Notes: a model not told the origin generated them from the letters alone. A DNA stretch of 64,000 bases from an uncultured Desulfobulbus sp. (GCA_963665445.1 OY762276.1:3278601-3342600); one strand, 5' to 3'; positions 1 through 64,000 are shown, counted from the stretch's first letter. Numbers and translations are program-made.

Positions 1-757
1 TGTCGGCAACACTGTGAGCCTTGGTCCCCAGGGGAAGAATTTCAGTGACGGTGTTCGAGACCAGATCGACCACGGCCAGACTGTTATTTTCCTGCAGGGT
101 CACATAGGCGGTTGCCCCGTCCGGGCTCACGGCGATGTACTCCGGCTCGAGGTCCTCGGCGGTGCTCTTGCCGGCAAAGATACGTACCCCCCCATTGCGG
201 AGAGCATCCTCCATGCCAACAAACGCCTCAAAGCCGGCGGTGGTCACGCTGTAGTCGGTGGCAACGATACTGATCGAGCCGACCGGATCGGTGGCATCCG
301 GTTCGCCCTCATTGGCCACCAGCAGCCGACCGTCCTGGGTAAACACGACCATGTCGGGATTGGCGCCGACTTCCACTTCACTGAGCCAATTACATCCCAG
401 ATCATAAAAAATGACCTTGCCGGGGTCGGTCTTATCCGCCGCACTCAGGGCAACCGCAACCCGGCCGTTTTGAATGGCGATGGAGTTGGCTTCCCCATAA
501 CTGCTCAAATCAATGGTCGCAACCCGAATGCCGTTGGTTGCATCGAGGATGTCGATGCCTTCGGTACCGACAACCCAGATGCGATTGTTGCTCTCATCGC
601 GAGCCAGGATCTCCGCTGTTTGCGAAGCAGACCCGTCTTTGGCATCATTGCTCGCGGTCCACTGGTGGCTCCAGGTCATATCAATGGCTGTCGCCTGGGC
701 AGCCACCGGGATCACACAGGCACAGGTCACGGCAAGTACTGCAAAACATTTCTTCAT
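1..757 (-). CDS. Secreted choice-of-anchor I family beta-propeller protein (alkaline phosphatase-associated type), 3' end beyond the window
   Basis: Not in the ORF track because it runs off the window edge. Hand translation from ATG 757: signal-like MKKCFAVLAVTCACVIPVAAQA, then VGANPDMVVFTQDGRLLVANEGEP and DLEPEYIAVSPDGATAYVTLQENNSLAVVDL, motifs typical of this family. Purine-rich RBS-like GGGAGAGAG upstream. Confidence 0.8.
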   Translation of the reverse strand, partial: MKKCFAVLAVTCACVIPVAAQATAIDMTWSHQWTASNDAKDGSASQTAEILARDESNNRIWVVGTEGIDILDATNGIRVATIDLSSYGEANSIAIQNGRVAVALSAADKTDPGKVIFYDLGCNWLSEVEVGANPDMVVFTQDGRLLVANEGEPDATDPVGSISIVATDYSVTTAGFEAFVGMEDALRNGGVRIFAGKSTAEDLEPEYIAVSPDGATAYVTLQENNSLAVVDLVSNTVTEILPLGTKAHSVAD

Positions 758-873
758 TGTCTCTCTCCCATGGTTCATTCAGACAACCCTTCCTTGGATT
801 TACAGGGAATGAAGACTACAGGAAGATTGTTAACCTCTCGTTAACACTTCATTACAAATTAATCTCCTCCGAT

Positions 874-1305
874 TTACGATGCGGGAATGTAGTGCCGGAT
901 TACCTCGTGCAGATACCGGGGGGAAAGTTGCGCGTCACGGACCGCCGCGTTGATCCTGCCCACATATTCGCCTTTGGGAAGCCCTTCAGTGGTAATCGGA
1001 TCGATATAGGTCAGTGCGTTCAACTCTTCGCGGTTGCTGAGCACCCGCACACTGACCTTGCGATAGTTCCCCAGATGCACCCCCTCAAATCCATCCAACC
1101 GCCGCTCATCCTCCGGGTCGAGCTGAAAGAGCAGCCCCTCGACCATAGCCTGGGAATCGGCAACGATGTTGGCGTAACCGCGGGTGGTGATGATCCAGCG
1201 GTACCCGCACAGCAGTCCCGGGCCTACAAGGGGACTCTTGGGACAGCGGTCGCGCATCTGCGCCAGGTGCATATTGGAACCGTAGGCAAAATAGAGGCGT
1301 TTCAT
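874..1305 (-). CDS. Gamma-glutamylcyclotransferase (GGCT/AIG2-like) family protein
   Basis: N-terminal YFAYGSNM, VEGLLFQL, LDGFEG..Y motifs. Overlaps the upstream radical SAM stop by 4 nt (ATGA). Confidence 0.9.
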   Translation of the reverse strand: MKRLYFAYGSNMHLAQMRDRCPKSPLVGPGLLCGYRWIITTRGYANIVADSQAMVEGLLFQLDPEDERRLDGFEGVHLGNYRKVSVRVLSNREELNALTYIDPITTEGLPKGEYVGRINAAVRDAQLSPRYLHEVIRHYIPAS

Positions 1306-2651
1306 TCCACTCGCTCCGCCACCCGGACGGCATTGGCGGCAAAGACGGGAGAGGCAAACGATGGCTTGCCGACGCTTTGTGCGCAGGCAAAGGATTGCAG
1401 CCGGGCAAAATCGGGAGCCTTGCGACCGTCATAGAGATCACAGGCGCGGGCGTAACTGAGGTCCTCCCGCCACAATCGAAAGAACTGCGGATCACGCCGA
1501 AGCTCGTCCACAAGTTGCCACGGCCTGGACAGACCGCGCAAAACTGGCCCAAACAACTCCGATGGATCGCGGAAGCACTCCCAATCGCAACGCCGACACA
1601 TCCCCTTGCAGTTGGCCTTCCGACGATTCTCATCAAGCTCCCACAAGCGCCCCATGGGCTCTGCACCCCGATATCCGCAGGGATAGGTCTGCCCATCGAC
1701 ACTGTCGACAAACAAATAATCGATCCCGCCGCGGCAGCCATATTCTGCCCCATCCCGACCGCTATGCTGCATGATCAGGCTCTGCAGCGAGGAGAGCGGG
1801 GTGACGATTCTGAGCTGCGCACGAAACTTGCGCACATTCTCGGTGAGCGCCTGATAGAGCAAGACTTTTTCTCGCTGGTCGAAGCGAACCAGCTGCTCGG
1901 CCGCGGTCGCCCCATAGACCGCTTGCAGCCCGGAATCGTCGGGCTCCACGCTCATCGGGTAACAGGCACTGGTCAGGGTGAAGCCCATATCGAGCAGAAG
2001 CGTGTACAGGCGTGCCAAACCATCACCAAACGTTTCTGCAAACTGCTCGCCATCGCCTCCATCGGCAAGCGGTTTGAGCTGCATGGTTTCATGGGTAAGG
2101 TTGCGGTTGAGCCCCACATTGGCCGAGGGGTAGAGGCCATGGGCATGGAAGATGGGCAGGGCCTTGGCGATGCCCTGGAGCACGCCGGGAAATCCGCGCA
2201 TGGTATCGTGCATTTCGGGTTCGGCGGAATCGACTGAAAACCAGAGGTTGCGCAGGGGGGTGGCGGACAACCGTTCGGCCAGGGCGTTGACCCGGTCGGA
2301 AAAACGGGGGTCCTGGTGATTGCGGAAAAGAAAACCGTTGGTGCCGGTGCGGATATACTGAAATCCAACCTTACCGGCATAGTCGATCAACTCGATCAGA
2401 TCATCCCGCAGCAACATCGGCTCACCGCCGGTAAACGAGACCATGCGCATGCCGCGCGCGGCTCCGGCATCGAGCAGCCGTCTGACATAATCATTGTCCA
2501 GCCGTGTGCGCGGAAACCGGTTCAACACCCGCATGCCGCATTGCGGACAACGGGCATTGCATCGATCGGTCAGCTGAATGATCAGTTGTCCCGGCGCCTG
2601 TCCTGCAAGCAGTCGCCCCATTGTTCCCAGCCTTTGCCTCATCCTGCCCAT
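1302..2651 (-). CDS. Radical SAM protein with C-terminal Cys-rich (SPASM/twitch-like) region
   Basis: CxxxCxxC (TDRCNARCPQC), FTGGEP, extra Cys in YGCRGG, YPCG and CKGMCRRCDWEC. Confidence 0.9.
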   Translation of the reverse strand: MGRMRQRLGTMGRLLAGQAPGQLIIQLTDRCNARCPQCGMRVLNRFPRTRLDNDYVRRLLDAGAARGMRMVSFTGGEPMLLRDDLIELIDYAGKVGFQYIRTGTNGFLFRNHQDPRFSDRVNALAERLSATPLRNLWFSVDSAEPEMHDTMRGFPGVLQGIAKALPIFHAHGLYPSANVGLNRNLTHETMQLKPLADGGDGEQFAETFGDGLARLYTLLLDMGFTLTSACYPMSVEPDDSGLQAVYGATAAEQLVRFDQREKVLLYQALTENVRKFRAQLRIVTPLSSLQSLIMQHSGRDGAEYGCRGGIDYLFVDSVDGQTYPCGYRGAEPMGRLWELDENRRKANCKGMCRRCDWECFRDPSELFGPVLRGLSRPWQLVDELRRDPQFFRLWREDLSYARACDLYDGRKAPDFARLQSFACAQSVGKPSFASPVFAANAVRVAERVE

Positions 2652-2811
2652 AGTTGCTCCTTGGTGATAAAGACAACCCGCGGGGATTTAACCACCACGG
2701 ATTCCGATAAAAAAAGTCCTTTGAGTTCATCCACTGTACGTAAGGGCAGTTTTTACCACATCAACAGAAACTCGACCGTTAGGCCTTGGTTACAGGTTTG
2801 TTGGCGCCGGG

Positions 2812-5800
2812 TTAGGGCTTGTTGCCAGCGCCTGCAGTGGCGCTCTGTTTCAACGCCGATGCAAGGGCTGCAGCCAGCTCGTCTTTTTTATAGGGTTTTG
2901 GCAGAAAGACCTGCGGGTACAGCGAACGGTCCTCGGCCATCACCTGGGCTTCGTCATAGCCGCTGGTCATGACAAAGGGAAGCGACGGCGCAATCTTCCG
3001 CACAGCCGTTAAAATTTCCCAGCCCCCCATGTTCGGCAAGGTCATGTCGCAGACCACCACCGAGATCCGGCCGACATTTTGTTGCAACAGCATCAGGCCC
3101 TCGGCACCGTCCTCTGCACTGAGATAGCCGAAATCGAGCCGACTCAGCATGGTTTCGGTCATGGTGCGGACCTGCTCCTCATCCTCGATCAGCAACACCG
3201 TCTGCTCGGTGCGCGTGGTGAGATCGGACACGATGTCGTCTTCTTTCGCAGTCAACTCCTGCTCGGCCTGGGGCAGATAGACCCGAAACACGCTGCCCTG
3301 CCTTGGGGTACTGGTCACGGTGATGCCACCGGCGTGCGAGCGCACAATACCCATCACCACCGGCAGGCCCAAACCTCTCCCGGTAAATTTCCTGGAGAAA
3401 AAGGGATCAAAGAGTTGCTCGATATCCTGCTCGGCGATACCTTCCCCGGAATCCTGGATCTCCAGACAGACATGATGTTCGCCAACGGGTTCCCAATCGA
3501 CGGGGAAACGATGCCGGCTGGCAATGGTGGCGGTCTCAACCGAACCGAGCGCAAGACGGATGGTTCCCGCCCGTTCGCCAATGGCCTCGGCTGCGTTGAC
3601 AAGGAGATTTTTCACCATCCGCTGCAGATGGCTGCTGTTGCCCCATACCAGGGGGCCATGCGGCGAAATGCGGTTTTCCAGCGCAATCTTTTCCTGCAGC
3701 AGCGATTGCAGCTGGGGGAGATTCTGCCGGCAGAGCTGGCCCAGGTCGAGCAGTTGATGCTGGCCTTCGGTCTGCCCGAGGTAGGTGAGCAGCAGGCTGC
3801 TGACCTCAACCGCCCGGTCTCCTGCCTGGGCGGCGGCCCTAAGATTGCGGACAACCGGCTCATCGGCGGGCAGATCCTCCAGCCCTATTTCAATGTTGCC
3901 CTGCACCACACTGAGCAGGTTATTGAAATGATGGGCAATGGCTCCGGCCATGCGGCTCAGGCTTTCCGCTTTCTGCAGTTGCAGCGCCTGGCGTTCCCAC
4001 TGACGCCGCTCCTCCTCGATGCGTTTCTGCTCACTGAGATCGGTATTGGTCCCGGCCAGGCGAATGGCCTTGCCGTTTTCATCCCGCAGAATATATCCCC
4101 GTATAAAAACAGGCACATAATGACCAACTTTGTGGCGCATGCGGACTTCAATCCCAAAAAAAGTCTTCTTGGCAATGGCCTCTTGGACAACGGCATCGGC
4201 CCGTTCAAGATCGTCGGGATGGAGCAGCCGTCGCCACAGATCCGGATCAACCTCCAGTTCCTCCGGGGCATAGCCCACCATCTTGAACCACCGGGACGAG
4301 TAATACAGGGTCTTGGCCAGCAGGTCCCAATCCCAGATGGCATCCTTGGTGGCCTGAAGGGCGAGATGGAGCCGCTCCTCGCTCTTCTGCAGCGCCTCGG
4401 CTTCCTGTTTTCGTTGGGTGATATCGATGACCAACCCCTGAATCGAGACCACCCCCTGCTCACGTGCAACCAGGGTGGGCTTGACCTCCACCCATAAGAC
4501 CCCGCCTCCATGTTTGGAGAGCATGATCTCCAGGGAAAACGGCACGATATGGTGGGTGATCGCCTCGTTGAAATGTCGTTCGAATCTTTCCAGATCCGTG
4601 GAGGCAATAAATTCAAAAATATGCCGCCCCAAGAGCTGGTCAGGTGAATCGGTCCCGAGCATTCGTGCCAGAGCCGCATTGGCATAGTTGACGGTCCCCT
4701 GGGTATCGCAGACAAAAAAACCGTCGTTGAGGCTGGTCACGAGGAAACGGTACAACGCTTCGCGTTCGCGCAGTTCGTCTTCCGCCTGCTTTCTCGCGGA
4801 AATATCATGGGCAAGGGTGAACATGACCCCGCGGCCATCCCACTGGTAGGGGCCACCGACAATTTCCACCGGGATGATCGAGCCGTCCTTTGTGCGCTGA
4901 TAGCGAAGCGGAATAAAAATCTCTCCCTGCTCTACCGCCCGCTCTACCGCCTCTCTGCTCTTTTCCGGTTCGTTTGAAACATCGAGAACGGTCATGCCCC
5001 CCAGCAACTCTTCACGGCTGTAGCCATACATGCGTAGGTAGGCCTGATTGACATCGAGAATGCGAAAGGTGATCTGATCGAAAATAGCCACTGCATAGAT
5101 TTGGTTCTCGAAAATGATGCGGTACTTTTCTTCACTGGCCTTGAGTGCATCCCGCGCCTGGTTCCGTTCGCTGACATCCCGGCAGACGCAAAAAACCAGC
5201 TTGTTGCCGCCGAACTGCGCGCCGTTGGTACTGATCTCCACATCGATGATGCGGCCATCCTTACGCCGATGGCGGGTTTGCAGTTGCGCCCCCTGGGGAT
5301 TGACCCGGTCAAGCAAGGTCTTGAGCTCCTCCCGACTCCACTGAACGTCCCAATCCCAGACAGAGAGGTTCTTGATCTCCTCGGGAGAGTAGCCAAGCGT
5401 CTCGGCAAAGCGGCGATTGGCCTCGTAGACCTTCCCCTGTTGGTCCAACACCACGATGCCGTCACTGGACTGGTCAACGAGAATGCGCCGCCGGGTAAGG
5501 TCCTCCTCACGTTCATCCGCCCATATTGCCCTCTCCCGCAGGTGACGGATGGTCACCCAGGAGACGGTGGAGGTCATCAGGAGCAGAACCCCAAGCAGCA
5601 GCGCTCCCCAGATGGCCTGGGTTCGCCAGGGAGCCAGGTACTCGCTCTCGACCAGGCCGACGGTAATGGTGAATGGCCAGCCCAGGACCCGGCGAAAGGC
5701 ATAGGTTCGGGCCACGGAATCAGGGGAGTTGTGGGTGTGAAAAGAGCCAACGGGGACACCTGCGTGGAGAAGCTGCAGGTATTCTTTCGACACCTTGGAA

Positions 5801-6483
5801 TTTCCCGGCTGGCCGATCGGACCATCAAGGGCAGGTGTGCGTGCGATCAAACCGGCGTCGACAGAACGTATCGCAGCGGTTCCCGTTGGCCCGAGATTAA
5901 GGCTTCCAAGAATACGGGAAAAGGTCTCAACCGGTACCGCGGCCGAGACGATACCGGCAAATCGGCCATCGGGATAATGATAGCAACGGGTAAAGGCAAT
6001 GACCCACACCCCGGAGACCTTCCCCTTGATCGGCTGGGTGACGATGCATTCATGGGGCTGCTGATGATGCATTTTGAAAAAAGGCCGATCGGCATAACTG
6101 GCACGCTTGCCCGCGACCACCCCTTTGCCCCAAAGTACATCCCCCTTCTCATCGGTAATGCGAATCGCGTCGATCTCCGGCAATTGCTCCTGTTCCCGAT
6201 GGAGCTGCTGCACCAGCCGCACCTTATCGATGCGCCCTTCCTGGAGCTGATCAGTGAGCTCCCGTTCCACGCGGACAACGGCGTCATCCACCAGACGGGC
6301 CTTGTCGGCGATACGCTGCTCGAGCAGTTGGACCAGGTTGTGGCCGGTAACGGACAATCCCTCAAGAAAATGGGAACGGCTCTGGAACAAAAAAAACGCC
6401 GCACCGGCAATGATCAGCAGATCTATGAAGGCTGTGCCCCAGAGAATGCTCTGTTCAAGACGTTTGGCAGAGTCGATATGCAT
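2812..6483 (-). CDS. Hybrid sensor histidine kinase: periplasmic Cache-like domain, four PAS domains, HisKA, HATPase, receiver
   Basis: Two TM segments flank a dCache-like region. Repeated PAS/PAC motifs, H-box AGAIAHHFNNLL, G-boxes DSGEGI and GRGLGL, C-terminal REC (LLIEDEE, VVVCDMTLP, LPKP). Start taken at ATG 6483; the track start 6567 is possible. Confidence 0.92.
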   Translation of the reverse strand: MHIDSAKRLEQSILWGTAFIDLLIIAGAAFFLFQSRSHFLEGLSVTGHNLVQLLEQRIADKARLVDDAVVRVERELTDQLQEGRIDKVRLVQQLHREQEQLPEIDAIRITDEKGDVLWGKGVVAGKRASYADRPFFKMHHQQPHECIVTQPIKGKVSGVWVIAFTRCYHYPDGRFAGIVSAAVPVETFSRILGSLNLGPTGTAAIRSVDAGLIARTPALDGPIGQPGNSKVSKEYLQLLHAGVPVGSFHTHNSPDSVARTYAFRRVLGWPFTITVGLVESEYLAPWRTQAIWGALLLGVLLLMTSTVSWVTIRHLRERAIWADEREEDLTRRRILVDQSSDGIVVLDQQGKVYEANRRFAETLGYSPEEIKNLSVWDWDVQWSREELKTLLDRVNPQGAQLQTRHRRKDGRIIDVEISTNGAQFGGNKLVFCVCRDVSERNQARDALKASEEKYRIIFENQIYAVAIFDQITFRILDVNQAYLRMYGYSREELLGGMTVLDVSNEPEKSREAVERAVEQGEIFIPLRYQRTKDGSIIPVEIVGGPYQWDGRGVMFTLAHDISARKQAEDELREREALYRFLVTSLNDGFFVCDTQGTVNYANAALARMLGTDSPDQLLGRHIFEFIASTDLERFERHFNEAITHHIVPFSLEIMLSKHGGGVLWVEVKPTLVAREQGVVSIQGLVIDITQRKQEAEALQKSEERLHLALQATKDAIWDWDLLAKTLYYSSRWFKMVGYAPEELEVDPDLWRRLLHPDDLERADAVVQEAIAKKTFFGIEVRMRHKVGHYVPVFIRGYILRDENGKAIRLAGTNTDLSEQKRIEEERRQWERQALQLQKAESLSRMAGAIAHHFNNLLSVVQGNIEIGLEDLPADEPVVRNLRAAAQAGDRAVEVSSLLLTYLGQTEGQHQLLDLGQLCRQNLPQLQSLLQEKIALENRISPHGPLVWGNSSHLQRMVKNLLVNAAEAIGERAGTIRLALGSVETATIASRHRFPVDWEPVGEHHVCLEIQDSGEGIAEQDIEQLFDPFFSRKFTGRGLGLPVVMGIVRSHAGGITVTSTPRQGSVFRVYLPQAEQELTAKEDDIVSDLTTRTEQTVLLIEDEEQVRTMTETMLSRLDFGYLSAEDGAEGLMLLQQNVGRISVVVCDMTLPNMGGWEILTAVRKIAPSLPFVMTSGYDEAQVMAEDRSLYPQVFLPKPYKKDELAAALASALKQSATAGAGNKP

Positions 6484-6779
6484 GGGAAAGGCTCCAAGGG
6501 CTGGAGCGAGGCTCAGCTGCCAGCGCAAGAGTACAGGGACAAGGGCTGCTGCAGAGTGCGAGCCCAACGGACTGTTACTGCCATTTATCCATTATTTTCG
6601 CCGCAATGCAAAGGGATTTGCATCTCTTCATCCAAGTGCTGCCGCAGCCGCACCTCCTCGAGCATGAAATCAACCGACTCGACAACTGAACCATCTTGGG
6701 GGTACACTCTATCCCCCCTCTGATTTCCAGACAGGTGAACCAGTCCATTTCCCCCTTGAGGAGGTCCCTACAAAAAACC

Positions 6780-7454
6780 ATGCGAATACGAGAACTCTTT
6801 GATCAATGCGCCACGGAGTATGACCAGGACCGCCGCAAACTCGTCCCCTTCTTCGATGACTTTTATGGAACTGTCTTGTCGATGATTCCCTTTGAGCGGA
6901 GTGCACCTCTCAATGTTCTTGACCTGGGCACTGGTACCGGACTGTTGACCGCCATGGTCGCCGGAACGTTTCCTGCAGCCCGATTCCATCTCACCGACAT
7001 TTCTCCGGCCATGCTGGCCCAGGCGCAACAACGCTTCACCCATACAGAGCGGATCACCTTTGCCCTGCAGGATCATCTTCATCTGGCTTTCGATTCAGCC
7101 TACGATCTGGTGATCTCCGCCCTGTCGATCCATCACCTGGAACACGAGGCAAAGAGGCAGCTTTTTGATAAGGTGTTCCAGGCCGTTCGCCCGGGTGGAA
7201 TGTTTATCAACGCGGATCAGGCCGCAGGGGCGACAGCCCAGGAGGAAGACGAGTACGAGCGCCGGTGGATCGAGGATGTGACCCGCAACGGTGTTTCAGC
7301 CCTTTCCCTGAAAAAGGCACAGGAAAGGATGAAGGAAGACAAGAATGCGACCCTGGCCGCCCAGATGCAATGGCTCTGTGAAGCCGGCTTTCAGCACGTC
7401 AAGTGTGGATACGAGCGCGCCCGCTTCGTTGTCTATGGAGGCTGCAGGCCCTGA
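6780..7454 (+). CDS. Class I SAM-dependent methyltransferase (CmoA-like/Methyltransf_25 type)
   Basis: Motif I VLDLGTGTG, TDISPAML, YDLVISALSIHHL, LRPGG-like VRPGGMFINAD. GAGGAGG upstream of ATG 6780. Confidence 0.85.
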   Translation: MRIRELFDQCATEYDQDRRKLVPFFDDFYGTVLSMIPFERSAPLNVLDLGTGTGLLTAMVAGTFPAARFHLTDISPAMLAQAQQRFTHTERITFALQDHLHLAFDSAYDLVISALSIHHLEHEAKRQLFDKVFQAVRPGGMFINADQAAGATAQEEDEYERRWIEDVTRNGVSALSLKKAQERMKEDKNATLAAQMQWLCEAGFQHVKCGYERARFVVYGGCRP

Positions 7455-7572
7455 ACGCAAGCGACAGTTGCACGGTGTGCGCCCTGTCGAGGACCTCTCC
7501 TTTCGGGAAACCGGCAAAGATGTCCGCGACTGGAAAGAAGAGCCGTTTGTGAACGCCGTCATCCGTCCGGGG

Positions 7573-7800
7573 TTGCGCCAAATAGGCCATTTGCTGTTTC
7601 TCCAGCCCTCCAAGGTCGATGGTTCCTTTCAGCGGACGCAGCAATCAAGTTATCCCTTGGACCAGGGTACTTTTCCCGGATCCGTTGGGTCCGACGATGG
7701 CGGTCATCGAGCCCCCAGGAAATCGGAAAGGTGGTGGACCGCGGGACGGAGGTCGTACCCGAAGGTCAGATTATTGAGGATGCTTGACGGCAGAGATCAC
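7573..7800 (-). pseudogene. Decayed metal (Zn/Mn/Co-type, AztA/ZnuC-like) ABC transporter ATP-binding gene
   Basis: Minus-strand pieces LNNLTFGYDLRPAVHHLS / frameshift / GSMTAIVGPNGSGKSTLVQGIT*LLRPLKGTIDLGGLEKQQMAYLAQ. Walker A at 7669-7692, in-frame TGA at 7645-7647, no recognisable signature motif or Walker B afterwards. Confidence 0.8.
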
Positions 7801-7817
7801 TCTGTCTCAATTACGGG

Positions 7818-7931
7818 TTACGGGCGGATGGCCCAAAACACCGCTATCCACAGGAGCGCGGAAACGCTTGCGCTCACCCCAAGCCGAATCCATACACTGC
7901 AGGAAAGGGAAGAAAATCGGTTCTTGTTCAT
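7818..7931 (-). CDS. 37-aa single-TM peptide upstream of the ABC ATPase relic
   Basis: MNKNRFSSLSCSVWIRLGVSASVSALLWIAVFWAIRP*. Hydrophobic helix resembling small ORFs I recall preceding aztA-type genes. No clear RBS. Confidence 0.5.
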   Translation of the reverse strand: MNKNRFSSLSCSVWIRLGVSASVSALLWIAVFWAIRP

Positions 7932-8073
7932 GATCGAAAGGATTGCTCGGCGACAATTCGTCGATGACAAGATGAAAATTTATCGAAACATTTCTTCATT
8001 AAACAGCAGCTAAATAAGTAGAGATTCGACCAGCATCCGTCAAAACAAGAAAATATTTATCGAATATATTTAT

Positions 8074-8093
8074 TGAAATAGATTACATTCTCA
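8074..8093. promoter_or_regulatory. Candidate Fur-family operator (imperfect AT-rich palindrome)
   Basis: TGAAATAGATTACATTCTCA in the AT-rich divergent region between the ABC relic and the Fur-family gene. Only half the positions are symmetric. Confidence 0.25.
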
Positions 8094-8146
8094 CCTAAAA
8101 AAGCATCTTGTCCCTACAATGTCCTTATCGAAAATATCATTCAACA

Positions 8147-8593
8147 ATGAACTCACCACAGAAACTTTCATCGGAGATGCTCAAGGCCCTGTTCAACGAC
8201 ATTGGCCTGAGATTCACCCCCCAACGCGAGACCGTCTGGCGACTCTTTGAAAATACCCCCAAAGGCTTGACCATTGCCATGGCGACCAACATTTTGGCCA
8301 GGGACAAAATCAGCCAGACCACTGTCTATCGAACCGTCAAGGCTTTCGAGGAGATGGGATTTTTACGTTGGTTTCACTCACAGGAAGGCGAGCATCGCTA
8401 TCTGGCCTCGCGGCCTGGGCATAGCCATATGCTCGTGTGCAGAATGTGCTCCAAGGCGGTTGAGTGCTCCGATTGCGACCTCTCGATTCTGGAGCAGCTC
8501 ATCGCCCGAAAAACCGGGTTCACGGTTGAGGGGCATTATCTTGAATTTTACGGACTCTGCCCGGACTGCGCCAATGCATCGATCGCCCGCTAA
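8147..8593 (+). CDS. Fur-family transcriptional regulator (Zur/Nur-like)
   Basis: RFTPQRETV, SQTTVYRTV, HSHMLVCRMC and FYGLCPDC: both CxxC pairs and the HxH motif. Confidence 0.92.
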   Translation: MNSPQKLSSEMLKALFNDIGLRFTPQRETVWRLFENTPKGLTIAMATNILARDKISQTTVYRTVKAFEEMGFLRWFHSQEGEHRYLASRPGHSHMLVCRMCSKAVECSDCDLSILEQLIARKTGFTVEGHYLEFYGLCPDCANASIAR

Positions 8594-9650
8594 GCCGATT
8601 CCACTCTATCAGCCGCAGAAAAAAGTGCAGGGGACCGGCCTACGGCTGGAACTGGCCTGGGTAGCCGGGCTGTTGTTCCTCAGCATGGCCCTTCTTGTGC
8701 TGCTCCTCGGCCAAAGCAAACCATACGCCGGACTGGTGGGCGACATAGCCATCAATTTTCTGGCCATGATGGTCGAAGCCCTGCCATTCATGCTGATCGG
8801 CTCGCTGGCGGGTGGCATCATCGAGGTCTTTGTTCCGATGGGCCTGGTGGAAAAGATTTTTCAGCGCCGCCTGCGGGCGATTTTCGCGGCAGCAGCCATG
8901 GGAATGATCTTCCCGGTCTGCGAATGTGCGGTTGTTCCGGTCATCCGCCGACTGCTCGGCAAGGGGGTGCCGTTCGGCGCGGCGGTGGCCTTTCTTCTCG
9001 GTGGCCCAATCGTCAATCCGCTGGTGGCGGCATCTACCGCCGTGGCGTACAACATGGACTGGCGCATGGTTGCCCTGCGCCTCGGCTGTGGCTACGCCAT
9101 CGCCGCTATGGCGGGTATGCTCCTCTCGCTCCGGTTTACCAATGAGAATGCACTGATACCTCAGCTGCGTCCTCTCTCTGCCGCCTGCTGCGGACACGAG
9201 CATTGCAGCGCAGACAGGCACACAACCAGCCTGGGCGCAAAAATCTTCCACGCCACGGGCCATGCTGCCGATGATTTCTTCAGCGTGGGCTATTACCTGG
9301 TTATCGGCACCTTTATCGCCGCCTTTGTCCGTAGCGTGGTTCCCCTGGAAATTTTCAACCACTTCCTGTGCTCACCCTGGCAGGCGATTCTGGTCATGAT
9401 GGTAATGGCCATTCTGCTCAATCTCTGCAGCGAAGCCGACGCATTCATCGCGGCCAGCTTTCGCGACCTGCTGCCCGGAAGCGCCCAATTGGCGTTCATG
9501 GTTCTGGGGCCGATGTTTGACATCAAACTCTTCCTGATGTACTTCGGCCTCTTTAGCAAAAAGGTCATTGCCGCCCTGATCGCAACCGTGCTTTTTGCGA
9601 TTTTTTTCACCATGCTGGCCCTGCACCTCTTTTTTCCCCAACTGTTTTAA
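8574..9650 (+). CDS. DUF318/ArsP_1 permease (YcgR-like)
   Basis: EALPFMLIG, FPVCECAVVP, FLLGGPIVNP, LCSEADAF, LGPMFDIK motifs and a Cys/His-rich loop ACCGHEHCSADRH. Start uncertain (track start 8274 lies inside fur). Confidence 0.85.
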   Translation: MHRSPAKPIPLYQPQKKVQGTGLRLELAWVAGLLFLSMALLVLLLGQSKPYAGLVGDIAINFLAMMVEALPFMLIGSLAGGIIEVFVPMGLVEKIFQRRLRAIFAAAAMGMIFPVCECAVVPVIRRLLGKGVPFGAAVAFLLGGPIVNPLVAASTAVAYNMDWRMVALRLGCGYAIAAMAGMLLSLRFTNENALIPQLRPLSAACCGHEHCSADRHTTSLGAKIFHATGHAADDFFSVGYYLVIGTFIAAFVRSVVPLEIFNHFLCSPWQAILVMMVMAILLNLCSEADAFIAASFRDLLPGSAQLAFMVLGPMFDIKLFLMYFGLFSKKVIAALIATVLFAIFFTMLALHLFFPQLF

Positions 9651-9659
9651 GAGCGTTCC

Positions 9660-10376
9660 ATGCCAACCAAACTGCTCCAGGCCATAGTGATGCTGCTCTG
9701 GGCCGCCCTCTTCCTCTGGCTGTTCTTTGTCGATCAAACCCATCTTGCAAGACTGCTGCACCCGAAGTTATGGTGGCTGGCGCTAATCGGCGCCGTAATC
9801 CTTATCATGTTTAGCCTGGTTACCTTGAGTCGTTTACAAGCACCCCATCAAGTTGCCCCCTTGCGCTGGACCTGGCCATCCATTGCCATCATGCTGGTAC
9901 CCCTCTGCTATTTCTGGCCTGTACAATCCGCCCAACTTGACAGCCGCGCCTTTCTCAAGAGAACACCCCTGGAACGTTTCCCGCCTGCCCCAGAGGCCGG
10001 AGGCATATCAAAAAAGCAGGGGGTTGCAGCAGCTGATGCGCCTGCCACAGTGACATCCTTGAGCCAACTCGTTCTTACTCCCGAGCAATTCAGCGGCCAA
10101 AAGGCGGAAATTCTTTGCCAGGTCATGCACAGCGACAAGCTGCCGCAGAATCAGTTCATCTGTTACCGCTTCCGTATCACCTGCTGTGCAGCGGATGCCA
10201 TGCCGGTTTTCACCTTCGTGCAACTCAATTACGCGGATTCACCGCCAGAGCAAGACACCTGGGTCCGAGTACAGGGATCGCTCTCCGTGCATACAATCGA
10301 CAACCTGAGCTTTCCCTGCATCCAAGACGCTACCCTCACGCCTGAAACGGCCCCTTCTTTTCCGTATATTTTTTAA
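9660..10376 (+). CDS. TIGR03943/DUF1980 permease partner (YcgQ-like)
   Basis: N-terminal TMs with RLLHP, conserved RFRITCCAADA and DTWVRVQG. Confidence 0.85.
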   Translation: MPTKLLQAIVMLLWAALFLWLFFVDQTHLARLLHPKLWWLALIGAVILIMFSLVTLSRLQAPHQVAPLRWTWPSIAIMLVPLCYFWPVQSAQLDSRAFLKRTPLERFPPAPEAGGISKKQGVAAADAPATVTSLSQLVLTPEQFSGQKAEILCQVMHSDKLPQNQFICYRFRITCCAADAMPVFTFVQLNYADSPPEQDTWVRVQGSLSVHTIDNLSFPCIQDATLTPETAPSFPYIF

Positions 10377-10385
10377 CTCTTCTTT

Positions 10386-10486
10386 GTCGTTCTCGTAAAA
10401 AGCTTCGAGAACGACGTTTCGAGCTTCGTAAGTTGCTGATTTCACGACGTGTGATATCCTGGCTTTTGACTTTTTACGAAGCCATC
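10386..10486. repeat. 101-bp MITE/REP-like repeat, copy 1
   Basis: Ends TCGTAAAAAG...CTTTTTACGA (perfect 10-bp inverted core within an imperfect 17-bp TIR). Left stem-loop GTCGTTCTCG-10nt-CGAGAACGAC. Confidence 0.85.
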
Positions 10487-10518
10487 TTCTTTGGGAACCA
10501 CTGAATTTTCCGAATTTC

Positions 10519-10690
10519 TGCGTATTCCAGAGCAAGCCGGCCACTGATTCCGTTTCAATCCGGCCGGGTATTCCGGTGGAAAGCGGCCACCCTGTTGAGG
10601 GGGTAGCGGCGCGGGATAATGACTGGTATCTGATCTCCTTTTTCGCAGGAGGGCAAGATGCCGTCGGAGAGATTATCCTTGCGCAAAATT
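10519..10690 (+). mobile_element. IS21-family left end relic with the first 11 codons of istA
   Basis: TGCGTATTCC terminus with internal CGGCC..ATTCC repeats. AGGAGGG RBS, then ATG 10658 MPSERLSLRKI (IstA-type N-terminus), cut at the repeat copy starting 10691. Confidence 0.75.
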
Positions 10691-10791
10691 GTTGTTCTCG
10701 TAAAAAGGCATGGGAACGACGTTTCGATCTTTGTAAGTTACTGATTTTACCGTAGATAACTTTCAGCTTTTTGACTTTTCAGGAGTCCATC
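10691..10791. repeat. 101-bp MITE/REP-like repeat, copy 2 (more diverged)
   Basis: GTTGTTCTCGTAAAAAG...GAACGACGTTTCG...GACTTTTCAGGAGTCCATC. AATT lies immediately on both sides. Confidence 0.8.
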
Positions 10792-10907
10792 AATTTTGGC
10801 CACAGCAATGAGGCAAATGACTGAAATTTTCGACAATCAGGGTATAGTATCGACGTCGCGCAAGTAACCATGCGTTATTCCATGCCCATTTCTCGACCAA
10901 ATCGTAA

Positions 10908-12278
10908 TTGAATGATCTCATGACAGATGCTGCTGCTTCCAAGGAAGGTTATTCCGGCGTCTCCACTGGAGTGGAGCAGTCCGTCGAAAACGCCCTTTTA
11001 ACCTGGCGTCGCAATGCGGTAAATATTTTCATGGCTTGCAGTGTTCTTGGTTATCTGCCGGCAATGATCCTGATGCTCTGTGGGCAGTGTCCACCGATAG
11101 CCTGGGCCGTTAAACTGCTGCTGTATTTTTCTTATCTTGTTCTCGTTTTTGCTGCATTTTTAAAGGCCGTAAATCATCGCCTCCGCCTCTATGCAATCCT
11201 CAGCTTGGCTTATTTAACTGCAATTGCCGGTGTCATTGCCTATCCCGGACCTTTTATACGTGCCCTGCCTGTGGCGTTGCCCGTCATTGGGCTGGTCCTC
11301 TCCGGCATCCGTTGCGGGCGTATAACCGCAGCGGCAAGCGCACTGCTGATACTCCTGACACCTTTTTTATCTACATTATTCCCTGTCAGGGCCAAAAGCC
11401 TGACAATCGGCGCTCAATCTTCCCCTGAATCCTTTGGCCTCATGCTCATGCAGGGCACTGGATTGACGGCCATGCTGCTGGCGCTGATGATCCTTTTGGA
11501 ACTGTTTTATAGATTCCTCGGTCAAGCATTGACAGATCAGCACCATGCGATGAACGAGGTTGAACGCAAAGTTGGCGAACTGACCAGGGCGCATGCTTCC
11601 TTGGCTCAGGAGGTCGACAAACGCCGAAAACTTGAACAAGAGCTCACCCGTATTGCCGATGAGGAGAAACGGCGTCTCGGTCTTGAAATACACGATGGGG
11701 TCTGCCAGCAGATTACGGGTGCCCTGTTGCGGTGCGAAGCCCTGGCGCTGCGACTGGATCGAGGGCAACCGGCCTCGCCCGACGATGTCAAAGCCCTTTC
11801 CACGCTCTTGGAGGAAGCAATCGATGAAGCCCATGGGGTCGCCAGGGGACTGTGCCCATTGGAAGCAGCCCCCAACGCAATCGAGTCGGCCATACGAACC
11901 CTTACCCGGCGTACGCAGCGCATCACCGGCATTCCATGCCGTCTTGTCACCACAGGTAACATTCACATCGACGACCAGATCAAGGCGCAGCATCTTTTCC
12001 GCATCGCTCAGGAAGCCATAAGCAATGCCGTCCGTCATGCAGGTGCGACCGCAATCAATGTCGAGTTGGCCATTGCTGAAAATCGTATTGTGCTCCAAAT
12101 CATCGACAACGGACACGGTCTGCCGGAAGTCTTACCCACCTGCGGAATGGGCCTGCGGACCATGGCGTGCCGGGCGCATCTGCTTGAAGGTGAATTTTCC
12201 GTCACCCCTCTCCCGCAGGGCGGGACCTGTATTCGCTGCACGGTGCCCCATTCACCTCCATCTCCGCCGTTTGCATAA
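10908..12278 (+). CDS. Membrane sensor histidine kinase, HisKA_3 (NarX/UhpB-like) class
   Basis: Multi-TM N-terminus, H-box RRLGLEIHDGVCQ, QEAISNAVRHA, DNGHG, GMGL. Start TTG 10908 or ATG 10920. Confidence 0.9.
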   Translation: MNDLMTDAAASKEGYSGVSTGVEQSVENALLTWRRNAVNIFMACSVLGYLPAMILMLCGQCPPIAWAVKLLLYFSYLVLVFAAFLKAVNHRLRLYAILSLAYLTAIAGVIAYPGPFIRALPVALPVIGLVLSGIRCGRITAAASALLILLTPFLSTLFPVRAKSLTIGAQSSPESFGLMLMQGTGLTAMLLALMILLELFYRFLGQALTDQHHAMNEVERKVGELTRAHASLAQEVDKRRKLEQELTRIADEEKRRLGLEIHDGVCQQITGALLRCEALALRLDRGQPASPDDVKALSTLLEEAIDEAHGVARGLCPLEAAPNAIESAIRTLTRRTQRITGIPCRLVTTGNIHIDDQIKAQHLFRIAQEAISNAVRHAGATAINVELAIAENRIVLQIIDNGHGLPEVLPTCGMGLRTMACRAHLLEGEFSVTPLPQGGTCIRCTVPHSPPSPPFA

Positions 12279-12303
12279 CTCAATTGTATTGTAGAGGCTC
12301 TGT

Positions 12304-12963
12304 ATGCTGCATGACCCGTTGCCGACATCCCAAGCTATTCGTATCGTGATCGCAGATGATCATCCCGCCGTCTGCCAGGGACTGCAACTGCTGTTGGAGC
12401 CCGAGGGAATCACGGTCTGTGCCCAGGCAAGCGGGCGAGACGAGGCCCTGGCTCAGGTGAAGAAGCATCGCCCAGACCTTGTTCTGGTGGATCTTTCCCT
12501 CGGCGACGACGATGGCATCCTCCTCGTCCGGGATCTGCAAAAGCTTTCTGTCCCCTCACTCGTGTACACCATGCACGAAGATGCGCATCATATCGAGGCG
12601 GCCTTTGCTGCCGGCGGCAAGGGATATGTCACCAAGCGGGAAGTGCATCGCATACTCGTGCAGGGCATCCGCGAAACAGCCACCGGTTGCCGTTTTGTCA
12701 GTCCGCGGGCGGCGTTGTCCCTGGCCGATCGGGTCGCTGAACGTCGTGCGGCCCCTCTCCTTCTCGAGTTGAGCGGTCAGGAGCAAAACGTCTACCGACT
12801 TTTGGGCCAAGGTGAAGGGACCTCGGATATTGCCCGGGAAATGAAGATCAGTGCCCGTACGGTCGAGTCCTACTACGCCCGCATTTTGGTCAAATTGGAG
12901 CTGCAAACCATGCGCGACCTCCGCCGCCACGCCATCGACCACTATCAAAAACAAGGCGAATAA
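12304..12963 (+). CDS. NarL/LuxR-family response regulator
   Basis: REC (IADDHP, DLVLVDLSL, YVTK) plus LuxR HTH (LSGQEQNV...IAREMKISARTVESY). Confidence 0.93.
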   Translation: MLHDPLPTSQAIRIVIADDHPAVCQGLQLLLEPEGITVCAQASGRDEALAQVKKHRPDLVLVDLSLGDDDGILLVRDLQKLSVPSLVYTMHEDAHHIEAAFAAGGKGYVTKREVHRILVQGIRETATGCRFVSPRAALSLADRVAERRAAPLLLELSGQEQNVYRLLGQGEGTSDIAREMKISARTVESYYARILVKLELQTMRDLRRHAIDHYQKQGE

Positions 12964-12981
12964 CGCCTGCCGCCCGCTTCC

Positions 12982-13048
12982 TGTAGGGGATTTCCCCTAC
13001 ATTTCCTCCGGGGTTTTCCCCACACGAATGCAGGGAATTCCCTCTGCA
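12982..13048. promoter_or_regulatory. Two related 20-bp palindromes, candidate response-regulator operators
   Basis: TGTAGGGGATTTCCCCTACA (12982-13001, 18/20 symmetric) and TGCAGGGAATTCCCTCTGCA (13029-13048), upstream of the REC-MBL-RND operon. Confidence 0.6.
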
Positions 13049-13154
13049 GACAACCTCTGCGTTTCCTGATACCTTTTTCCCCAAACATTCCCTTTTCCCG
13101 ACCATCTTCAGTCACGATTTTCAGGCATTATTTTTGGTAACGGAGGTTTGCACG

Positions 13155-13553
13155 ATGAGCAGACCAACCCACCCGACGGTGCTTTTGGTGGATGACCATC
13201 CCGCTGTGCGCGATGCCATGGCCCAACTGCTTGAGGCAAACAATATAGCGGTATGCGGCCAGGCCAGCGGGCTTGAGGACGCCATGGCCCTCCTCGACCT
13301 GCGGCGTCCCGATCTGGTGCTGGTGGATCTTCTTCCCGGTGACGAGGGGTTGAAGCTGGTGGGCCATCTGCAGAGCCGGGGAATACCCGCGGTGGTCTGC
13401 TCTTCTTGCCGGAATACGGAGTACACGCGTCGGGCTCTGGATGCCGGAGCCCGGGCATACGTGGCCAAGGAGGATGCGGCACAGGCCCTGCCGCGCATCC
13501 TGAGAGATGTACTGAACGGCTGGGTCCTGATCAGCCCACGGGCGGCGGAATGA
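13155..13553 (+). CDS. Stand-alone receiver (REC-only) protein, paralogous to the REC of the upstream regulator
   Basis: LLVDDHP, PDLVLVD, YVAK, ends at ISPRAAE*. GGAGG RBS. Confidence 0.85.
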   Translation: MSRPTHPTVLLVDDHPAVRDAMAQLLEANNIAVCGQASGLEDAMALLDLRRPDLVLVDLLPGDEGLKLVGHLQSRGIPAVVCSSCRNTEYTRRALDAGARAYVAKEDAAQALPRILRDVLNGWVLISPRAAE

Positions 13554-13603
13554 TCGTTTTTCCGGACGCACACAACCAACCCGCATATGGAGAGGAGCAC
13601 CCC

Positions 13604-15196
13604 ATGAAATCCCAGGAACAAGAAAACGAGCATGAATTTACCCGACGCGAAGTCATGAAATATGCCGGCATGGCCTTGGGAGGGCTGGCCTTTGGCGGCA
13701 CGTTCATCGGTGGCGGTGTCGGCCAGGCTAAGGCGGATCTTGTCTGCGACAGTTCGTTTTATCCGCAAGATACGTATAACCCCGAAAGATATACCTATTT
13801 CGAAAAGCTCAACGATATCATCCCATGGGGGCTGGATAGCCAATACAACCTTATCGGCGAGCCACTTTTGGAGGACGAGATGCGGATCACCTTCCTCGGG
13901 TCGGTGGTGCCCTCCGCACGGCGGGCACAGCAGGAGATGAGCGTCTTTGTGGAGGTGGGATGGGATGCGACCAACCAATGTCCGTTGGACCAGTTCGTCT
14001 TTGACTGCGGCTCCGGGGTCTGCGCCAATTACGGTTCGGCAGGAATCAGCTACGGCCGCATGGACAAGATCTTTCTCGCGCACCTTCATGCCGACCACAT
14101 GAGCGACCTGGCCCACATCTACTGTTTCGGCCCATCGAGCGACCGCAAATCCCCCCTCTATGTCTGGGGGCCCGGCCCCTCGGGGGTGAGAAGTCCTCGT
14201 CCACCTCGTCGACTGTACAACGACGGGACCAAAGCCTTCTGCGAGCACCTGCGCGAGGCCATGCGATGGCATAGCGAGAGTTTCAGTTTTGAATCCACCT
14301 CTTGGGAGGATTCCGCGCAGAACCTCCCCACCCAGAAAAGCTGGGGCTTACCCGTCCCGCCCAAGCCCGTCGCGGATGATCCGGCAGACGACGGCTATGC
14401 CCTGGTTCCCATCGAGCTGGATTGGACCAAATACGGGGCCAAGAAGGATGACAACGTTGCCTATCACAACAAGGCAACCGGGGTCAAGATCACCCATTTT
14501 CCGGTGATCCACACCCGCAGGGGCGCTATCGGCTACAAGCTCGAATGGCAGACCCCCAATGGCAAGGTCTTGACGATGATCTATACCAGCGACACCCGCC
14601 CCGAATGGCATTGCGTCGATCAGGCCATCAACGCAGACAAGCACGGCAAACCCCGCGGTGTCGACGTCTTCATCCACGAAATGGGCCTGCCTCCCGAAGT
14701 GTGGGCCATGAAAAACGCCGGACTCCCCGGGCCGGTGGACAATGCGACCTTCCAGGCCACGGTCGACGACATGAGCACCATTATCAACTGTTCCCACACC
14801 CCGCCAGGAGCCTTCGGTTATCTCCTCGGCCAGATCAGCCCCCGTCCGCGGCTCACCGTGGCCACCCATTTTCCGGTAGCCGACGACACGGTGCATTGCG
14901 CCCTGGAAAGCATCAAAAAATATGTCCCGGATATCACCTGGACGGAAGACTATTATAACGACAATGACGATATTGCCTGGTCCTTTGATCTCATGGTCCT
15001 ACGCGTCATTGCAAGCCAGGACAAGATCATCCGTTGCAAGGCCCAGGTCAACGACTTCAGTTTTTCGCCGGTGAGCAAGTATTATGCGATGAAAGACCCC
15101 AAATACATGGATTCCAGAAGTCAGATTGACACCTCGAGCGAGATTCCGGCCACCGAAGACGATGGAACACAAAATTACTGCGAAAGCGGTTATTGA
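13604..15196 (+). CDS. Tat-exported MBL-fold metallohydrolase (RNase Z/arylsulfatase-like)
   Basis: Twin-arginine signal TRREVMKYAGMALGG. Motifs RITFLGS, FDCGSG, HLHADH, HTRRG, SDTRP, HTPP, THFP. GAGGAG RBS before ATG 13604. Confidence 0.85.
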   Translation: MKSQEQENEHEFTRREVMKYAGMALGGLAFGGTFIGGGVGQAKADLVCDSSFYPQDTYNPERYTYFEKLNDIIPWGLDSQYNLIGEPLLEDEMRITFLGSVVPSARRAQQEMSVFVEVGWDATNQCPLDQFVFDCGSGVCANYGSAGISYGRMDKIFLAHLHADHMSDLAHIYCFGPSSDRKSPLYVWGPGPSGVRSPRPPRRLYNDGTKAFCEHLREAMRWHSESFSFESTSWEDSAQNLPTQKSWGLPVPPKPVADDPADDGYALVPIELDWTKYGAKKDDNVAYHNKATGVKITHFPVIHTRRGAIGYKLEWQTPNGKVLTMIYTSDTRPEWHCVDQAINADKHGKPRGVDVFIHEMGLPPEVWAMKNAGLPGPVDNATFQATVDDMSTIINCSHTPPGAFGYLLGQISPRPRLTVATHFPVADDTVHCALESIKKYVPDITWTEDYYNDNDDIAWSFDLMVLRVIASQDKIIRCKAQVNDFSFSPVSKYYAMKDPKYMDSRSQIDTSSEIPATEDDGTQNYCESGY

Positions 15197-15324
15197 TGCT
15201 CGATGAACCTTGCTTGCCGTTGTGCTGTTGCATGGGGCCGGCGCAATGAAATCTGTCTCATCACCCCGCCTGCCGGCATCGTGGTCCGATGGCCGGCAGG
15301 CAACGAAAAGAGAGGAGTCTGCCA

Positions 15325-16512
15325 ATGGCACCCCGACCTCGACCGAAACGTTCCTTGCCCACCTCCCTCCTGGTCCTGACGGGGAGTCTGGCCCTGGCCC
15401 TTGGCCTTTGGGCCTGCAAACAGGAAAAGGCTGCTCCGGCGGCATCCTCCCAGCCGCCACGCGTTTCGGTGCTGGAGATCACCCCTCGGGATATGCCGGT
15501 GAGCTTTACCTATGTCGCCCAGACGCAGAGCTCGCATCTGGTCAATATTCAGGCCAGGGTAAGCGGCTTTCTCGACCGACAGCTCTACACCGAAGGCGCG
15601 GTGGTCAAGGCCGGCCAAGTCCTTTTTCGGCTCGACGCCAAACCCTTTCAGGTTCAGCTCGACCAGGCCCAGGCCGTGCTGAGCAAGCAGGCCGCGGCCC
15701 TGGAGACCTCACGCAAAAACCTGGCGCGAACCAAGCCCCTGGTCAAACAGAACGCACTTGCGCTCAAGGACCTGGATGATGCCACCGGTCAGTTCCAATC
15801 GGCGGCCGCCGGGGTGGAGCAGGCCAAGGCCCAGGTGGAAGCGGCCAAGCTCGATCTCTCCTACACCACCATTACCTCTCCGGTGACCGGCGTCAGCAGT
15901 TCGGCCCGACAGACGGAAGGCACCTACATCAGCCCCCAGAACAGCCTCCTGACGACCGTTGCCGTTCTTGATCCCATCTGGGTCAATTTCAATATCTCCG
16001 AAAACGAGATGCAACGCTACCGGGATGAGATCGCCAAAGGGCTGCTCATCGCCCCGAAAAACAGGGACTATGCCGTCCAGGTCATCCTTGTCGACGGTTC
16101 GGCCTTTCCGCACAGCGGGCACATGACCTTCGCCGATCCCTCCTACGATCCCCAGACCGGCACCTTCCTCGTTCGCGCCAGCGTTCCCAATCCGGACAGC
16201 GTGCTGCGCCCCAACCAATATGTGCGGGTGCGCCTCACCGGCTCCGTCAGGCCCAGGGCGATTCTCGTCCCGCAGCGGGCGGTGCAGCAGGGAGCCAAAG
16301 GCCATTTCGTGTGGCTCATCGATACCAACGACACCATCGAACAACGCCCGGTGGTGGTCGGGGACTGGCAGGGAGATAATTGGTTTATTGCTGAAGGGTT
16401 GTCCAGCGGCGAACGGGTCGTGGTCGACGGCACCCTCATGCTCCAGCCGGGCATGAAGGTGCAGGTGGCACCGGCAACAGCGGCAAGCCACGACAAACCG
16501 GTCGGCCAATAA
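15325..16512 (+). CDS. RND efflux periplasmic adaptor (MFP), lipoprotein
   Basis: Lipobox LWAC, IQARVSGFL, VKAGQVLFRLD, TITSPVTG, DPQTGTFLVRA, VPQRAVQQG. Confidence 0.93.
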   Translation: MAPRPRPKRSLPTSLLVLTGSLALALGLWACKQEKAAPAASSQPPRVSVLEITPRDMPVSFTYVAQTQSSHLVNIQARVSGFLDRQLYTEGAVVKAGQVLFRLDAKPFQVQLDQAQAVLSKQAAALETSRKNLARTKPLVKQNALALKDLDDATGQFQSAAAGVEQAKAQVEAAKLDLSYTTITSPVTGVSSSARQTEGTYISPQNSLLTTVAVLDPIWVNFNISENEMQRYRDEIAKGLLIAPKNRDYAVQVILVDGSAFPHSGHMTFADPSYDPQTGTFLVRASVPNPDSVLRPNQYVRVRLTGSVRPRAILVPQRAVQQGAKGHFVWLIDTNDTIEQRPVVVGDWQGDNWFIAEGLSSGERVVVDGTLMLQPGMKVQVAPATAASHDKPVGQ

Positions 16513-16525
16513 CAAGGAGGCCTCC

Positions 16526-19500
16526 ATGTTCTCCCGATTTTTCATCAAGCGGCCGATTTTCGCCACCGTGGTCGCCATTATCATCTGTCTGGCAGGCCTG
16601 GTCTCCATGAACGCGCTCCCGGTCGAGCAGTATCCGACCATCACCCCGGTGCAGGTGACGGTCTCGGCAACCTATCCGGGCGCGGATTCCCAGACCCTGG
16701 CCGACTCGGTGGCCGCGCCCATCGAGGCGCAGATCAACGGCGTGGACAACATGCTCTATATGACCTCAGCCAGCTCCGCCAACGGCCAGTTGACCCTGAC
16801 GGTCTACTTCTCCCTGGATACCGATCCGGATATCGCGCAGGTGCAGGTGCAGAACCGGGTCAACCTCGCCACCCCCCAGCTCCCTGAAGCGGTTTCGCAA
16901 CTTGGTGTCTCGGTGCAGAAAAAGGCCTCCTCGATCATGATGCTGATCGGCATTTTTGCCAGGGAGGAACGCTACAGCAGCAACTACATCGCCAATTACG
17001 CCAATGTCTATGTCCTGGATGCGATCAAACGGGTGCCCGGAGCCGGTCAGGCGCAGATTATGGGCGCCCCTGATCAGGCCATGCGCATCTGGATGAATCC
17101 CGACCGCATGGCATCCCTGGGCATTACCACCAGCGATATACAGCAGGCGGTGGCCAGTCAGAACGCCCTGCTCGGCGCCGGTCAAATCGGACAGAAACCC
17201 ACCAGCGGTCCGGTGGAGATGACCTTTCCGGTGGTCACCCAGCAGCCCTTCACCGACCCTTCGCAATACGGAGAAATCATCCTCCGCGCCAACCAGGACG
17301 GAGGGGGCATCGTCCGCTTGAAGGACGTGGCGCGGACCGAGGTCGGTCTACGACAGTACATCATCGACGCCAAGCTCAACGGCACCCCGGCCACCTTCAT
17401 TGCCATCTATCAGCAGCCCGGTGCCAATGGGCTTGAGGTCTCCAAGGCGGTCCGCCAGGCCCTGGAGCAGATGAGACCCCGTTTTCCCCATGGCATGGAT
17501 TACGTCATTTCGCTGGACACCACCGATTTTGTCCGCCTATCCATTGATGAGGTCGTTCACACCCTGTTTGAGGCCATCCTCCTGGTGGTCCTGGTGGTCT
17601 ATCTCTTTTTGCAGAGTTTCCGCACCACCATCATCTGCGCGGTTGCCATCGTCGTGCCCCTGATCAGTACCTTCAGCGGCATGCTGGCCCTGGGATTTTC
17701 CATCAACCTGCTTACCCTGTTCGGCCTGGTGCTCGCCATCGGCATGGTGGTGGACGACGCCATCGTCGTGGTCGAAAATGTCGAACGCAACATGGCGCAG
17801 TTCCATCTCCCGCCCAAGGAGGCGACCATTCGCGCCATGGGCGAAATCTCCGGCTCGCTGGTCGCGGTGGTTTTGGTGATGGCCTCGGTGTTCATCCCGG
17901 CGGCCTTTCTTCCCGGGACCACGGGACAGCTCTACAAACAGTTCGCCATCACCATCGTGGTCTCGGTCGCGGTTTCCGGATTCGTGGCCCTGACCCTGAC
18001 CCCGGCCATGTGCGGGCTGCTCCTGAGGCACTGTCAACCGCCGACCCGCGGATTTTTCGCCTGGTTCAATCGCGGGGTCGATGCCCTGACCCAGGGTTTT
18101 GGTCAGGCCGTGACCCTGGTTATCCGCCGTATGGGCCTGGCCTTCCTAGTGCTGGCGGTGCTGATATACGCAATCGTCCATCTCTTTGAGGTCCTGCCGA
18201 CTAGCTTTGTCCCCAACGAGGATCAGGGCTACGTCATGGCGGCGATCGTCATGCCGGACTCGTCCAGCCTCGACCGGACCGAGGATGTGGCCGACCGGGT
18301 CGAAGGAATTTTCAAAACACTGCCCGGAGTCGACACCCGCACCCAGCTGACCGGCTACAGCCTGATCGACAGCGGGTTCAAGACCAATGCCGGCACATTT
18401 TTCGTCACCCTCAAACCCTTTGACCAGCGATACGGATCGATCAAACAGGCTCGAGCGGAAAATGCCCGAGCCGTGCTGATGGGGCTGCACAAGGAGGCCG
18501 CCTCTATTCAGGAGGGTGTGGTCATTCCGGTGGCACCGCCTGCGATCCCTGGCATCGGCACCACCGGCGGCTTTGAATTCTGGATTCAGGACACCGGGGC
18601 TGGCCAACCGGCCAGACTGGACGGACTGACCCGCGCATTTTTGGCCAAGGCCCATGCCCGGCCGGAACTTACCGGCCTCAACAGTACCTTCCGCGCCACC
18701 ACCCAACAGCTGCGCGCGGAGGTGGACCGTGAAAAGACAAGCCTGCTCGGGGTGCCCATCACCGATGTCTACAGCGCCATCCAGGCGCAGTTCGGTTCGC
18801 TCACGGTCAGTCAGTTCAACCAGTTCAGCAGGGTCTGGTGGGTCATTTTGCAGTCCGAACCCAAATATCGTCAGGATCCCGGGGACCTGACCCGTCTCTA
18901 TGTCCGCTCCAACCAGGGGGATATGGTGCCGCTGTCGGCCCTGGTCGCCACCCACTGGGTGAGCGGACCGGACCTGTTGCCGCATTTCAACGGCTTTCCC
19001 GCCGCCAAGGTGAGCGGCAGCGCCGCCGCCGGTTACAGTTCCGGTCAGGCGATCGCCGCCATGGAAGAGGTTGCCCGCGAGGTGCTGCCCGCGGGCTATA
19101 CCTTTGCCTGGTCGGGCCTGGCCTTCGAGGAGAAGCAGTCCGGCGGCACCTCCATGCTGGCCTTTGTGTTCGGCCTGATCATCGTCTTTCTCGTTCTCGC
19201 GGCCCAGTATGAATCCTGGACCCTGCCGGGGACGGTGATGATGGCCGTTCCCTTTGGCGTGCTCGGGGCCTTGACGGCGAACTGGCTGCGCGGACTGGAA
19301 AACGACGTCTATTTTCAGATCGGCCTGCTGGTACTGATCGGTCTGGGGGCCAAAAACGCCATCCTGCGGGTGTCCTTTGCGGTCGAACTGCGGCGGCAGG
19401 GAAAAACGATCATGGAGGCGACCATCGAGGCGGGGGAGCAACGCCTCAGGCCCATCATCATGACCTCGCTCGCCTTTGCCTTTGGTGTGCTGCCCCTGGC

Positions 19501-19741
19501 CATTGCCATGGGGGCCGGTGCCAATGCGCGCCACTCCATCGGCACCGGCATCATCGGCGGCATGATCGGCGAAACCACCCTGGCCATGTTGTACGTACCG
19601 CTGTTGTTTTATCTCTTCGACCGTTTCAGCGAAGGCAAACAGACAAAACAGCGTAAACAGGCATCGCTGCCCGCCACTGCCCCGTCCACCAGCGGCGATG
19701 TCGCGGCAACTGATCCGGAGACGGCTTCGGAGGAACAGTGA
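16526..19741 (+). CDS. RND efflux permease, HAE1 (AcrB/MexF-like)
   Basis: FFIKRPIFATV, GMVVDDAIVVVENVERNM, GLGAKNAIL, RLRPIIMTSLAF; 1071 aa. Confidence 0.96.
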   Translation: MFSRFFIKRPIFATVVAIIICLAGLVSMNALPVEQYPTITPVQVTVSATYPGADSQTLADSVAAPIEAQINGVDNMLYMTSASSANGQLTLTVYFSLDTDPDIAQVQVQNRVNLATPQLPEAVSQLGVSVQKKASSIMMLIGIFAREERYSSNYIANYANVYVLDAIKRVPGAGQAQIMGAPDQAMRIWMNPDRMASLGITTSDIQQAVASQNALLGAGQIGQKPTSGPVEMTFPVVTQQPFTDPSQYGEIILRANQDGGGIVRLKDVARTEVGLRQYIIDAKLNGTPATFIAIYQQPGANGLEVSKAVRQALEQMRPRFPHGMDYVISLDTTDFVRLSIDEVVHTLFEAILLVVLVVYLFLQSFRTTIICAVAIVVPLISTFSGMLALGFSINLLTLFGLVLAIGMVVDDAIVVVENVERNMAQFHLPPKEATIRAMGEISGSLVAVVLVMASVFIPAAFLPGTTGQLYKQFAITIVVSVAVSGFVALTLTPAMCGLLLRHCQPPTRGFFAWFNRGVDALTQGFGQAVTLVIRRMGLAFLVLAVLIYAIVHLFEVLPTSFVPNEDQGYVMAAIVMPDSSSLDRTEDVADRVEGIFKTLPGVDTRTQLTGYSLIDSGFKTNAGTFFVTLKPFDQRYGSIKQARAENARAVLMGLHKEAASIQEGVVIPVAPPAIPGIGTTGGFEFWIQDTGAGQPARLDGLTRAFLAKAHARPELTGLNSTFRATTQQLRAEVDREKTSLLGVPITDVYSAIQAQFGSLTVSQFNQFSRVWWVILQSEPKYRQDPGDLTRLYVRSNQGDMVPLSALVATHWVSGPDLLPHFNGFPAAKVSGSAAAGYSSGQAIAAMEEVAREVLPAGYTFAWSGLAFEEKQSGGTSMLAFVFGLIIVFLVLAAQYESWTLPGTVMMAVPFGVLGALTANWLRGLENDVYFQIGLLVLIGLGAKNAILRVSFAVELRRQGKTIMEATIEAGEQRLRPIIMTSLAFAFGVLPLAIAMGAGANARHSIGTGIIGGMIGETTLAMLYVPLLFYLFDRFSEGKQTKQRKQASLPATAPSTSGDVAATDPETASEEQ

Positions 19742-19742
19742 T

Positions 19743-21197
19743 ATGCGCGCACTCATGGTATTGGCAGCGGCGGTGTTGTTCACGGGCTGTACGGTCGGGC
19801 AGGATTATGTCAGGCCGGTGATCGATGTGCCGGCCGCGTTCAACAACGCAGCGCAGAGCGCCCGGCAGACGGTAAACCTGACCTGGTGGCAGCAGTTTCA
19901 CGATCCCATGCTCGACGCGTTGATCGTCGAAGCGCTCAACAACAACCGCGATCTCAAGGTTGCCATCGCCAATATCGAGCAGGCGGCGGCGCTGCTCACC
20001 GAGTCCCGCTCTTCCCTGTACCCGCAGATAGGATACGGCGGCACCGGCACCCGCGAGCGGGCCAGCGAAACAGACGCCGCACGCTTGTATTCGGTTGTGA
20101 AAAATCCCCGTTCCTCCTACCAGTCCCTGGTCAGCGCCAGTTGGGAAATAGACCTGTGGGGACGCATCCGTCGACTGTCGGAGGCGGCGCAGGCGCAACT
20201 CCTGGCCACCGAGGCGGCGCAGCAAGGGGTGCGCCTCACCCTGGTGGCCTCGGTAGCAAGCGGCTATATCCAGCTGCTCGGCTTGGATGAACAACTGCAT
20301 GTCGCCGAGCGCACCCAGGCCGCCTATGGTGCCTCGCTCGATATTTTCAACAAGCGCTACAAATACGGCCAGGTTTCGCAGATGAATGTGGTCCAGGCAC
20401 GCTCCCAGTATGAAACCGCATCCGCGTCCATCCCGCCGTTGCGCCTGCAGATCGAACAGACCGAACATGCGTTGTCGGTCCTGTTGGGCCGCAATCCGGG
20501 GTCGATCAGGCGGGGCGGCACGATCAATGCGCTGGCAATGCCGGCTCTCCCCGCAGACCTGCCTTCCGACCTGCTCGTCAACCGGCCCGATATCCGCCAG
20601 GCCGAAGAACTGCTGATCGCCGCCAATGCCAATATCGGCGCGGCACGGGCGCTCTACTTCCCCACCATCACCCTGACCGGTGCATCTGGCTATGCAAGCG
20701 GCGATCTCTCGAAGCTCTTCAGGGGATCGTCCCGAACCTGGAGTTTTGCCGGGTCCATTACCGGGCCTCTCTTCAATGGAGGCGCCATCGCCAGCGGGGT
20801 CAAACAGGCTCAGGCCGCGCAAAAGGCGGCCCTTTTCACCTACGAATCAACGATCATCAACGCCTTTGCCGATGCCGAAAATGCCCTGGCCGCCCAGCGC
20901 CACCTCGCCGAACAGGCCAAGATCCAGGAGAGTCTGGTCCGGGACAACAGCGAGTACGTACGCCTGGCGCACCTGCAATACGATGGCGGATATGTACCCT
21001 ATTCGACCGTCCTCCAGGCCGAACAGCAACTTTTCCCCTCAGAGATCAACTATGCCCAAACGCGCACCAATCTCCTGAGCGCGCTTGTCGATATCTACAA
21101 AGCCATGGGCGGGGGATGGCAGTCGGCGGGGGATGGCCCTGATCGGGAAATCGCCCCGCTGGACACTGCCAAAAACACGAAAACAATCATGCCGTAA
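19743..21197 (+). CDS. RND outer membrane factor lipoprotein (NodT/OprM-like)
   Basis: Lipobox LFTGC, WWQQFHDPML, SWEIDLWGR, LLVNRPDIRQAE, IYKAMGGGW. Confidence 0.93.
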   Translation: MRALMVLAAAVLFTGCTVGQDYVRPVIDVPAAFNNAAQSARQTVNLTWWQQFHDPMLDALIVEALNNNRDLKVAIANIEQAAALLTESRSSLYPQIGYGGTGTRERASETDAARLYSVVKNPRSSYQSLVSASWEIDLWGRIRRLSEAAQAQLLATEAAQQGVRLTLVASVASGYIQLLGLDEQLHVAERTQAAYGASLDIFNKRYKYGQVSQMNVVQARSQYETASASIPPLRLQIEQTEHALSVLLGRNPGSIRRGGTINALAMPALPADLPSDLLVNRPDIRQAEELLIAANANIGAARALYFPTITLTGASGYASGDLSKLFRGSSRTWSFAGSITGPLFNGGAIASGVKQAQAAQKAALFTYESTIINAFADAENALAAQRHLAEQAKIQESLVRDNSEYVRLAHLQYDGGYVPYSTVLQAEQQLFPSEINYAQTRTNLLSALVDIYKAMGGGWQSAGDGPDREIAPLDTAKNTKTIMP

Positions 21198-21248
21198 CCA
21201 AAGGACGGCTACGGACAATCAAAAAATCCTAACGAGGTAGAGGCAGGA

Positions 21249-21872
21249 ATGACTGTAAAGAATGTGTTTTCAGCTGTTGTGGCCATGGGACTGGTGGCGA
21301 TGGGATTATTGGCTTGCACTAAGAGTCAGCCACCCTCTTTTGCACGGCAGGAGCCGGATACGGAGAAAGCCGTTTCCTCAGCAGGTCTCGATGTGCAGCG
21401 TTTCGAGGTCAAGAACACCATCGCCACGGTCGAGGCTGTTGACCTGAAAGCAAGGAAGCTGACCCTGCGCAATGTTGAAGGCCGAGTTTTTGTGATTCAT
21501 CTGGGCGAGGAAGCCGTCAATCTTCCCCAGGTGAGGAAGGGGGATGTGGTTGAGCTTACCTTTGGTCATGAGTTGGAAGTTCGGATGGCTGAACCCGGTG
21601 AATTCCGCAACGAGCAGTCAGTCTTCGTCGGCGGCGCCCAACCTGGGGCCAGACCTCGCGGTGTCGGTATAACCCAAACCAATATAACCGCCAGAATTCT
21701 TGCCCTGGATCGAACCAATCAGTTGGTCAAACTCGAGTTTGCCGATGGCCCGATTGCGGTGGTGAAGGTGCAAAATCCGGCCAACCTCGACAAGGTCGCT
21801 GTGGGGGACAACCTGGCCATAAGCTCCATCGAGGTCGTGGAAGTGAAGGTGAAGAAAGGCGGCAAACGATAA
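21249..21872 (+). CDS. Conserved lipoprotein of unknown function (two beta-rich repeats)
   Basis: Lipobox LLAC. Internal duplication ATVEAVDLKARKLTL...LPQVRKGDVV / ARILALDRTNQLVKL...LDKVAVGDNL. Confidence 0.75.
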   Translation: MTVKNVFSAVVAMGLVAMGLLACTKSQPPSFARQEPDTEKAVSSAGLDVQRFEVKNTIATVEAVDLKARKLTLRNVEGRVFVIHLGEEAVNLPQVRKGDVVELTFGHELEVRMAEPGEFRNEQSVFVGGAQPGARPRGVGITQTNITARILALDRTNQLVKLEFADGPIAVVKVQNPANLDKVAVGDNLAISSIEVVEVKVKKGGKR

Positions 21873-21904
21873 TGAAGAATACCATCTTGTTCAGGAGCCA
21901 TGTC

Positions 21905-22588
21905 ATGAAAAAAATACACCTCGTACTGACCGGAATTCTCACCTTTGCCTGCTGCACCCTTGTCGGATGCGCAGCCACCTCGCAGACATCCCCAGGGGCA
22001 CACTCAGGATTTTTGCTCAACTATCCACCGTTTCACCCCGGACCTCCAGAGGGGGTTGATCAGGTCTACACCAAGCCGGGAATGGACCTGAGCAGATATC
22101 ATCGGGTGATGGTGGATGAGGTCCAGTTTTATCTCAAGCAGGGGGCGGCCGCACAAGGCATTCAGGCCAGTGAACTGCGGGAGCTCGCCGATACCTGTCA
22201 TAAGTCGTTGTTCGCGGCCCTGGGCAACGTCTATCCGCTGGTGACGGAACCTGGCCCGGATGTTCTGCGCATCCGCCTGGCGCTCACCGATATCGAGACC
22301 AGCAACCCGACCAGAAACGCCATTTCCACTGTCCTGCCGGTGGGCCTGGCGGTGAGCGTGGTCAGGAAAGCCGCCACCGGCTCCTATACCGGGGTGGGCG
22401 GTGCGAGCATGGAGGTGGAGCTCCTCGATTCCATGACCGGCGAACGCCTTGCCGCCGCCATCGACACCTTCAACGGTTCGAAGATGAGCGGATTCAGCAA
22501 GCTTGGGGCCACCGAAGAGGCCTTTGCTTTCTGGGCCAAGCGCCTCAGGGTAACCCTCGACAGGGCGCATGGCACATCGGTGCAATGA
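21905..22588 (+). CDS. DUF3313-family lipoprotein
   Basis: Lipobox LVGC, HSGFLLNY, PGPDVLRIRLALTD, MEVELLDSMTGERLAAAID, FWAKRL. AGGAG RBS. Confidence 0.8.
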   Translation: MKKIHLVLTGILTFACCTLVGCAATSQTSPGAHSGFLLNYPPFHPGPPEGVDQVYTKPGMDLSRYHRVMVDEVQFYLKQGAAAQGIQASELRELADTCHKSLFAALGNVYPLVTEPGPDVLRIRLALTDIETSNPTRNAISTVLPVGLAVSVVRKAATGSYTGVGGASMEVELLDSMTGERLAAAIDTFNGSKMSGFSKLGATEEAFAFWAKRLRVTLDRAHGTSVQ

Positions 22589-22662
22589 AGGTGACGGAAT
22601 ACGGATCCGTATCAATACCCTTGTCTTATACGGAATTTTTTTTCATCCAGAGGAGGTCATCA

Positions 22663-25005
22663 ATGAACACTCGTTGCATCGTTTTCGCACTGATACTATT
22701 GATGCTGCATGGCGTGGCGGGTACGGTGGGTGCCACGACACCGGGGCCCGACGATCCAGGCTGGCCCAGAGTCATCAAGAAAAACGGCGAGGAACTGACC
22801 ATTTATCAGCCACAGGTCGATTCGTGGCAGCAATTTAAACGTCTGCATGCCCGCTTTGCCCTGGCCATCAAGGAGGACAACTCGAAAAAGGAGACCTTTG
22901 GCGTGGCGGAGATCGATGCCGAGACCGTGGTTGATCAGGCGGCTCGCCTCGTCACCATCCTTCCTCAGAACCGAACCCTGCGTTTTCCCAACACCACCGA
23001 GGCCCAGGCGGCTGCATTGCAGCGTACGATTGCGCAATTGCATCCACCGAGACAATCACTGACCGTCTCCCTGGATCGCCTGCTGGCCTACCTGGACCCG
23101 GCAAATCAACAGCTGCAGCCCTCTGTGCAGTTGAACCTCGATCCGCCAAAAATCTTGTACAGCAACAAACCGGCCATCCTGGTCATGATCATGGGGGACC
23201 CGCAACTCAAGGCGGTGCACCAAGACAACAACGATCTGATGTTCGTGGCGAACACCAATTGGGATATTTTCTATGAAACCGCGTCGCAGCGTTATTTCCT
23301 CCTCCTTGAGGATCACTGGCTTGCAGCAACCGATCTGATCAATGGACCATGGTCGGCGGTATCGAGTCTGCCTTCAGGACTCTCTTCGCTACCCAATGAT
23401 GATAATTGGACGGAAGTGCGCAAAAACATCCCGGGGAAACCAATCAGGGAAGTTCCGGTGGTTCGGGTCAGCAAGGGCCCGGCAGAACTCATTTTGACGC
23501 GCGGCGAGCCCACCTATGGTCCCATCCCGGGCACCAGGCTCATGCGAATCACCAATTCCGATGCGGTGCTGTTTCTCCACTCCGGTGAAGGCAGATATTA
23601 CTTCCTGGTTGCCGGTCGCTGGTTCCGTTCCCCCAGCCTTGACGGTCCCTGGTCGATAGCCGGCAATGATCTTCCCAAGGATTTCGCCCGCATTCCCGAG
23701 AGCGATCCCTCCGCCTTTGTCAAGGCCTCCGTTCCCGGAACGGTCGAGGCCAGGGATGCGGTGCTGCTGGCCTCCGTGCCCAGCACCATTGCCGTGGATG
23801 TCAACAAACCGCCCAAGGTGAAAGTGGTCTATAAGGGGTCACCGAAATTTCAGGTCATTCCAACCACCACGGTTCAGTATGCGACCAACAGCTCCAGCGC
23901 CGTGTTTTTGGTCAACCATGCCTACTACTGCTGCGAGGGGGGAATTTGGTTTACTGGCAATGGTCCCACCGGCCCCTGGGTCTACTGCACCAACGTACCT
24001 GCAGCTATTTACACCATTCCGCTGTCCCATCCCGCCTACAACGTCACCTACGTCACCGTCTACGAGAGCACTCCCGCCACGGTGGTCTATGCCCAGACTG
24101 CAGGGTATTACGGCGAGTATGTCAATACCAACGGCGTGTTGATGTTCGGTGCCGGGATGCTGGCTGGTGCCCTGCTGCATGAGGCCTGGGATGAGTATTA
24201 CCATTACCCTGTTCCATACTCCTACGGCTGGGGCGCCATTTATCACTTTGGCTTTGGCGGGTACTATCGTCCGCCCTATATCCATTATTACGGCCCGTAT
24301 CGAGGTGCCGGTTTTGCCACGGTCTACAACCCGTACACCGGAACCTATGCCCGTGGGGGCTATGCCTATGGACCTGGTGGCAGCGCCGCCTGGGGACGGG
24401 CCTATAACCCGGCCACCGGCGTCCGGGGTGGTGCGGTGCGGGTGAACACCCCCTATGGCTCGATGGGCAGATTCAGCCGCTATAATCCCAGCACCGGGAC
24501 TGCCGTCCATGGCGGTTATCGAAGCGGACCCCAGGGGGCTGTGGCCGGCGTGGCAACAAATCATGGCACCGGTGCCGTTGCCTGGGATACCGCCCACGGC
24601 CAGGGTGCGGTGGTCAAAGGGCGTAACGGCAACGTCTATGCCGGAAAGGATGGCAATGTCTACCGCAGGGACAGTAACGGTGACTGGAGTTCCAATAAGG
24701 GGGACGGCGGGTGGCAACCCGTCAACAAACCGGAACCCAAACAGGGACTCCAGGGGCAGACACGTAAATCATCGCCTCCTGCCCAGCCGCAGCACAAGCA
24801 GGTTCCACGAAATCATGCCACCCCACAGCCAGATTACGCCCGTTTTCAGCAACCTGGGCACAAGGATCAGTTTCGGCCAAGCACCCGCGAATTGGACTGG
24901 CAAGCGCAGGCACGTTCGCGTGGGAATTTCATGAATGAGAACAGGCGGAGCTTCGAGAGGCAGATGGAAGGCCCAGCAAGCCGGGAGAAGAGGCGATGGA
25001 GATAA
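22663..25005 (+). CDS. Large secreted protein of the family often labelled carbohydrate-binding V/XII-like, with Gly/Tyr-rich C-terminal repeats
   Basis: Signal peptide, WPRVIKKNG..LTIYQPQVDSW, NTNWDIF, VAGRWFRS..LDGPW, three YNPxTG repeats. GAGGAGG RBS before ATG 22663. Confidence 0.7.
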   Translation: MNTRCIVFALILLMLHGVAGTVGATTPGPDDPGWPRVIKKNGEELTIYQPQVDSWQQFKRLHARFALAIKEDNSKKETFGVAEIDAETVVDQAARLVTILPQNRTLRFPNTTEAQAAALQRTIAQLHPPRQSLTVSLDRLLAYLDPANQQLQPSVQLNLDPPKILYSNKPAILVMIMGDPQLKAVHQDNNDLMFVANTNWDIFYETASQRYFLLLEDHWLAATDLINGPWSAVSSLPSGLSSLPNDDNWTEVRKNIPGKPIREVPVVRVSKGPAELILTRGEPTYGPIPGTRLMRITNSDAVLFLHSGEGRYYFLVAGRWFRSPSLDGPWSIAGNDLPKDFARIPESDPSAFVKASVPGTVEARDAVLLASVPSTIAVDVNKPPKVKVVYKGSPKFQVIPTTTVQYATNSSSAVFLVNHAYYCCEGGIWFTGNGPTGPWVYCTNVPAAIYTIPLSHPAYNVTYVTVYESTPATVVYAQTAGYYGEYVNTNGVLMFGAGMLAGALLHEAWDEYYHYPVPYSYGWGAIYHFGFGGYYRPPYIHYYGPYRGAGFATVYNPYTGTYARGGYAYGPGGSAAWGRAYNPATGVRGGAVRVNTPYGSMGRFSRYNPSTGTAVHGGYRSGPQGAVAGVATNHGTGAVAWDTAHGQGAVVKGRNGNVYAGKDGNVYRRDSNGDWSSNKGDGGWQPVNKPEPKQGLQGQTRKSSPPAQPQHKQVPRNHATPQPDYARFQQPGHKDQFRPSTRELDWQAQARSRGNFMNENRRSFERQMEGPASREKRRWR

Positions 25006-25416
25006 AAAACAAGGGACACAATGGAACAAATTTGGGACACATATTTGGTGTCAACTCCTGTTTTTATTCGCGAATGATTTAAATTTCTGGAAACCTACGA
25101 AGCCCCTGCTTTCGTAGCGAGAACCGGGGCTTTCAGCAGTGACCCCAATTTTTTGGAGACAGAATCGAGGAGCGATTAATGTGGATACTGGAAGTTTCGA
25201 TCTGTTTTTCGTAGGCAAGGATTGAGGATGCTCCTGATACTCTTTTAGGAGAGGGGTTTTGTGAAAATAAACGCCGACCATGAAAATCAGGATCGGAGGT
25301 GCATAGCAGATCCCCACTTCATCCGCCCATTCGCAAATGCCAATTGACAGCAGGCCCCAATTTACAGTTACTCGGTCATTAGGCCTGATTGACCGTTTAT
25401 TATTACATAAAATTTA

Positions 25417-26415
25417 CTGGAGTTTGGAGTTTCATAGTAAAACCATCGTCAGGGTGGCGGGGACGGCGTAGCCGCCCTGCTGTTCTTTGATTACCGTTTC
25501 CACGCCTTTTTCCCCGAAAGATCGGTTTTGCCGGGATTGGCAGGGGCTGAACCTGGCTCGAATTTTCGGCATGTTGGGTTCCACCAGTCCCGAACCAGAA
25601 CATGACTGAAAAATAACTGCAGGCCCAGCCGAACCTGTCCGGCCGTCACTGGAGCCTTTTTCCTCCATGGTGTCAACTGCAGCAGATCGTTCATCTGATG
25701 GCGGCAACAGATGGACAGTAGTTGCGGCAGGGCGTAGGCCGTTGAGAGAATTTGGGGCCAACGGTGCAACATTTGCCGGAATTGTTGCCAGGCCTCACAC
25801 CAGCCCCACCCGTTCTTCATCTGGTTAAAGAAGTCTTCGATGGCCCAACGACGGGAGTGGTTCTTGAACAGCTCGTCGGCACTCTGCTTGCTGAACTTGC
25901 CATCTTCGCCCTCGAACCGCATCCACACCCCAGGGCCATTTTCCATTCTGGAGCCACTTATACTAGTTCTCGTAGAAAGGCCCGAGAACGACGTTTCGAG
26001 CTTCGCAAATTGCTGATTTCACGATGCGTAACATTCAGGCTTTTGACTTTTTACGAAGCCATCATTAGCGCTCCAACTTCTCAGCGGGTTGATCGCCAGC
26101 CATGCACCGGTGACAACACCGGTTTGGGTCAGCATGGCACCGATCAATAACTCGAGAAAAGTTGGAACGGAACGAATCGGTAGAGCCCTGGCAAGAAATG
26201 TGATACATTCAAACTGGGTTCCGGGGATACTGCCATATCCCTTGTTGCCCGTGGCGGCCTCCAGGAGAGTGAAATTGTTCTCTTCTGGAGGCCGCGCTTT
26301 CTTAAAAAACGCGGCTCCCGCCTTTCAGCAGCCATGTCAATGATTTTTTTAATATTTTTTTAGGTGCCCCCAGAAAAACGCCCCCGCATCACGCCGGCCG
26401 ACACTCCAAATACAG
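25417..26415 (-). mobile_element. Internally deleted IS701-like (DDE) element relic interrupted by a repeat copy
   Basis: N-terminal piece ECITFLARALPIRSVPTFLELLIGAMLTQ...RSWSA, repeat insertion, YKWLQNGKWPW, then a jump to the C-terminal RRWAIEDFFNQMKNGWGW...LHRWPQIL. Imperfect terminal repeats CTGGAGTTTGGAGT (25417) / ACTCCAAATACAG (to 26415). Confidence 0.6.
25963..26063. repeat. 101-bp MITE/REP-like repeat, copy 3
   Basis: About 85% identical to copy 1 by hand count. Lies inside the transposase relic. Confidence 0.85.
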
Positions 26416-26532
26416 CTTATCCACATGAATTAACGCAAAATAATAGCTATCTAATTTTCTATACTGCGTGATTTTTGAGGAATCGGTTCCGTACCTCATA
26501 CTCGTTTACGAGGAGGGAGGTTGCCACTGTTT

Positions 26533-26634
26533 GTCGTTTTCGTAAAAAGCCCCGAGAACAACGCTTCGATCTTCACAACATGTTGAACATATGAGATATA
26601 ACTCCTAGAATCCCAACTTTTTAACGAGGTCATC
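26533..26634. repeat. About 102-bp MITE/REP-like repeat, copy 4 (diverged)
   Basis: GTCGTTTTCGTAAAAAG...CGAGAAC...AACTTTTTAACGAGGTCATC. Same ends and length as the other copies. Confidence 0.7.
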
Positions 26635-26705
26635 ACTCTTTGAGATTCCGCTTCGCAACCGGCTGACAAGGCAAGTTCTTCTCACCTCTTTTCAATCCTT
26701 GCCGT

Positions 26706-29700
26706 TCAACGTGCATCAAGAACATCTCTGACTTTTTGGGCAATGGCCTGGGCCGTGAATGGTTTTTGCAGAAACTCGACATCGCCGCTGAGCACGCCGT
26801 TGTGATGAATGGCTCCTCCTGTATACCCGGAAACAAAAATAATCCGCATGTTCGGCCAACGCAATTTCACCTGCTCCGCCAACTCCTGGCCGCCCATTTC
26901 CGGCATGATCACATCCGTAATCAACAAATCAGGCACTTCCGTGCAGTCCTTTAAGAGTTGCAAAGCCTCAAGGCCATTGGCCGCAGTCAGTACCTCGTAG
27001 CCGAATTCCCTAAGAATGGAGTCTGCCAGTTCACGGACCATTGCATCGTCCTCAGCCAAAAGAATGGTCTCTTTACGTCCTTGAAGACCAGACTGCTGCT
27101 CTGTCCCCGATTCAGCGGTTTCATCGCTCTCCTGCGACCGTGGCAGATAGATTTTAAAACAGGAACCGTTGCCAGGTTCGCTATACACAGCGATGTGTCC
27201 CCGGCTCTGCTTGACAATTCCATACACGGTGGCCAAGCCAAGCCCTGTGCCCTTGCCTTTTTCCTTGGTGGTAAAGAACGGTTCGAAAATATGCGACAGG
27301 GTCTCACTATCAAGCCCGACCCCGGTATCACTGACGCTCAGCAGAACATGGGGTCCTGGCTCTACCTCCAGGTACTGCCTGGCATACGCATCATCCAGTT
27401 CCACGTTCGCTGTTTCCAGAATCAGCTTACCTCCTTGAGGCATGGCATCTCTGGCGTTCACGCAGAGATTGATGATAATCTGTTCTATGAGCACGGGATC
27501 AGCCAGAACGCGGCCCAGCCCCTCCTGAAGCACAGACTCCACCTGAATATTCTCACCAATCAGCCGACGCAGCATCTTTTCGGTACCGGTCACCACTCTG
27601 TTCAGATCCAAGACCTGGGGCTGCAGCAACTGTTTTCGGCTGAAAGCCAGGAGTTGCTGGGTTAACGAGGCCGCACTCTGGCCGGCCTTCTTAATTTGTT
27701 CGATATTCCCCAGGAGCCGCGTATCATTGCCCACACGGATCTTCAGCAGATCGCAATAGCCAATGATTGCGGTGAGGAGATTGTTGAAATCATGGGCAAC
27801 CCCGCCGGCAAGATTCCCCACCGCTTCCATTTTTGCTGCCTGCCGCAACTGCGCCTCAAGGTTGACACGGTCAGTGATATCACGAATGATGGCGACAATA
27901 TGTTCCCCTCCCTTTTCATCGACGTACAATAGTTTCCTGGTGATGATGGTGCGGGAAACCCCATGCATATCTGAAAGTTTCTCTTCATTGACGTTTTCCT
28001 CCCCCGTGGCGAACACCTGCTCGTCTTTGGCCCAGAAAACATCGGCCTCTTCTTTGGGGAAAAAATCGTAATCCGATTTGCCCAGCAACTCTTCTCGAGG
28101 CCTTTCCACAAACGTACAAAAGGCGTCATTCAACAGCTCCCACCGGTGCTGTCTGTCCTTCACAAAAATCGGTTCGGGAATCGTATTGAGTATCTGATCA
28201 AGCCAGTTTCGGGACTCGACCAGAGCCTCCTGGGTCACACGCAACTCCTCAAATTTTTCTTCGAGACGCTGATAGAGTTTCGCGTTTTCGATGAAAATCG
28301 CGGCCTGGGACAAAAGCGCGTCAAGCAACTGCAAACGATCCAGGGCAAAGACATCTGTGGCCAGGTTATTTTCCAGATACAGTACCCCCACCAATTTTTT
28401 CTGATGCACAAGGGGGAGCCCAAGGATGGAGCGTGCTTGACGATCCTGGACATATTTGTCCTGACCATATTCCGGATCGCTGCGGGCATCACCAAGGACA
28501 ACGGCCTTTTTCAGCTGCACCACTACGTTCACCACGGATTGGGGGATATCGTTGTCCTCCTCGATGGGAATGGCATCGGAAATTTCAATACCGGGGCCAT
28601 CCGTTGTTCCTCTTGCTTGAACAAACAGTTGGCCATCGCGGTCAATGATCAAAACACCTTTTTCCGCCCCGGCATTGTTCATCACGATCTGCATGAATTT
28701 TTCCAGCAGTCGATCAAGATGGATTTCCTGGGAGAGCATCCGTGACGCCTTGATGATCGCGGCCATATCCACCTGATCTGGACCAGTGAGGGGCGAAGGG
28801 CTCAAGCTGGGGAGTTCGTCGAGGCTAAGAACCCCTAATACTTCCAGCGTTTTTAAGGCTTTGTCCAATGTCTGGTCCCGATTCCCCTGAGCAGCACATG
28901 CTATAATTTGATATTTATATGCTTTTGCACGTTCGTCCCTGCCTCTGGCATGGCTTGCCAGCTCTTCGGCCAATACAAGTGTTCTTGAAAAGTTGCGGCT
29001 GGCATACTCAGCCTCAATGGCCTTATCAAACAGGTCACAGGTCAGTTCAGCGTACCGTTCCCACTTGTCCTGGGGAAGAAGCCCAAGCCCCATGTTGAAA
29101 TACCAGACAGCGCCAACATACCCTCCGGAGCGCAGGGCATGAGTCCCTGCCATGCAATTCAACGCTGCCAGCTGAACGAGTTCCTCCTCGGTTTTGATGT
29201 AACGAAAGCCCTCATTCAACTGATCGACCACGGTAAAAATGTGTTTGTCCAACTCTTCACTGGAGAGTTGAGCCAGAAACAACCTGCCCACCTGGAGATG
29301 GGTTTGCCGCTTCATCCGCGGAGAAAGCAAGGAGACGACAGCTGACCGCACCCGATCATGGGAAAATACAAACCGGGTCGGGCCAAATACTGGATTTTTG
29401 TCCACAGTCTGTTCTGCCTGTTCATCCATGTTCCGCAGAGGAACAATCAGCAATGCCTCTCCTGCCTCCAGCAGAAGCCTGTGCAACGAATCCGTGTGAC
29501 CTCCCAGCATTGCCTGCAGGGTTTCCAGAGAAAATTCCCTGCCAATACAGGCAGCTGTCTTGATCAACTCCCGGCAACCAGGAGAAAGTTTTTGCACCTT
29601 CTCGGTAACCGAACCGATCACATCCTCCATGACAGCTTTTTTTTGAACAAGGTCTTCATGCCAACACCATTGGCGTTGAGCAAAATCGAACCACAGCCCC

Positions 29701-31412
29701 CCCTCTGTATAGAGCGACTGAATGAAGGTAATGGCCAGCAAGGGGTTCCCCCCGGTTTTGTTGAATACAATCTCGGCAAAGGCTTCTGCTTGTCCATCGG
29801 AGCGCTGCACAATGTCTTCGATCAAATGTCCAAGTGATTGCAGATCCAAATTTTCTAGCCCAATACGCTGCAGGGGAAGATCCTCAACAGTTGCCCCCCC
29901 CCTCTTGCCAAACGAATTGCCTGCAGCGGATGACGATCCATCATATGCCCCGATCAGCAGAAGAGGGACCTTTGCCTTTTCCTCGGCCAAGAGCCTGAAC
30001 ACCTCCAGGGTCCCTGAGTCCGCCCAATGCAGGTCATCGAGAAAAACGACCAGCGGACCGAACTCCTGGGCCAGCAGGGAAATGATCGAAGAGATGGGAG
30101 CGTGGAGAGGTGCAGAGGAAGAGTGCAAAGACGCCATCCCTGCATGCTCGACGCCCTCATCCGGCATCAGCATATGGAGGCCGGGACACATGGAGTTCAA
30201 CAAATGCTGACAATGACCGACCTGGCTGGAAAGTTTGGCCCGCAATGCCTGCAACTGTTGTGGCTCCCTCCCGGAGAGCATGCTGCTCAATGCAGAGAAC
30301 ACCTGATTCAAGCCATTATAGGGCACATTTCTCTGGTACTGATCATGGCTACCGGCAACAAACAGGCAGCCGCGCTCCAGCACAGGCCGCTTTAATTCGT
30401 TCACCAGCAAGGTTTTGCCGCTTCCCTCGGGGCCGGAAACCAGGACGACCTCAGTCTGCCCTTGAACTGCACGCAGGAAACTGTTTTCAAGCGATATGGC
30501 CTCTGCCTCTCTGCCGTAGAGCCCCTGGGGAACCAATAATCCTGCCGAAACATCATCCCTGCCCAGGGGAAATGCGGCTATCTGCCCTGTTTGCTCAAGC
30601 AGGGACAAACACCGCTCCAGGTCCCTGGCAACCCCAAAGGCAGATTGATACCGCTCATCGGCACTTTTACTCAATAACTTCATGACAATATCTGAGACCA
30701 TTGTCGGCACTTCGGGATTGACAGTGGCTACAGCCCTGGGCGGCCTGGCAAGATGCGCGTAAATCAGTTCAGCGGCAGTCTCTGCAGTAAAGGGCAACTC
30801 GCCGGTCAGCATCTCATAGAAGACCACGCCCAGGGAGTATAGATCGGTGCGAAAATCAATTCCGCGGTTGATTCTGCCGGTCTGTTCAGGGGCAATGTAG
30901 GCGAGGTCGCCTTCAAGCAGTTCGGGGCGATCAAGCATCTGGGACAAGGTGCAATGCTCGGCAAGGGTAAAACCAATGAGCACAGGGGAACGCCCCGGGC
31001 CGATAAGGATATGGTCACTGCTCAGGTTTTTATGGATGATGTTGCTGTTATGGAGAACAACGAGCGTCTCTGCGACATCCCGGCCAATTGATATTTTTTC
31101 AGCAAGTCCGGGGTGTTCAGCAGCACAAAAATCCTTCAGGCTGACTCCCGGAACATACCTGAGCAGGAGGCTCGCTTTTCCTGACAGGGTCCCGGATTCA
31201 ATAGCCGTGCGAATACCGGGATGATCGAACTGCTGGGTGATTTTCAATTCATTGGCGAATAACTCCGCCGTCCGTGAAAAAGGGGCAGCGGTCCTCGCTA
31301 TTTTCACCACCACCTGTATACCGTCCGGGGCGTTGTCAAAGCGATACACGCTGGAGTGACGGCCTTGATGAAGGAGGATGAGATCCTTGGTGTCTATTTC
31401 CTTGATACCCAT
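26706..31412 (-). CDS. Multidomain sensor: Ser/Thr-kinase-like domain, AAA ATPase, helical region, GAF, PAS, HisKA, HATPase, receiver
   Basis: YIAPEQTGR...TDLYSLG, Walker A GPEGSGKT, Walker B FLDDLHWAD, GAF (ASRMLSQEI...GVLYLENN), PAS, H-box GVAHDFNNLL, KGTGLGLA, REC LLITDVIMP. Confidence 0.92.
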   Translation of the reverse strand: MGIKEIDTKDLILLHQGRHSSVYRFDNAPDGIQVVVKIARTAAPFSRTAELFANELKITQQFDHPGIRTAIESGTLSGKASLLLRYVPGVSLKDFCAAEHPGLAEKISIGRDVAETLVVLHNSNIIHKNLSSDHILIGPGRSPVLIGFTLAEHCTLSQMLDRPELLEGDLAYIAPEQTGRINRGIDFRTDLYSLGVVFYEMLTGELPFTAETAAELIYAHLARPPRAVATVNPEVPTMVSDIVMKLLSKSADERYQSAFGVARDLERCLSLLEQTGQIAAFPLGRDDVSAGLLVPQGLYGREAEAISLENSFLRAVQGQTEVVLVSGPEGSGKTLLVNELKRPVLERGCLFVAGSHDQYQRNVPYNGLNQVFSALSSMLSGREPQQLQALRAKLSSQVGHCQHLLNSMCPGLHMLMPDEGVEHAGMASLHSSSAPLHAPISSIISLLAQEFGPLVVFLDDLHWADSGTLEVFRLLAEEKAKVPLLLIGAYDGSSSAAGNSFGKRGGATVEDLPLQRIGLENLDLQSLGHLIEDIVQRSDGQAEAFAEIVFNKTGGNPLLAITFIQSLYTEGGLWFDFAQRQWCWHEDLVQKKAVMEDVIGSVTEKVQKLSPGCRELIKTAACIGREFSLETLQAMLGGHTDSLHRLLLEAGEALLIVPLRNMDEQAEQTVDKNPVFGPTRFVFSHDRVRSAVVSLLSPRMKRQTHLQVGRLFLAQLSSEELDKHIFTVVDQLNEGFRYIKTEEELVQLAALNCMAGTHALRSGGYVGAVWYFNMGLGLLPQDKWERYAELTCDLFDKAIEAEYASRNFSRTLVLAEELASHARGRDERAKAYKYQIIACAAQGNRDQTLDKALKTLEVLGVLSLDELPSLSPSPLTGPDQVDMAAIIKASRMLSQEIHLDRLLEKFMQIVMNNAGAEKGVLIIDRDGQLFVQARGTTDGPGIEISDAIPIEEDNDIPQSVVNVVVQLKKAVVLGDARSDPEYGQDKYVQDRQARSILGLPLVHQKKLVGVLYLENNLATDVFALDRLQLLDALLSQAAIFIENAKLYQRLEEKFEELRVTQEALVESRNWLDQILNTIPEPIFVKDRQHRWELLNDAFCTFVERPREELLGKSDYDFFPKEEADVFWAKDEQVFATGEENVNEEKLSDMHGVSRTIITRKLLYVDEKGGEHIVAIIRDITDRVNLEAQLRQAAKMEAVGNLAGGVAHDFNNLLTAIIGYCDLLKIRVGNDTRLLGNIEQIKKAGQSAASLTQQLLAFSRKQLLQPQVLDLNRVVTGTEKMLRRLIGENIQVESVLQEGLGRVLADPVLIEQIIINLCVNARDAMPQGGKLILETANVELDDAYARQYLEVEPGPHVLLSVSDTGVGLDSETLSHIFEPFFTTKEKGKGTGLGLATVYGIVKQSRGHIAVYSEPGNGSCFKIYLPRSQESDETAESGTEQQSGLQGRKETILLAEDDAMVRELADSILREFGYEVLTAANGLEALQLLKDCTEVPDLLITDVIMPEMGGQELAEQVKLRWPNMRIIFVSGYTGGAIHHNGVLSGDVEFLQKPFTAQAIAQKVRDVLDAR

Positions 31413-31482
31413 AGTCCTGTTCTTCTTCCCTGTTCAACAGCAGGCCGGACGGTTCGGCCAGTTTCCGCGCCCTGCCAGGACA

Positions 31483-33123
31483 TTATCCGAGAGGGCAAGC
31501 AGCAAAAAAATCAGAAAGCACCATGACCTTTTCCGGGCAGACCTGTTCACAACGTTTGCAGGCAACGCCCGCGCAACGGGATTGGCACAACCGCATCAGG
31601 GGAGGATCTACATCACCTTCCAACTCCAGTGCGGATTGAGGGCAGGCCTGCACACAGCAGGAACATGCACTGCAGCCTGCAATGGCTCGAGACAGAGTCT
31701 GCCCTGCATCAGCAACGATTTGCAGGCCTAAACGCCCCCATTGCCTCCGTTCTCCCTGTTCATCCCGTTGAATAACCGGTGATGCAACCTTCATGGAAAA
31801 CTCCTTGATGCCATAACGATTCATCAGCTTGCGGTAAGCGGTCATGGGCAAGCCCTCGCTCCAGAAAGACAGCTCGAGCATGTACATCTTTTTAAAGATG
31901 TCGGACGCGGCCAGGACGCAATGGTCCACGCGGAGCTGTTCTGCCAACTGCTCCATCGCCTCAAGCCGCGATGGAGCCAGCACCAGTTCCCTCGCCATCT
32001 TCAACGAGGTGTTGCCGACCTGATGCACCTCCTGTGCACTGGAGGGAAGCAGGCCCACAGACATCGCCTTGACAGGATCCGCATAAGTACCGGCTGCTCC
32101 GGCCATATAGACGGCGTGCACGTCTCCATAGCCGATACCGGCGTTGTGACAGAGGGTGACATGGCCGGCTCGGATTGCTCCGATCGCCTTTCCGGCCTCC
32201 TGCAGATCTTCCTCGGAAAAATAGAGTTTTTGCCCCAGGTGCAGGCGGGAATCCGGGGTTTGGATATATGGCAGTTGAATATGACCTCCCCTCAATGCCT
32301 CGGAGAGGAGAGCCACCACGCCTGTGCCCGTGATCCCCCAGACAAGCACACTGGTGCTCTCAGCCGCGGACGGTCGCTCGAGCTCCACCACCGGTCCCTG
32401 GACAGGTTGCATAGCCTCATCCAAGACCAACAGCCGATATCCTGAGGCATCCAGGGGTTGAAGGTCGCTGACCGCACCAGGGGCGGCGAGCATCCCACAG
32501 GCAATCTGTTGCCCCTCGATGGCAGGGCCTGCCGCGGCAGAGGCGGTGATGATACGTCCGTCGTGGTAGAGCGCCATCTCTGCATTGGTGCCGTAATCGG
32601 TAATCAGGGCTGTCTGTGTCTCGCGCAGAATATCGCTTTGCAGCAGCATGGCCAGACCATCGGCACCAATGGTCGGACAGACCGCGGGCGGAATGATGAC
32701 CGCACAGTGTTTCTCCACTCCCAGCCCCGGCAAGGTCCCCGCGTTGACAATGATGCCGTGCCGATCAGGAGCCACGATGCCGAGGGCTGCCAGCTTTCGT
32801 GTTCCGGTATAGGCCAGATCCCGCACCTCAATGCCCTGGAACAGAGAAAGCTGCACCGTGTTGCCGCAGAGGGCCAGCCTCCTGATCGAGGCAACGGGAA
32901 TCCTGAGATGGTGCACCATGGTGCGCACCGCCTGACGCAGTATTTGAGTCGCGGTCGACACGCCCACTTCAAGGGCGAAGTGGAGATGATCGACAACATT
33001 GGCCCCAGGCAGGGGATGGGTCAGGGAGATGGCGGTGGAAATCACCTTGCCCGAGGCCAGGTCAACGGCCTGGGCACGGAGACCGCTCGTCCCTATATCC
33101 ATGGCCACCCCCAGTTGTTCCAT
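31483..33123 (-). CDS. ramA: Corrinoid protein reductive activase, RamA type (ASKHA ATPase with C-terminal 2x[4Fe-4S])
   Basis: MDIGTSGLRAQ, HPLPGANVVDHL, TDYGTNAEMAL, SAAAGPAIEGQ, GITGTG, AGKAIGAIRA, GNTSL, C-terminal CSACSCCVQACP and CAGVACKRCEQVCP. GGAGG RBS before ATG 33123. Confidence 0.9.
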   Translation of the reverse strand: MEQLGVAMDIGTSGLRAQAVDLASGKVISTAISLTHPLPGANVVDHLHFALEVGVSTATQILRQAVRTMVHHLRIPVASIRRLALCGNTVQLSLFQGIEVRDLAYTGTRKLAALGIVAPDRHGIIVNAGTLPGLGVEKHCAVIIPPAVCPTIGADGLAMLLQSDILRETQTALITDYGTNAEMALYHDGRIITASAAAGPAIEGQQIACGMLAAPGAVSDLQPLDASGYRLLVLDEAMQPVQGPVVELERPSAAESTSVLVWGITGTGVVALLSEALRGGHIQLPYIQTPDSRLHLGQKLYFSEEDLQEAGKAIGAIRAGHVTLCHNAGIGYGDVHAVYMAGAAGTYADPVKAMSVGLLPSSAQEVHQVGNTSLKMARELVLAPSRLEAMEQLAEQLRVDHCVLAASDIFKKMYMLELSFWSEGLPMTAYRKLMNRYGIKEFSMKVASPVIQRDEQGERRQWGRLGLQIVADAGQTLSRAIAGCSACSCCVQACPQSALELEGDVDPPLMRLCQSRCAGVACKRCEQVCPEKVMVLSDFFAACPLG

Positions 33124-33143
33124 TAGACCTCCAAGGTTGCTGG

Positions 33144-34511
33144 CTACAATCCGTACGATTCTTTCCGAAATCCGCGTATCCGAGCGTATTTTGCAAGACA
33201 AAGGTCAATGAAGTCCTCTTCATCTTCAGGCAGACTCTCAATTTCGGCCATGTAATGCTTCAGGGCGTCATGCTCGTAGGTCGTCAGCCGCAGGCGAGGA
33301 TCGGCAAAGATCAATTCTCCGCATTTGAGGGCAGCAGCCCGAGCCCGGCTATACAGACTCTGGTGATGTTCAACCACGGTCTTCCCTATTTCCCAGGCAA
33401 TATCCGGACAGAGGATATAGCTCTGGGGATCCCGGTAACGATCGGAATTGACCATGCAGGCCTGCAGTTCCTTCTCATACCCCAGGCCGATGGCCGTATT
33501 CATGAGCGCGGTATCGTATCCCAGAATTTCCGTAAAGACTGCGGCTGTACTGCCGCCGAACATGGCGTGAAATTCCACTGCCTCGTTGGACCAGAGATCG
33601 CAGACCGCTCCAATCACATTGCCGCAAAAATCAGAGTGGGCACAGGCGCTGCTCTTGCCTTCACAGGATATGGGCACGCCGGCAATGGCCTTGATCATCG
33701 GGTTTTCGTAGGCACAGTTTTTTCCCGGCCCGGTAGCTCCGCACTCATAGGCGACCAGGGTATTACTCACACAGATGGCTCGGGAAAGGGCCGCCAAGGT
33801 ATGGGGGACTTCCCTGCCCAGGTATCCGCCGGCCATGAACATGGCTGTATTCGCATGGGCGCAGCTGGTATCGCCACTGGGACAACACTCGTGTTGCCGG
33901 GCAATGGCGACGATCTGTGGCCACAACCACTGCATATCGCGACCACCCAACACCGCCTGACCGAAAAGGAGGCCGGTCACGTCATTGCGGATAATGGCAT
34001 GATCAAAGATCTCCTTGCCGCCGATGGATTCAATGGCCACCATATCCGTATGCCGGGCGCAGGCGGCAAAGGCATCCAGCACAAGTTGCGCACGTTCTGA
34101 ATCGCGCATATGGGTAATGTCGGGTTTACGCAGATCGGCGATGGTGAAGCGGCACACGGATTCAACCCCATACCTGTCTTTGAACCGTTCCATCAACGAT
34201 ACGGTCTGGGCAGCGACCGCCTCACCCCATTGGGTTATCTGGGTCATCTGCGCAACGTGTTCGACCTCCAGACAGATATGGGAATGACCGATGGAAACAC
34301 AACGCTCCAGGGCATCGGTATAACTGCGCTCGTATTCACGAAGCAGCGTTTTCAGGGACGCCTCACTCCCGGAACGGGGCTGGACCACAATCTCCGGAAG
34401 GACCTCTCCTCCACCGATAACCAGGCCTCTTCTGGTCCTCACCGGATACAGAGAGGAACCGAACATCATATCCTCGGCCCGGGTATAGGCCATTGTTGTA
34501 CTCAGCTGCAT
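33144..34511 (-). CDS. mtaB: Methanol:corrinoid methyltransferase, MtaB family (MT1)
   Basis: MAYTRAEDMMFG..YPV, EHVAQM, IESIGGKE, GDTSCAHANTAMF, GPGKNCAYEN, EGKSSACAHSD, DLWSNE, SDRYRDPQ. The Glu/Cys/Cys zinc ligands of MtaB are present. Confidence 0.93.
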   Translation of the reverse strand: MQLSTTMAYTRAEDMMFGSSLYPVRTRRGLVIGGGEVLPEIVVQPRSGSEASLKTLLREYERSYTDALERCVSIGHSHICLEVEHVAQMTQITQWGEAVAAQTVSLMERFKDRYGVESVCRFTIADLRKPDITHMRDSERAQLVLDAFAACARHTDMVAIESIGGKEIFDHAIIRNDVTGLLFGQAVLGGRDMQWLWPQIVAIARQHECCPSGDTSCAHANTAMFMAGGYLGREVPHTLAALSRAICVSNTLVAYECGATGPGKNCAYENPMIKAIAGVPISCEGKSSACAHSDFCGNVIGAVCDLWSNEAVEFHAMFGGSTAAVFTEILGYDTALMNTAIGLGYEKELQACMVNSDRYRDPQSYILCPDIAWEIGKTVVEHHQSLYSRARAAALKCGELIFADPRLRLTTYEHDALKHYMAEIESLPEDEEDFIDLCLAKYARIRGFRKESYGL

Positions 34512-34571
34512 ACGCCTCTCTCCTCCCCGCTCGTTCCTCCGGTGTTTTCTGGCGCTTCATGTCCACGCGGA

Positions 34572-35333
34572 TCAACCGTTCCACTTTTCCCGGATCTCGT
34601 GCCAGGACATGCCCCGCAGGGCGTCTTCCGCAATGCCGACAGCCCATGAGGCCTCTTTGCCCCAGATCCCCAGATCAAACCCCGAGGTGAAATCTTCATT
34701 GACCGCTCCACCGCCACAGACAAAGGGGATATGCAGATTCAACCTTTTCAGTTTGGCCGCAATACGGGGAAACGCGGTCATGGTGGTCGTCATCAAGGCG
34801 GTTCCACCGAGGAACAGTGGCTTATGCTCCTGACAACTCTGCACCACAAGATCAACCGGCACATCCGATCCCAGGTTAATCACCTCATAACCGGCAGTAC
34901 ACAGCAGGGCATTGACGATAAGTTGCCCAATATCATGGATGTCTCCTTCAGCCGTATGGGTGATAACCTTACCCTTTTTCGTCATAGGATGCCCCATGGT
35001 TCGCTCACAGAGGGAAATCCCCGCGAGCATGGCATCTGCAGAAAGGACGACCTGGGGAAGAAAATAGCTCCCTTCAGCCCATAATCTGCTGACTTCAGCC
35101 ATGCCCGGGATGAGTCCTTCCCGGATCACATCTTCTGGACGCTTGTGTTCAAGAGCCTGCTGGACAATGGGGAGAATCTCCTCATCATCCCCATGGACGA
35201 CGTACTCTGCCACCTGTTGCAGCATGGCATCATGGGAAAAGATGTGCTTTTCCTGTTCTTCATGCTCAAGAACAAGGTCAAAGCGGGTAAAGACCTGGGA
35301 ATGATCGTCAAGATACTTCACGCGTTCCTCCAT
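34572..35333 (-). CDS. mtaC: Methyltransferase corrinoid protein, MtaC family
   Basis: Cap domain plus B12-binding HTAEGDIHDIG (DxHxxG), GGTALMTTTM, PFVCGGGAVNEDF. The true start may be GTG 35321, since GGAGG lies in codons 1-3. Confidence 0.92.
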   Translation of the reverse strand: MEERVKYLDDHSQVFTRFDLVLEHEEQEKHIFSHDAMLQQVAEYVVHGDDEEILPIVQQALEHKRPEDVIREGLIPGMAEVSRLWAEGSYFLPQVVLSADAMLAGISLCERTMGHPMTKKGKVITHTAEGDIHDIGQLIVNALLCTAGYEVINLGSDVPVDLVVQSCQEHKPLFLGGTALMTTTMTAFPRIAAKLKRLNLHIPFVCGGGAVNEDFTSGFDLGIWGKEASWAVGIAEDALRGMSWHEIREKWNG

Positions 35334-35767
35334 GTTCTGATATATGAAAGAGTATATATCAAACCCAGTAAAAACAGAAGGAAGCCCCTCAAAAGAAGCG
35401 AAGAACGAGCCTCTCTTTGCACAAGCTCAACCAGCGGTACCGCGCACAGCCGAACAGACTGATTTCACAAGGAATTTCCCCATCATTCCCTTCCAACAAT
35501 GGACACAGATGTGTTATTGGCCTGGCAAGCGGATGAATCGAACGGCGCTCAGCTGAGGAAAAGGGGTGCCGACAGGCACTCTTTCTCGAGGAAATGACGT
35601 GTTGGAAATAGTGTGTCCGATTTATACTCTTTTTTACTCCATTGCGTTATTGCGCCTGAAGAGCTCTAATAAATATGTGCAACTTGTGCTGACACTCCCT
35701 GAGATTGGGGTGAAAGAAGAGATACGCACCACCTGATCCGGTCCTTAACGTCTTGAGGAGAACGCTC

Positions 35768-36220
35768 ATGCCTGTCGGAGAACTTTGTAATCGGGAAGTC
35801 GTGTTTGCCACCAAATCAACCACTATTACAGAAGCGGCCCAGCTCATGCGCCGCTACCACGTCGGTGATTTGGTTGTCGTGGACGAAGTCAACTGCAAGC
35901 GGATTCCGGTTGGTATTGTCACCGATCGAGATATCGTCATCGAAGTCGTTGCCAAATCGCAGCCATTACAAGATTGTACCGTCGACAAGATTATGAATCC
36001 AAGACTTATACATGTACCAGAATCAGCGGGGATGATCGAAGCCATTCGCTTGATGCGCGCCCACGCTATTCGCCGAATTCCAGTCGTGAGCAACGACGGA
36101 ACACTGGTCGGCATTCTGTCGGCAGACGATGTGCTGGACCTTCTTGCCGAGGAGTTGTCGGAATTGGCAAAAGTCTCGCCACGCCAACAGACCCGGGAAA
36201 TTCGCTCCAAACTTCCTTAA
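35768..36220 (+). CDS. Stand-alone CBS-pair protein
   Basis: AAQLMRRYHVGDLVVVD...GIVTDRDIV and AIRLMRAHAIRRIPVV...GILSADD. GAGGAG RBS. Confidence 0.9.
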   Translation: MPVGELCNREVVFATKSTTITEAAQLMRRYHVGDLVVVDEVNCKRIPVGIVTDRDIVIEVVAKSQPLQDCTVDKIMNPRLIHVPESAGMIEAIRLMRAHAIRRIPVVSNDGTLVGILSADDVLDLLAEELSELAKVSPRQQTREIRSKLP

Positions 36221-36467
36221 CCGGATTCTTTCCAAGCATCTTTGATCGGATTGGACGCATACTTTTCTCTCCCTGTTCCCGCCAAAAAACATAACCTATT
36301 GACTTAACGATTAAATACTGTAGGCCGCCTTCAATGGCAATTCTACTGTTCTCGCAACCTGGGGAGCACTGTGCAGAGGTTCAGAGGAATGTCACCATTG
36401 CAGAGACAGAATCCATATGAGAAGGAGCAGGTGTATCTGAAGTCGAGAAAACATTGAGGACAAGCAT

Positions 36468-38243
36468 ATGGCAGACAAAACAAAGCCTTTCGAGATCGGC
36501 TTAGTTGGGGCGGGTGCGATCTCCGCTGGTGCCTACACCGGCGGGGTCATCGATTTCATGATCCAGGCACTCGACAGTTGGTACAAGGCCAAGGCCACGG
36601 ACCCGACGGTGCCGCCGCACGATGTCACCTTATCAGCCTTCTCCGGGGCCTCCGCCGGTGGCATGACCGCGGCCATCGCGGCCGGTTTTCTCGGTTCGGA
36701 TCAACCGCCGATCATCGATGAACAAACGGCGACCGAGAAAAAATCGCAAAACAAGCTGTACCACAGCTGGGTCGAACGGATCGACATCAGCAGCCTGCTC
36801 GAGTCGAATGATCTCAACGATGCGGATGCCATGGTGCAGTCCCTGCTGGATTCGTCGATTTTGAGAGATATTGCGCACGAGGCCCTGAACCTGACACCAC
36901 GGGCAGAGCGGCGTCCGTATGTTGCAGAACGGTTCCAGGTCATGGTTACGGTGACCAATTTGCGCGGCGTACCCTATTCGTTTCCGATGCAGGGCGATCA
37001 ACGCACCGATTACGACATGTCCCTCCATGCCGATTACATGCACTTCGAGTTCAGCGATCAGGGACAGGCGAGCTCGCCTGATCGCTACGGAGTCAGTTGG
37101 AAGGTCCTGGGCCAGCAATCGCCGCTCAAGGAAAAAATCGAACTCTCGGCCCTGGCGTCCGGGGCTTTTCCGGTCGGTTTGGCCCCGAGAACCCTGGATC
37201 ACCTAATCACACCGGATCCGGAGGGCGGAATCTACGATGCAAGGCGGTGGCGGGTACCGACCCCATACCACCAGGGAACCAATCCCTGCATGACCCTGGC
37301 AAAGATACCACCCCATTGGCCCAATCTGGAGGGCAATCTTCGCTACGATTTCCAATGCCTTGATGGCGGGGTGATGAATAATGAGCCCTTCGAGTTGGCT
37401 CGCCAGGCCCTGGCCGGTCAAGACGGCATCAACGAGCGCGATGGGGCCAAGGCCGACAAGGCAGTGCTCTTGATCGATCCGTTTCCGAATGTCAGTACAT
37501 TCACTCTCGAGGAAGAACCGGCGACCGATATCGTCAAGCTGATCATCCGGCTTTTCGCTGCGTTGAAGAATCAAGCCCGCTTCAAGCCTGACGAATTGAA
37601 GCTGGCCGACGACAGGAATGTTTCTTCACGCTTCATGATCGCGCCGTCGCGCCCTATAGCCACCGATCGCAAGGCTGAATACCCGATCGCCTGCGGCTCA
37701 CTCGGCGGATTTGGCGGGTTTCTCAAACGCGATTTTCGCAATCACGATTTTTTCCTGGGCCGGCGCAACGCGCAAAAATTCTTTCGGGATCATTTCGTCT
37801 TACCCGAGGACAATCCCTTGTTTGTTGATTGGGGCGGTGACGATCCCGAATTGCGGGTCAGGATGATCGAGGTCTACTGTGTCAAAGATCCACAGGGGCG
37901 CCCGCAACTCGTCGATGGCAAACATCAATTGCCGATCATCCCATTGGTCGGGGTGGTCCAGGATCAGGAGTGCAGGCTCTTGCCCTGGCCGCGTTACAGC
38001 GAAAAGGATATGGAGCGCTTCATGGATCAAGTCGAGCGGCGGACCGACAAGGTCTTGGGACGGCTGGCCGAACAGTATTTCAAGGGCTGGAAACAGTGGT
38101 TGGCCAAGCTGGTGATCAAGACGAAAAAAAATGACATCAAGGCCTTTGTCGAGCAATCGGTCTATTGCGATCTGCAACAGATGGGGTTGATTCGAGGTTG
38201 GAGCAAGAGCACGATCAAGTGCGGTAAGAAACGAGCGGATTGA
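36468..38243 (+). CDS. Patatin-like phospholipase family protein
   Basis: GAISAGAYTGG, nucleophile elbow GASAG, SGAFPVGL, catalytic DGG (LDGGVMNNEP). Confidence 0.85.
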   Translation: MADKTKPFEIGLVGAGAISAGAYTGGVIDFMIQALDSWYKAKATDPTVPPHDVTLSAFSGASAGGMTAAIAAGFLGSDQPPIIDEQTATEKKSQNKLYHSWVERIDISSLLESNDLNDADAMVQSLLDSSILRDIAHEALNLTPRAERRPYVAERFQVMVTVTNLRGVPYSFPMQGDQRTDYDMSLHADYMHFEFSDQGQASSPDRYGVSWKVLGQQSPLKEKIELSALASGAFPVGLAPRTLDHLITPDPEGGIYDARRWRVPTPYHQGTNPCMTLAKIPPHWPNLEGNLRYDFQCLDGGVMNNEPFELARQALAGQDGINERDGAKADKAVLLIDPFPNVSTFTLEEEPATDIVKLIIRLFAALKNQARFKPDELKLADDRNVSSRFMIAPSRPIATDRKAEYPIACGSLGGFGGFLKRDFRNHDFFLGRRNAQKFFRDHFVLPEDNPLFVDWGGDDPELRVRMIEVYCVKDPQGRPQLVDGKHQLPIIPLVGVVQDQECRLLPWPRYSEKDMERFMDQVERRTDKVLGRLAEQYFKGWKQWLAKLVIKTKKNDIKAFVEQSVYCDLQQMGLIRGWSKSTIKCGKKRAD

Positions 38244-38292
38244 CGGGATGACGATCAGGAAGGCGGCACATGTCCCCTTCCCAAGGGATCGA

Positions 38293-39627
38293 TCATTTCG
38301 AAAGTGACGGCCATGGACAAATCCTGCCGCTGGATCCTTTCTGGAAAAAAGCGCCTTCGATGCGGTTGCGGCCATTCTGTTTGGCCTTGTAGAGGAGCGC
38401 GTCGCAGGCGTTGAACAGTTCTTCGGGCAGAACCTCGGCGAGCCCGGACAAGGTCAAAACACCGATGCTCACGGTGACGTGGCCTGACACTTCCGACCCT
38501 TTATGCGGCAGGGAAAGCCCCTCAATGCCGGAACGGACGTCCTCAGCCACCTTGCGTGCGTTTTCATGGTTGGTGGCGGGCAGGATACAGGCGAATTCCT
38601 CGCCACCGTAACGGGCCACGGTGTCTGAGGGGCGCTTGATCACCTTGGCCAAAAGCTGTGAGATCCCCCGCAAGCAGTCGTCACCATGTAAATGGCCATA
38701 CAGATCGTTAAACTGCTTGAAGAAGTCGATATCCACAAGGAGCAGGGACATGGGGGTACCTGACCTGCTTTGCCGCTTTATCTCCCTGGTAAAGGTTTCA
38801 TCAAAAAGCCGTCTATTGGCAAGACCGGTGAGGGAATCTTTGCTTGCCAGTTTTGCCAGCTCCCTATTGATGGATTCAATCTCGCGCGTGGATGTGTCGA
38901 CAAGCCGGTGCAGCACACACATGGTCCGAAACTGGCGGGATTCCTCGAGCCGGGGATCGTATTCGTTTTCCGTGACTGCCTCTGTATCCGAATCACCTTC
39001 GGAAAGCGTAAGCACGGTCATGGTTTGACTGAAGAAATAGGTTTTGCCGGATTCGTGGCGGAAGTACTCCCCATAGCAGAAGAAACCGGATGAGGGGGCA
39101 ATATCTTCCAGGGACGAGAGCTCAACAGCGATATCCGCGCCCAAAATCCACTTTCGAGAAACACAGGAATAAATAAAAATCGCCTGGGGGTTGAAGGAAC
39201 GCACCTCTTCGTGGGTCAACTGTGCACCGGTCGCCAGGAGGCCGGCGTGACAGAAGCCGAAACGCAGTTGTTCGCCCGGATAGAAGTCATGGATGTAGTG
39301 AAACGATCCATCTTCGTTGACGCCGGTGGCATGGATTGCCATGGGGATGCCGTCGCGTTCGATGATCAAGGGAAAATCAGCGGCGGACAGGGGCAGGCCG
39401 TCGGCCACCTCCTGACCAAGGTAGTGCACGTAGATGTCATACGGTGACAGGCCATCGATGGAATAGACGATGGGGCCTTGCGCTTTGGTGATCGTCAGCT
39501 TCTTGCCAATGGGAACCCAACTGAGATTGTAGGCATTCCTGGCAATGAGTTCGGTGCCGGAAATGGAGGCGGCCGCCACACAGTGTTCCGTGAGGCCGTC
39601 CTGGGTGAAGACAAAGGTTATCTCTCC
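38293..39627 (-). pseudogene. FIST-domain diguanylate cyclase, 5'-truncated by ISKra4
   Basis: Begins mid FIST_N (EITFVFTQDG), retains FIST_C (YSCVSR, GFFCYGE), DSLTGLANRR, I-site RPSD and RYGGEEF. The ORF start GTG 39642 lies inside the IS terminal repeat. Confidence 0.75.
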
Positions 39628-41036
39628 GGGAGCATCAGGCACTTATGGGATTATTTAACACGTCGGATCCTCTTTGGGCGTGATGCTCTCTGCGCCTTGG
39701 CGTTTTGCTCGTACTCAGTAAAAATGGAATCAAATTTTGAGTTGTACTTGGCGCAACGCAGTTTGAGGATATTATTTGCGTAATCGACTTTCCACCAGGC
39801 ACCGGATCTCTTGAGGCGGATATTACTGATGAACTTATTGGCACTTTCGATCGCTCCGCTGCCAAGCGGGTACCCACCTCGCCGCAAACGACCATACTCG
39901 ATCCTGTCTTTGTTCTTTTTCAGGTAGTTTACCAGCTTAGTTCTCTCAGTTTCCGCAGTGGCTGTTTTGCATTTCATTCTGCTCAGGCCAGCGATGACAT
40001 GTGAGGCATTGTTGTGAAAGAGTCGAACCTTGGTTTGCTCTATCCACTCATCGGCTTTCGTCGATTCAGCAAAATGATATTTAGCAAAATCGTGGAGGTG
40101 TTCCGAGCAGTGGAAATAATCAAGGACTTGGCGGCATGTTGGGAAATATTCTTTGACGCAGTCCCATATCCAATCGGCTCCATCACCTACAAAACACAGG
40201 CGAACTTTATCCAGCGGGATAATGTCTTTGCCTCTTAGCTCGGCAAGGAATCCTCGAAATTCAGCAACATTGCTGATTTGGTGCCAACTTAAAAGATGAA
40301 CTATCTTGTCTTTATCGAGCAAGTAACCGCGTATCCCTTTAGCTTCGCGCCAGCAATGCGGTTGCCCCTTGTCTTCTGTTCTTATGGGCACCATAGCGCC
40401 GTCAGCAAAAAAAAACAGCACGGGCCTTCTAAAGTTTTCATCCGAAATATCTTCTATTATTTTCAATATTTCCTGTGAGGTTGGGGTGATCTCCTCAAGG
40501 CTGATTTCATCGGCGACTTGATTGGTAAGTTTATGAACGGTGTCAGCGGAAATGCCAAAACGATAAATCTCGTTCATCATTTCCGCAGCTTCTTCAAAGG
40601 TTTCCTTGGCCCCGAAGAGAGAAGCTATTTTTTGAACATCGTATTGGTACTTGCCATCCCTCAAATTAAGAGCATCTTCATACGGGGTATGGACGGCTTT
40701 ACATTTGGGGCAAACATAGTACGGGCAGCCAATAACAATGGTACCAATTGTGGTAACACACTCTTTTTTATTGGAATATTTTTTATGCACTTTGGTGCCG
40801 CAACAGGTGCATGCTGGAGTAGAGATCTGTCTGTCGAGTTCCCCCTGAATGATGATCTGGACCAATTCCGGATCTATTGATGGGTACTCTTTCCTGATCT
40901 TGTCAATTATCTCAAAAAGCGTGTTATTGGGCGCATCAACGCACTGGATAATGTGAGCTATTTTTTGATCAAGGGTATTATCGTACATGTCTTTGTAACG
41001 CTTGGACCAATCCCGAATTCTCCGCACTGCCGCCAT
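39628..41036 (-). mobile_element. ISKra4-family element; right terminal repeat present, left one not found
   Basis: GGGAGCATC... terminus at 39628 next to the transposase stop. Visibly more AT-rich than its flanks. Confidence 0.7.
39651..41036 (-). CDS. ISKra4-family (UPF0236-like) transposase
   Basis: Zn-ribbon CTCCG/CPKC, FADG, WREAK, VGDGADWIW, LDYFHCSEHL, GSGAIESANK, RLKRSGAWW. Confidence 0.88.
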   Translation of the reverse strand: MAAVRRIRDWSKRYKDMYDNTLDQKIAHIIQCVDAPNNTLFEIIDKIRKEYPSIDPELVQIIIQGELDRQISTPACTCCGTKVHKKYSNKKECVTTIGTIVIGCPYYVCPKCKAVHTPYEDALNLRDGKYQYDVQKIASLFGAKETFEEAAEMMNEIYRFGISADTVHKLTNQVADEISLEEITPTSQEILKIIEDISDENFRRPVLFFFADGAMVPIRTEDKGQPHCWREAKGIRGYLLDKDKIVHLLSWHQISNVAEFRGFLAELRGKDIIPLDKVRLCFVGDGADWIWDCVKEYFPTCRQVLDYFHCSEHLHDFAKYHFAESTKADEWIEQTKVRLFHNNASHVIAGLSRMKCKTATAETERTKLVNYLKKNKDRIEYGRLRRGGYPLGSGAIESANKFISNIRLKRSGAWWKVDYANNILKLRCAKYNSKFDSIFTEYEQNAKAQRASRPKRIRRVK

Positions 41037-41125
41037 GGTATAACCTCCTGATTTTGCATGACATTATATCATAAATACAGTAGCGTTTAAACTGAAATCC
41101 ACCGTAACTTATTAAAATTATTTAA

Positions 41126-41567
41126 CAAAAGCCTCTCGTTTCCTCGGCGGAGAAATTCCATAAGCGTCGGATGCACCCCTTGCAACAAGCCGAACTGGAA
41201 TGCCCGGCACCGGCCCCTAAGGTCAAAAACGGAAAACGGGGACGAACAGCCAAATCGAAATCCAGAAACCTGCTGGAGCGATTACAGAGCTTTGAAAACG
41301 ACGTTCTTCGGTTCTTGGACGATCCGCTGGTGCCTTTCACCAATAACCAGGCAGAAAATGACCTGCGGATGATCAAGGTGCAGCAGAAGGTGTCAGGGTG
41401 CTTCCGTTCAATGGAAGGTGCAGAGACTTTCTGCCGCATCCGTAGCTACATCACGACCTGTAGAAAACAAGGCATTACTGCGTCCGAAGCCTTGCGATTG
41501 CTCTTCCTGGGTAAGTGGCCCGATTTCATGACCACGCTTGTGGATTCGGTTTGTGCTGAATAGTTAC
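41126..41567 (+). mobile_element. IS66-family relic (TnpC C-terminus and right end)
   Basis: KSRNLLERL...VLRFL..VPFTNNQAENDLRMIKVQQKVSGCFRS. Terminus GCTGAATAGTTAC (GTAAC on the other strand). Confidence 0.85.
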
Positions 41568-41569
41568 GA

Positions 41570-42035
41570 AAAATGTTCGTTATCACAATAAAGAAGCAGG
41601 GAGGAGTGATTATCGACAGCCAGCGCCATCCTGTTTCCTCCTTTGGCGGATCCGATTCGGGGAGTATAATTTGTCGATGATGAAATCATGCTGGCAGAGC
41701 TTGGCAAAACCATGCTCGAGCATCTTGGTTCCCGTGTCACCCTGTGCGCTGAAAGCAGGGTCGCCTTGGCTCTGTTTCATGAGCCCTCTGAAAAATTTGC
41801 TGTCCTCGTTACAGATAAAACCATGCCCACGATGACCGGTGTTGGGCTCGCAACAATAATACCCTCGATACATCCCGGGATTCCCAGCCTCCTCTGCACA
41901 GGTTACAGCAGCCTTATCAATGAAGAACAAGCCGACCGCCACGGTATCAAAGGGTTCGCGGCGAAACCTTTCAGCCAAAAAGAGTTAGCCGCAGCATTGA
42001 GAAAAGTGCTGGATCAAGATATATCAATGCAATAA
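41570..42035 (+). pseudogene. C-terminal remnant of a hybrid histidine kinase (receiver domain)
   Basis: In-frame TAA at 41667-41669 just before FVDDEIMLAELG, then LVTDKTMP, LCTGYS, AKPF. No upstream kinase body. Confidence 0.7.
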
Positions 42036-42126
42036 ATTTTTGAATACCAGCTGGATTCACCGCGCCTCCCCTTGAGAAAGGAGTTGCGTCCCTTAAATAT
42101 CCCGCTGCCCATTCTCTGGAGTTCAG

Positions 42127-42492
42127 ATGACAACCACTTTCCACACCACCAATGGCGATATCGAGGGTGGCAATCTTCCTAGGCCAGGGGTGCCGGCCAC
42201 AGCGGCACGGTGGCTCCTGGAACAGCCTGACCCTGCCAATGGATGGGGGCGGCTTGATAGGCTTGCCCTGGAGGCCAACCGCAGTGGAGAAGATACGCCA
42301 GAAAGGATTTTTGCCGCCGTTACAGTTGCCGACTCGCCGCCGCAGTATTGGGGAGACAGTACCCTCCGGGCCACGATAAACGGTTTGGCGAACCGGATAC
42401 CTCCGCCGGTAGAGCAAGAAGGCCCTGCCGAAACATTGCCCCAATGGGAGAGTTACCACTCGCTCAAAGTGTTCAGGATACGAGCGTGGTAA
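42127..42492 (+). pseudogene. Probable internally deleted DUF1835-like gene
   Basis: N-terminus FHTTNGD..GGNL fused directly to a C-terminal-like LLEQPDPANGWGRLDRLALEA...YWGD. Confidence 0.4.
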
Positions 42493-42546
42493 CGCACGGC
42501 AAACAGATCGTGCGTTTTTTACATTTTGATTTTTTCAGGAGCCACT

Positions 42547-42843
42547 ATGAATGTCTTTTACTGCATTTTTGAAGTCGAGCCGCAGGTTGAAAACCCTTTG
42601 ATTGCCCATGTCTCCAGAGCAGTCGTGCATCTCTGGGTGGGGGCAAGCGAAATCGATGCAGCCAGAGAGATCGCACGTCAATTTCTTACGTCCGACCGAT
42701 GGCTAGTGACAGAGGAAAAGGAGGCGTATTTACCGACGCCTGGGCAGATAGAGGGGCTGGACGCTGAACAATCGGCGAATTATCAAACAGCTCAATCAGA
42801 AGGAATCCACGCGAAGTTTTACTACTGGCATCGTTCCGAGTGA
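42547..42843 (+). CDS. Hypothetical protein (98 aa)
   Basis: AGGAG RBS, protein-like composition, no recognised motif. Confidence 0.6.
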   Translation: MNVFYCIFEVEPQVENPLIAHVSRAVVHLWVGASEIDAAREIARQFLTSDRWLVTEEKEAYLPTPGQIEGLDAEQSANYQTAQSEGIHAKFYYWHRSE

Positions 42844-43111
42844 TCGAGCAGCGGCAACCACGACCAAACAAAGCCGGATCGTCGTTGTTTTTTCCAAGGA
42901 CCCCACCAGCAAAGTCTGGCAAAACACTCTTTTCCCGGAGTAAGGCAGACGAAATTGATGGCTAGGCAACGACTTTCTCTGGCTGAAGGATTCTTTTATG
43001 ACCAAAGAAGGTGGTGGGAGAGCAAGGGAGTTTTGGCCGCGCACCTGAGCGCTTCCAGAAGATTTCCGGCTGCAGCGGCAACAGTTGCGGCAGCTCTCTT
43101 CCCCAAAGCGC

Positions 43112-43144
43112 AAAAGGGGGGCTCAGTTGTTCACTGAACCCCCC
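43112..43144 (-). terminator. Intrinsic terminator after tRNA-Ala copy 1
   Basis: Minus strand GGGGGG-TTCAGT...CTGAGC-CCCCCC followed by TTTT. Confidence 0.65.
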
Positions 43145-43151
43145 TGTATGA

Positions 43152-43227
<76 letters not shown>

Positions 43228-43436
43228 GTCGTCTTCATTTTTCTGCAAAAAGCAGCCTTCCTCGCCACCATCGTTGAAAAATTCTCAGGTGCTTGCTGAA
43301 GAAGGTGACGAGCAAGATTGAGCGATACTACCCGATCCCTTCTTGGCTTGCAAGCAAAGTCCTCCGGAAAACGTGGAGGACCTGCATAATTCAACACCGT
43401 TCAAAAGAACTCGGAATCCCAACGAACAGCCCCCCT

Positions 43437-44537
43437 ATGAAGAGCATCCCCCAATACCTCCTCGTCGAACCCTATTACGGAGGATCGCATAAAGCGTTTA
43501 TCGACGGGATGACCCACGTTGTGGAAGGCGAGTTCACCCTGTTGTCCCTGCCTGCCAGGAAATGGAAGTTGCGCATGCAACTGGCAGCGCCCTATATGGC
43601 CGAGAAAATCATTGAGGCCACCCGCAAAGGTGCCCGGTTTGACGCAATGGTGACATCCACCTTTCTTGACGTCGCAGTCTTAAAGACCCTCTTGGCGCAA
43701 AAGGGAATCGCCATTCCTCTGGGGATCTATTTTCACGAAAACCAGTTCGCCTATCCCACAAGGCCGGAAGATACGGATCGCCATCAGTTTGCCGCCATAA
43801 ACTGCACCTCAGCGCTCTGCGCGGATGCAGTTGCCTTTAACAGCGCCTTCAACATGGAGTCCTGCCTAGGCGGTATCCGACAGTATGCACAAAAGGCCGC
43901 TGATTTTCCCATGCCCGACATTGCCGGCCATATTCGCGCTAAATCTGTTGTCCTCCATCCTGGTCTGGATTACAGCATGCTCGACGGCAAAATCGCACCA
44001 AAGAATACGGAGGGGCGGCCAGTCATCGTCTGGAATCATCGATGGGAGCACGACAAGAATCCTCAGACCTTTTTTCAGGCTCTCTTTGAACTGGATGAAA
44101 GAGGGGCCGACTTTCAGCTCATCGTTTTAGGAGAGTCGTTTCGTCATCAGCCGGAAATCATGCACCAGGCCAAGGAAATTCTTGCCTCGCGCATTCTCCA
44201 CTTTGGCTATTGCCGCGATAAAGAGGCATATTCTTCCTGGCTGCGGCGTGGAACCATTGTTGTCTCAACAGCCATCCATGAGTTTTTTGGCATGAGTGTA
44301 CTGGAAGCGGTTCGCGCGGGCTGCAGGCCTCTTGTTCCTGACCGGTTGTCCTACCCGGAGCTGTTCCCAAGACGATATCGTTATGCAAACGGACAGTTGG
44401 TCGAAAAGATGGCAGAACTTATTGACAGCAATGCCGGAATAACGCCGACCGAGGCACGAGCCCTGACCGATCCGTATTCATGGAACAGGGGAGAGAAATC
44501 GTATAGCGATTGGCTGAGAAAGCTCAGAGGTGTTTGA
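43437..44537 (+). CDS. DUF3524/GT4 glycosyltransferase, GTDC1 (QTMAN)-like
   Basis: LVEPYYGGSHK, LPARKWKLRM, YFHENQFAYP, FNSAFN, WNHRWEHDKNP, HEFFGMSVLEA, PDRLSYPEL. Confidence 0.82.
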   Translation: MKSIPQYLLVEPYYGGSHKAFIDGMTHVVEGEFTLLSLPARKWKLRMQLAAPYMAEKIIEATRKGARFDAMVTSTFLDVAVLKTLLAQKGIAIPLGIYFHENQFAYPTRPEDTDRHQFAAINCTSALCADAVAFNSAFNMESCLGGIRQYAQKAADFPMPDIAGHIRAKSVVLHPGLDYSMLDGKIAPKNTEGRPVIVWNHRWEHDKNPQTFFQALFELDERGADFQLIVLGESFRHQPEIMHQAKEILASRILHFGYCRDKEAYSSWLRRGTIVVSTAIHEFFGMSVLEAVRAGCRPLVPDRLSYPELFPRRYRYANGQLVEKMAELIDSNAGITPTEARALTDPYSWNRGEKSYSDWLRKLRGV

Positions 44538-44674
44538 GAAGTACGTTGAAGACAGGGAACGAGACACGGTGGAAAAAGAAAAGCCTATTTCAACACCCAG
44601 CTCCTTGTGGAGGGATTGTGGCGAAACAGGCTTTATCGGGCAAGACCGCCGATTACATCAGCGGTCTCAATATT

Positions 44675-44750
<76 letters not shown>

Positions 44751-44768
44751 GTCGTTTTCTGGAGCAGC

Positions 44769-44797
44769 CTTTTACCATGCGGAATGATCCCTGTCAA
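44769..44797 (-). promoter_or_regulatory. Sigma70 promoter for tRNA-Ala copy 2
   Basis: TTGACA-17 nt-TAAAAG with an extended -10 TG. Confidence 0.65.
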
Positions 44798-44957
44798 GTT
44801 TTTATCAATTCTTTTTCTTGTCTTGACCATATCGATTGCCAAGGGGGGGTTTGATTGGTAATGTAGCGACTTTGTTCACGCAGAGTAAAAGGCTGCACAA
44901 ACTCCCATCGCCACACCGTTCCCAGCGGGTCCACTTCGCTGATATTTCTATCGTTAA

Positions 44958-46010
<1,053 letters not shown>

Positions 46011-46087
46011 TTTCGATGGCAATTTGCCCCGGTCTATCGACCCTTTCCATCCGACCGCTGCTCCCGAGGGTTTCGTCGCATTTTTCC

Positions 46088-46972
46088 ATGAAAAAAAAGA
46101 GCCCCAGAAAACGAACCAGCCGTTTCAGGCTTTTCCGCGTCATCGTGTTGGCCGGAATTCTCCTGACCTTGGCCCTGATTTTCCTTGTCTCCACACTGGG
46201 AAGCCAACAGTTCGGCTCCCTGCACAAACTGATTTTGGAAGCCGTGGGCCCGCTGCAGAAGGTTGTGGCCGTGTCCAGTTCAACCGTGGATCGGTTCAAG
46301 TCGGAGTATGTGGATATCCTCCAGGATAGCCTTCGCCTACGAGAGGAAAACAAACGCCTGGTGCAGCAGTTGCAGGAAAACGAGACATTGCTCAACAAGA
46401 GCCGCGAGGCCATGGCCACCAACGCCAGCCTGCGCAAGCTGCTTGAGTTCAAGAACACCCTTGGCCACCAATCCAGTGTGGCCGCGACCATTATCGGTAA
46501 AGATCCCTCGACCATGTTTCGCTCGGTCATTATCGATCAGGGATCCAACAACGGCATCACCAAGGGGGATCCGGTGGTCAACAGCGAGGGCGTGGTCGGT
46601 CAGGTTTTTGCCATTACCCCCAACTACGCCAAGGTGCTGCTGGCGATCGCACCGTCCAGCGCCATCGACGTACTCCTGCAGAAATCGCGGGTACGAGGCA
46701 TTCTCAAGGGCGATGGCAGCCTCACCTACAAGCTTGAGTATATTTTGAAAACCACGGAAGTTGAGGAAGGCGCCCACGTGGTCACCGCCGGCTACGGCGG
46801 CATCTTTCCCACCGGCCTGCCCGTGGGGGTGGTTTCCAAGATCATTAAAAAGCCTCGGGGCATGTTTCACGAAATCGAGGTTACGCCATCGGTTGACTAC
46901 CAGAAACTCGAGCACCTGCTGATTCTCCACCAACCCAACATGGTGGAAATCAAGCAGTTGGAACAGCCTTGA
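46088..46972 (+). CDS. mreC: Rod shape-determining protein MreC
   Basis: TM plus coiled coil, IDQGSNNGI, GVVGQV, VTAGYGGIFPTGLPVG. Follows mreB. Confidence 0.95.
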   Translation: MKKKSPRKRTSRFRLFRVIVLAGILLTLALIFLVSTLGSQQFGSLHKLILEAVGPLQKVVAVSSSTVDRFKSEYVDILQDSLRLREENKRLVQQLQENETLLNKSREAMATNASLRKLLEFKNTLGHQSSVAATIIGKDPSTMFRSVIIDQGSNNGITKGDPVVNSEGVVGQVFAITPNYAKVLLAIAPSSAIDVLLQKSRVRGILKGDGSLTYKLEYILKTTEVEEGAHVVTAGYGGIFPTGLPVGVVSKIIKKPRGMFHEIEVTPSVDYQKLEHLLILHQPNMVEIKQLEQP

Positions 46973-47046
46973 TGCACCATGGACTGGACGCCTGTTTTTT
47001 TCATGACGAGTCAGAGCCGCACCCTTTTCCAGGGCATTGAAAGGCG

Positions 47047-47589
47047 ATGATTGCCATCAACTTCATCCTCGTCGGCCTGTTGCTCGTCATCCTGGAGACA
47101 ACGGTCTTTATGCCGCGACTGGGCTGGCTGTACCCTCCGGATCTCTATTTCATCCTGGTCGCCTTTCTTGCCTATCGCCTGGAGTTTATCCACAGCCTGA
47201 TCATTCTCTTTCCCCTGGCCTGTTTTCTCGACGTGCTCTGCGGGACCGTGCTCGGCAGCTATGCCCTGATCTGTTTCGGTTGCTATTTTTTCGTGCGAAC
47301 CATCAGTGGAAAATTGCCCATTCGTGAACCCCTGTACCAGATTCCCCTGATCGGTGCGGCGTATCTTGTCGTGCATTGGCTGGTGTACCTGCTGTTGAAT
47401 TTTCTCCAGCCGGGGCACCTGGCTCCGTGGAATTGGCTGCAGATGATCATCCGCGCTCTGGAGGTTGTGATCCTCGGCTACCCCATGTTCTATTTCTTTG
47501 AAAAAGTACGAAAATTTTCCATAGGCACATTGCTCCCCTGGAATCGACTGCGCCTCCGCACGGATAATCGGCGCAGACGTCGTGCCTAA
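47047..47589 (+). CDS. mreD: Rod shape-determining protein MreD
   Basis: Hydrophobic 180-aa ORF between mreC and mrdA with a PDL motif. Confidence 0.8.
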   Translation: MIAINFILVGLLLVILETTVFMPRLGWLYPPDLYFILVAFLAYRLEFIHSLIILFPLACFLDVLCGTVLGSYALICFGCYFFVRTISGKLPIREPLYQIPLIGAAYLVVHWLVYLLLNFLQPGHLAPWNWLQMIIRALEVVILGYPMFYFFEKVRKFSIGTLLPWNRLRLRTDNRRRRRA

Positions 47590-47626
47590 TGGTTCTCCAA
47601 GAGATTTCCCTGAGAGGTCATTGATT

Positions 47627-49693
47627 GTGGCGAATTTGTATGGAGCCGATAAAAGTCCATTGAGAAGATCGAACCGGCGGCGTGCGGAACCCCTGCTCGA
47701 TGCGGAACGGCGCCGCGACAGCGGCGTAACCAAGCTCACACCCCGTGACGAGAGCGATCTCAGCGGCTACAAGAAAAAAGCGCTGTACAGCTGTATAGTG
47801 GTCATCGCCTTTTTTTCGGTGGTGATCACCCGCCTCTGGTTTCTGCAGATTCAACAGGGGGATGATTTCAGCGAACTTGCCGACAACAACCGCGTTCGCT
47901 CCATTGAAATCGCGGCACCGCGCGGCAATGTCTATGATCGCAAAGGCCGCGAACTGGTGACCAACCGCCCCTCGTTCAACGTGGTCTGGATGCGCGAAAA
48001 CAACAAAATCGATGACGAGTGGCTGAAAAACCTCACCCGCATTCTCCGTCAGGATCCCTCGGTTCTTCTCGACAAAATCCGCAAAATGGCGAACACCCCC
48101 GGTCATCTGCCGGTACGGCTGGCCGAAGATATCGATTGGGAAACCGTCGCCCGCATCGAGAACAACCGCATGTACCTGCCTGAGATCAAGATCGAGGTCG
48201 TCCCGCTTCGTATCTATCACTTTAACAACCTCGCCTCTCACCTCATCGGTTACATGGGGGAAATCAACAAGGCTGAACTTGATAAGGCCCAGGCGGATCC
48301 GAATGACAAGGAGCGTTACAAGGGGGGCGACCTGATCGGCAAGATGGGGCTGGAGCGACTACGCGAAGTTGATCTTCGCGGTGAAAAAGGCCACCACAAC
48401 GTGGAAGTCAACGCCCTTGGTTTCGAGCAACAGAACCTCAAAGGCGACGAACCCCTGCCGGGCAACGACATCCGCTTAACCCTGGATGCCGAGTTGCAGA
48501 GAATCGCCGAAGAGGAAATGGCCGCAAAAAATCGTGCCGGAGCTGTTGTGGCCATGGAGGCCCAAACTGGCCGCATCCTCGTTGCTGCCAGTGCGCCTGA
48601 ACTTCACCTCGAAGAATTTGTCGGAGGCATCTCACACAAGGCCTGGCAGTCCATGCTGCAGAACCCCCTGCACCCGCTGATCAACAAACTGATTCAGGGG
48701 CAGTATCCTCCGGGCTCCACCTACAAGCCGGTGACCGCCTTTGCCGGATTGGCCGAGGGGGTGATCACGCCGGACACCACCGTTTTCTGTCCGGGATTCT
48801 ATCGTTTCGGCAACCGGGTCTACCGTTGTTGGAAACATTCAGGCCACGGAACGGTCAACCTCAAACGCGCCATATCCGAATCCTGCGACGTCTATTTCTA
48901 TCAGGTAGGCCAGCGACTGGGCGTCGACCGATTGGCCCGTTATGCCAAGATGTTCGGCCTCGGCGCAAAAACCGGCGTAGAGATGGAACACGAAAAGCCG
49001 GGCATCGTTCCCTCCTCGGATTGGAAAAAAAAGCGCTATGGAGTGAAATGGCATGAGGGCGAAACCCTCTCCGTGGCCATCGGCCAGGGCTATGACCTGG
49101 CCACCCCCCTGCAGATCGCCCTGATGACCTCGGTCATCGCCAATGGCGGCACCCTGTACAAACCAACCGTGGTCGAGCAGGTCACCGATCCTGACGGCCG
49201 AGTGGTGAGTTCCTTCAAACCGGAAATCCTCTCCCGCATCACAGGCCAAGGCCATAATCTCAAACTGGTTCGCGAAGGCATGGTCGAGGCGGTCAACGGC
49301 CGTCGAGGCACCGGGCGAGAGGCCAAGATCGATGCCCACGGCATTATCGTCGGCGGCAAGACCGGTACGGCCCAGGTCGTCCGCCTGGCCCAGTACAAGC
49401 ATCTCAAAGAGGAAAACATTCCCTACGAATACCGCGATCACGCCTGGTTCACCTGCTTTGCCCCGGCGATCAATCCGGAAATCGTGGTGACCGTACTGGT
49501 CGAGCACGGTCTTCACGGCGGTTCGGCCTCTGCTCCCATTGCCGCCAAAATCCTCAACAGTTATTTTGAAGACAAGATGAAGGGCCAGAATCAAGCCGAT
49601 AAACAGGGGAGCGAAAACCATCGGGTCATCCTCTCCCAGGAGATGATCGAGGAAACCGATCCTCCCCCCCCCGAAGATGAGGGGCGCAACTGA
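47627..49693 (+). CDS. mrdA: Penicillin-binding protein 2
   Basis: APRGNVYDRKG, PPGSTYK (SxxK), SCDVYFY (SxD), GKTGTAQ. Start GTG 47627 or track ATG 47582. Confidence 0.95.
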   Translation: MANLYGADKSPLRRSNRRRAEPLLDAERRRDSGVTKLTPRDESDLSGYKKKALYSCIVVIAFFSVVITRLWFLQIQQGDDFSELADNNRVRSIEIAAPRGNVYDRKGRELVTNRPSFNVVWMRENNKIDDEWLKNLTRILRQDPSVLLDKIRKMANTPGHLPVRLAEDIDWETVARIENNRMYLPEIKIEVVPLRIYHFNNLASHLIGYMGEINKAELDKAQADPNDKERYKGGDLIGKMGLERLREVDLRGEKGHHNVEVNALGFEQQNLKGDEPLPGNDIRLTLDAELQRIAEEEMAAKNRAGAVVAMEAQTGRILVAASAPELHLEEFVGGISHKAWQSMLQNPLHPLINKLIQGQYPPGSTYKPVTAFAGLAEGVITPDTTVFCPGFYRFGNRVYRCWKHSGHGTVNLKRAISESCDVYFYQVGQRLGVDRLARYAKMFGLGAKTGVEMEHEKPGIVPSSDWKKKRYGVKWHEGETLSVAIGQGYDLATPLQIALMTSVIANGGTLYKPTVVEQVTDPDGRVVSSFKPEILSRITGQGHNLKLVREGMVEAVNGRRGTGREAKIDAHGIIVGGKTGTAQVVRLAQYKHLKEENIPYEYRDHAWFTCFAPAINPEIVVTVLVEHGLHGGSASAPIAAKILNSYFEDKMKGQNQADKQGSENHRVILSQEMIEETDPPPPEDEGRN

Positions 49694-49801
49694 TCGCTGA
49701 CGAATGCGTACCTGACTGCAGCCAATCGATCTTTGCGGTATCGCAAAAAACCACATTGACTAACCACAACTTCCAGCATTTAGACTTTATACGAGGTCAT
49801 C

Positions 49802-50926
49802 ATGTTTCAATTTGACCGCCGCCTTCTCCAGCACTTTGACTGGGTCATGCTGTTGATGCTGGTGCTGGTGGGCTCCATGGCGTTGACCAACCTCTACAGC
49901 TCCACCTACCTCACCGATATCGGTCCATCGTCCATCTTTTTCAAACAGGCGATCTTTTACGGCTTCGGCCTGGCGATGATCCTGTTTCTCCTGGCGTTCG
50001 ATTATCATCGCATCGCCAAACTCGGATACGTCTTCTACGTTGCCATCCTGCTCCTGCTGACCTATACCCTCTTTTTCGTCAAGGCTATTTCCGGGTCCCA
50101 GCGGTGGATCGACCTCGGATTTTTCAATCTGCAGCCGTCCGAACCGACCAAACTGGTCCTGATTCTGGTGCTGGCCTCCTGTTACGCCAGCACCAACGCT
50201 CCCGGCGGCTACAGGTTGCTTGATCTGATCAAACCCATCCTGCTCACCGCCCTGCCCTTCGCCCTGATCCTGCTGCAGCCGGATTTGGGAACCGCCCTCA
50301 TCTGTGCCATCATCTTTGTCTCCATGACCCTCTATGTCCGTCTACGCTGGAGCACCCTGAGCATCCTTGGCGGCGCCGGTCTTGGCTGCGCCTTTATCGG
50401 CTGGAAATTTCTGCTCAAAGAGTACCAGCGAAAACGCATAGAGACCTTTCTCAATCCGGAAGCGGACCCGATGAACCACGGATATCAAATCATGCAATCG
50501 AAGATTGCGGTGGGCAGCGGCAAGGTCTTTGGCAAGGGGTTCATGGAGGGGACCCAAGGGCATCTGCACTTTCTGCCGGAGCGGCATACAGACTTCGCCT
50601 TTTCGGTCTGGGGTGAGGAATGGGGATTTGCGGGATCGCTTTTTTTCCTCAGCTGCTACTTCTTCATGCTGGTCTGGGGCCTGAACGTGGCCATGTCAGC
50701 CAAAGACAAGTTCGGTTCGATCCTTGCCTTTGGCTGTACCATGCTCATCTTCTGGCAGGCGGTGATCAATCTGTTCATGATCATGGGTTTTCTGCCGGTG
50801 GTCGGTGTCCCCCTCCCCCTGTTCAGTTACGGCGGCTCCTCGTTGTTGACCAATCTGCTGGCACTCGGGCTGATCATGAACGTGCGCATGCGCAGCTTCA
50901 CCGCGGAAACACCGGCCAACGGTTAA
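49802..50926 (+). CDS. rodA: Rod shape-determining protein RodA (SEDS)
   Basis: GSQRWIDLG...QPSE, QPDLGTA, GYQIMQSKIAVGSG, PERHTDFAF, PLFSYGGSS. Confidence 0.96.
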   Translation: MFQFDRRLLQHFDWVMLLMLVLVGSMALTNLYSSTYLTDIGPSSIFFKQAIFYGFGLAMILFLLAFDYHRIAKLGYVFYVAILLLLTYTLFFVKAISGSQRWIDLGFFNLQPSEPTKLVLILVLASCYASTNAPGGYRLLDLIKPILLTALPFALILLQPDLGTALICAIIFVSMTLYVRLRWSTLSILGGAGLGCAFIGWKFLLKEYQRKRIETFLNPEADPMNHGYQIMQSKIAVGSGKVFGKGFMEGTQGHLHFLPERHTDFAFSVWGEEWGFAGSLFFLSCYFFMLVWGLNVAMSAKDKFGSILAFGCTMLIFWQAVINLFMIMGFLPVVGVPLPLFSYGGSSLLTNLLALGLIMNVRMRSFTAETPANG

Positions 50927-51891
50927 TCTCTCAAACGGCCTGCGGCCTCGACCACCAGGGACTGCAGGCCGGCAATAAACTGCGGATCGTCGTTGAGCGC
51001 AGGTGTCACGGCAAAACGCATCCCCAGGCCTTCGGCCATCTCCCGATACTGGATGTCGATTTCATACAGTGTTTCCACGTGGTCGGAAACAAAGGAGATC
51101 GGCAGGACCAGCATGTTGCGTTTTCCTTCACCGGCCAACTCCTCAATCACCTCCGGCAAGGCTGGCCCCAGCCACTCCACGGGGCCGCTGCGACTCTGGT
51201 AGCACAGTCGGCCGGTAACACCGGTAATCGCCTCGAGGCGATCTATGGTCTTGTGCAGATGCCGTACGTAAGGGTCGCCCTCGGCGATAAACTGCACCGG
51301 AAGACTGTGGGCGCTGTACACCAACTGCACCTCCTCGCCTGCAAAAGCAGCCATCCCTTCGCGAACCCGCACTGCCAGACATTGGATAAAATCGTCCTGT
51401 TCCGGCCAGGCCTCAATGATATGGAGGGGGAGCCGCATCCCCGCCTTCGTCATCTGCACTTTGAGATCGGACAGGGAAGAGCCGGTTGTGGCAATCGAGT
51501 AGTGGGGATAGAGCGGCAGGGCGATCAACCGACGCACCTGGGCAACACGCAGCTGCGCCAGCGCCTCATCAGCAAAAGGATGCCAGTAGCGCATGCAGGG
51601 CCGCACGACAAAGTTACCCACAGACGCCAGCACCTCCTCCAAGGTCCTGGCCTGCTCTTCGGTCTTGGCCCGTATCGGTGAACCGCCACCAATGCGGCGG
51701 TAGTTGGCCATGCTTTTCGGCGCCCGCCGGTATGCGATGATTCGAGCGATAATCTTCTGCATAAAGGCTGGGCCAAGCCGAATGATCTGCCGATCGGAAA
51801 ACAGATTCAGCAAAAAAGGGCGAACATCTTCGAGCCGGTCCGGACCACCGAGATTCAACAGTAACACGCCTATTTTCTCTTGAGTATTCAT
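50923..51891 (-). CDS. hemH: Ferrochelatase
   Basis: LLNLGGP, YRRIGGGSP, MRYWHP, PLYPHYS, FSAHS-like YSAHSLP, YQSR, SFVSDHVETL. Confidence 0.96.
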   Translation of the reverse strand: MNTQEKIGVLLLNLGGPDRLEDVRPFLLNLFSDRQIIRLGPAFMQKIIARIIAYRRAPKSMANYRRIGGGSPIRAKTEEQARTLEEVLASVGNFVVRPCMRYWHPFADEALAQLRVAQVRRLIALPLYPHYSIATTGSSLSDLKVQMTKAGMRLPLHIIEAWPEQDDFIQCLAVRVREGMAAFAGEEVQLVYSAHSLPVQFIAEGDPYVRHLHKTIDRLEAITGVTGRLCYQSRSGPVEWLGPALPEVIEELAGEGKRNMLVLPISFVSDHVETLYEIDIQYREMAEGLGMRFAVTPALNDDPQFIAGLQSLVVEAAGRLRD

Positions 51892-52168
51892 GCCGTTACT
51901 CTACTCTTGAGTTGTATTTTCCGTCAAGAAAATGTGTTCCCCCCCTTGATTTACCATTCAGGCAGTGCCTATAATTGAATCATGCTCAAGCGGTTTCCTT
52001 CCCCCAACAGAATCCCAGCGTGTGATTTGCACGCCTATTTCCCCGATAATCACTCTCAACGGATTGCGCAGGGAGAGTATAAATCCGTCCTTACCTCCTA
52101 GGAAACCGCTGCCTGATCCACAGGTAGCGGCATGGGGTCGCTACCGCAGTTCACATCGGAGGATGTTT

Positions 52169-52711
52169 ATGGAACTGAAAATCGAGGCTAAAAATCTTGA
52201 CCTACGAAAGAGCTGGCAGGAAAAAATTGAGGAAGAGCGAAACCGGCTCAACCGCCACTATGCAAATTTCGTCCTCCATTTACGCGTTTCTATTGAAGCA
52301 ACACCGGGGTATAAGGAAGGAGGGTATGAGGTCCGATTGGTTGCTACTGTCCCCAATGATACGGTAGCCGTCAAGCGCTGGGGAGAAAGTGTCCGCAGCC
52401 TGCTGACCGAGGCTTTTGATGTTCTCGGATCACAGCTCAAGGAGATCGTCAAAAAGAAACAAAACCATAAAGCGGCAAAGGTCTCCGGAGCGGTCATTGA
52501 CGGGAAATCCACCGGTATTGTTCGCAAAATCGTCGCCGATGAGTCCTACGGGTTCATCGTCACGGACGACAAGCTAGATGTATTCTTCCATGCCAACTCG
52601 CTCAAGGATGTAGCCATCAACGAGCTCGCCGAAGGGGACGAGGTTCTCTTTGCCATGGAAGAGGGTGCTCAAGGACCGCAGGCGACCTGGGTTAGGGTCG
52701 GCCATGCCTGA
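52169..52711 (+). CDS. HPF/RaiA-like ribosome-associated domain fused to a cold-shock domain
   Basis: N-terminal HPF-like fold, C-terminal YGFI..DVFFHAN..GPQA. GGAGG RBS. Confidence 0.85.
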   Translation: MELKIEAKNLDLRKSWQEKIEEERNRLNRHYANFVLHLRVSIEATPGYKEGGYEVRLVATVPNDTVAVKRWGESVRSLLTEAFDVLGSQLKEIVKKKQNHKAAKVSGAVIDGKSTGIVRKIVADESYGFIVTDDKLDVFFHANSLKDVAINELAEGDEVLFAMEEGAQGPQATWVRVGHA

Positions 52712-52760
52712 TCTGCCTCCTAGCTGAATCCGGCGCACCACCGGCGCCGTCATATATGGG

Positions 52761-52788
52761 GCCCTGCCTTTGAGGCAGGGCTTTTTTT
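52761..52788 (+). terminator. Intrinsic terminator
   Basis: GCCCTGCCT-TTG-AGGCAGGGC followed by T7. Confidence 0.85.
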
Positions 52789-52959
52789 ATGCCCACGGCC
52801 CAAGCACAATGCCATCGTGAATCCAAGTTGCTACCAAAAACAGATTCTGCTTGGTCAAGGGCAAACTCCCGTGTACAACGACAGGTTAAAATGATGACGG
52901 TCGCCCAGCCAACCGGCAACCGGCCCCTTGCCCTTTTCTGCACAAAACATCACATCGAC

Positions 52960-55644
52960 ATGACCCAACCGGAACTCTATCTGATCGACGGAAGCGCCTA
53001 TATCTACCGGGCCTATCACGCCATTAAACCGCTGTCCAACTCCCACGGCCTGCCCACCCATGCGGTTTTCGGGTTCACCTCCATTCTCAGGCGGCTGCTC
53101 AAGGAACGCGCTCCCCAATACCTGGCGGTTGCCTTTGACACCCGGGGGCCGGTTTTTCGACATCGTCTCTACGATCAGTACAAGGCAAACAGGCCTCCCA
53201 TGCCCGAGGATCTGGCCACGCAGATCCCCTATATTCATCGCCTGGTCGATGCCTACCGTATCCCCAATCTCCAGGATGGTGATCAGGAAGCCGACGACCT
53301 GATCGCCTCGGTCACCCGGAAAATGGTATCCCAGGGCTACAAAATAGTCATCGTCTCCGGTGATAAAGACCTGCTGCAACTGGTCTCTGCCAACGTCACC
53401 CTTTGGGATCCGATGAACAACCGATTGATGGATGAGACGGCTGTGGAGGAAAAGTATGGCCTCCCACCCTGCAAACTGCTCGATTATTTCGCGCTCACCG
53501 GTGACAGTAGCGACAACATTCCCGGTGTTCCAGGAGTCGGGCCCAAATCGGCACAAAAGTTTATTGCCGAATACGGCAACCTTGAAGGCTTGTATGCAGT
53601 GGCCGATCAGTTGAAGCAGAGCAAGATGGTACGCCAGATTCAGGACAACCGCGAGCAGGCATTTTTATCTCGCGACCTGGTCCGGCTCAATGAGGCCGCA
53701 CCGGTTCCGGAAAATATCGCCGACTATCGCTACCAGGAACCGGACGAGGAGAAACTCCGTGAACTTTTTCAGGAATTGGAATTCCTCTCTCTGCTCCAGG
53801 AGGTGAACACCGCCAAACGCATCGAGACCTCCGCTTTTCATCTGGTCCAGGATGCTGAGGCCCTGCACGCACTGAGTGAGCGGCTGGAACAGGTCTCTCA
53901 TTTCGCCCTGGATACGGAAACCGATTCCCTGGAAACGCTCAGTGCCAACCTGGTGGGTGTCTCAATCGGTGTCGATGACGGCGAGGCCTGGTATCTCCCC
54001 TGCGGCCATCGCACCCCCGAGGGGACGCTGCTTCCCTGTCAACTTTCTGTCACAGAGATCGTCAACGTCCTGCAGCCGGTGCTGATGCGCGAGGATATCA
54101 CCAAGATCGGGCACAATCTCAAATTCGATCTCGCCATCCTTGCGGCTCCGCACAACGGTGGAATGCAGCCGGCCGGCCCGCTCTACGACACCATGATCGG
54201 TGCCTGGTTGCTCGAGCCTGACCGACATTCGTACAAACTCGATGATCTCTGTCTGGAACTCGGCCTCAAGATGACCGGTTTTGCCGAGGTAACGGCCAAA
54301 GATCCGGCTCCGGATGCCTTTTGCCGGGTCGGCCTCGAGGCCGCCACCCATTACAGCTGCGAGGATGTGTTCGGGGCCATGCGCCTCTACCAGCACCAGG
54401 GACCATTGCTCGCCGAAGCCGGGCTCGAGGCCTTGATGCGCGATGTGGAAGGGCCGCTCATTCCGGTCCTGGCCGCCATGGAGCAGGCGGGCATTCTGGT
54501 CGATGCGGCCCAACTGGAGCAGCTGTCCCTGGAGTTTGCCAATCGGCTCGACGCGTTTGAACACTCCATTTACGACTGTGCCGGCATTTCCTTTAATATC
54601 AACTCGCCCAAGCAGCTTGGCGAGATTCTCTTTGAACGGCTGCAGCTCCCCAAGGGACGCAAAACCAAAACCGGCTGGTCCACCGATGTCAAGGTGCTCG
54701 AAAGCCTGAGCCAGACCCACGAACTGCCAGCACTCATTCTCCAATACCGCAACCTGGCCAAGCTCAAATCCACCTATGTGGACAAGCTGGCCAGTCTGCA
54801 AAATGCCAAGACCGGCCGGGTGCACACCTCGTTCAATCAATGCGGCACAGCCACCGGGCGCTTGAGCTCGAGCAATCCCAATCTGCAGAATATTCCCATC
54901 CGTACCGAGGAGGGACGGCGGATCCGCTCAGCCTTCATCGCCGCCGAAGGCTGCTCGCTGCTCTCTGCCGACTATTCCCAGATCGACTTGCGGGTTCTGG
55001 CCCATTACAGCCAGGATCCGGCGCTAATGACCGCTTTTCAAAACGGCCAGGACATTCACAGCCGAACCGCTGCCGAAATTTTTTTCGTAGCCCCCGAACT
55101 GGTCACCTCGGAGATGCGTAGGGTAGCCAAGAGCATCAATTTCGGCATCGTCTATGGCATGTCCAGCTTTGGATTGTCCAACCAGCTGCAGATTAGCCGC
55201 AAGGAAGCCCAGACCTTTATTGATCGCTACTTCGCTCACTTTTCCGGAATCAAGGATTTTATGGAAAAAATTGTCGCAACAGCGAAACAGGACGGCTACG
55301 TCACCACTTTGCTCGGGCGGCGCCGGCCGCTTCCCGACATCACCAGCAGCAACCGGGTGCAACGAGAATTCGCCGAACGAACCGCGATCAACACCCCCAT
55401 CCAGGGCACAGCTGCCGATATCATCAAACTGGCCATGTTACGTATTCACCATGCGTTGATGCAATCGGGATTACAATCCCGTATGCTCCTGCAAATCCAC
55501 GATGAATTGGTCCTAGAGGTACCAGAGACGGAGATCGAACCGGTCTCGAAATTACTGAAAGAACACATGGAGGAAGCACTTCCCCTGCGAGTGCCGCTGG
55601 TTGTCCATCTCAGCTGCAGCCAGAGCCTGGAAAAGGCCGATTAA
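52960..55644 (+). CDS. polA: DNA polymerase I
   Basis: LIDGSAYIYRAY, EADD, DTET, GHNLKFD, SSSNPNLQNIP, ADYSQIDLR, AKSINFGIVYG, QIHDEL. Confidence 0.98.
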   Translation: MTQPELYLIDGSAYIYRAYHAIKPLSNSHGLPTHAVFGFTSILRRLLKERAPQYLAVAFDTRGPVFRHRLYDQYKANRPPMPEDLATQIPYIHRLVDAYRIPNLQDGDQEADDLIASVTRKMVSQGYKIVIVSGDKDLLQLVSANVTLWDPMNNRLMDETAVEEKYGLPPCKLLDYFALTGDSSDNIPGVPGVGPKSAQKFIAEYGNLEGLYAVADQLKQSKMVRQIQDNREQAFLSRDLVRLNEAAPVPENIADYRYQEPDEEKLRELFQELEFLSLLQEVNTAKRIETSAFHLVQDAEALHALSERLEQVSHFALDTETDSLETLSANLVGVSIGVDDGEAWYLPCGHRTPEGTLLPCQLSVTEIVNVLQPVLMREDITKIGHNLKFDLAILAAPHNGGMQPAGPLYDTMIGAWLLEPDRHSYKLDDLCLELGLKMTGFAEVTAKDPAPDAFCRVGLEAATHYSCEDVFGAMRLYQHQGPLLAEAGLEALMRDVEGPLIPVLAAMEQAGILVDAAQLEQLSLEFANRLDAFEHSIYDCAGISFNINSPKQLGEILFERLQLPKGRKTKTGWSTDVKVLESLSQTHELPALILQYRNLAKLKSTYVDKLASLQNAKTGRVHTSFNQCGTATGRLSSSNPNLQNIPIRTEEGRRIRSAFIAAEGCSLLSADYSQIDLRVLAHYSQDPALMTAFQNGQDIHSRTAAEIFFVAPELVTSEMRRVAKSINFGIVYGMSSFGLSNQLQISRKEAQTFIDRYFAHFSGIKDFMEKIVATAKQDGYVTTLLGRRRPLPDITSSNRVQREFAERTAINTPIQGTAADIIKLAMLRIHHALMQSGLQSRMLLQIHDELVLEVPETEIEPVSKLLKEHMEEALPLRVPLVVHLSCSQSLEKAD

Positions 55645-56051
55645 TCTTGTCGTGCTCGGTAAAAGCCTCGGTAGTAACGTCGTTCATCGGGCTGTGAATG
55701 AGAATGACAATTTTTACTTTACATTTTTCAAAGAACCATCTAAAGACGAATTGTTCCGTGTTTTAGCCCTGTTGCGGCAAACATGAATCGATTGAGCTGG
55801 CAGGCTGCACATGGGGTGCGTTGTTGTGCACCGCCGCAACCATCTCAACAAGGCCAGCTGGCTCTATGCAATATCCGGAATATGTCCACATCCTTTCCGT
55901 TATTACGGAAAATAAAGACAGAAGGAGAAGAACAGAACAGGTTGGAACATCGAAAATTCGTTGTAACGGTCGCTGAGCTGCAGAAAACAGAGGCTGCAAT
56001 TCGTTGTAATTGGGGCTAATCACCCTCTACCAGCCGCCACCCCCCAATTTC

Positions 56052-56067
56052 AGGCACAGTGCTTGCT
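56052..56067 (+). promoter_or_regulatory. Candidate sigma54 (-24/-12) promoter
   Basis: AGGCACAGTGCTTGCT = GG-N10-GC with GGCAC and TTGCT, 34 bp upstream of ATG 56101. Confidence 0.55.
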
Positions 56068-56100
56068 TTAGAAAAGGCAATACAGCATGAACAGGGAGGA

Positions 56101-56229
56101 ATGACTATGACTCCGAGAGAAGCGATCCGAATCCTGATGTTGAGTCCCATTTATTTTCGCTTACGCCCGCTGCAGCGCTGGCAGCTGGTGCGCGAATACT
56201 GCAGGCAGTTTGCCGCCTGTAAACATTAA
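56101..56229 (+). CDS. 42-aa small protein
   Basis: GGGAGGA RBS, MTMTPREAIRILMLSPIYFRLRPLQRWQLVREYCRQFAACKH*. Below the ORF-track cutoff. Confidence 0.65.
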   Translation: MTMTPREAIRILMLSPIYFRLRPLQRWQLVREYCRQFAACKH

Positions 56230-56253
56230 CGCTGTATTTCCTTTCAAGCTGGA

Positions 56254-56634
56254 ATGACGACCGCTCTGCAGAGCCAGAACCCGGGTGGCAAGGAACGCCG
56301 CCAGCACAGACGATGCAAAATCCATCCAGATGCCCTTGTTTTTATTGGCAAAGAGCCAGGGAGCATCATCGACATGAGCGAAGGTGGACTCGCGGTTCAC
56401 TTCGTGTCAATGCGCCAGAGTTCCCCCTTACCGAAGCAGCTTGATCTCTTTTTCGAGGCAACCAGTCTTTATTTTCCAGACTTGCCGGTGATGGTGGTCA
56501 ATGAGATCTCCGCCCCACCCCACTCCATCTTCAGTTCGCTTTCCGCCAAACGTCTTTGCCTGCAATTCGGCCCACTTTCCAACGAACAGCATACCCACGT
56601 GCGTCATTTTCTCCAGACCTGTTCGATCAACTGA
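56254..56634 (+). CDS. PilZ-domain protein (c-di-GMP receptor)
   Basis: RRQHRR (RxxxR) and DMSEGG (D/NxSxxG). Confidence 0.85.
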   Translation: MTTALQSQNPGGKERRQHRRCKIHPDALVFIGKEPGSIIDMSEGGLAVHFVSMRQSSPLPKQLDLFFEATSLYFPDLPVMVVNEISAPPHSIFSSLSAKRLCLQFGPLSNEQHTHVRHFLQTCSIN

Positions 56635-56726
56635 CATTTGCGGCTGTTTGTTGCTGCACCGGCAGCACCTTGATGCCCCCCAAAAAAACTGCTCCTCGCA
56701 GCTGAAAGACACTAGATTTCCGATGG

Positions 56727-56758
56727 AAAAAGGTCGCACCAAGAGACGGCACGACCTT
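56727..56758 (-). terminator. Intrinsic terminator after gltA
   Basis: Minus strand AAGGTCG-TGCC...GGTG-CGACCTT followed by a T run. Confidence 0.55.
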
Positions 56759-56782
56759 GCATGTTCCTCCCTTTAGAGGAAA

Positions 56783-58084
56783 TCAGAGTCGATCGCAGAG
56801 GGGGACAAAGTTCCGTGCCGGAGCACCGATATAGATCTGCCGCGGCCGACATATTTTGGTGTCCCTGTCTTCGCGCATTTCCCGCCACTGGGAGATCCAG
56901 CCGGGAAGTCGTCCCAGGGCGAACATAACGGTAAACATATTGGTGGGAATACCGAGCGCCCGATAAATGATCCCCGAATAAAAATCGACATTGGGAAAGA
57001 GATGGCGACTGACAAAATAGTCGTCGGTCAGGACGATTTCCTCAAGATTACGGGCAATATCCAACAACGGATCCTTGACATTCAGCACCGCCAATATTCC
57101 GTCACAGGCATCCTTGATGATCTTCCCACGCGGATCATAGGTTCGATAGACGCGGTGGCCAAAGCCCGAGAGACGGAAAGGATCATTTTTATCCTTGGCT
57201 TTGGCAATGTACTTCTTATAATCGTTGTTGTCCTGATGGATGGCTTCCAGCATCTGCACAACCGCCTCGTTGGCCCCACCGTGCAACGGCCCCCACAGAG
57301 CATTGATACCGGCAGCGATGGAGGAGTACAGGTTGCCGCCGGCACTGCCGACCAGACGAACAGCCGAGGTGGAGCAGTTCTGTTCGTGATCTGCATGCAG
57401 GATCAGGAGTTTATTGAGCGCAGCCACGACTTCGGGCAGGACGGTGTACGGTCGAACCGGGGTATCGAACATCATGTTGAGAAAGTTACCACAGTACGAC
57501 AGATCATTTCGTGGATAAACCAAGGGCTGACCGATCGATTTCTTATAGGAAAAAGCGGCAATTGTCCGAATTTTCGAGATGAGACGCGTTGCTGTCAGGT
57601 CGATATTCTCCAGAGGATCCGCACTCATTTCCGGATAGAAGTTATGGAGACTGGTAACCATCGACGACAGGATCGACATCGGTGAGGCATTGGGCGGAAA
57701 CTTGTCGAAGAAATGGATCATATCCTCGTGAATCAAGGCCTGTTGCTCCAGCATGACCCGAAAGCCCTCGAGCTCGTCCCGGTTGGGCAGCTTGTTGTGC
57801 AGCAGCAGGTAGGCCACTTCAATGAACAGACACCGTTCCGCAAGGTCTTCAATGGCATATCCGCGATAGCGTAGAATACCTTTTTTACCGTCAAGATAGG
57901 TAATCGTACTGGTACAGGAGGCCGAATTTTTATAACCGGTGTCAAAAACGGTATACCCGGTATCCCGCAACAGATGACGAATATCGATCGATTTATCGCC
58001 TTCGACCCCCTCGATGAGAGGCAGATCATAGGTTGTGCCGTCAATATGCAATTGGGCAGTACGGGGGTGAACGGTTTCAGACAT
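56783..58084 (-). CDS. gltA: Citrate (Si)-synthase, bacterial type
   Basis: ITYLDGKKGILRYRGY, HADHEQNCST, LWGPLHGGAN, GFGHRVY, PNVDFYSG. GGAGG RBS. Confidence 0.97.
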   Translation of the reverse strand: MSETVHPRTAQLHIDGTTYDLPLIEGVEGDKSIDIRHLLRDTGYTVFDTGYKNSASCTSTITYLDGKKGILRYRGYAIEDLAERCLFIEVAYLLLHNKLPNRDELEGFRVMLEQQALIHEDMIHFFDKFPPNASPMSILSSMVTSLHNFYPEMSADPLENIDLTATRLISKIRTIAAFSYKKSIGQPLVYPRNDLSYCGNFLNMMFDTPVRPYTVLPEVVAALNKLLILHADHEQNCSTSAVRLVGSAGGNLYSSIAAGINALWGPLHGGANEAVVQMLEAIHQDNNDYKKYIAKAKDKNDPFRLSGFGHRVYRTYDPRGKIIKDACDGILAVLNVKDPLLDIARNLEEIVLTDDYFVSRHLFPNVDFYSGIIYRALGIPTNMFTVMFALGRLPGWISQWREMREDRDTKICRPRQIYIGAPARNFVPLCDRL

Positions 58085-58419
58085 AAACAAATCCTCCTAC
58101 AAATGAATGTCGAACTCCGGGGTAGCGGCGTGAGGAAACAGCCTGTTTCCAGGAAATACCTTAAGAGGTGAATAAACGATGCGTGGACCGGAATGGCCCG
58201 TTAGATTGTCGGTAAAGCAACCGCTTCTACCACGGGGCTAAGAAAAGACGCCAACAGAGGTGTCTGGAGTCCGGACAGATTAAAGAACGGTTCTTTTTAG
58301 CGCATTTATTGGAGAAGTTCAAGTAAGGCTCTGTGGTTAAAGAACAAAGCCGAAAAGACGAAGAGCTGCGGACGATGAAGAAATCTCACCGTATCTGCAG
58401 TTTTACCGAGAGTACAAGT

Positions 58420-59094
58420 ATGCACAGTGAATTGAAACAACAACGAAAAGCCATTGCAACCGCCATGGATTACGCCGTGCCGGACGATTTCCGCACCGAG
58501 GCCGACGACCTCATCGACATCTACCATGACGACCGCATCGGCCTGACCCTCCTGCTCGAATTTTACAGCTATCTCCCCGAAGCACGGGAAGAATGGATTC
58601 GAGAGTTACGCCTGATCAACCGGCACCAGGGCATCTTTCTCCTTGCCGCCCGAACCGACCGCAACCGCTACCTGTACCTGGTGTCCAGCGAGGGCATCGA
58701 ATTCCAGGGCAACCTCGACGATGGTTTTCTCGCCCAGGAGCTGATCGATTTTTTCGGCTATGAAAGCATGGAGGCCTTTGCCGCCGCCTGCACACCCTTT
58801 GAAAAGCTTCCGCTCTACGAGCCCCTGCAGGTGGATTTTGAAATCTGCCCGGCCTGTCATGCCGCCGCAGGAGAATACCATGAACTTGGTTGTCCGGTGG
58901 AGATCTGCCCCTGGTGCGGAGGCCATCTGATTCATTGTGATTGTCGTTTTGAAAAGCTCGGCCTCGACGCCCTGACCACCGAGGCGGAACTCGCCGAGTT
59001 CGAGGTCCTGCTCGAGGAACGCGGGCGCATTCCCTACTCGCCGGAACAACGCCCAACCTTTGCCGACGAAGGGCCGGGCGTTGTTTTCGACTAA
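58420..59094 (+). CDS. Hypothetical protein with a C-terminal Cys/His-rich metal-binding motif
   Basis: CPACHAAAGEYHELGCPVEICPWCGGHLIHCDC. Confidence 0.75.
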   Translation: MHSELKQQRKAIATAMDYAVPDDFRTEADDLIDIYHDDRIGLTLLLEFYSYLPEAREEWIRELRLINRHQGIFLLAARTDRNRYLYLVSSEGIEFQGNLDDGFLAQELIDFFGYESMEAFAAACTPFEKLPLYEPLQVDFEICPACHAAAGEYHELGCPVEICPWCGGHLIHCDCRFEKLGLDALTTEAELAEFEVLLEERGRIPYSPEQRPTFADEGPGVVFD

Positions 59095-59104
59095 AAGCTC
59101 AGGC

Positions 59105-59138
59105 AATAGGCGGCGCCACGCCCGTGGCACCGCCTATT
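59105..59138. terminator. Hairpin between convergent genes (bidirectional terminator candidate)
   Basis: AATAGGCGG-C-GCCAC gccc GTGGC-A-CCGCCTATT. Confidence 0.55.
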
Positions 59139-60078
59139 TCGTCAGGCGCTGCCGATCAATGTATTTCAGCAGATCGGAGTCCGTATTCAACACCAGGGAA
59201 CTATTTTTGCCCAAGATCTGCTTGTAACTCTCCAAACTCTTGAGAAAGGCGTAGAATTCAGGCGCTCCGGAGTAGGCCTGAGCATAAATTTTTGCCGCCT
59301 CGGCATCGGCCTTGCCGCGAATCTCGGTCGCCTCACGTTTAGCCGTCGAGGTGATCTCCTGCAGTTCCCGATCGACCCGTCCGAGAATTTCCGCCTTACG
59401 GCCCTCACCGGTGGAACGCTTTTCCGCGGCAATACGCTTGCGCTCGGAAATCATCCGGTCATAGACCTTCAACCGCACCGATTCGATATAGTTGACCCGC
59501 TTGAACATCACATCCAACAGCTCGATACCGTACTGGGGCGTGATCTTTGAGGCGGCTTCAAGCACCATCAGACTGATCTTGTCACGCCCGATCTGGGGCG
59601 GGGTCACCAACATATCCCGGGATTGCACCGATGCCGCCATGTAATCCGGCGACCAATCCGAGCTGCGAATGATCTCGATCAGGTTGTTTTTGTTGACCAG
59701 ATCGCGCACCGTACCGGCAATAATATCGTTGAGCAGGGAGGCGGCCCGCCTCTCGTTGCCCACGGCCTGGAGGAAACGCAGCGGATCGGAAATACGCCAG
59801 CGGGCGGTATTGTCCATGTAGATGAAGGTCTTGTCATTGGTCGGAATCTGGTTGGGATCACCATCCCAGATCAACACTCGCTTGTCAAAATACTGGACGA
59901 CCTGGATAAAGGGGGTTTTGAACTTCAGACCGGCTTCCCGCACCGGCTCACCCACCGGTGCCCCGAACTGGGTGATCACGGCCTGCTGGCCCTCGGGCAC
60001 GATGAAAAAACCATCCCAAACGGTTACACCAACCGCCACCAGAAGTATCACTGCAAGTAATCGTAAAATCTTTGTCAT
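59134..60078 (-). CDS. hflC: FtsH modulator HflC
   Basis: SPFH domain: AVITQFG, FKTPFIQ, WRISDP, VYDRMISER, FYAFLKSLESY. Confidence 0.95.
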   Translation of the reverse strand: MTKILRLLAVILLVAVGVTVWDGFFIVPEGQQAVITQFGAPVGEPVREAGLKFKTPFIQVVQYFDKRVLIWDGDPNQIPTNDKTFIYMDNTARWRISDPLRFLQAVGNERRAASLLNDIIAGTVRDLVNKNNLIEIIRSSDWSPDYMAASVQSRDMLVTPPQIGRDKISLMVLEAASKITPQYGIELLDVMFKRVNYIESVRLKVYDRMISERKRIAAEKRSTGEGRKAEILGRVDRELQEITSTAKREATEIRGKADAEAAKIYAQAYSGAPEFYAFLKSLESYKQILGKNSSLVLNTDSDLLKYIDRQRLTK

Positions 60079-60127
60079 AGGTCTAGGTCACCTTAGAGGA
60101 ATCGGGTTGGACGAGCCGAGGCGGTCA

Positions 60128-61234
60128 TTACTGACCGGCGCCGACAGAGGATTTTCTCGTCAGATCAAAGAGGGGCAGAAGATTCTGCTGATTCTTGTCC
60201 ATGATGTAGAGGTGATCCACCTTGGGCAACACCTCTTCCATGGCCTCAAGATACATCCGCTGCCGGGTTACCTCTTCTGCTCCCTGATACTCCTTGAATA
60301 TCGCCTTGAAACGATTGGTCTCGCCGTTGGCGCGGTTGATGCGCTCCACCGCATAGCCCTTGGCCTCTTCAACAATCTGCTTTGCGCTTCCCCGGGCCTT
60401 GGGGATAACCTTGTTGTAGGTCTCTTCGGCTTCGTTCACCAGTCGCTTCATGTCCTGGTCAGCCACGTTGACCTCGTTGAAGGCGGGCTTGACCGTTTCC
60501 GGCGGGTTGATATCCAAAAGCTGTAGGGTCACAATGCTGATACCGCACTGGAGCCGATCCATCTGTCCCTGGAGCTCATGCTTGGCGTTGGCGGCGAGAA
60601 TTTCCCGATTACTCAGGACGTAATCGAAATCCATGTTGCCGACGATTCTCCGGGTCACGGTTTCAGAGGCATCGCGCACCGCCTGGGCCACATCCCGGAC
60701 CTCAAAGAGAAACTTCACCGGATCGCTCACCTTGTACTGCACGATCCAGGCGACCTCGATCACATCCTTGTCGCCGGTGAGCATCAGCGACTCCATATCG
60801 TAGCCCTTGCGGTCAAAGGAGGCACTGAACCCGGGAGTGCGAGTGCGGAAGCCGAATTCCTCCTTGCGCACGGTTTCCACATCCACCTTGGCCAGTTCTT
60901 CCAGATAGGGAATCTTGAAATGGAGGCCGGGCTGGGTGGTGCGGACATACTTGCCGAAACGGAGCACAATTCCGACCTCGCCCGGCTTGATGGTAAAAAA
61001 GCTGGAAAGAGCCCCCTGTAAGACCAACACCGCCATGGCAATCGCCAGCAGCTTGCTGAAACCGACAAAAAAGTTGGGTGAAGGTTCTGGCGGTTTTGAC
61101 GTACCTCCCTGTCCGCCTTCCTCCTCCTTGCCGGCGAAGGAATCTCGAATTTTTTGCAAAAGGGTCGCAAGAAGATCCTCCGGCCCGGAGGGCTTCTTTT
61201 TCTGGCCCCAGGGGGGTTGTTCATTCATCGGCAT
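60128..61234 (-). CDS. hflK: FtsH modulator HflK
   Basis: N-terminal PPWG, VLRFGKY..PGLHFKIP, MLTGD, PPETVKPAFNEV, VTRQRMYLEAME. Confidence 0.95.
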   Translation of the reverse strand: MPMNEQPPWGQKKKPSGPEDLLATLLQKIRDSFAGKEEEGGQGGTSKPPEPSPNFFVGFSKLLAIAMAVLVLQGALSSFFTIKPGEVGIVLRFGKYVRTTQPGLHFKIPYLEELAKVDVETVRKEEFGFRTRTPGFSASFDRKGYDMESLMLTGDKDVIEVAWIVQYKVSDPVKFLFEVRDVAQAVRDASETVTRRIVGNMDFDYVLSNREILAANAKHELQGQMDRLQCGISIVTLQLLDINPPETVKPAFNEVNVADQDMKRLVNEAEETYNKVIPKARGSAKQIVEEAKGYAVERINRANGETNRFKAIFKEYQGAEEVTRQRMYLEAMEEVLPKVDHLYIMDKNQQNLLPLFDLTRKSSVGAGQ

Positions 61235-61431
61235 GAAAACAGCTCCAAAAGGATAAATTGTTAGGAGAAAATACAGCGAACAAGGCCAACAAGCAGGAAC
61301 AGGCCTTCCTCTTTGGTACAATGGCCATTACCTTATGCATTACACCCCATATCGTCAAACAAGAACGGAGAAAGAGCACTGCTTTTCGGAAGAGATCCGG
61401 CCTCCAATTTCCACCGGCGATCAGCCGCAAC

Positions 61432-62319
61432 TCATACCATTGCCCGCCACCAGCAAAGGAGGACGATGGCGAAGGTCAGGGCAAAGAACAGACGCTGCCC
61501 CAGAGCCGGTCGACACCAGGCAAGGATCGAGGTTGCTCCTATGAGCATGCCGGCGCCAAGACCGCATACAAAACCAAAGAAATGCGCGCCCAGGTCGGTT
61601 CGCTCGCCCTCGGTCCCCAGGAGGGCAAGCAGTGCCAGCCCCGCACCAAGAGGCAGCATCAGGTCTTTCCATGAAACTGTGCGGCGGCGAACTGCCTGCA
61701 CGCCAGAAAGGATGCCGACCGCGGCAAAAACCGCTGTGGAGAAGCCAACCGAAAGATGGGGCGAATGGCGCCAGATGACATTGCACCAGTTGCCCAGACT
61801 GCCCATGGCCACAAGGAGAAACCAGGCAGATCCATAGCCGATTAAACGGCTCAGCAGATGGATCAGAACACCTCCCAGCAGACAGTTACCGACAAGATGG
61901 ACAGCATCGGCATGCAAGGTCAGAGCGGTCACCAGACGCCACCACTCTCCCCGCCCAACAAGGGCGTCGGTATCCACAGCCCCTTGCGTAAACCAGGCAC
62001 TGTTCGTGCTCCAATTACCAGTCACAAGGTGGAACAGGACCAATCCCCCGACGACCAGTGCGGTCGGCGGTTCCTCCGGGTGCAGGTCGGGGGCGGGAGC
62101 AACCGGCGGCCAGTTAACATTTTCCTCCTGGTAGAGCTGCAGCTGTTCCAGGGCATTGGCAGCATCTTCACCGTTCACCCACAGCGATCGGTCGTTCACC
62201 TCAAGGTGATAGGCGATCCCCACCGATTCCAGGACCAGGGCCAGCGACTCCAGTGACGCAAGATCACCTTGTGCCAGAAGAATTGGACGCTCAGGTGGCA
62301 AGGGTTCGGTTGCGGTCAT
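61432..62319 (-). CDS. Rhomboid intramembrane serine protease
   Basis: WWRLVTALTLH, HLVGN, catalytic GFSTAVF and AHFFG. Confidence 0.9.
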   Translation of the reverse strand: MTATEPLPPERPILLAQGDLASLESLALVLESVGIAYHLEVNDRSLWVNGEDAANALEQLQLYQEENVNWPPVAPAPDLHPEEPPTALVVGGLVLFHLVTGNWSTNSAWFTQGAVDTDALVGRGEWWRLVTALTLHADAVHLVGNCLLGGVLIHLLSRLIGYGSAWFLLVAMGSLGNWCNVIWRHSPHLSVGFSTAVFAAVGILSGVQAVRRRTVSWKDLMLPLGAGLALLALLGTEGERTDLGAHFFGFVCGLGAGMLIGATSILAWCRPALGQRLFFALTFAIVLLCWWRAMV

Positions 62320-62524
62320 GAAAAATCGGAGCTGATGCCATGTGGTGAAGACCGGATTTGCTTGACAATAGATGGAAAGGCCTTACCCTAGACAAAATTG
62401 TCATTTTTGTGCTTCTTCTGAGAATGACCAATTCGACCACGCCGTCTTCGCCGGAATTATTGAAGAAATGCAGTGCCGGTCATCAATACCGAGACTGTAA
62501 TACCAACAATGTAGCTATGGAAAC

Positions 62525-63478
62525 ATGAAAATGCTCGCATTACTCAAACGCATCACCCCCTTTTTGGCCGTCTTTCTTGCACTGACCTTTATGACCACTG
62601 TCATGGTTGTCGACCATGCGGATGCGCGCTCCAAGTCCGGCGGCCGCATGTTCAGCAGCCCCAGCTCCCGCTCGGCCCCCAAATCATCCCCGAGCCAACA
62701 GTACAGTAACCAGTACAATCAACGTCAGAACCAGTCGGGCGGTTTTGGCCGGGGCCTGATGGGCGGACTGCTCGGCGGCGCCCTCGGCGGCATGCTCTTT
62801 GGCAGCATGTTCGGTGCAAGTGGCAGCGGCATGGGGATCCTGCCGCTGATTATCCTTGGGGTCGTTGGTTATTTTCTCTACAAACGTTTCGTCAATCGCC
62901 CGAGCTCCTCAGCTTCCTCGGGCTATCAGCCGCCACCGTCCTCCATGTTCCAGGGGAGCGGAAACTCCTTTGGCGGCAGCTCTGTTCCGCCAGTGCCTCC
63001 CATGCCGCCGGCTGCCGGACCCATGAGCGTTGCAGAGGGGTTGGAGGAGATTCGCCGCAATGATCCCGGTTTTGACGATAAATATTTTCTCGAGGTCGCC
63101 TCAGACGTCTTTTTCAAGGTGCAGGCAGGCTGGATGCGCCGCGATCTTGCAAGCTACCGTCACCTGCTCGGCAACCAGCTGGCCGGCGAGTACGAGCAGC
63201 ACTTTGCCGAGATGAAGGCCAAGGGCCAGATCAACAAGCTGGAGTCCATCGCCATCCGCCGGGTGGAGATCACCGCCGCCGGCAGTGACAACGGTGAGGA
63301 TTTCATCACCGTGCTCTTCACCGCCAACCTGTTGGATTACACGGTTGACGACAAGAACGGCAATTTGATTGAGGGCAACATGACCGAACCGGTCAAGTTT
63401 GCCGAGAAATGGACCTGGGCCCGCCCGATACGGACCGAGGATTGGAAGCTCGAGGGAATCGAAGTCGTCGAAGACTGA
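62525..63478 (+). CDS. Tim44-domain protein
   Basis: Signal plus ADARSKSGG, Gly-rich TM (GGLLGGALGG), DPGFDDKYFL, EKWTWAR...WKLEGI. Confidence 0.85.
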   Translation: MKMLALLKRITPFLAVFLALTFMTTVMVVDHADARSKSGGRMFSSPSSRSAPKSSPSQQYSNQYNQRQNQSGGFGRGLMGGLLGGALGGMLFGSMFGASGSGMGILPLIILGVVGYFLYKRFVNRPSSSASSGYQPPPSSMFQGSGNSFGGSSVPPVPPMPPAAGPMSVAEGLEEIRRNDPGFDDKYFLEVASDVFFKVQAGWMRRDLASYRHLLGNQLAGEYEQHFAEMKAKGQINKLESIAIRRVEITAAGSDNGEDFITVLFTANLLDYTVDDKNGNLIEGNMTEPVKFAEKWTWARPIRTEDWKLEGIEVVED

Positions 63479-63501
63479 ACCACCTCTCTTTTTTGGTCCC
63501 A

Positions 63502-63537
63502 AGCCGCTTTCCTCTCCTGGAAAGCGGCTCTTTTTTT
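63502..63537 (+). terminator. Intrinsic terminator
   Basis: AGCCGCTTTCC-tctcct-GGAAAGCGGCT then C and T7. Confidence 0.8.
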
Positions 63538-63588
63538 GCCCTGCATCTCTGCAGCGATTGCGAGGATGCCCTTGCAAAGGCGCAAGTT

Positions 63589-63928
63589 ATGGAAACCATT
63601 CCCTGGAATGATTTCAGTAAAATCGAATTACGGGTGAGCAAGGTGCGCAGTGCTGAAATCTTTGCCGAGGCCAGAAAACCGGCCTACATCCTTCACGTCG
63701 ATTTCGGTGCGGAGATCGGGATTCGGAAGTCAAGCGACCAACTGACCGCACTGTCCCCCCCAAACGAGCTCGTCGGCCGACTGGTGGCTGAGGTGGTCAA
63801 CTTCCCTAAAAAAACAGATTGGCCCGTTGATGTCGGAGTGCCTCATCACCGGCTTTGCCAACGAGAACAACGAGATCGTCCTCAGTGTTCCTGACAAAGA
63901 GTTGCCGCTTGGGGGCAAACTTTTTTAG
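63589..63928 (+). pseudogene. csaA: Frameshifted CsaA/YgjH-type tRNA-binding chaperone
   Basis: METIPWNDFSKIELRV...RKPAY..VDFG..IGIRKSS...VVNFPK, then an A7 run (63808-63814) shifts the frame. The other frame continues QIGPLMSECLITGF...PDKELPLGGKLF*. Confidence 0.8.
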
Positions 63929-63940
63929 GGCCTCGGCAAT

Positions 63941-63980
63941 AAAAAAAACACCGCGCAGGCGCAAAGCCTGCGCGGTGTTT
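63941..63980. terminator. Strong hairpin with A run (terminator, mainly for a minus-strand transcript from beyond the window)
   Basis: A8, then AAACACCGCGCAGGC-gcaaa-GCCTGCGCGGTGTTT (15-bp perfect stem). Confidence 0.75.
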
Positions 63981-64000
63981 GTGCGTCAGATTGGGGACAA

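Follow-up and report, generated by a model that had tools for sequence, protein, structure and literature searches.

A putative laterally transferred island joining a sensor-hydrolase module and an RND pump module in an uncultured Desulfobulbus sp.

The analysed window is a 64,000-nucleotide stretch of DNA from an uncultured Desulfobulbus sp. (GCA_963665445.1, OY762276.1:3278601-3342600), and all positions are counted from its first letter. A sequence-only reading had described ten co-oriented genes at 10908-25005. All ten were confirmed on the + strand and their family assignments hold (Pfam, NCBIfam), with only minor corrections, namely shifts of several start codons. The genes and the features between them are the following:

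10908-12278, + strand: sensor histidine kinase, HisKA_3 and HATPase_c (Pfam, NCBIfam)
12304-12963, + strand: NarL/LuxR-type response regulator, REC and GerE (Pfam, NCBIfam)
12981-13048, no strand: putative operator array (palindromes)
13155-13553, + strand: single-domain receiver (Pfam)
13604-15196, + strand: predicted Tat-signal MBL-fold hydrolase, 530 aa, PNGM-1/GntH-like, RNase Z lineage
15268-15300, + strand: GC-rich stem-loop in the MBL-MFP intergenic gap
15325-16512, + strand: RND membrane-fusion lipoprotein (MFP), MexX/MexC-like
16526-19741, + strand: HAE1-type RND permease (NF000282, relay residues)
19743-21197, + strand: NodT-family outer-membrane factor (OMF) lipoprotein (TIGR01845)
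21249-21872, + strand: 207-aa lipoprotein, no family match
21905-22588, + strand: DUF3313 lipoprotein (PF11769)
22663-25005, + strand: 780-aa protein with a signal peptide, from a large unnamed family

The intergenic gaps measure, in gene order, 25, 191, 50, 128, 13, 1, 51, 32 and 74 nt, and a crude consensus test revealed no terminator-like site on the + strand in any of them.

The genes lie within a 14.3-kb block, both ends of which were found as near-identical DNA in another bacterium, on two contigs of one metagenome sample (SRR27751817). Contig L104 matches window positions 10792-14509 (95.9% identity) and contig L022 positions 20140-25054 (96.8% identity). The block and the repeats around it are located as follows:

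10389-10791, + strand: 98-nt interspersed repeat, two copies (10389-10486 and 10694-10791)
10792-25054, + strand: putative transferred block, the region common to contigs L104 and L022 from another organism
25966-26633, + strand: another pair of 98-nt repeat copies (25966-26063 and 26536-26633), right of the block

Homology ends sharply at 10792 and 25054. The flanks on L104 and L022 (a BMC operon and DACNV/purT) are unrelated to those of the block in the source genome; the BMC flank has only a partial match (67-68%), at a different place in this genome, and purT is absent from this complete genome. The presence of the block in another organism between unrelated flanks bears out the earlier view of the cassette as one unit. 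The block has a GC content of 0.589, the remainder of the window 0.546. In the other organism, the recovered contigs do not cover the central part of the island (14509-20140), and therefore transfer of the whole block as a single piece is only probable. Neither an integrase or transposase gene within the block nor repeats at its borders were found. The second copy of the 98-nt repeat stops 1 nt short of the left homology border, and the stretch from the block to the right-hand copies contains degenerate ORFs. This repeat, scored in at least 45 copies genome-wide among 248 candidates, flanks the block in the source genome only.

RND proteins at least 90% identical were revealed on other Logan contigs, and kinase-to-RND synteny is kept in L005 at only 72% DNA identity. 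A search of 150 further genomes of the order, 12 of them from the same genus, did not find the MBL gene; across the phylum it was found in 8 of 300 genomes. Judging from these sequence comparisons, 10792-25054 appears to be a self-contained island, moved by lateral transfer, in which two older gene modules are combined, A (kinase to MBL) and B (pump and envelope proteins).

The kinase of module A has six predicted N-terminal transmembrane segments and no large periplasmic loop or domain. PF07730, PF02518, PF00072 and PF00196 all score above their cut-offs, which places kinase and regulator among the HisKA_3/NarL-type two-component systems. The named equivalogs MctSR, NarXL, LiaSR, MadRS and UhpAB were rejected (best scores of 90-101 bits versus cut-offs of 300-700). 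The receiver ORF extends over 13134-13553, with the ATG at 13155 as the likelier start, and has a canonical DD...D...K pocket. A receiver or pseudo-receiver is located between the regulator and MBL genes in module A loci; in other lineages this place is taken by a degenerate receiver-like protein.

Positions 12984-12999, ahead of the receiver and MBL genes, form a perfect 7-2-7 palindrome (TAGGGGA-TT-TCCCCTA). The putative operator array also holds GGGGTTTTCCCC, and CAGGGAATTCCCTC followed by GCAGACAA. The palindrome core AGGGGAnnTCCCCT is unique within the genome of 5.08 Mb. Related palindromes were detected in the same position in L005, L039, L061, L068, L082, L059, L077 and L080; the palindrome is kept across phyla, in loci with a regulator sharing 40% identity or more with that of the island. 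No operator-type palindrome was found upstream of the MFP, lipoprotein or kinase genes. A co-oriented kinase and regulator were present at most 2.5 kb upstream of the MBL gene in 17 of 71 eligible loci, labelled as Acidobacteriota, Verrucomicrobiota/Kiritimatiellia, Planctomycetota, Armatimonadota, Anaerolineae (Chloroflexota) and Desulfobacterota, and this set recurs without the pump.

Near its N terminus the MBL has a twin-arginine motif, FTRREVMKYAG...GQAKA. It agrees with the definition of a Tat signal that we used (an N-terminal S/T-R-R-x-F-L-K-like motif, a hydrophobic stretch and an AxA site), and R14, R15 and the hydrophobic region are invariant in 26 homologues. So are the metal ligands H160, H162, D164, H165, H303, D330, H398 and H422, which include the HLHADH motif and align with the ligands of PNGM-1, as expected of the MBL-fold superfamily with its alpha-beta/beta-alpha fold and its HxHxDH motif followed by His, Asp and His ligands. 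PNGM-1 is also the best solved match (profile E 5e-31; Foldseek E 3e-17), followed by RNase Z and then by the MBL-type arylsulfatase; the structure model is of moderate confidence (pLDDT 66). The invariant twin arginine and the PNGM-1/RNase Z profile and fold matches thus agree with the exported RNase Z-lineage enzyme proposed earlier, and we predict a Tat-exported hydrolase of this lineage. The former label 'GntH-like' is sub-threshold: GntH (NF041257, guanitoxin cluster) is the best NCBIfam model, but its 205 bits, the score also of a Kiritimatiellia homologue, fall below the equivalog cut-off of 333 bits, and no guanitoxin genes are present at the island. No description of GntH activity was found in the open literature.

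PNGM-1 (PDB 6J4N), an MBL from a metagenome, shows weak beta-lactamase and tRNase Z activity. Like the island enzyme, it has HxHxDH, the His/Asp ligands that follow it and the RNase Z-lineage motifs IHE and HT(S/P), but the two are only about 24% identical and differ in length (372 aa in PNGM-1 versus 530). Unlike PNGM-1, the island MBL has inserts around residues 195-275, a conserved C-terminal tail ending in NYxEDGY and an invariant Tat signal (the PNGM-1 match begins at residue 22), and it sits under a two-component system. RNase Z/ZiPD (ElaC) and the Pseudoalteromonas MBL-type arylsulfatase (PDB 8GYG), both of which catalyse ester hydrolysis, have the same fold lineage and metal site but are very distant (13-16% identity).

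Could the MBL be a cytoplasmic tRNase Z, its apparent signal peptide being an annotation artefact? It contains HEAT-like (IHEM) and HST-like (SHT) motifs of RNase Z type and is the best match in the genome to the RNase Z model, no canonical RNase Z reaching the cut-off. Yet this match is only 42.4 bits versus a cut-off of 292.95 (TIGR02651), the signal region is invariant as described above, and the enzyme is partnered with Tat-exported sulfatases. The failure to find its gene in the 150 related genomes shows that it is not a housekeeping enzyme of the lineage; since it is also predicted to be exported, it is hardly a tRNA-processing enzyme, and the tRNase Z explanation is scarcely credible.

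The commonest non-regulatory neighbours of the MBL gene are a sulfatase and its maturase. The gene of an orthologous Tat sulfatase (about 650 aa; 58-95% identity) adjoins it in nine loci, five of which also contain the anaerobic sulfatase maturase, while other loci contain alkaline phosphatases with an OlsF-like gene, or a 5'-nucleotidase. The sulfatase partner is absent from the source genome. Such neighbours indicate ester hydrolysis and fit the sulfate or phosphate ester chemistry suggested before; most likely, the MBL cleaves a phosphodiester or a sulfate ester. They also bear on the possibility of an antibiotic-resistance island, in which the MBL would hydrolyse beta-lactams or another antibiotic, together with a multidrug pump and under an envelope-stress sensor. 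PNGM-1, the closest solved relative, does hydrolyse beta-lactams in vitro, but its authors call this activity promiscuous, with kcat/Km around 10^2 M-1 s-1 (PMC6882493). The low identity to PNGM-1 and the weak matches to true subclass B3 beta-lactamase structures (Foldseek E 1.3e-3 or worse, TM-score about 0.2) speak against this explanation. Although Vgb-lyase-like proteins and MacB-type and MFS transporters occur beside the MBL gene in a few loci, and the catalytic core of the kinase weakly resembles LiaS and MadS, the prevailing neighbours are not resistance genes, and we consider a resistance island improbable.

Module B was assessed as an HAE1 pump by two features: three subunits above subfamily cut-offs and the AcrB-type residues D407, D408, K940, R971 and T978. 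The scores were 266 versus 94.9 for the MFP (TIGR01730), 1300 versus 1250 for the permease (NF000282) and 408.7 versus 210 for the OMF (TIGR01845), and the relay residues, recognised already in the sequence-only reading, are kept as D410/D411, K943, R973 and T980. A tripartite HAE1 RND efflux pump is thus predicted, similar in these respects to AcrAB-TolC, MexXY and MexCD-OprJ. The MFP ORF opens at 15289, with the real start at ATG 15325 behind GAGAGGAG; the OMF has a lipobox start at 19743.

Unlike those pumps, that of the island is followed by the lipoprotein, the DUF3313 lipoprotein and the 780-aa protein, which recur with related Desulfobacterota pumps; we know of no description of these proteins as pump partners. 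The DUF3313 protein (155.3 bits versus a gathering score of 26.1; lipobox LVGC) belongs to a family that adjoins RND pumps in 4 of 20 sampled loci, and in a fifth an OMF gene lies about 7 kb away. The 780-aa protein has an all-beta N-terminal part, YNPxTG repeats and a conserved Gly-rich hydrophobic stretch near residues 487-507, with no family match. A paralogous MFP-RND-OMF-lipoprotein-DUF3313 set is located at 4.68 Mb in the source genome, behind a sigma-54 activator and an ABM gene; its lipoprotein is 48% identical to the 207-aa protein and occupies the same position, and a paralog of the large protein lies 13 kb beyond. Sets of pump, lipoprotein and DUF3313 genes also recur in the absence of the MBL gene. 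The island copy of module B has neither a dedicated regulator nor the sigma-54 activator that adjoins its paralog.

An RND permease was found within 7 kb of the MBL gene in 3 of about 69 independent loci, versus about 2 expected from RND gene density; this adjacency is at chance level. The neighbourhood comparison proposed earlier for the MBL and DUF3313 homologues links the kinase and regulator to the MBL (17/71) and DUF3313 to RND pumps (4/20), but not the MBL to RND pumps. Because of this, and because each module recurs alone, the conserved functional unit appears to be the sensor-regulator-hydrolase set, the sensor-hydrolase link being the only widely conserved one. Coupling of hydrolase and pump would be specific to the island lineage. 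The distant Kiritimatiellia contig L080 contains DUF3313, kinase, regulator and MBL genes with a non-orthologous pump; its pump family and gene order differ from those of the island, and it assembled the same parts independently. Overall, the earlier reading is partly supported: its parts are real, but a general hydrolysis plus efflux system is not borne out.

The stem-loop at 15268-15300, within the 128-nt gap between the MBL and MFP genes, has no T tract after it; L005 retains it, with a single compensatory change from G-C to A-T (two sequences compared). Ahead of the lipoprotein gene, positions 21160-21187 weakly resemble a promoter.

It is possible, though we rather doubt it, that the island is a mosaic of independent operons that travel together with no functional coupling. 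Module A would then serve nutrient-ester scavenging, for instance as a periplasmic phosphodiesterase or sulfatase, and module B would be a general efflux/envelope unit with its own unrecognised promoter. The separate recurrence of the modules, the chance-level adjacency, the restriction of operator palindromes to the region upstream of the receiver and MBL genes, and the phosphatase, sulfatase and nucleotidase neighbours are consistent with such a mosaic. What it accommodates less well is that both modules fall inside the block borders in two organisms, that kinase-to-RND synteny persists in L005 despite the low DNA identity, and that a conserved hairpin but nothing terminator-like was detected between the MBL and MFP genes. 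In addition, module B of the island lost the sigma-54 activator found with its paralog, and L080 rebuilt the same combination with another pump family and gene order.

Our preferred, still tentative reading, to which we give a slightly less than even chance, is that of a two-module island under one envelope-sensing two-component system that combines hydrolysis, efflux and remodelling. A single switch for both modules is suggested because module B has no regulator of its own and no terminator was detected after module A. Module A would be a sensor-regulator-effector unit composed of the kinase, the NarL-type regulator, the receiver and an exported binuclear-metal hydrolase. The signal, probably an amphiphilic compound, may be sensed within the membrane; the phosphorylated regulator would bind the 7-2-7 palindromes at 12981-13048 and drive a transcript starting with the receiver and MBL genes. 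Since the MFP, lipoprotein and kinase genes have no operator palindrome upstream, any control of the pump must come by read-through from module A, which may extend into the pump genes. One envelope signal would then lead to periplasmic hydrolysis, plus efflux with envelope remodelling.

It can be further speculated, with a rather low probability, that the MBL family acts in the periplasm as the effector of a two-component regulon found across phyla and directed at natural amphiphilic or anionic esters (such as organosulfates, organophosphates or surfactant-like lipids), joined with an RND pump and DUF3313 lipoproteins in the island lineage and independently in Kiritimatiellia to give sense-hydrolyse-expel detoxification. 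If true, the PNGM-1/GntH branch of MBLs would thereby gain its first physiological role.

The island resembles LiaSR and MadRS (intramembrane-sensing HisKA_3/NarL systems that activate envelope defence) and BaeSR-MdtABC/AcrD (RND pumps controlled by a two-component system) in its polytopic kinase without a periplasmic domain, GerE-type regulator, putative 7-2-7 inverted-repeat operator and downstream pump, but the LiaS, MadS and NarX/NarL matches of its kinase and regulator are far below the cut-offs. It differs from LiaSR, MadRS and BaeSR in having an extra lone receiver, and its first regulated gene would encode an exported hydrolase in place of a pump or a LiaI-type protein.

The ten plus-strand genes that the sequence-only reading had placed in this region were confirmed together with their predicted products, with some start codons differing from the first description:

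10908–12278, + strand: histidine kinase (HK) with HisKA_3 and HATPase_c domains and six predicted transmembrane segments N-terminal to them
12304–12963, + strand: response regulator (RR), REC and GerE
start most likely at 13155, + strand: lone receiver, after the RR gene
13604–15196, + strand: MBL hydrolase of 530 aa with a twin-arginine leader (FTRREVMKYAG...GQAKA) and the motif HLHADH
start at 15325, + strand: MFP, above the NCBIfam subfamily cut-off
16526–19741, + strand: RND permease, above the NCBIfam subfamily cut-off
19743–21197, + strand: NodT-type OMF, above the NCBIfam subfamily cut-off
after the OMF gene, + strand: 207-aa lipoprotein of no family
after the 207-aa lipoprotein gene, + strand: DUF3313 lipoprotein (PF11769, 155 bits)
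22663–25005, + strand: 780-aa signal-peptide protein of no family

The intergenic gaps within this ten-gene block are 1–191 nt long, and a consensus scan revealed no plus-strand terminator-like site in any of them. The proton-relay residues ascribed to the permease are indeed present in their AcrB-type form (D410/D411, K943, R973, T980). The components of the block are all of known kinds and none of them is a new kind of machine. To our knowledge, what is new is the cross-phylum sensor–receiver–MBL unit with its operator, the association of the pump with DUF3313 and the lipoprotein, and the fusion of the sensor–MBL unit and the pump set into a putatively mobile block.

Exact-cluster look-ups led to two contigs of a single metagenome (SRR27751817). 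One of them (L104) is 95.9% identical in DNA to window positions 10792–14509 and the other (L022) 96.8% identical to 20140–25054; beyond these limits, similarity to the window ends. A microcompartment operon lies upstream in L104 and has only a partial match elsewhere in this genome, at 67–68%. Downstream in L022 there are DACNV and purT genes; neither DNA like this flank nor purT was found in the complete single-contig genome carrying the window. Since both block ends are matched and the flanks do not correspond, the same 14.26-kb stretch probably occupies two genomic contexts in organisms differing in gene content. The middle of the block (14509–20140) was not recovered from the SRR27751817 organism; RND proteins of at least 90% identity occur on other Logan contigs. 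The MBL gene was found in none of 150 other genomes of the order, 12 of them from the genus, and in eight of 300 genomes sampled across the phylum. A more distant version of the block (L005, 72% DNA identity) keeps the order kinase–regulator–receiver–MBL–MFP–RND.

The left border of the block is located 1 nt after the second copy of an interspersed repeat in this genome:

10389–10486, 10694–10791, 25966–26063 and 26536–26633: four direct copies of a 98-nt repeat, two on each side of the block

Genome-wide, this repeat has at least 45 scored copies among 248 candidates, and thus its flanking of the block may be incidental; it is absent at the corresponding junction in L104. The block borders showed no att-like repeats, and no integrase gene was seen. 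The segment from the right end of the block to the following repeat copy (25054–25966) contains degenerate minus-strand ORFs with only a faint transposase-like match (E 0.067), and Pfam did not confirm them as transposase genes.

The MBL family is compact and highly conserved. A 90%-clustered database yielded more than 1,100 homologues; at 50% identity only 80 clusters have E of 1e-30 or better, and identity across phyla is 48–76%. The labels of the genomes that carry it include Acidobacteriota, Verrucomicrobiota/Kiritimatiellia, Planctomycetota, Desulfobacterota, Synergistota and Chromatiaceae, and a metagenome scan for closer relatives returned only short contigs with identity of 69% or less. 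Across 26 homologues, neither the twin arginine nor any of the MBL metal ligands varies. Among solved structures, PNGM-1 is the best match (profile E 5e-31; Foldseek E 3e-17, with a model pLDDT of 66); it has been discussed as an evolutionary bridge from tRNase Z to the B3 beta-lactamases. RNase Z/ZiPD ranks second and an MBL-type arylsulfatase (8GYG) third; matches to true B3 lactamases are only weak. [quoted passage not shown] The GntH model, suggested by the sequence-only reading as a label for such proteins, scores 205 bits against a cut-off of 333, and no open paper mentions GntH and guanitoxin together.

A role of the MBL as tRNase Z was rejected: the protein is predicted to be exported by Tat, its score of 42 bits falls short of the cut-off of 293, and a search of related genomes did not find the gene. 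The rejection holds even though the complete genome has no canonical RNase Z (TIGR02651) above the cut-off. The family is a tightly conserved sister of PNGM-1 with a Tat signal, a dedicated two-component system and a conserved operator, and this wiring, together with sulfatase and phosphatase neighbours, argues against tRNA processing.

The best clue to the chemistry of the hydrolase is provided by its neighbour genes elsewhere. In nine loci (L044, L046, L047, L049, L055, L056, L060, L084, L100) an MBL homologue adjoins an orthologous Cys-type sulfatase of ~650 aa that also carries a Tat signal and is 58–95% identical across Planctomycetota and Desulfobacterota; five of the nine contain an anaerobic sulfatase maturase as well. 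This sulfatase partner was not found in the present genome. Two alkaline phosphatases, YibE/F and an OlsF-like acyltransferase lie upstream of the MBL gene in L049 and L056, and a 5'-nucleotidase in L037 and L047. The MBL is predicted to be exported and to hydrolyse esters, with phosphodiesters or sulfate esters as its most likely substrates. The combined Tat, two-component and sulfatase/phosphatase context makes the substrate of this family tractable to study. The neighbour tally across the MBL loci also includes four Vgb-lyase-like proteins, and secreted NHL propellers of this type were seen directly downstream of the MBL gene in three Desulfobacterota loci (L032, 5126–6541; L036, 1927–3273; L078, 9404–10744).

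In total, 86 MBL loci were analyzed, 71 of them with enough upstream sequence, and in 17 of these 71 a HisKA_3 kinase and a GerE regulator are located directly upstream in the same orientation. The two are fused into one protein in L004, and two metagenome contigs provided further kinase–regulator–MBL cases without any pump. The regulator and MBL genes are usually separated by a gene for a small protein, which is a canonical receiver in the window, L005 and L104, and degenerate receiver-like in L004, L006, L031, L060 and L101. On one 3.9-kb contig (L130, 1262–2689 and 3218–3922) two tandem MBL paralogs follow a window-type regulator (58% identity); neither the space between the paralogs nor the short flanks of the contig contain a pump.

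The 191-nt gap preceding the receiver gene contains three palindromes:

12984–12999: perfect 7-2-7 palindrome TAGGGGA-TT-TCCCCTA
second palindrome of the same gap: GGGGTTTTCCCC
third palindrome of the same gap: CAGGGAATTCCCTC then GCAGACAA

A similar palindrome occupies the equivalent position in all loci whose regulator is at least 40% identical to that of the window. Palindromes of the operator type were detected in L005, in Armatimonadota (L039), in Acidobacteriota (L061, L068, L082) and in Verrucomicrobiota/Kiritimatiellia (L059, L077, L080). The operator core AGGGGAnnTCCCCT has a single occurrence in the 5.08-Mb genome. The remaining gaps of the block lack it, with no site upstream of the pump, lipoprotein or kinase genes, and one-mismatch sites are no commoner genome-wide than a control pattern. 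There is good comparative evidence that the regulator would control the receiver–MBL promoter, and we infer that it does bind the palindrome. As a by-product of the operator search, the motif AGGGGAATTGCCCT was found to recur every ~217 nt outside the window (G000:C1:726002-729121 of the same genome), suggesting that a longer unit is arrayed in tandem there.

The pump half of the block was compared with 20 DUF3313 loci sampled from the phylum. An RND tripartite pump stands directly beside the DUF3313 gene in four of them, one with a permease 82% identical to that of the window, and a fifth has an OMF gene ~7 kb away. One of the four is a paralogous locus of this genome at 4.68 Mb, outside the window:

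G000:C1:4680400-4707046 (loci L125, L123, L011): sigma-54 activator, ABM, MFP, RND, OMF, lipoprotein (48% identical) and DUF3313 (64% identical), in this order

A paralog of the 780-aa protein (61% identical) lies ~13 kb beyond this pump locus. From the survey and the paralogous copy it follows that the pump–lipoprotein–DUF3313 set is a recurrent module by itself and the 780-aa protein a looser associate. The latter has more than 4,000 homologues, which stand alone in most Desulfobulbales. It is adjacent to DUF3313 in L022, in a Desulfobacterales contig (L010) and in Desulfomicrobium (L008), where a sigma-54 activator and ABM again lie upstream, and it is within 14 kb of DUF3313 in the paralogous locus. 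A fixed pair of the two was rejected: both families are present in only three genomes of the 300-genome phylum sample, this one included, and only here on the same contig. The association between the two is thus weak.

Nothing in Pfam, NCBIfam or the PDB matches the 207-aa lipoprotein, and it shows no homology to the small proteins that neighbour the large protein in L008 or L010. The 780-aa protein, for which AlphaFold gave a poor model (pLDDT 56), has no significant match in the PDB by fold or by sequence; a local YceB/TULIP-like match (E 0.1) is a lead at most. Its family is strongly conserved without a Pfam model (alignment A3) and contains a repeated YY..G.WF....GPW motif, a conserved Gly-rich hydrophobic stretch and YNPxTG repeats. 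A member is labelled 'carbohydrate-binding family V/XII' in one database source. DUF3313 appears in the literature in gene lists only. With its companion lipoprotein it becomes a candidate accessory partner of RND pumps, with which both recur in Desulfobacterota.

The hydrolysis-plus-efflux system proposed by the sequence-only reading stood in part, for the block shared between organisms and the joins in L005 and L080 speak for it, while the general MBL–RND link is at chance level. An RND permease lies within 7 kb of the MBL gene in three of ~69 independent loci, against ~2 expected at a density of eight RND genes per 5 Mb, and the association was rejected as a general rule. Two of these three pumps appear to have a small regulator gene of their own. 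The main rival reading, that the two modules merely travel together, has an appreciable chance, well short of even. Coupling within the island is favoured by the block borders, which enclose both modules in two organisms, by L005, which retains their join at 72% DNA identity, and by the pump module, which in the window is without the sigma-54 activator that accompanies its paralog. In the MBL–MFP gap there is only a GC-rich hairpin lacking a T tract; the hairpin is retained in L005 with one compensatory change and a conserved ribosome-binding site 3' of it.

Our leading, still tentative interpretation, close to an even chance yet below it, is that of a transferred island in which the sensor–regulator pair switches the hydrolase and, through putative read-through, the pump and its envelope partners. 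An intramembrane-type sensor and the regulator would turn on the exported ester hydrolase, and read-through from the hydrolase genes would also turn on the efflux pump and the envelope proteins. The island is a case of module assembly, with sensing, hydrolysis and efflux modules joined and subsequently, in all probability, moved between anaerobes. The Kiritimatiellia contig L080 has the order DUF3313–kinase–regulator–MBL–OMF–MFP–RND and the same operator type as the window, with a different RND subfamily and gene order; it is an independent assembly of the same parts and was counted for coupling. By raw count, ignoring relatedness, DUF3313 is present in six of the eight MBL-bearing genomes of the phylum sample versus 41 of 301 overall.
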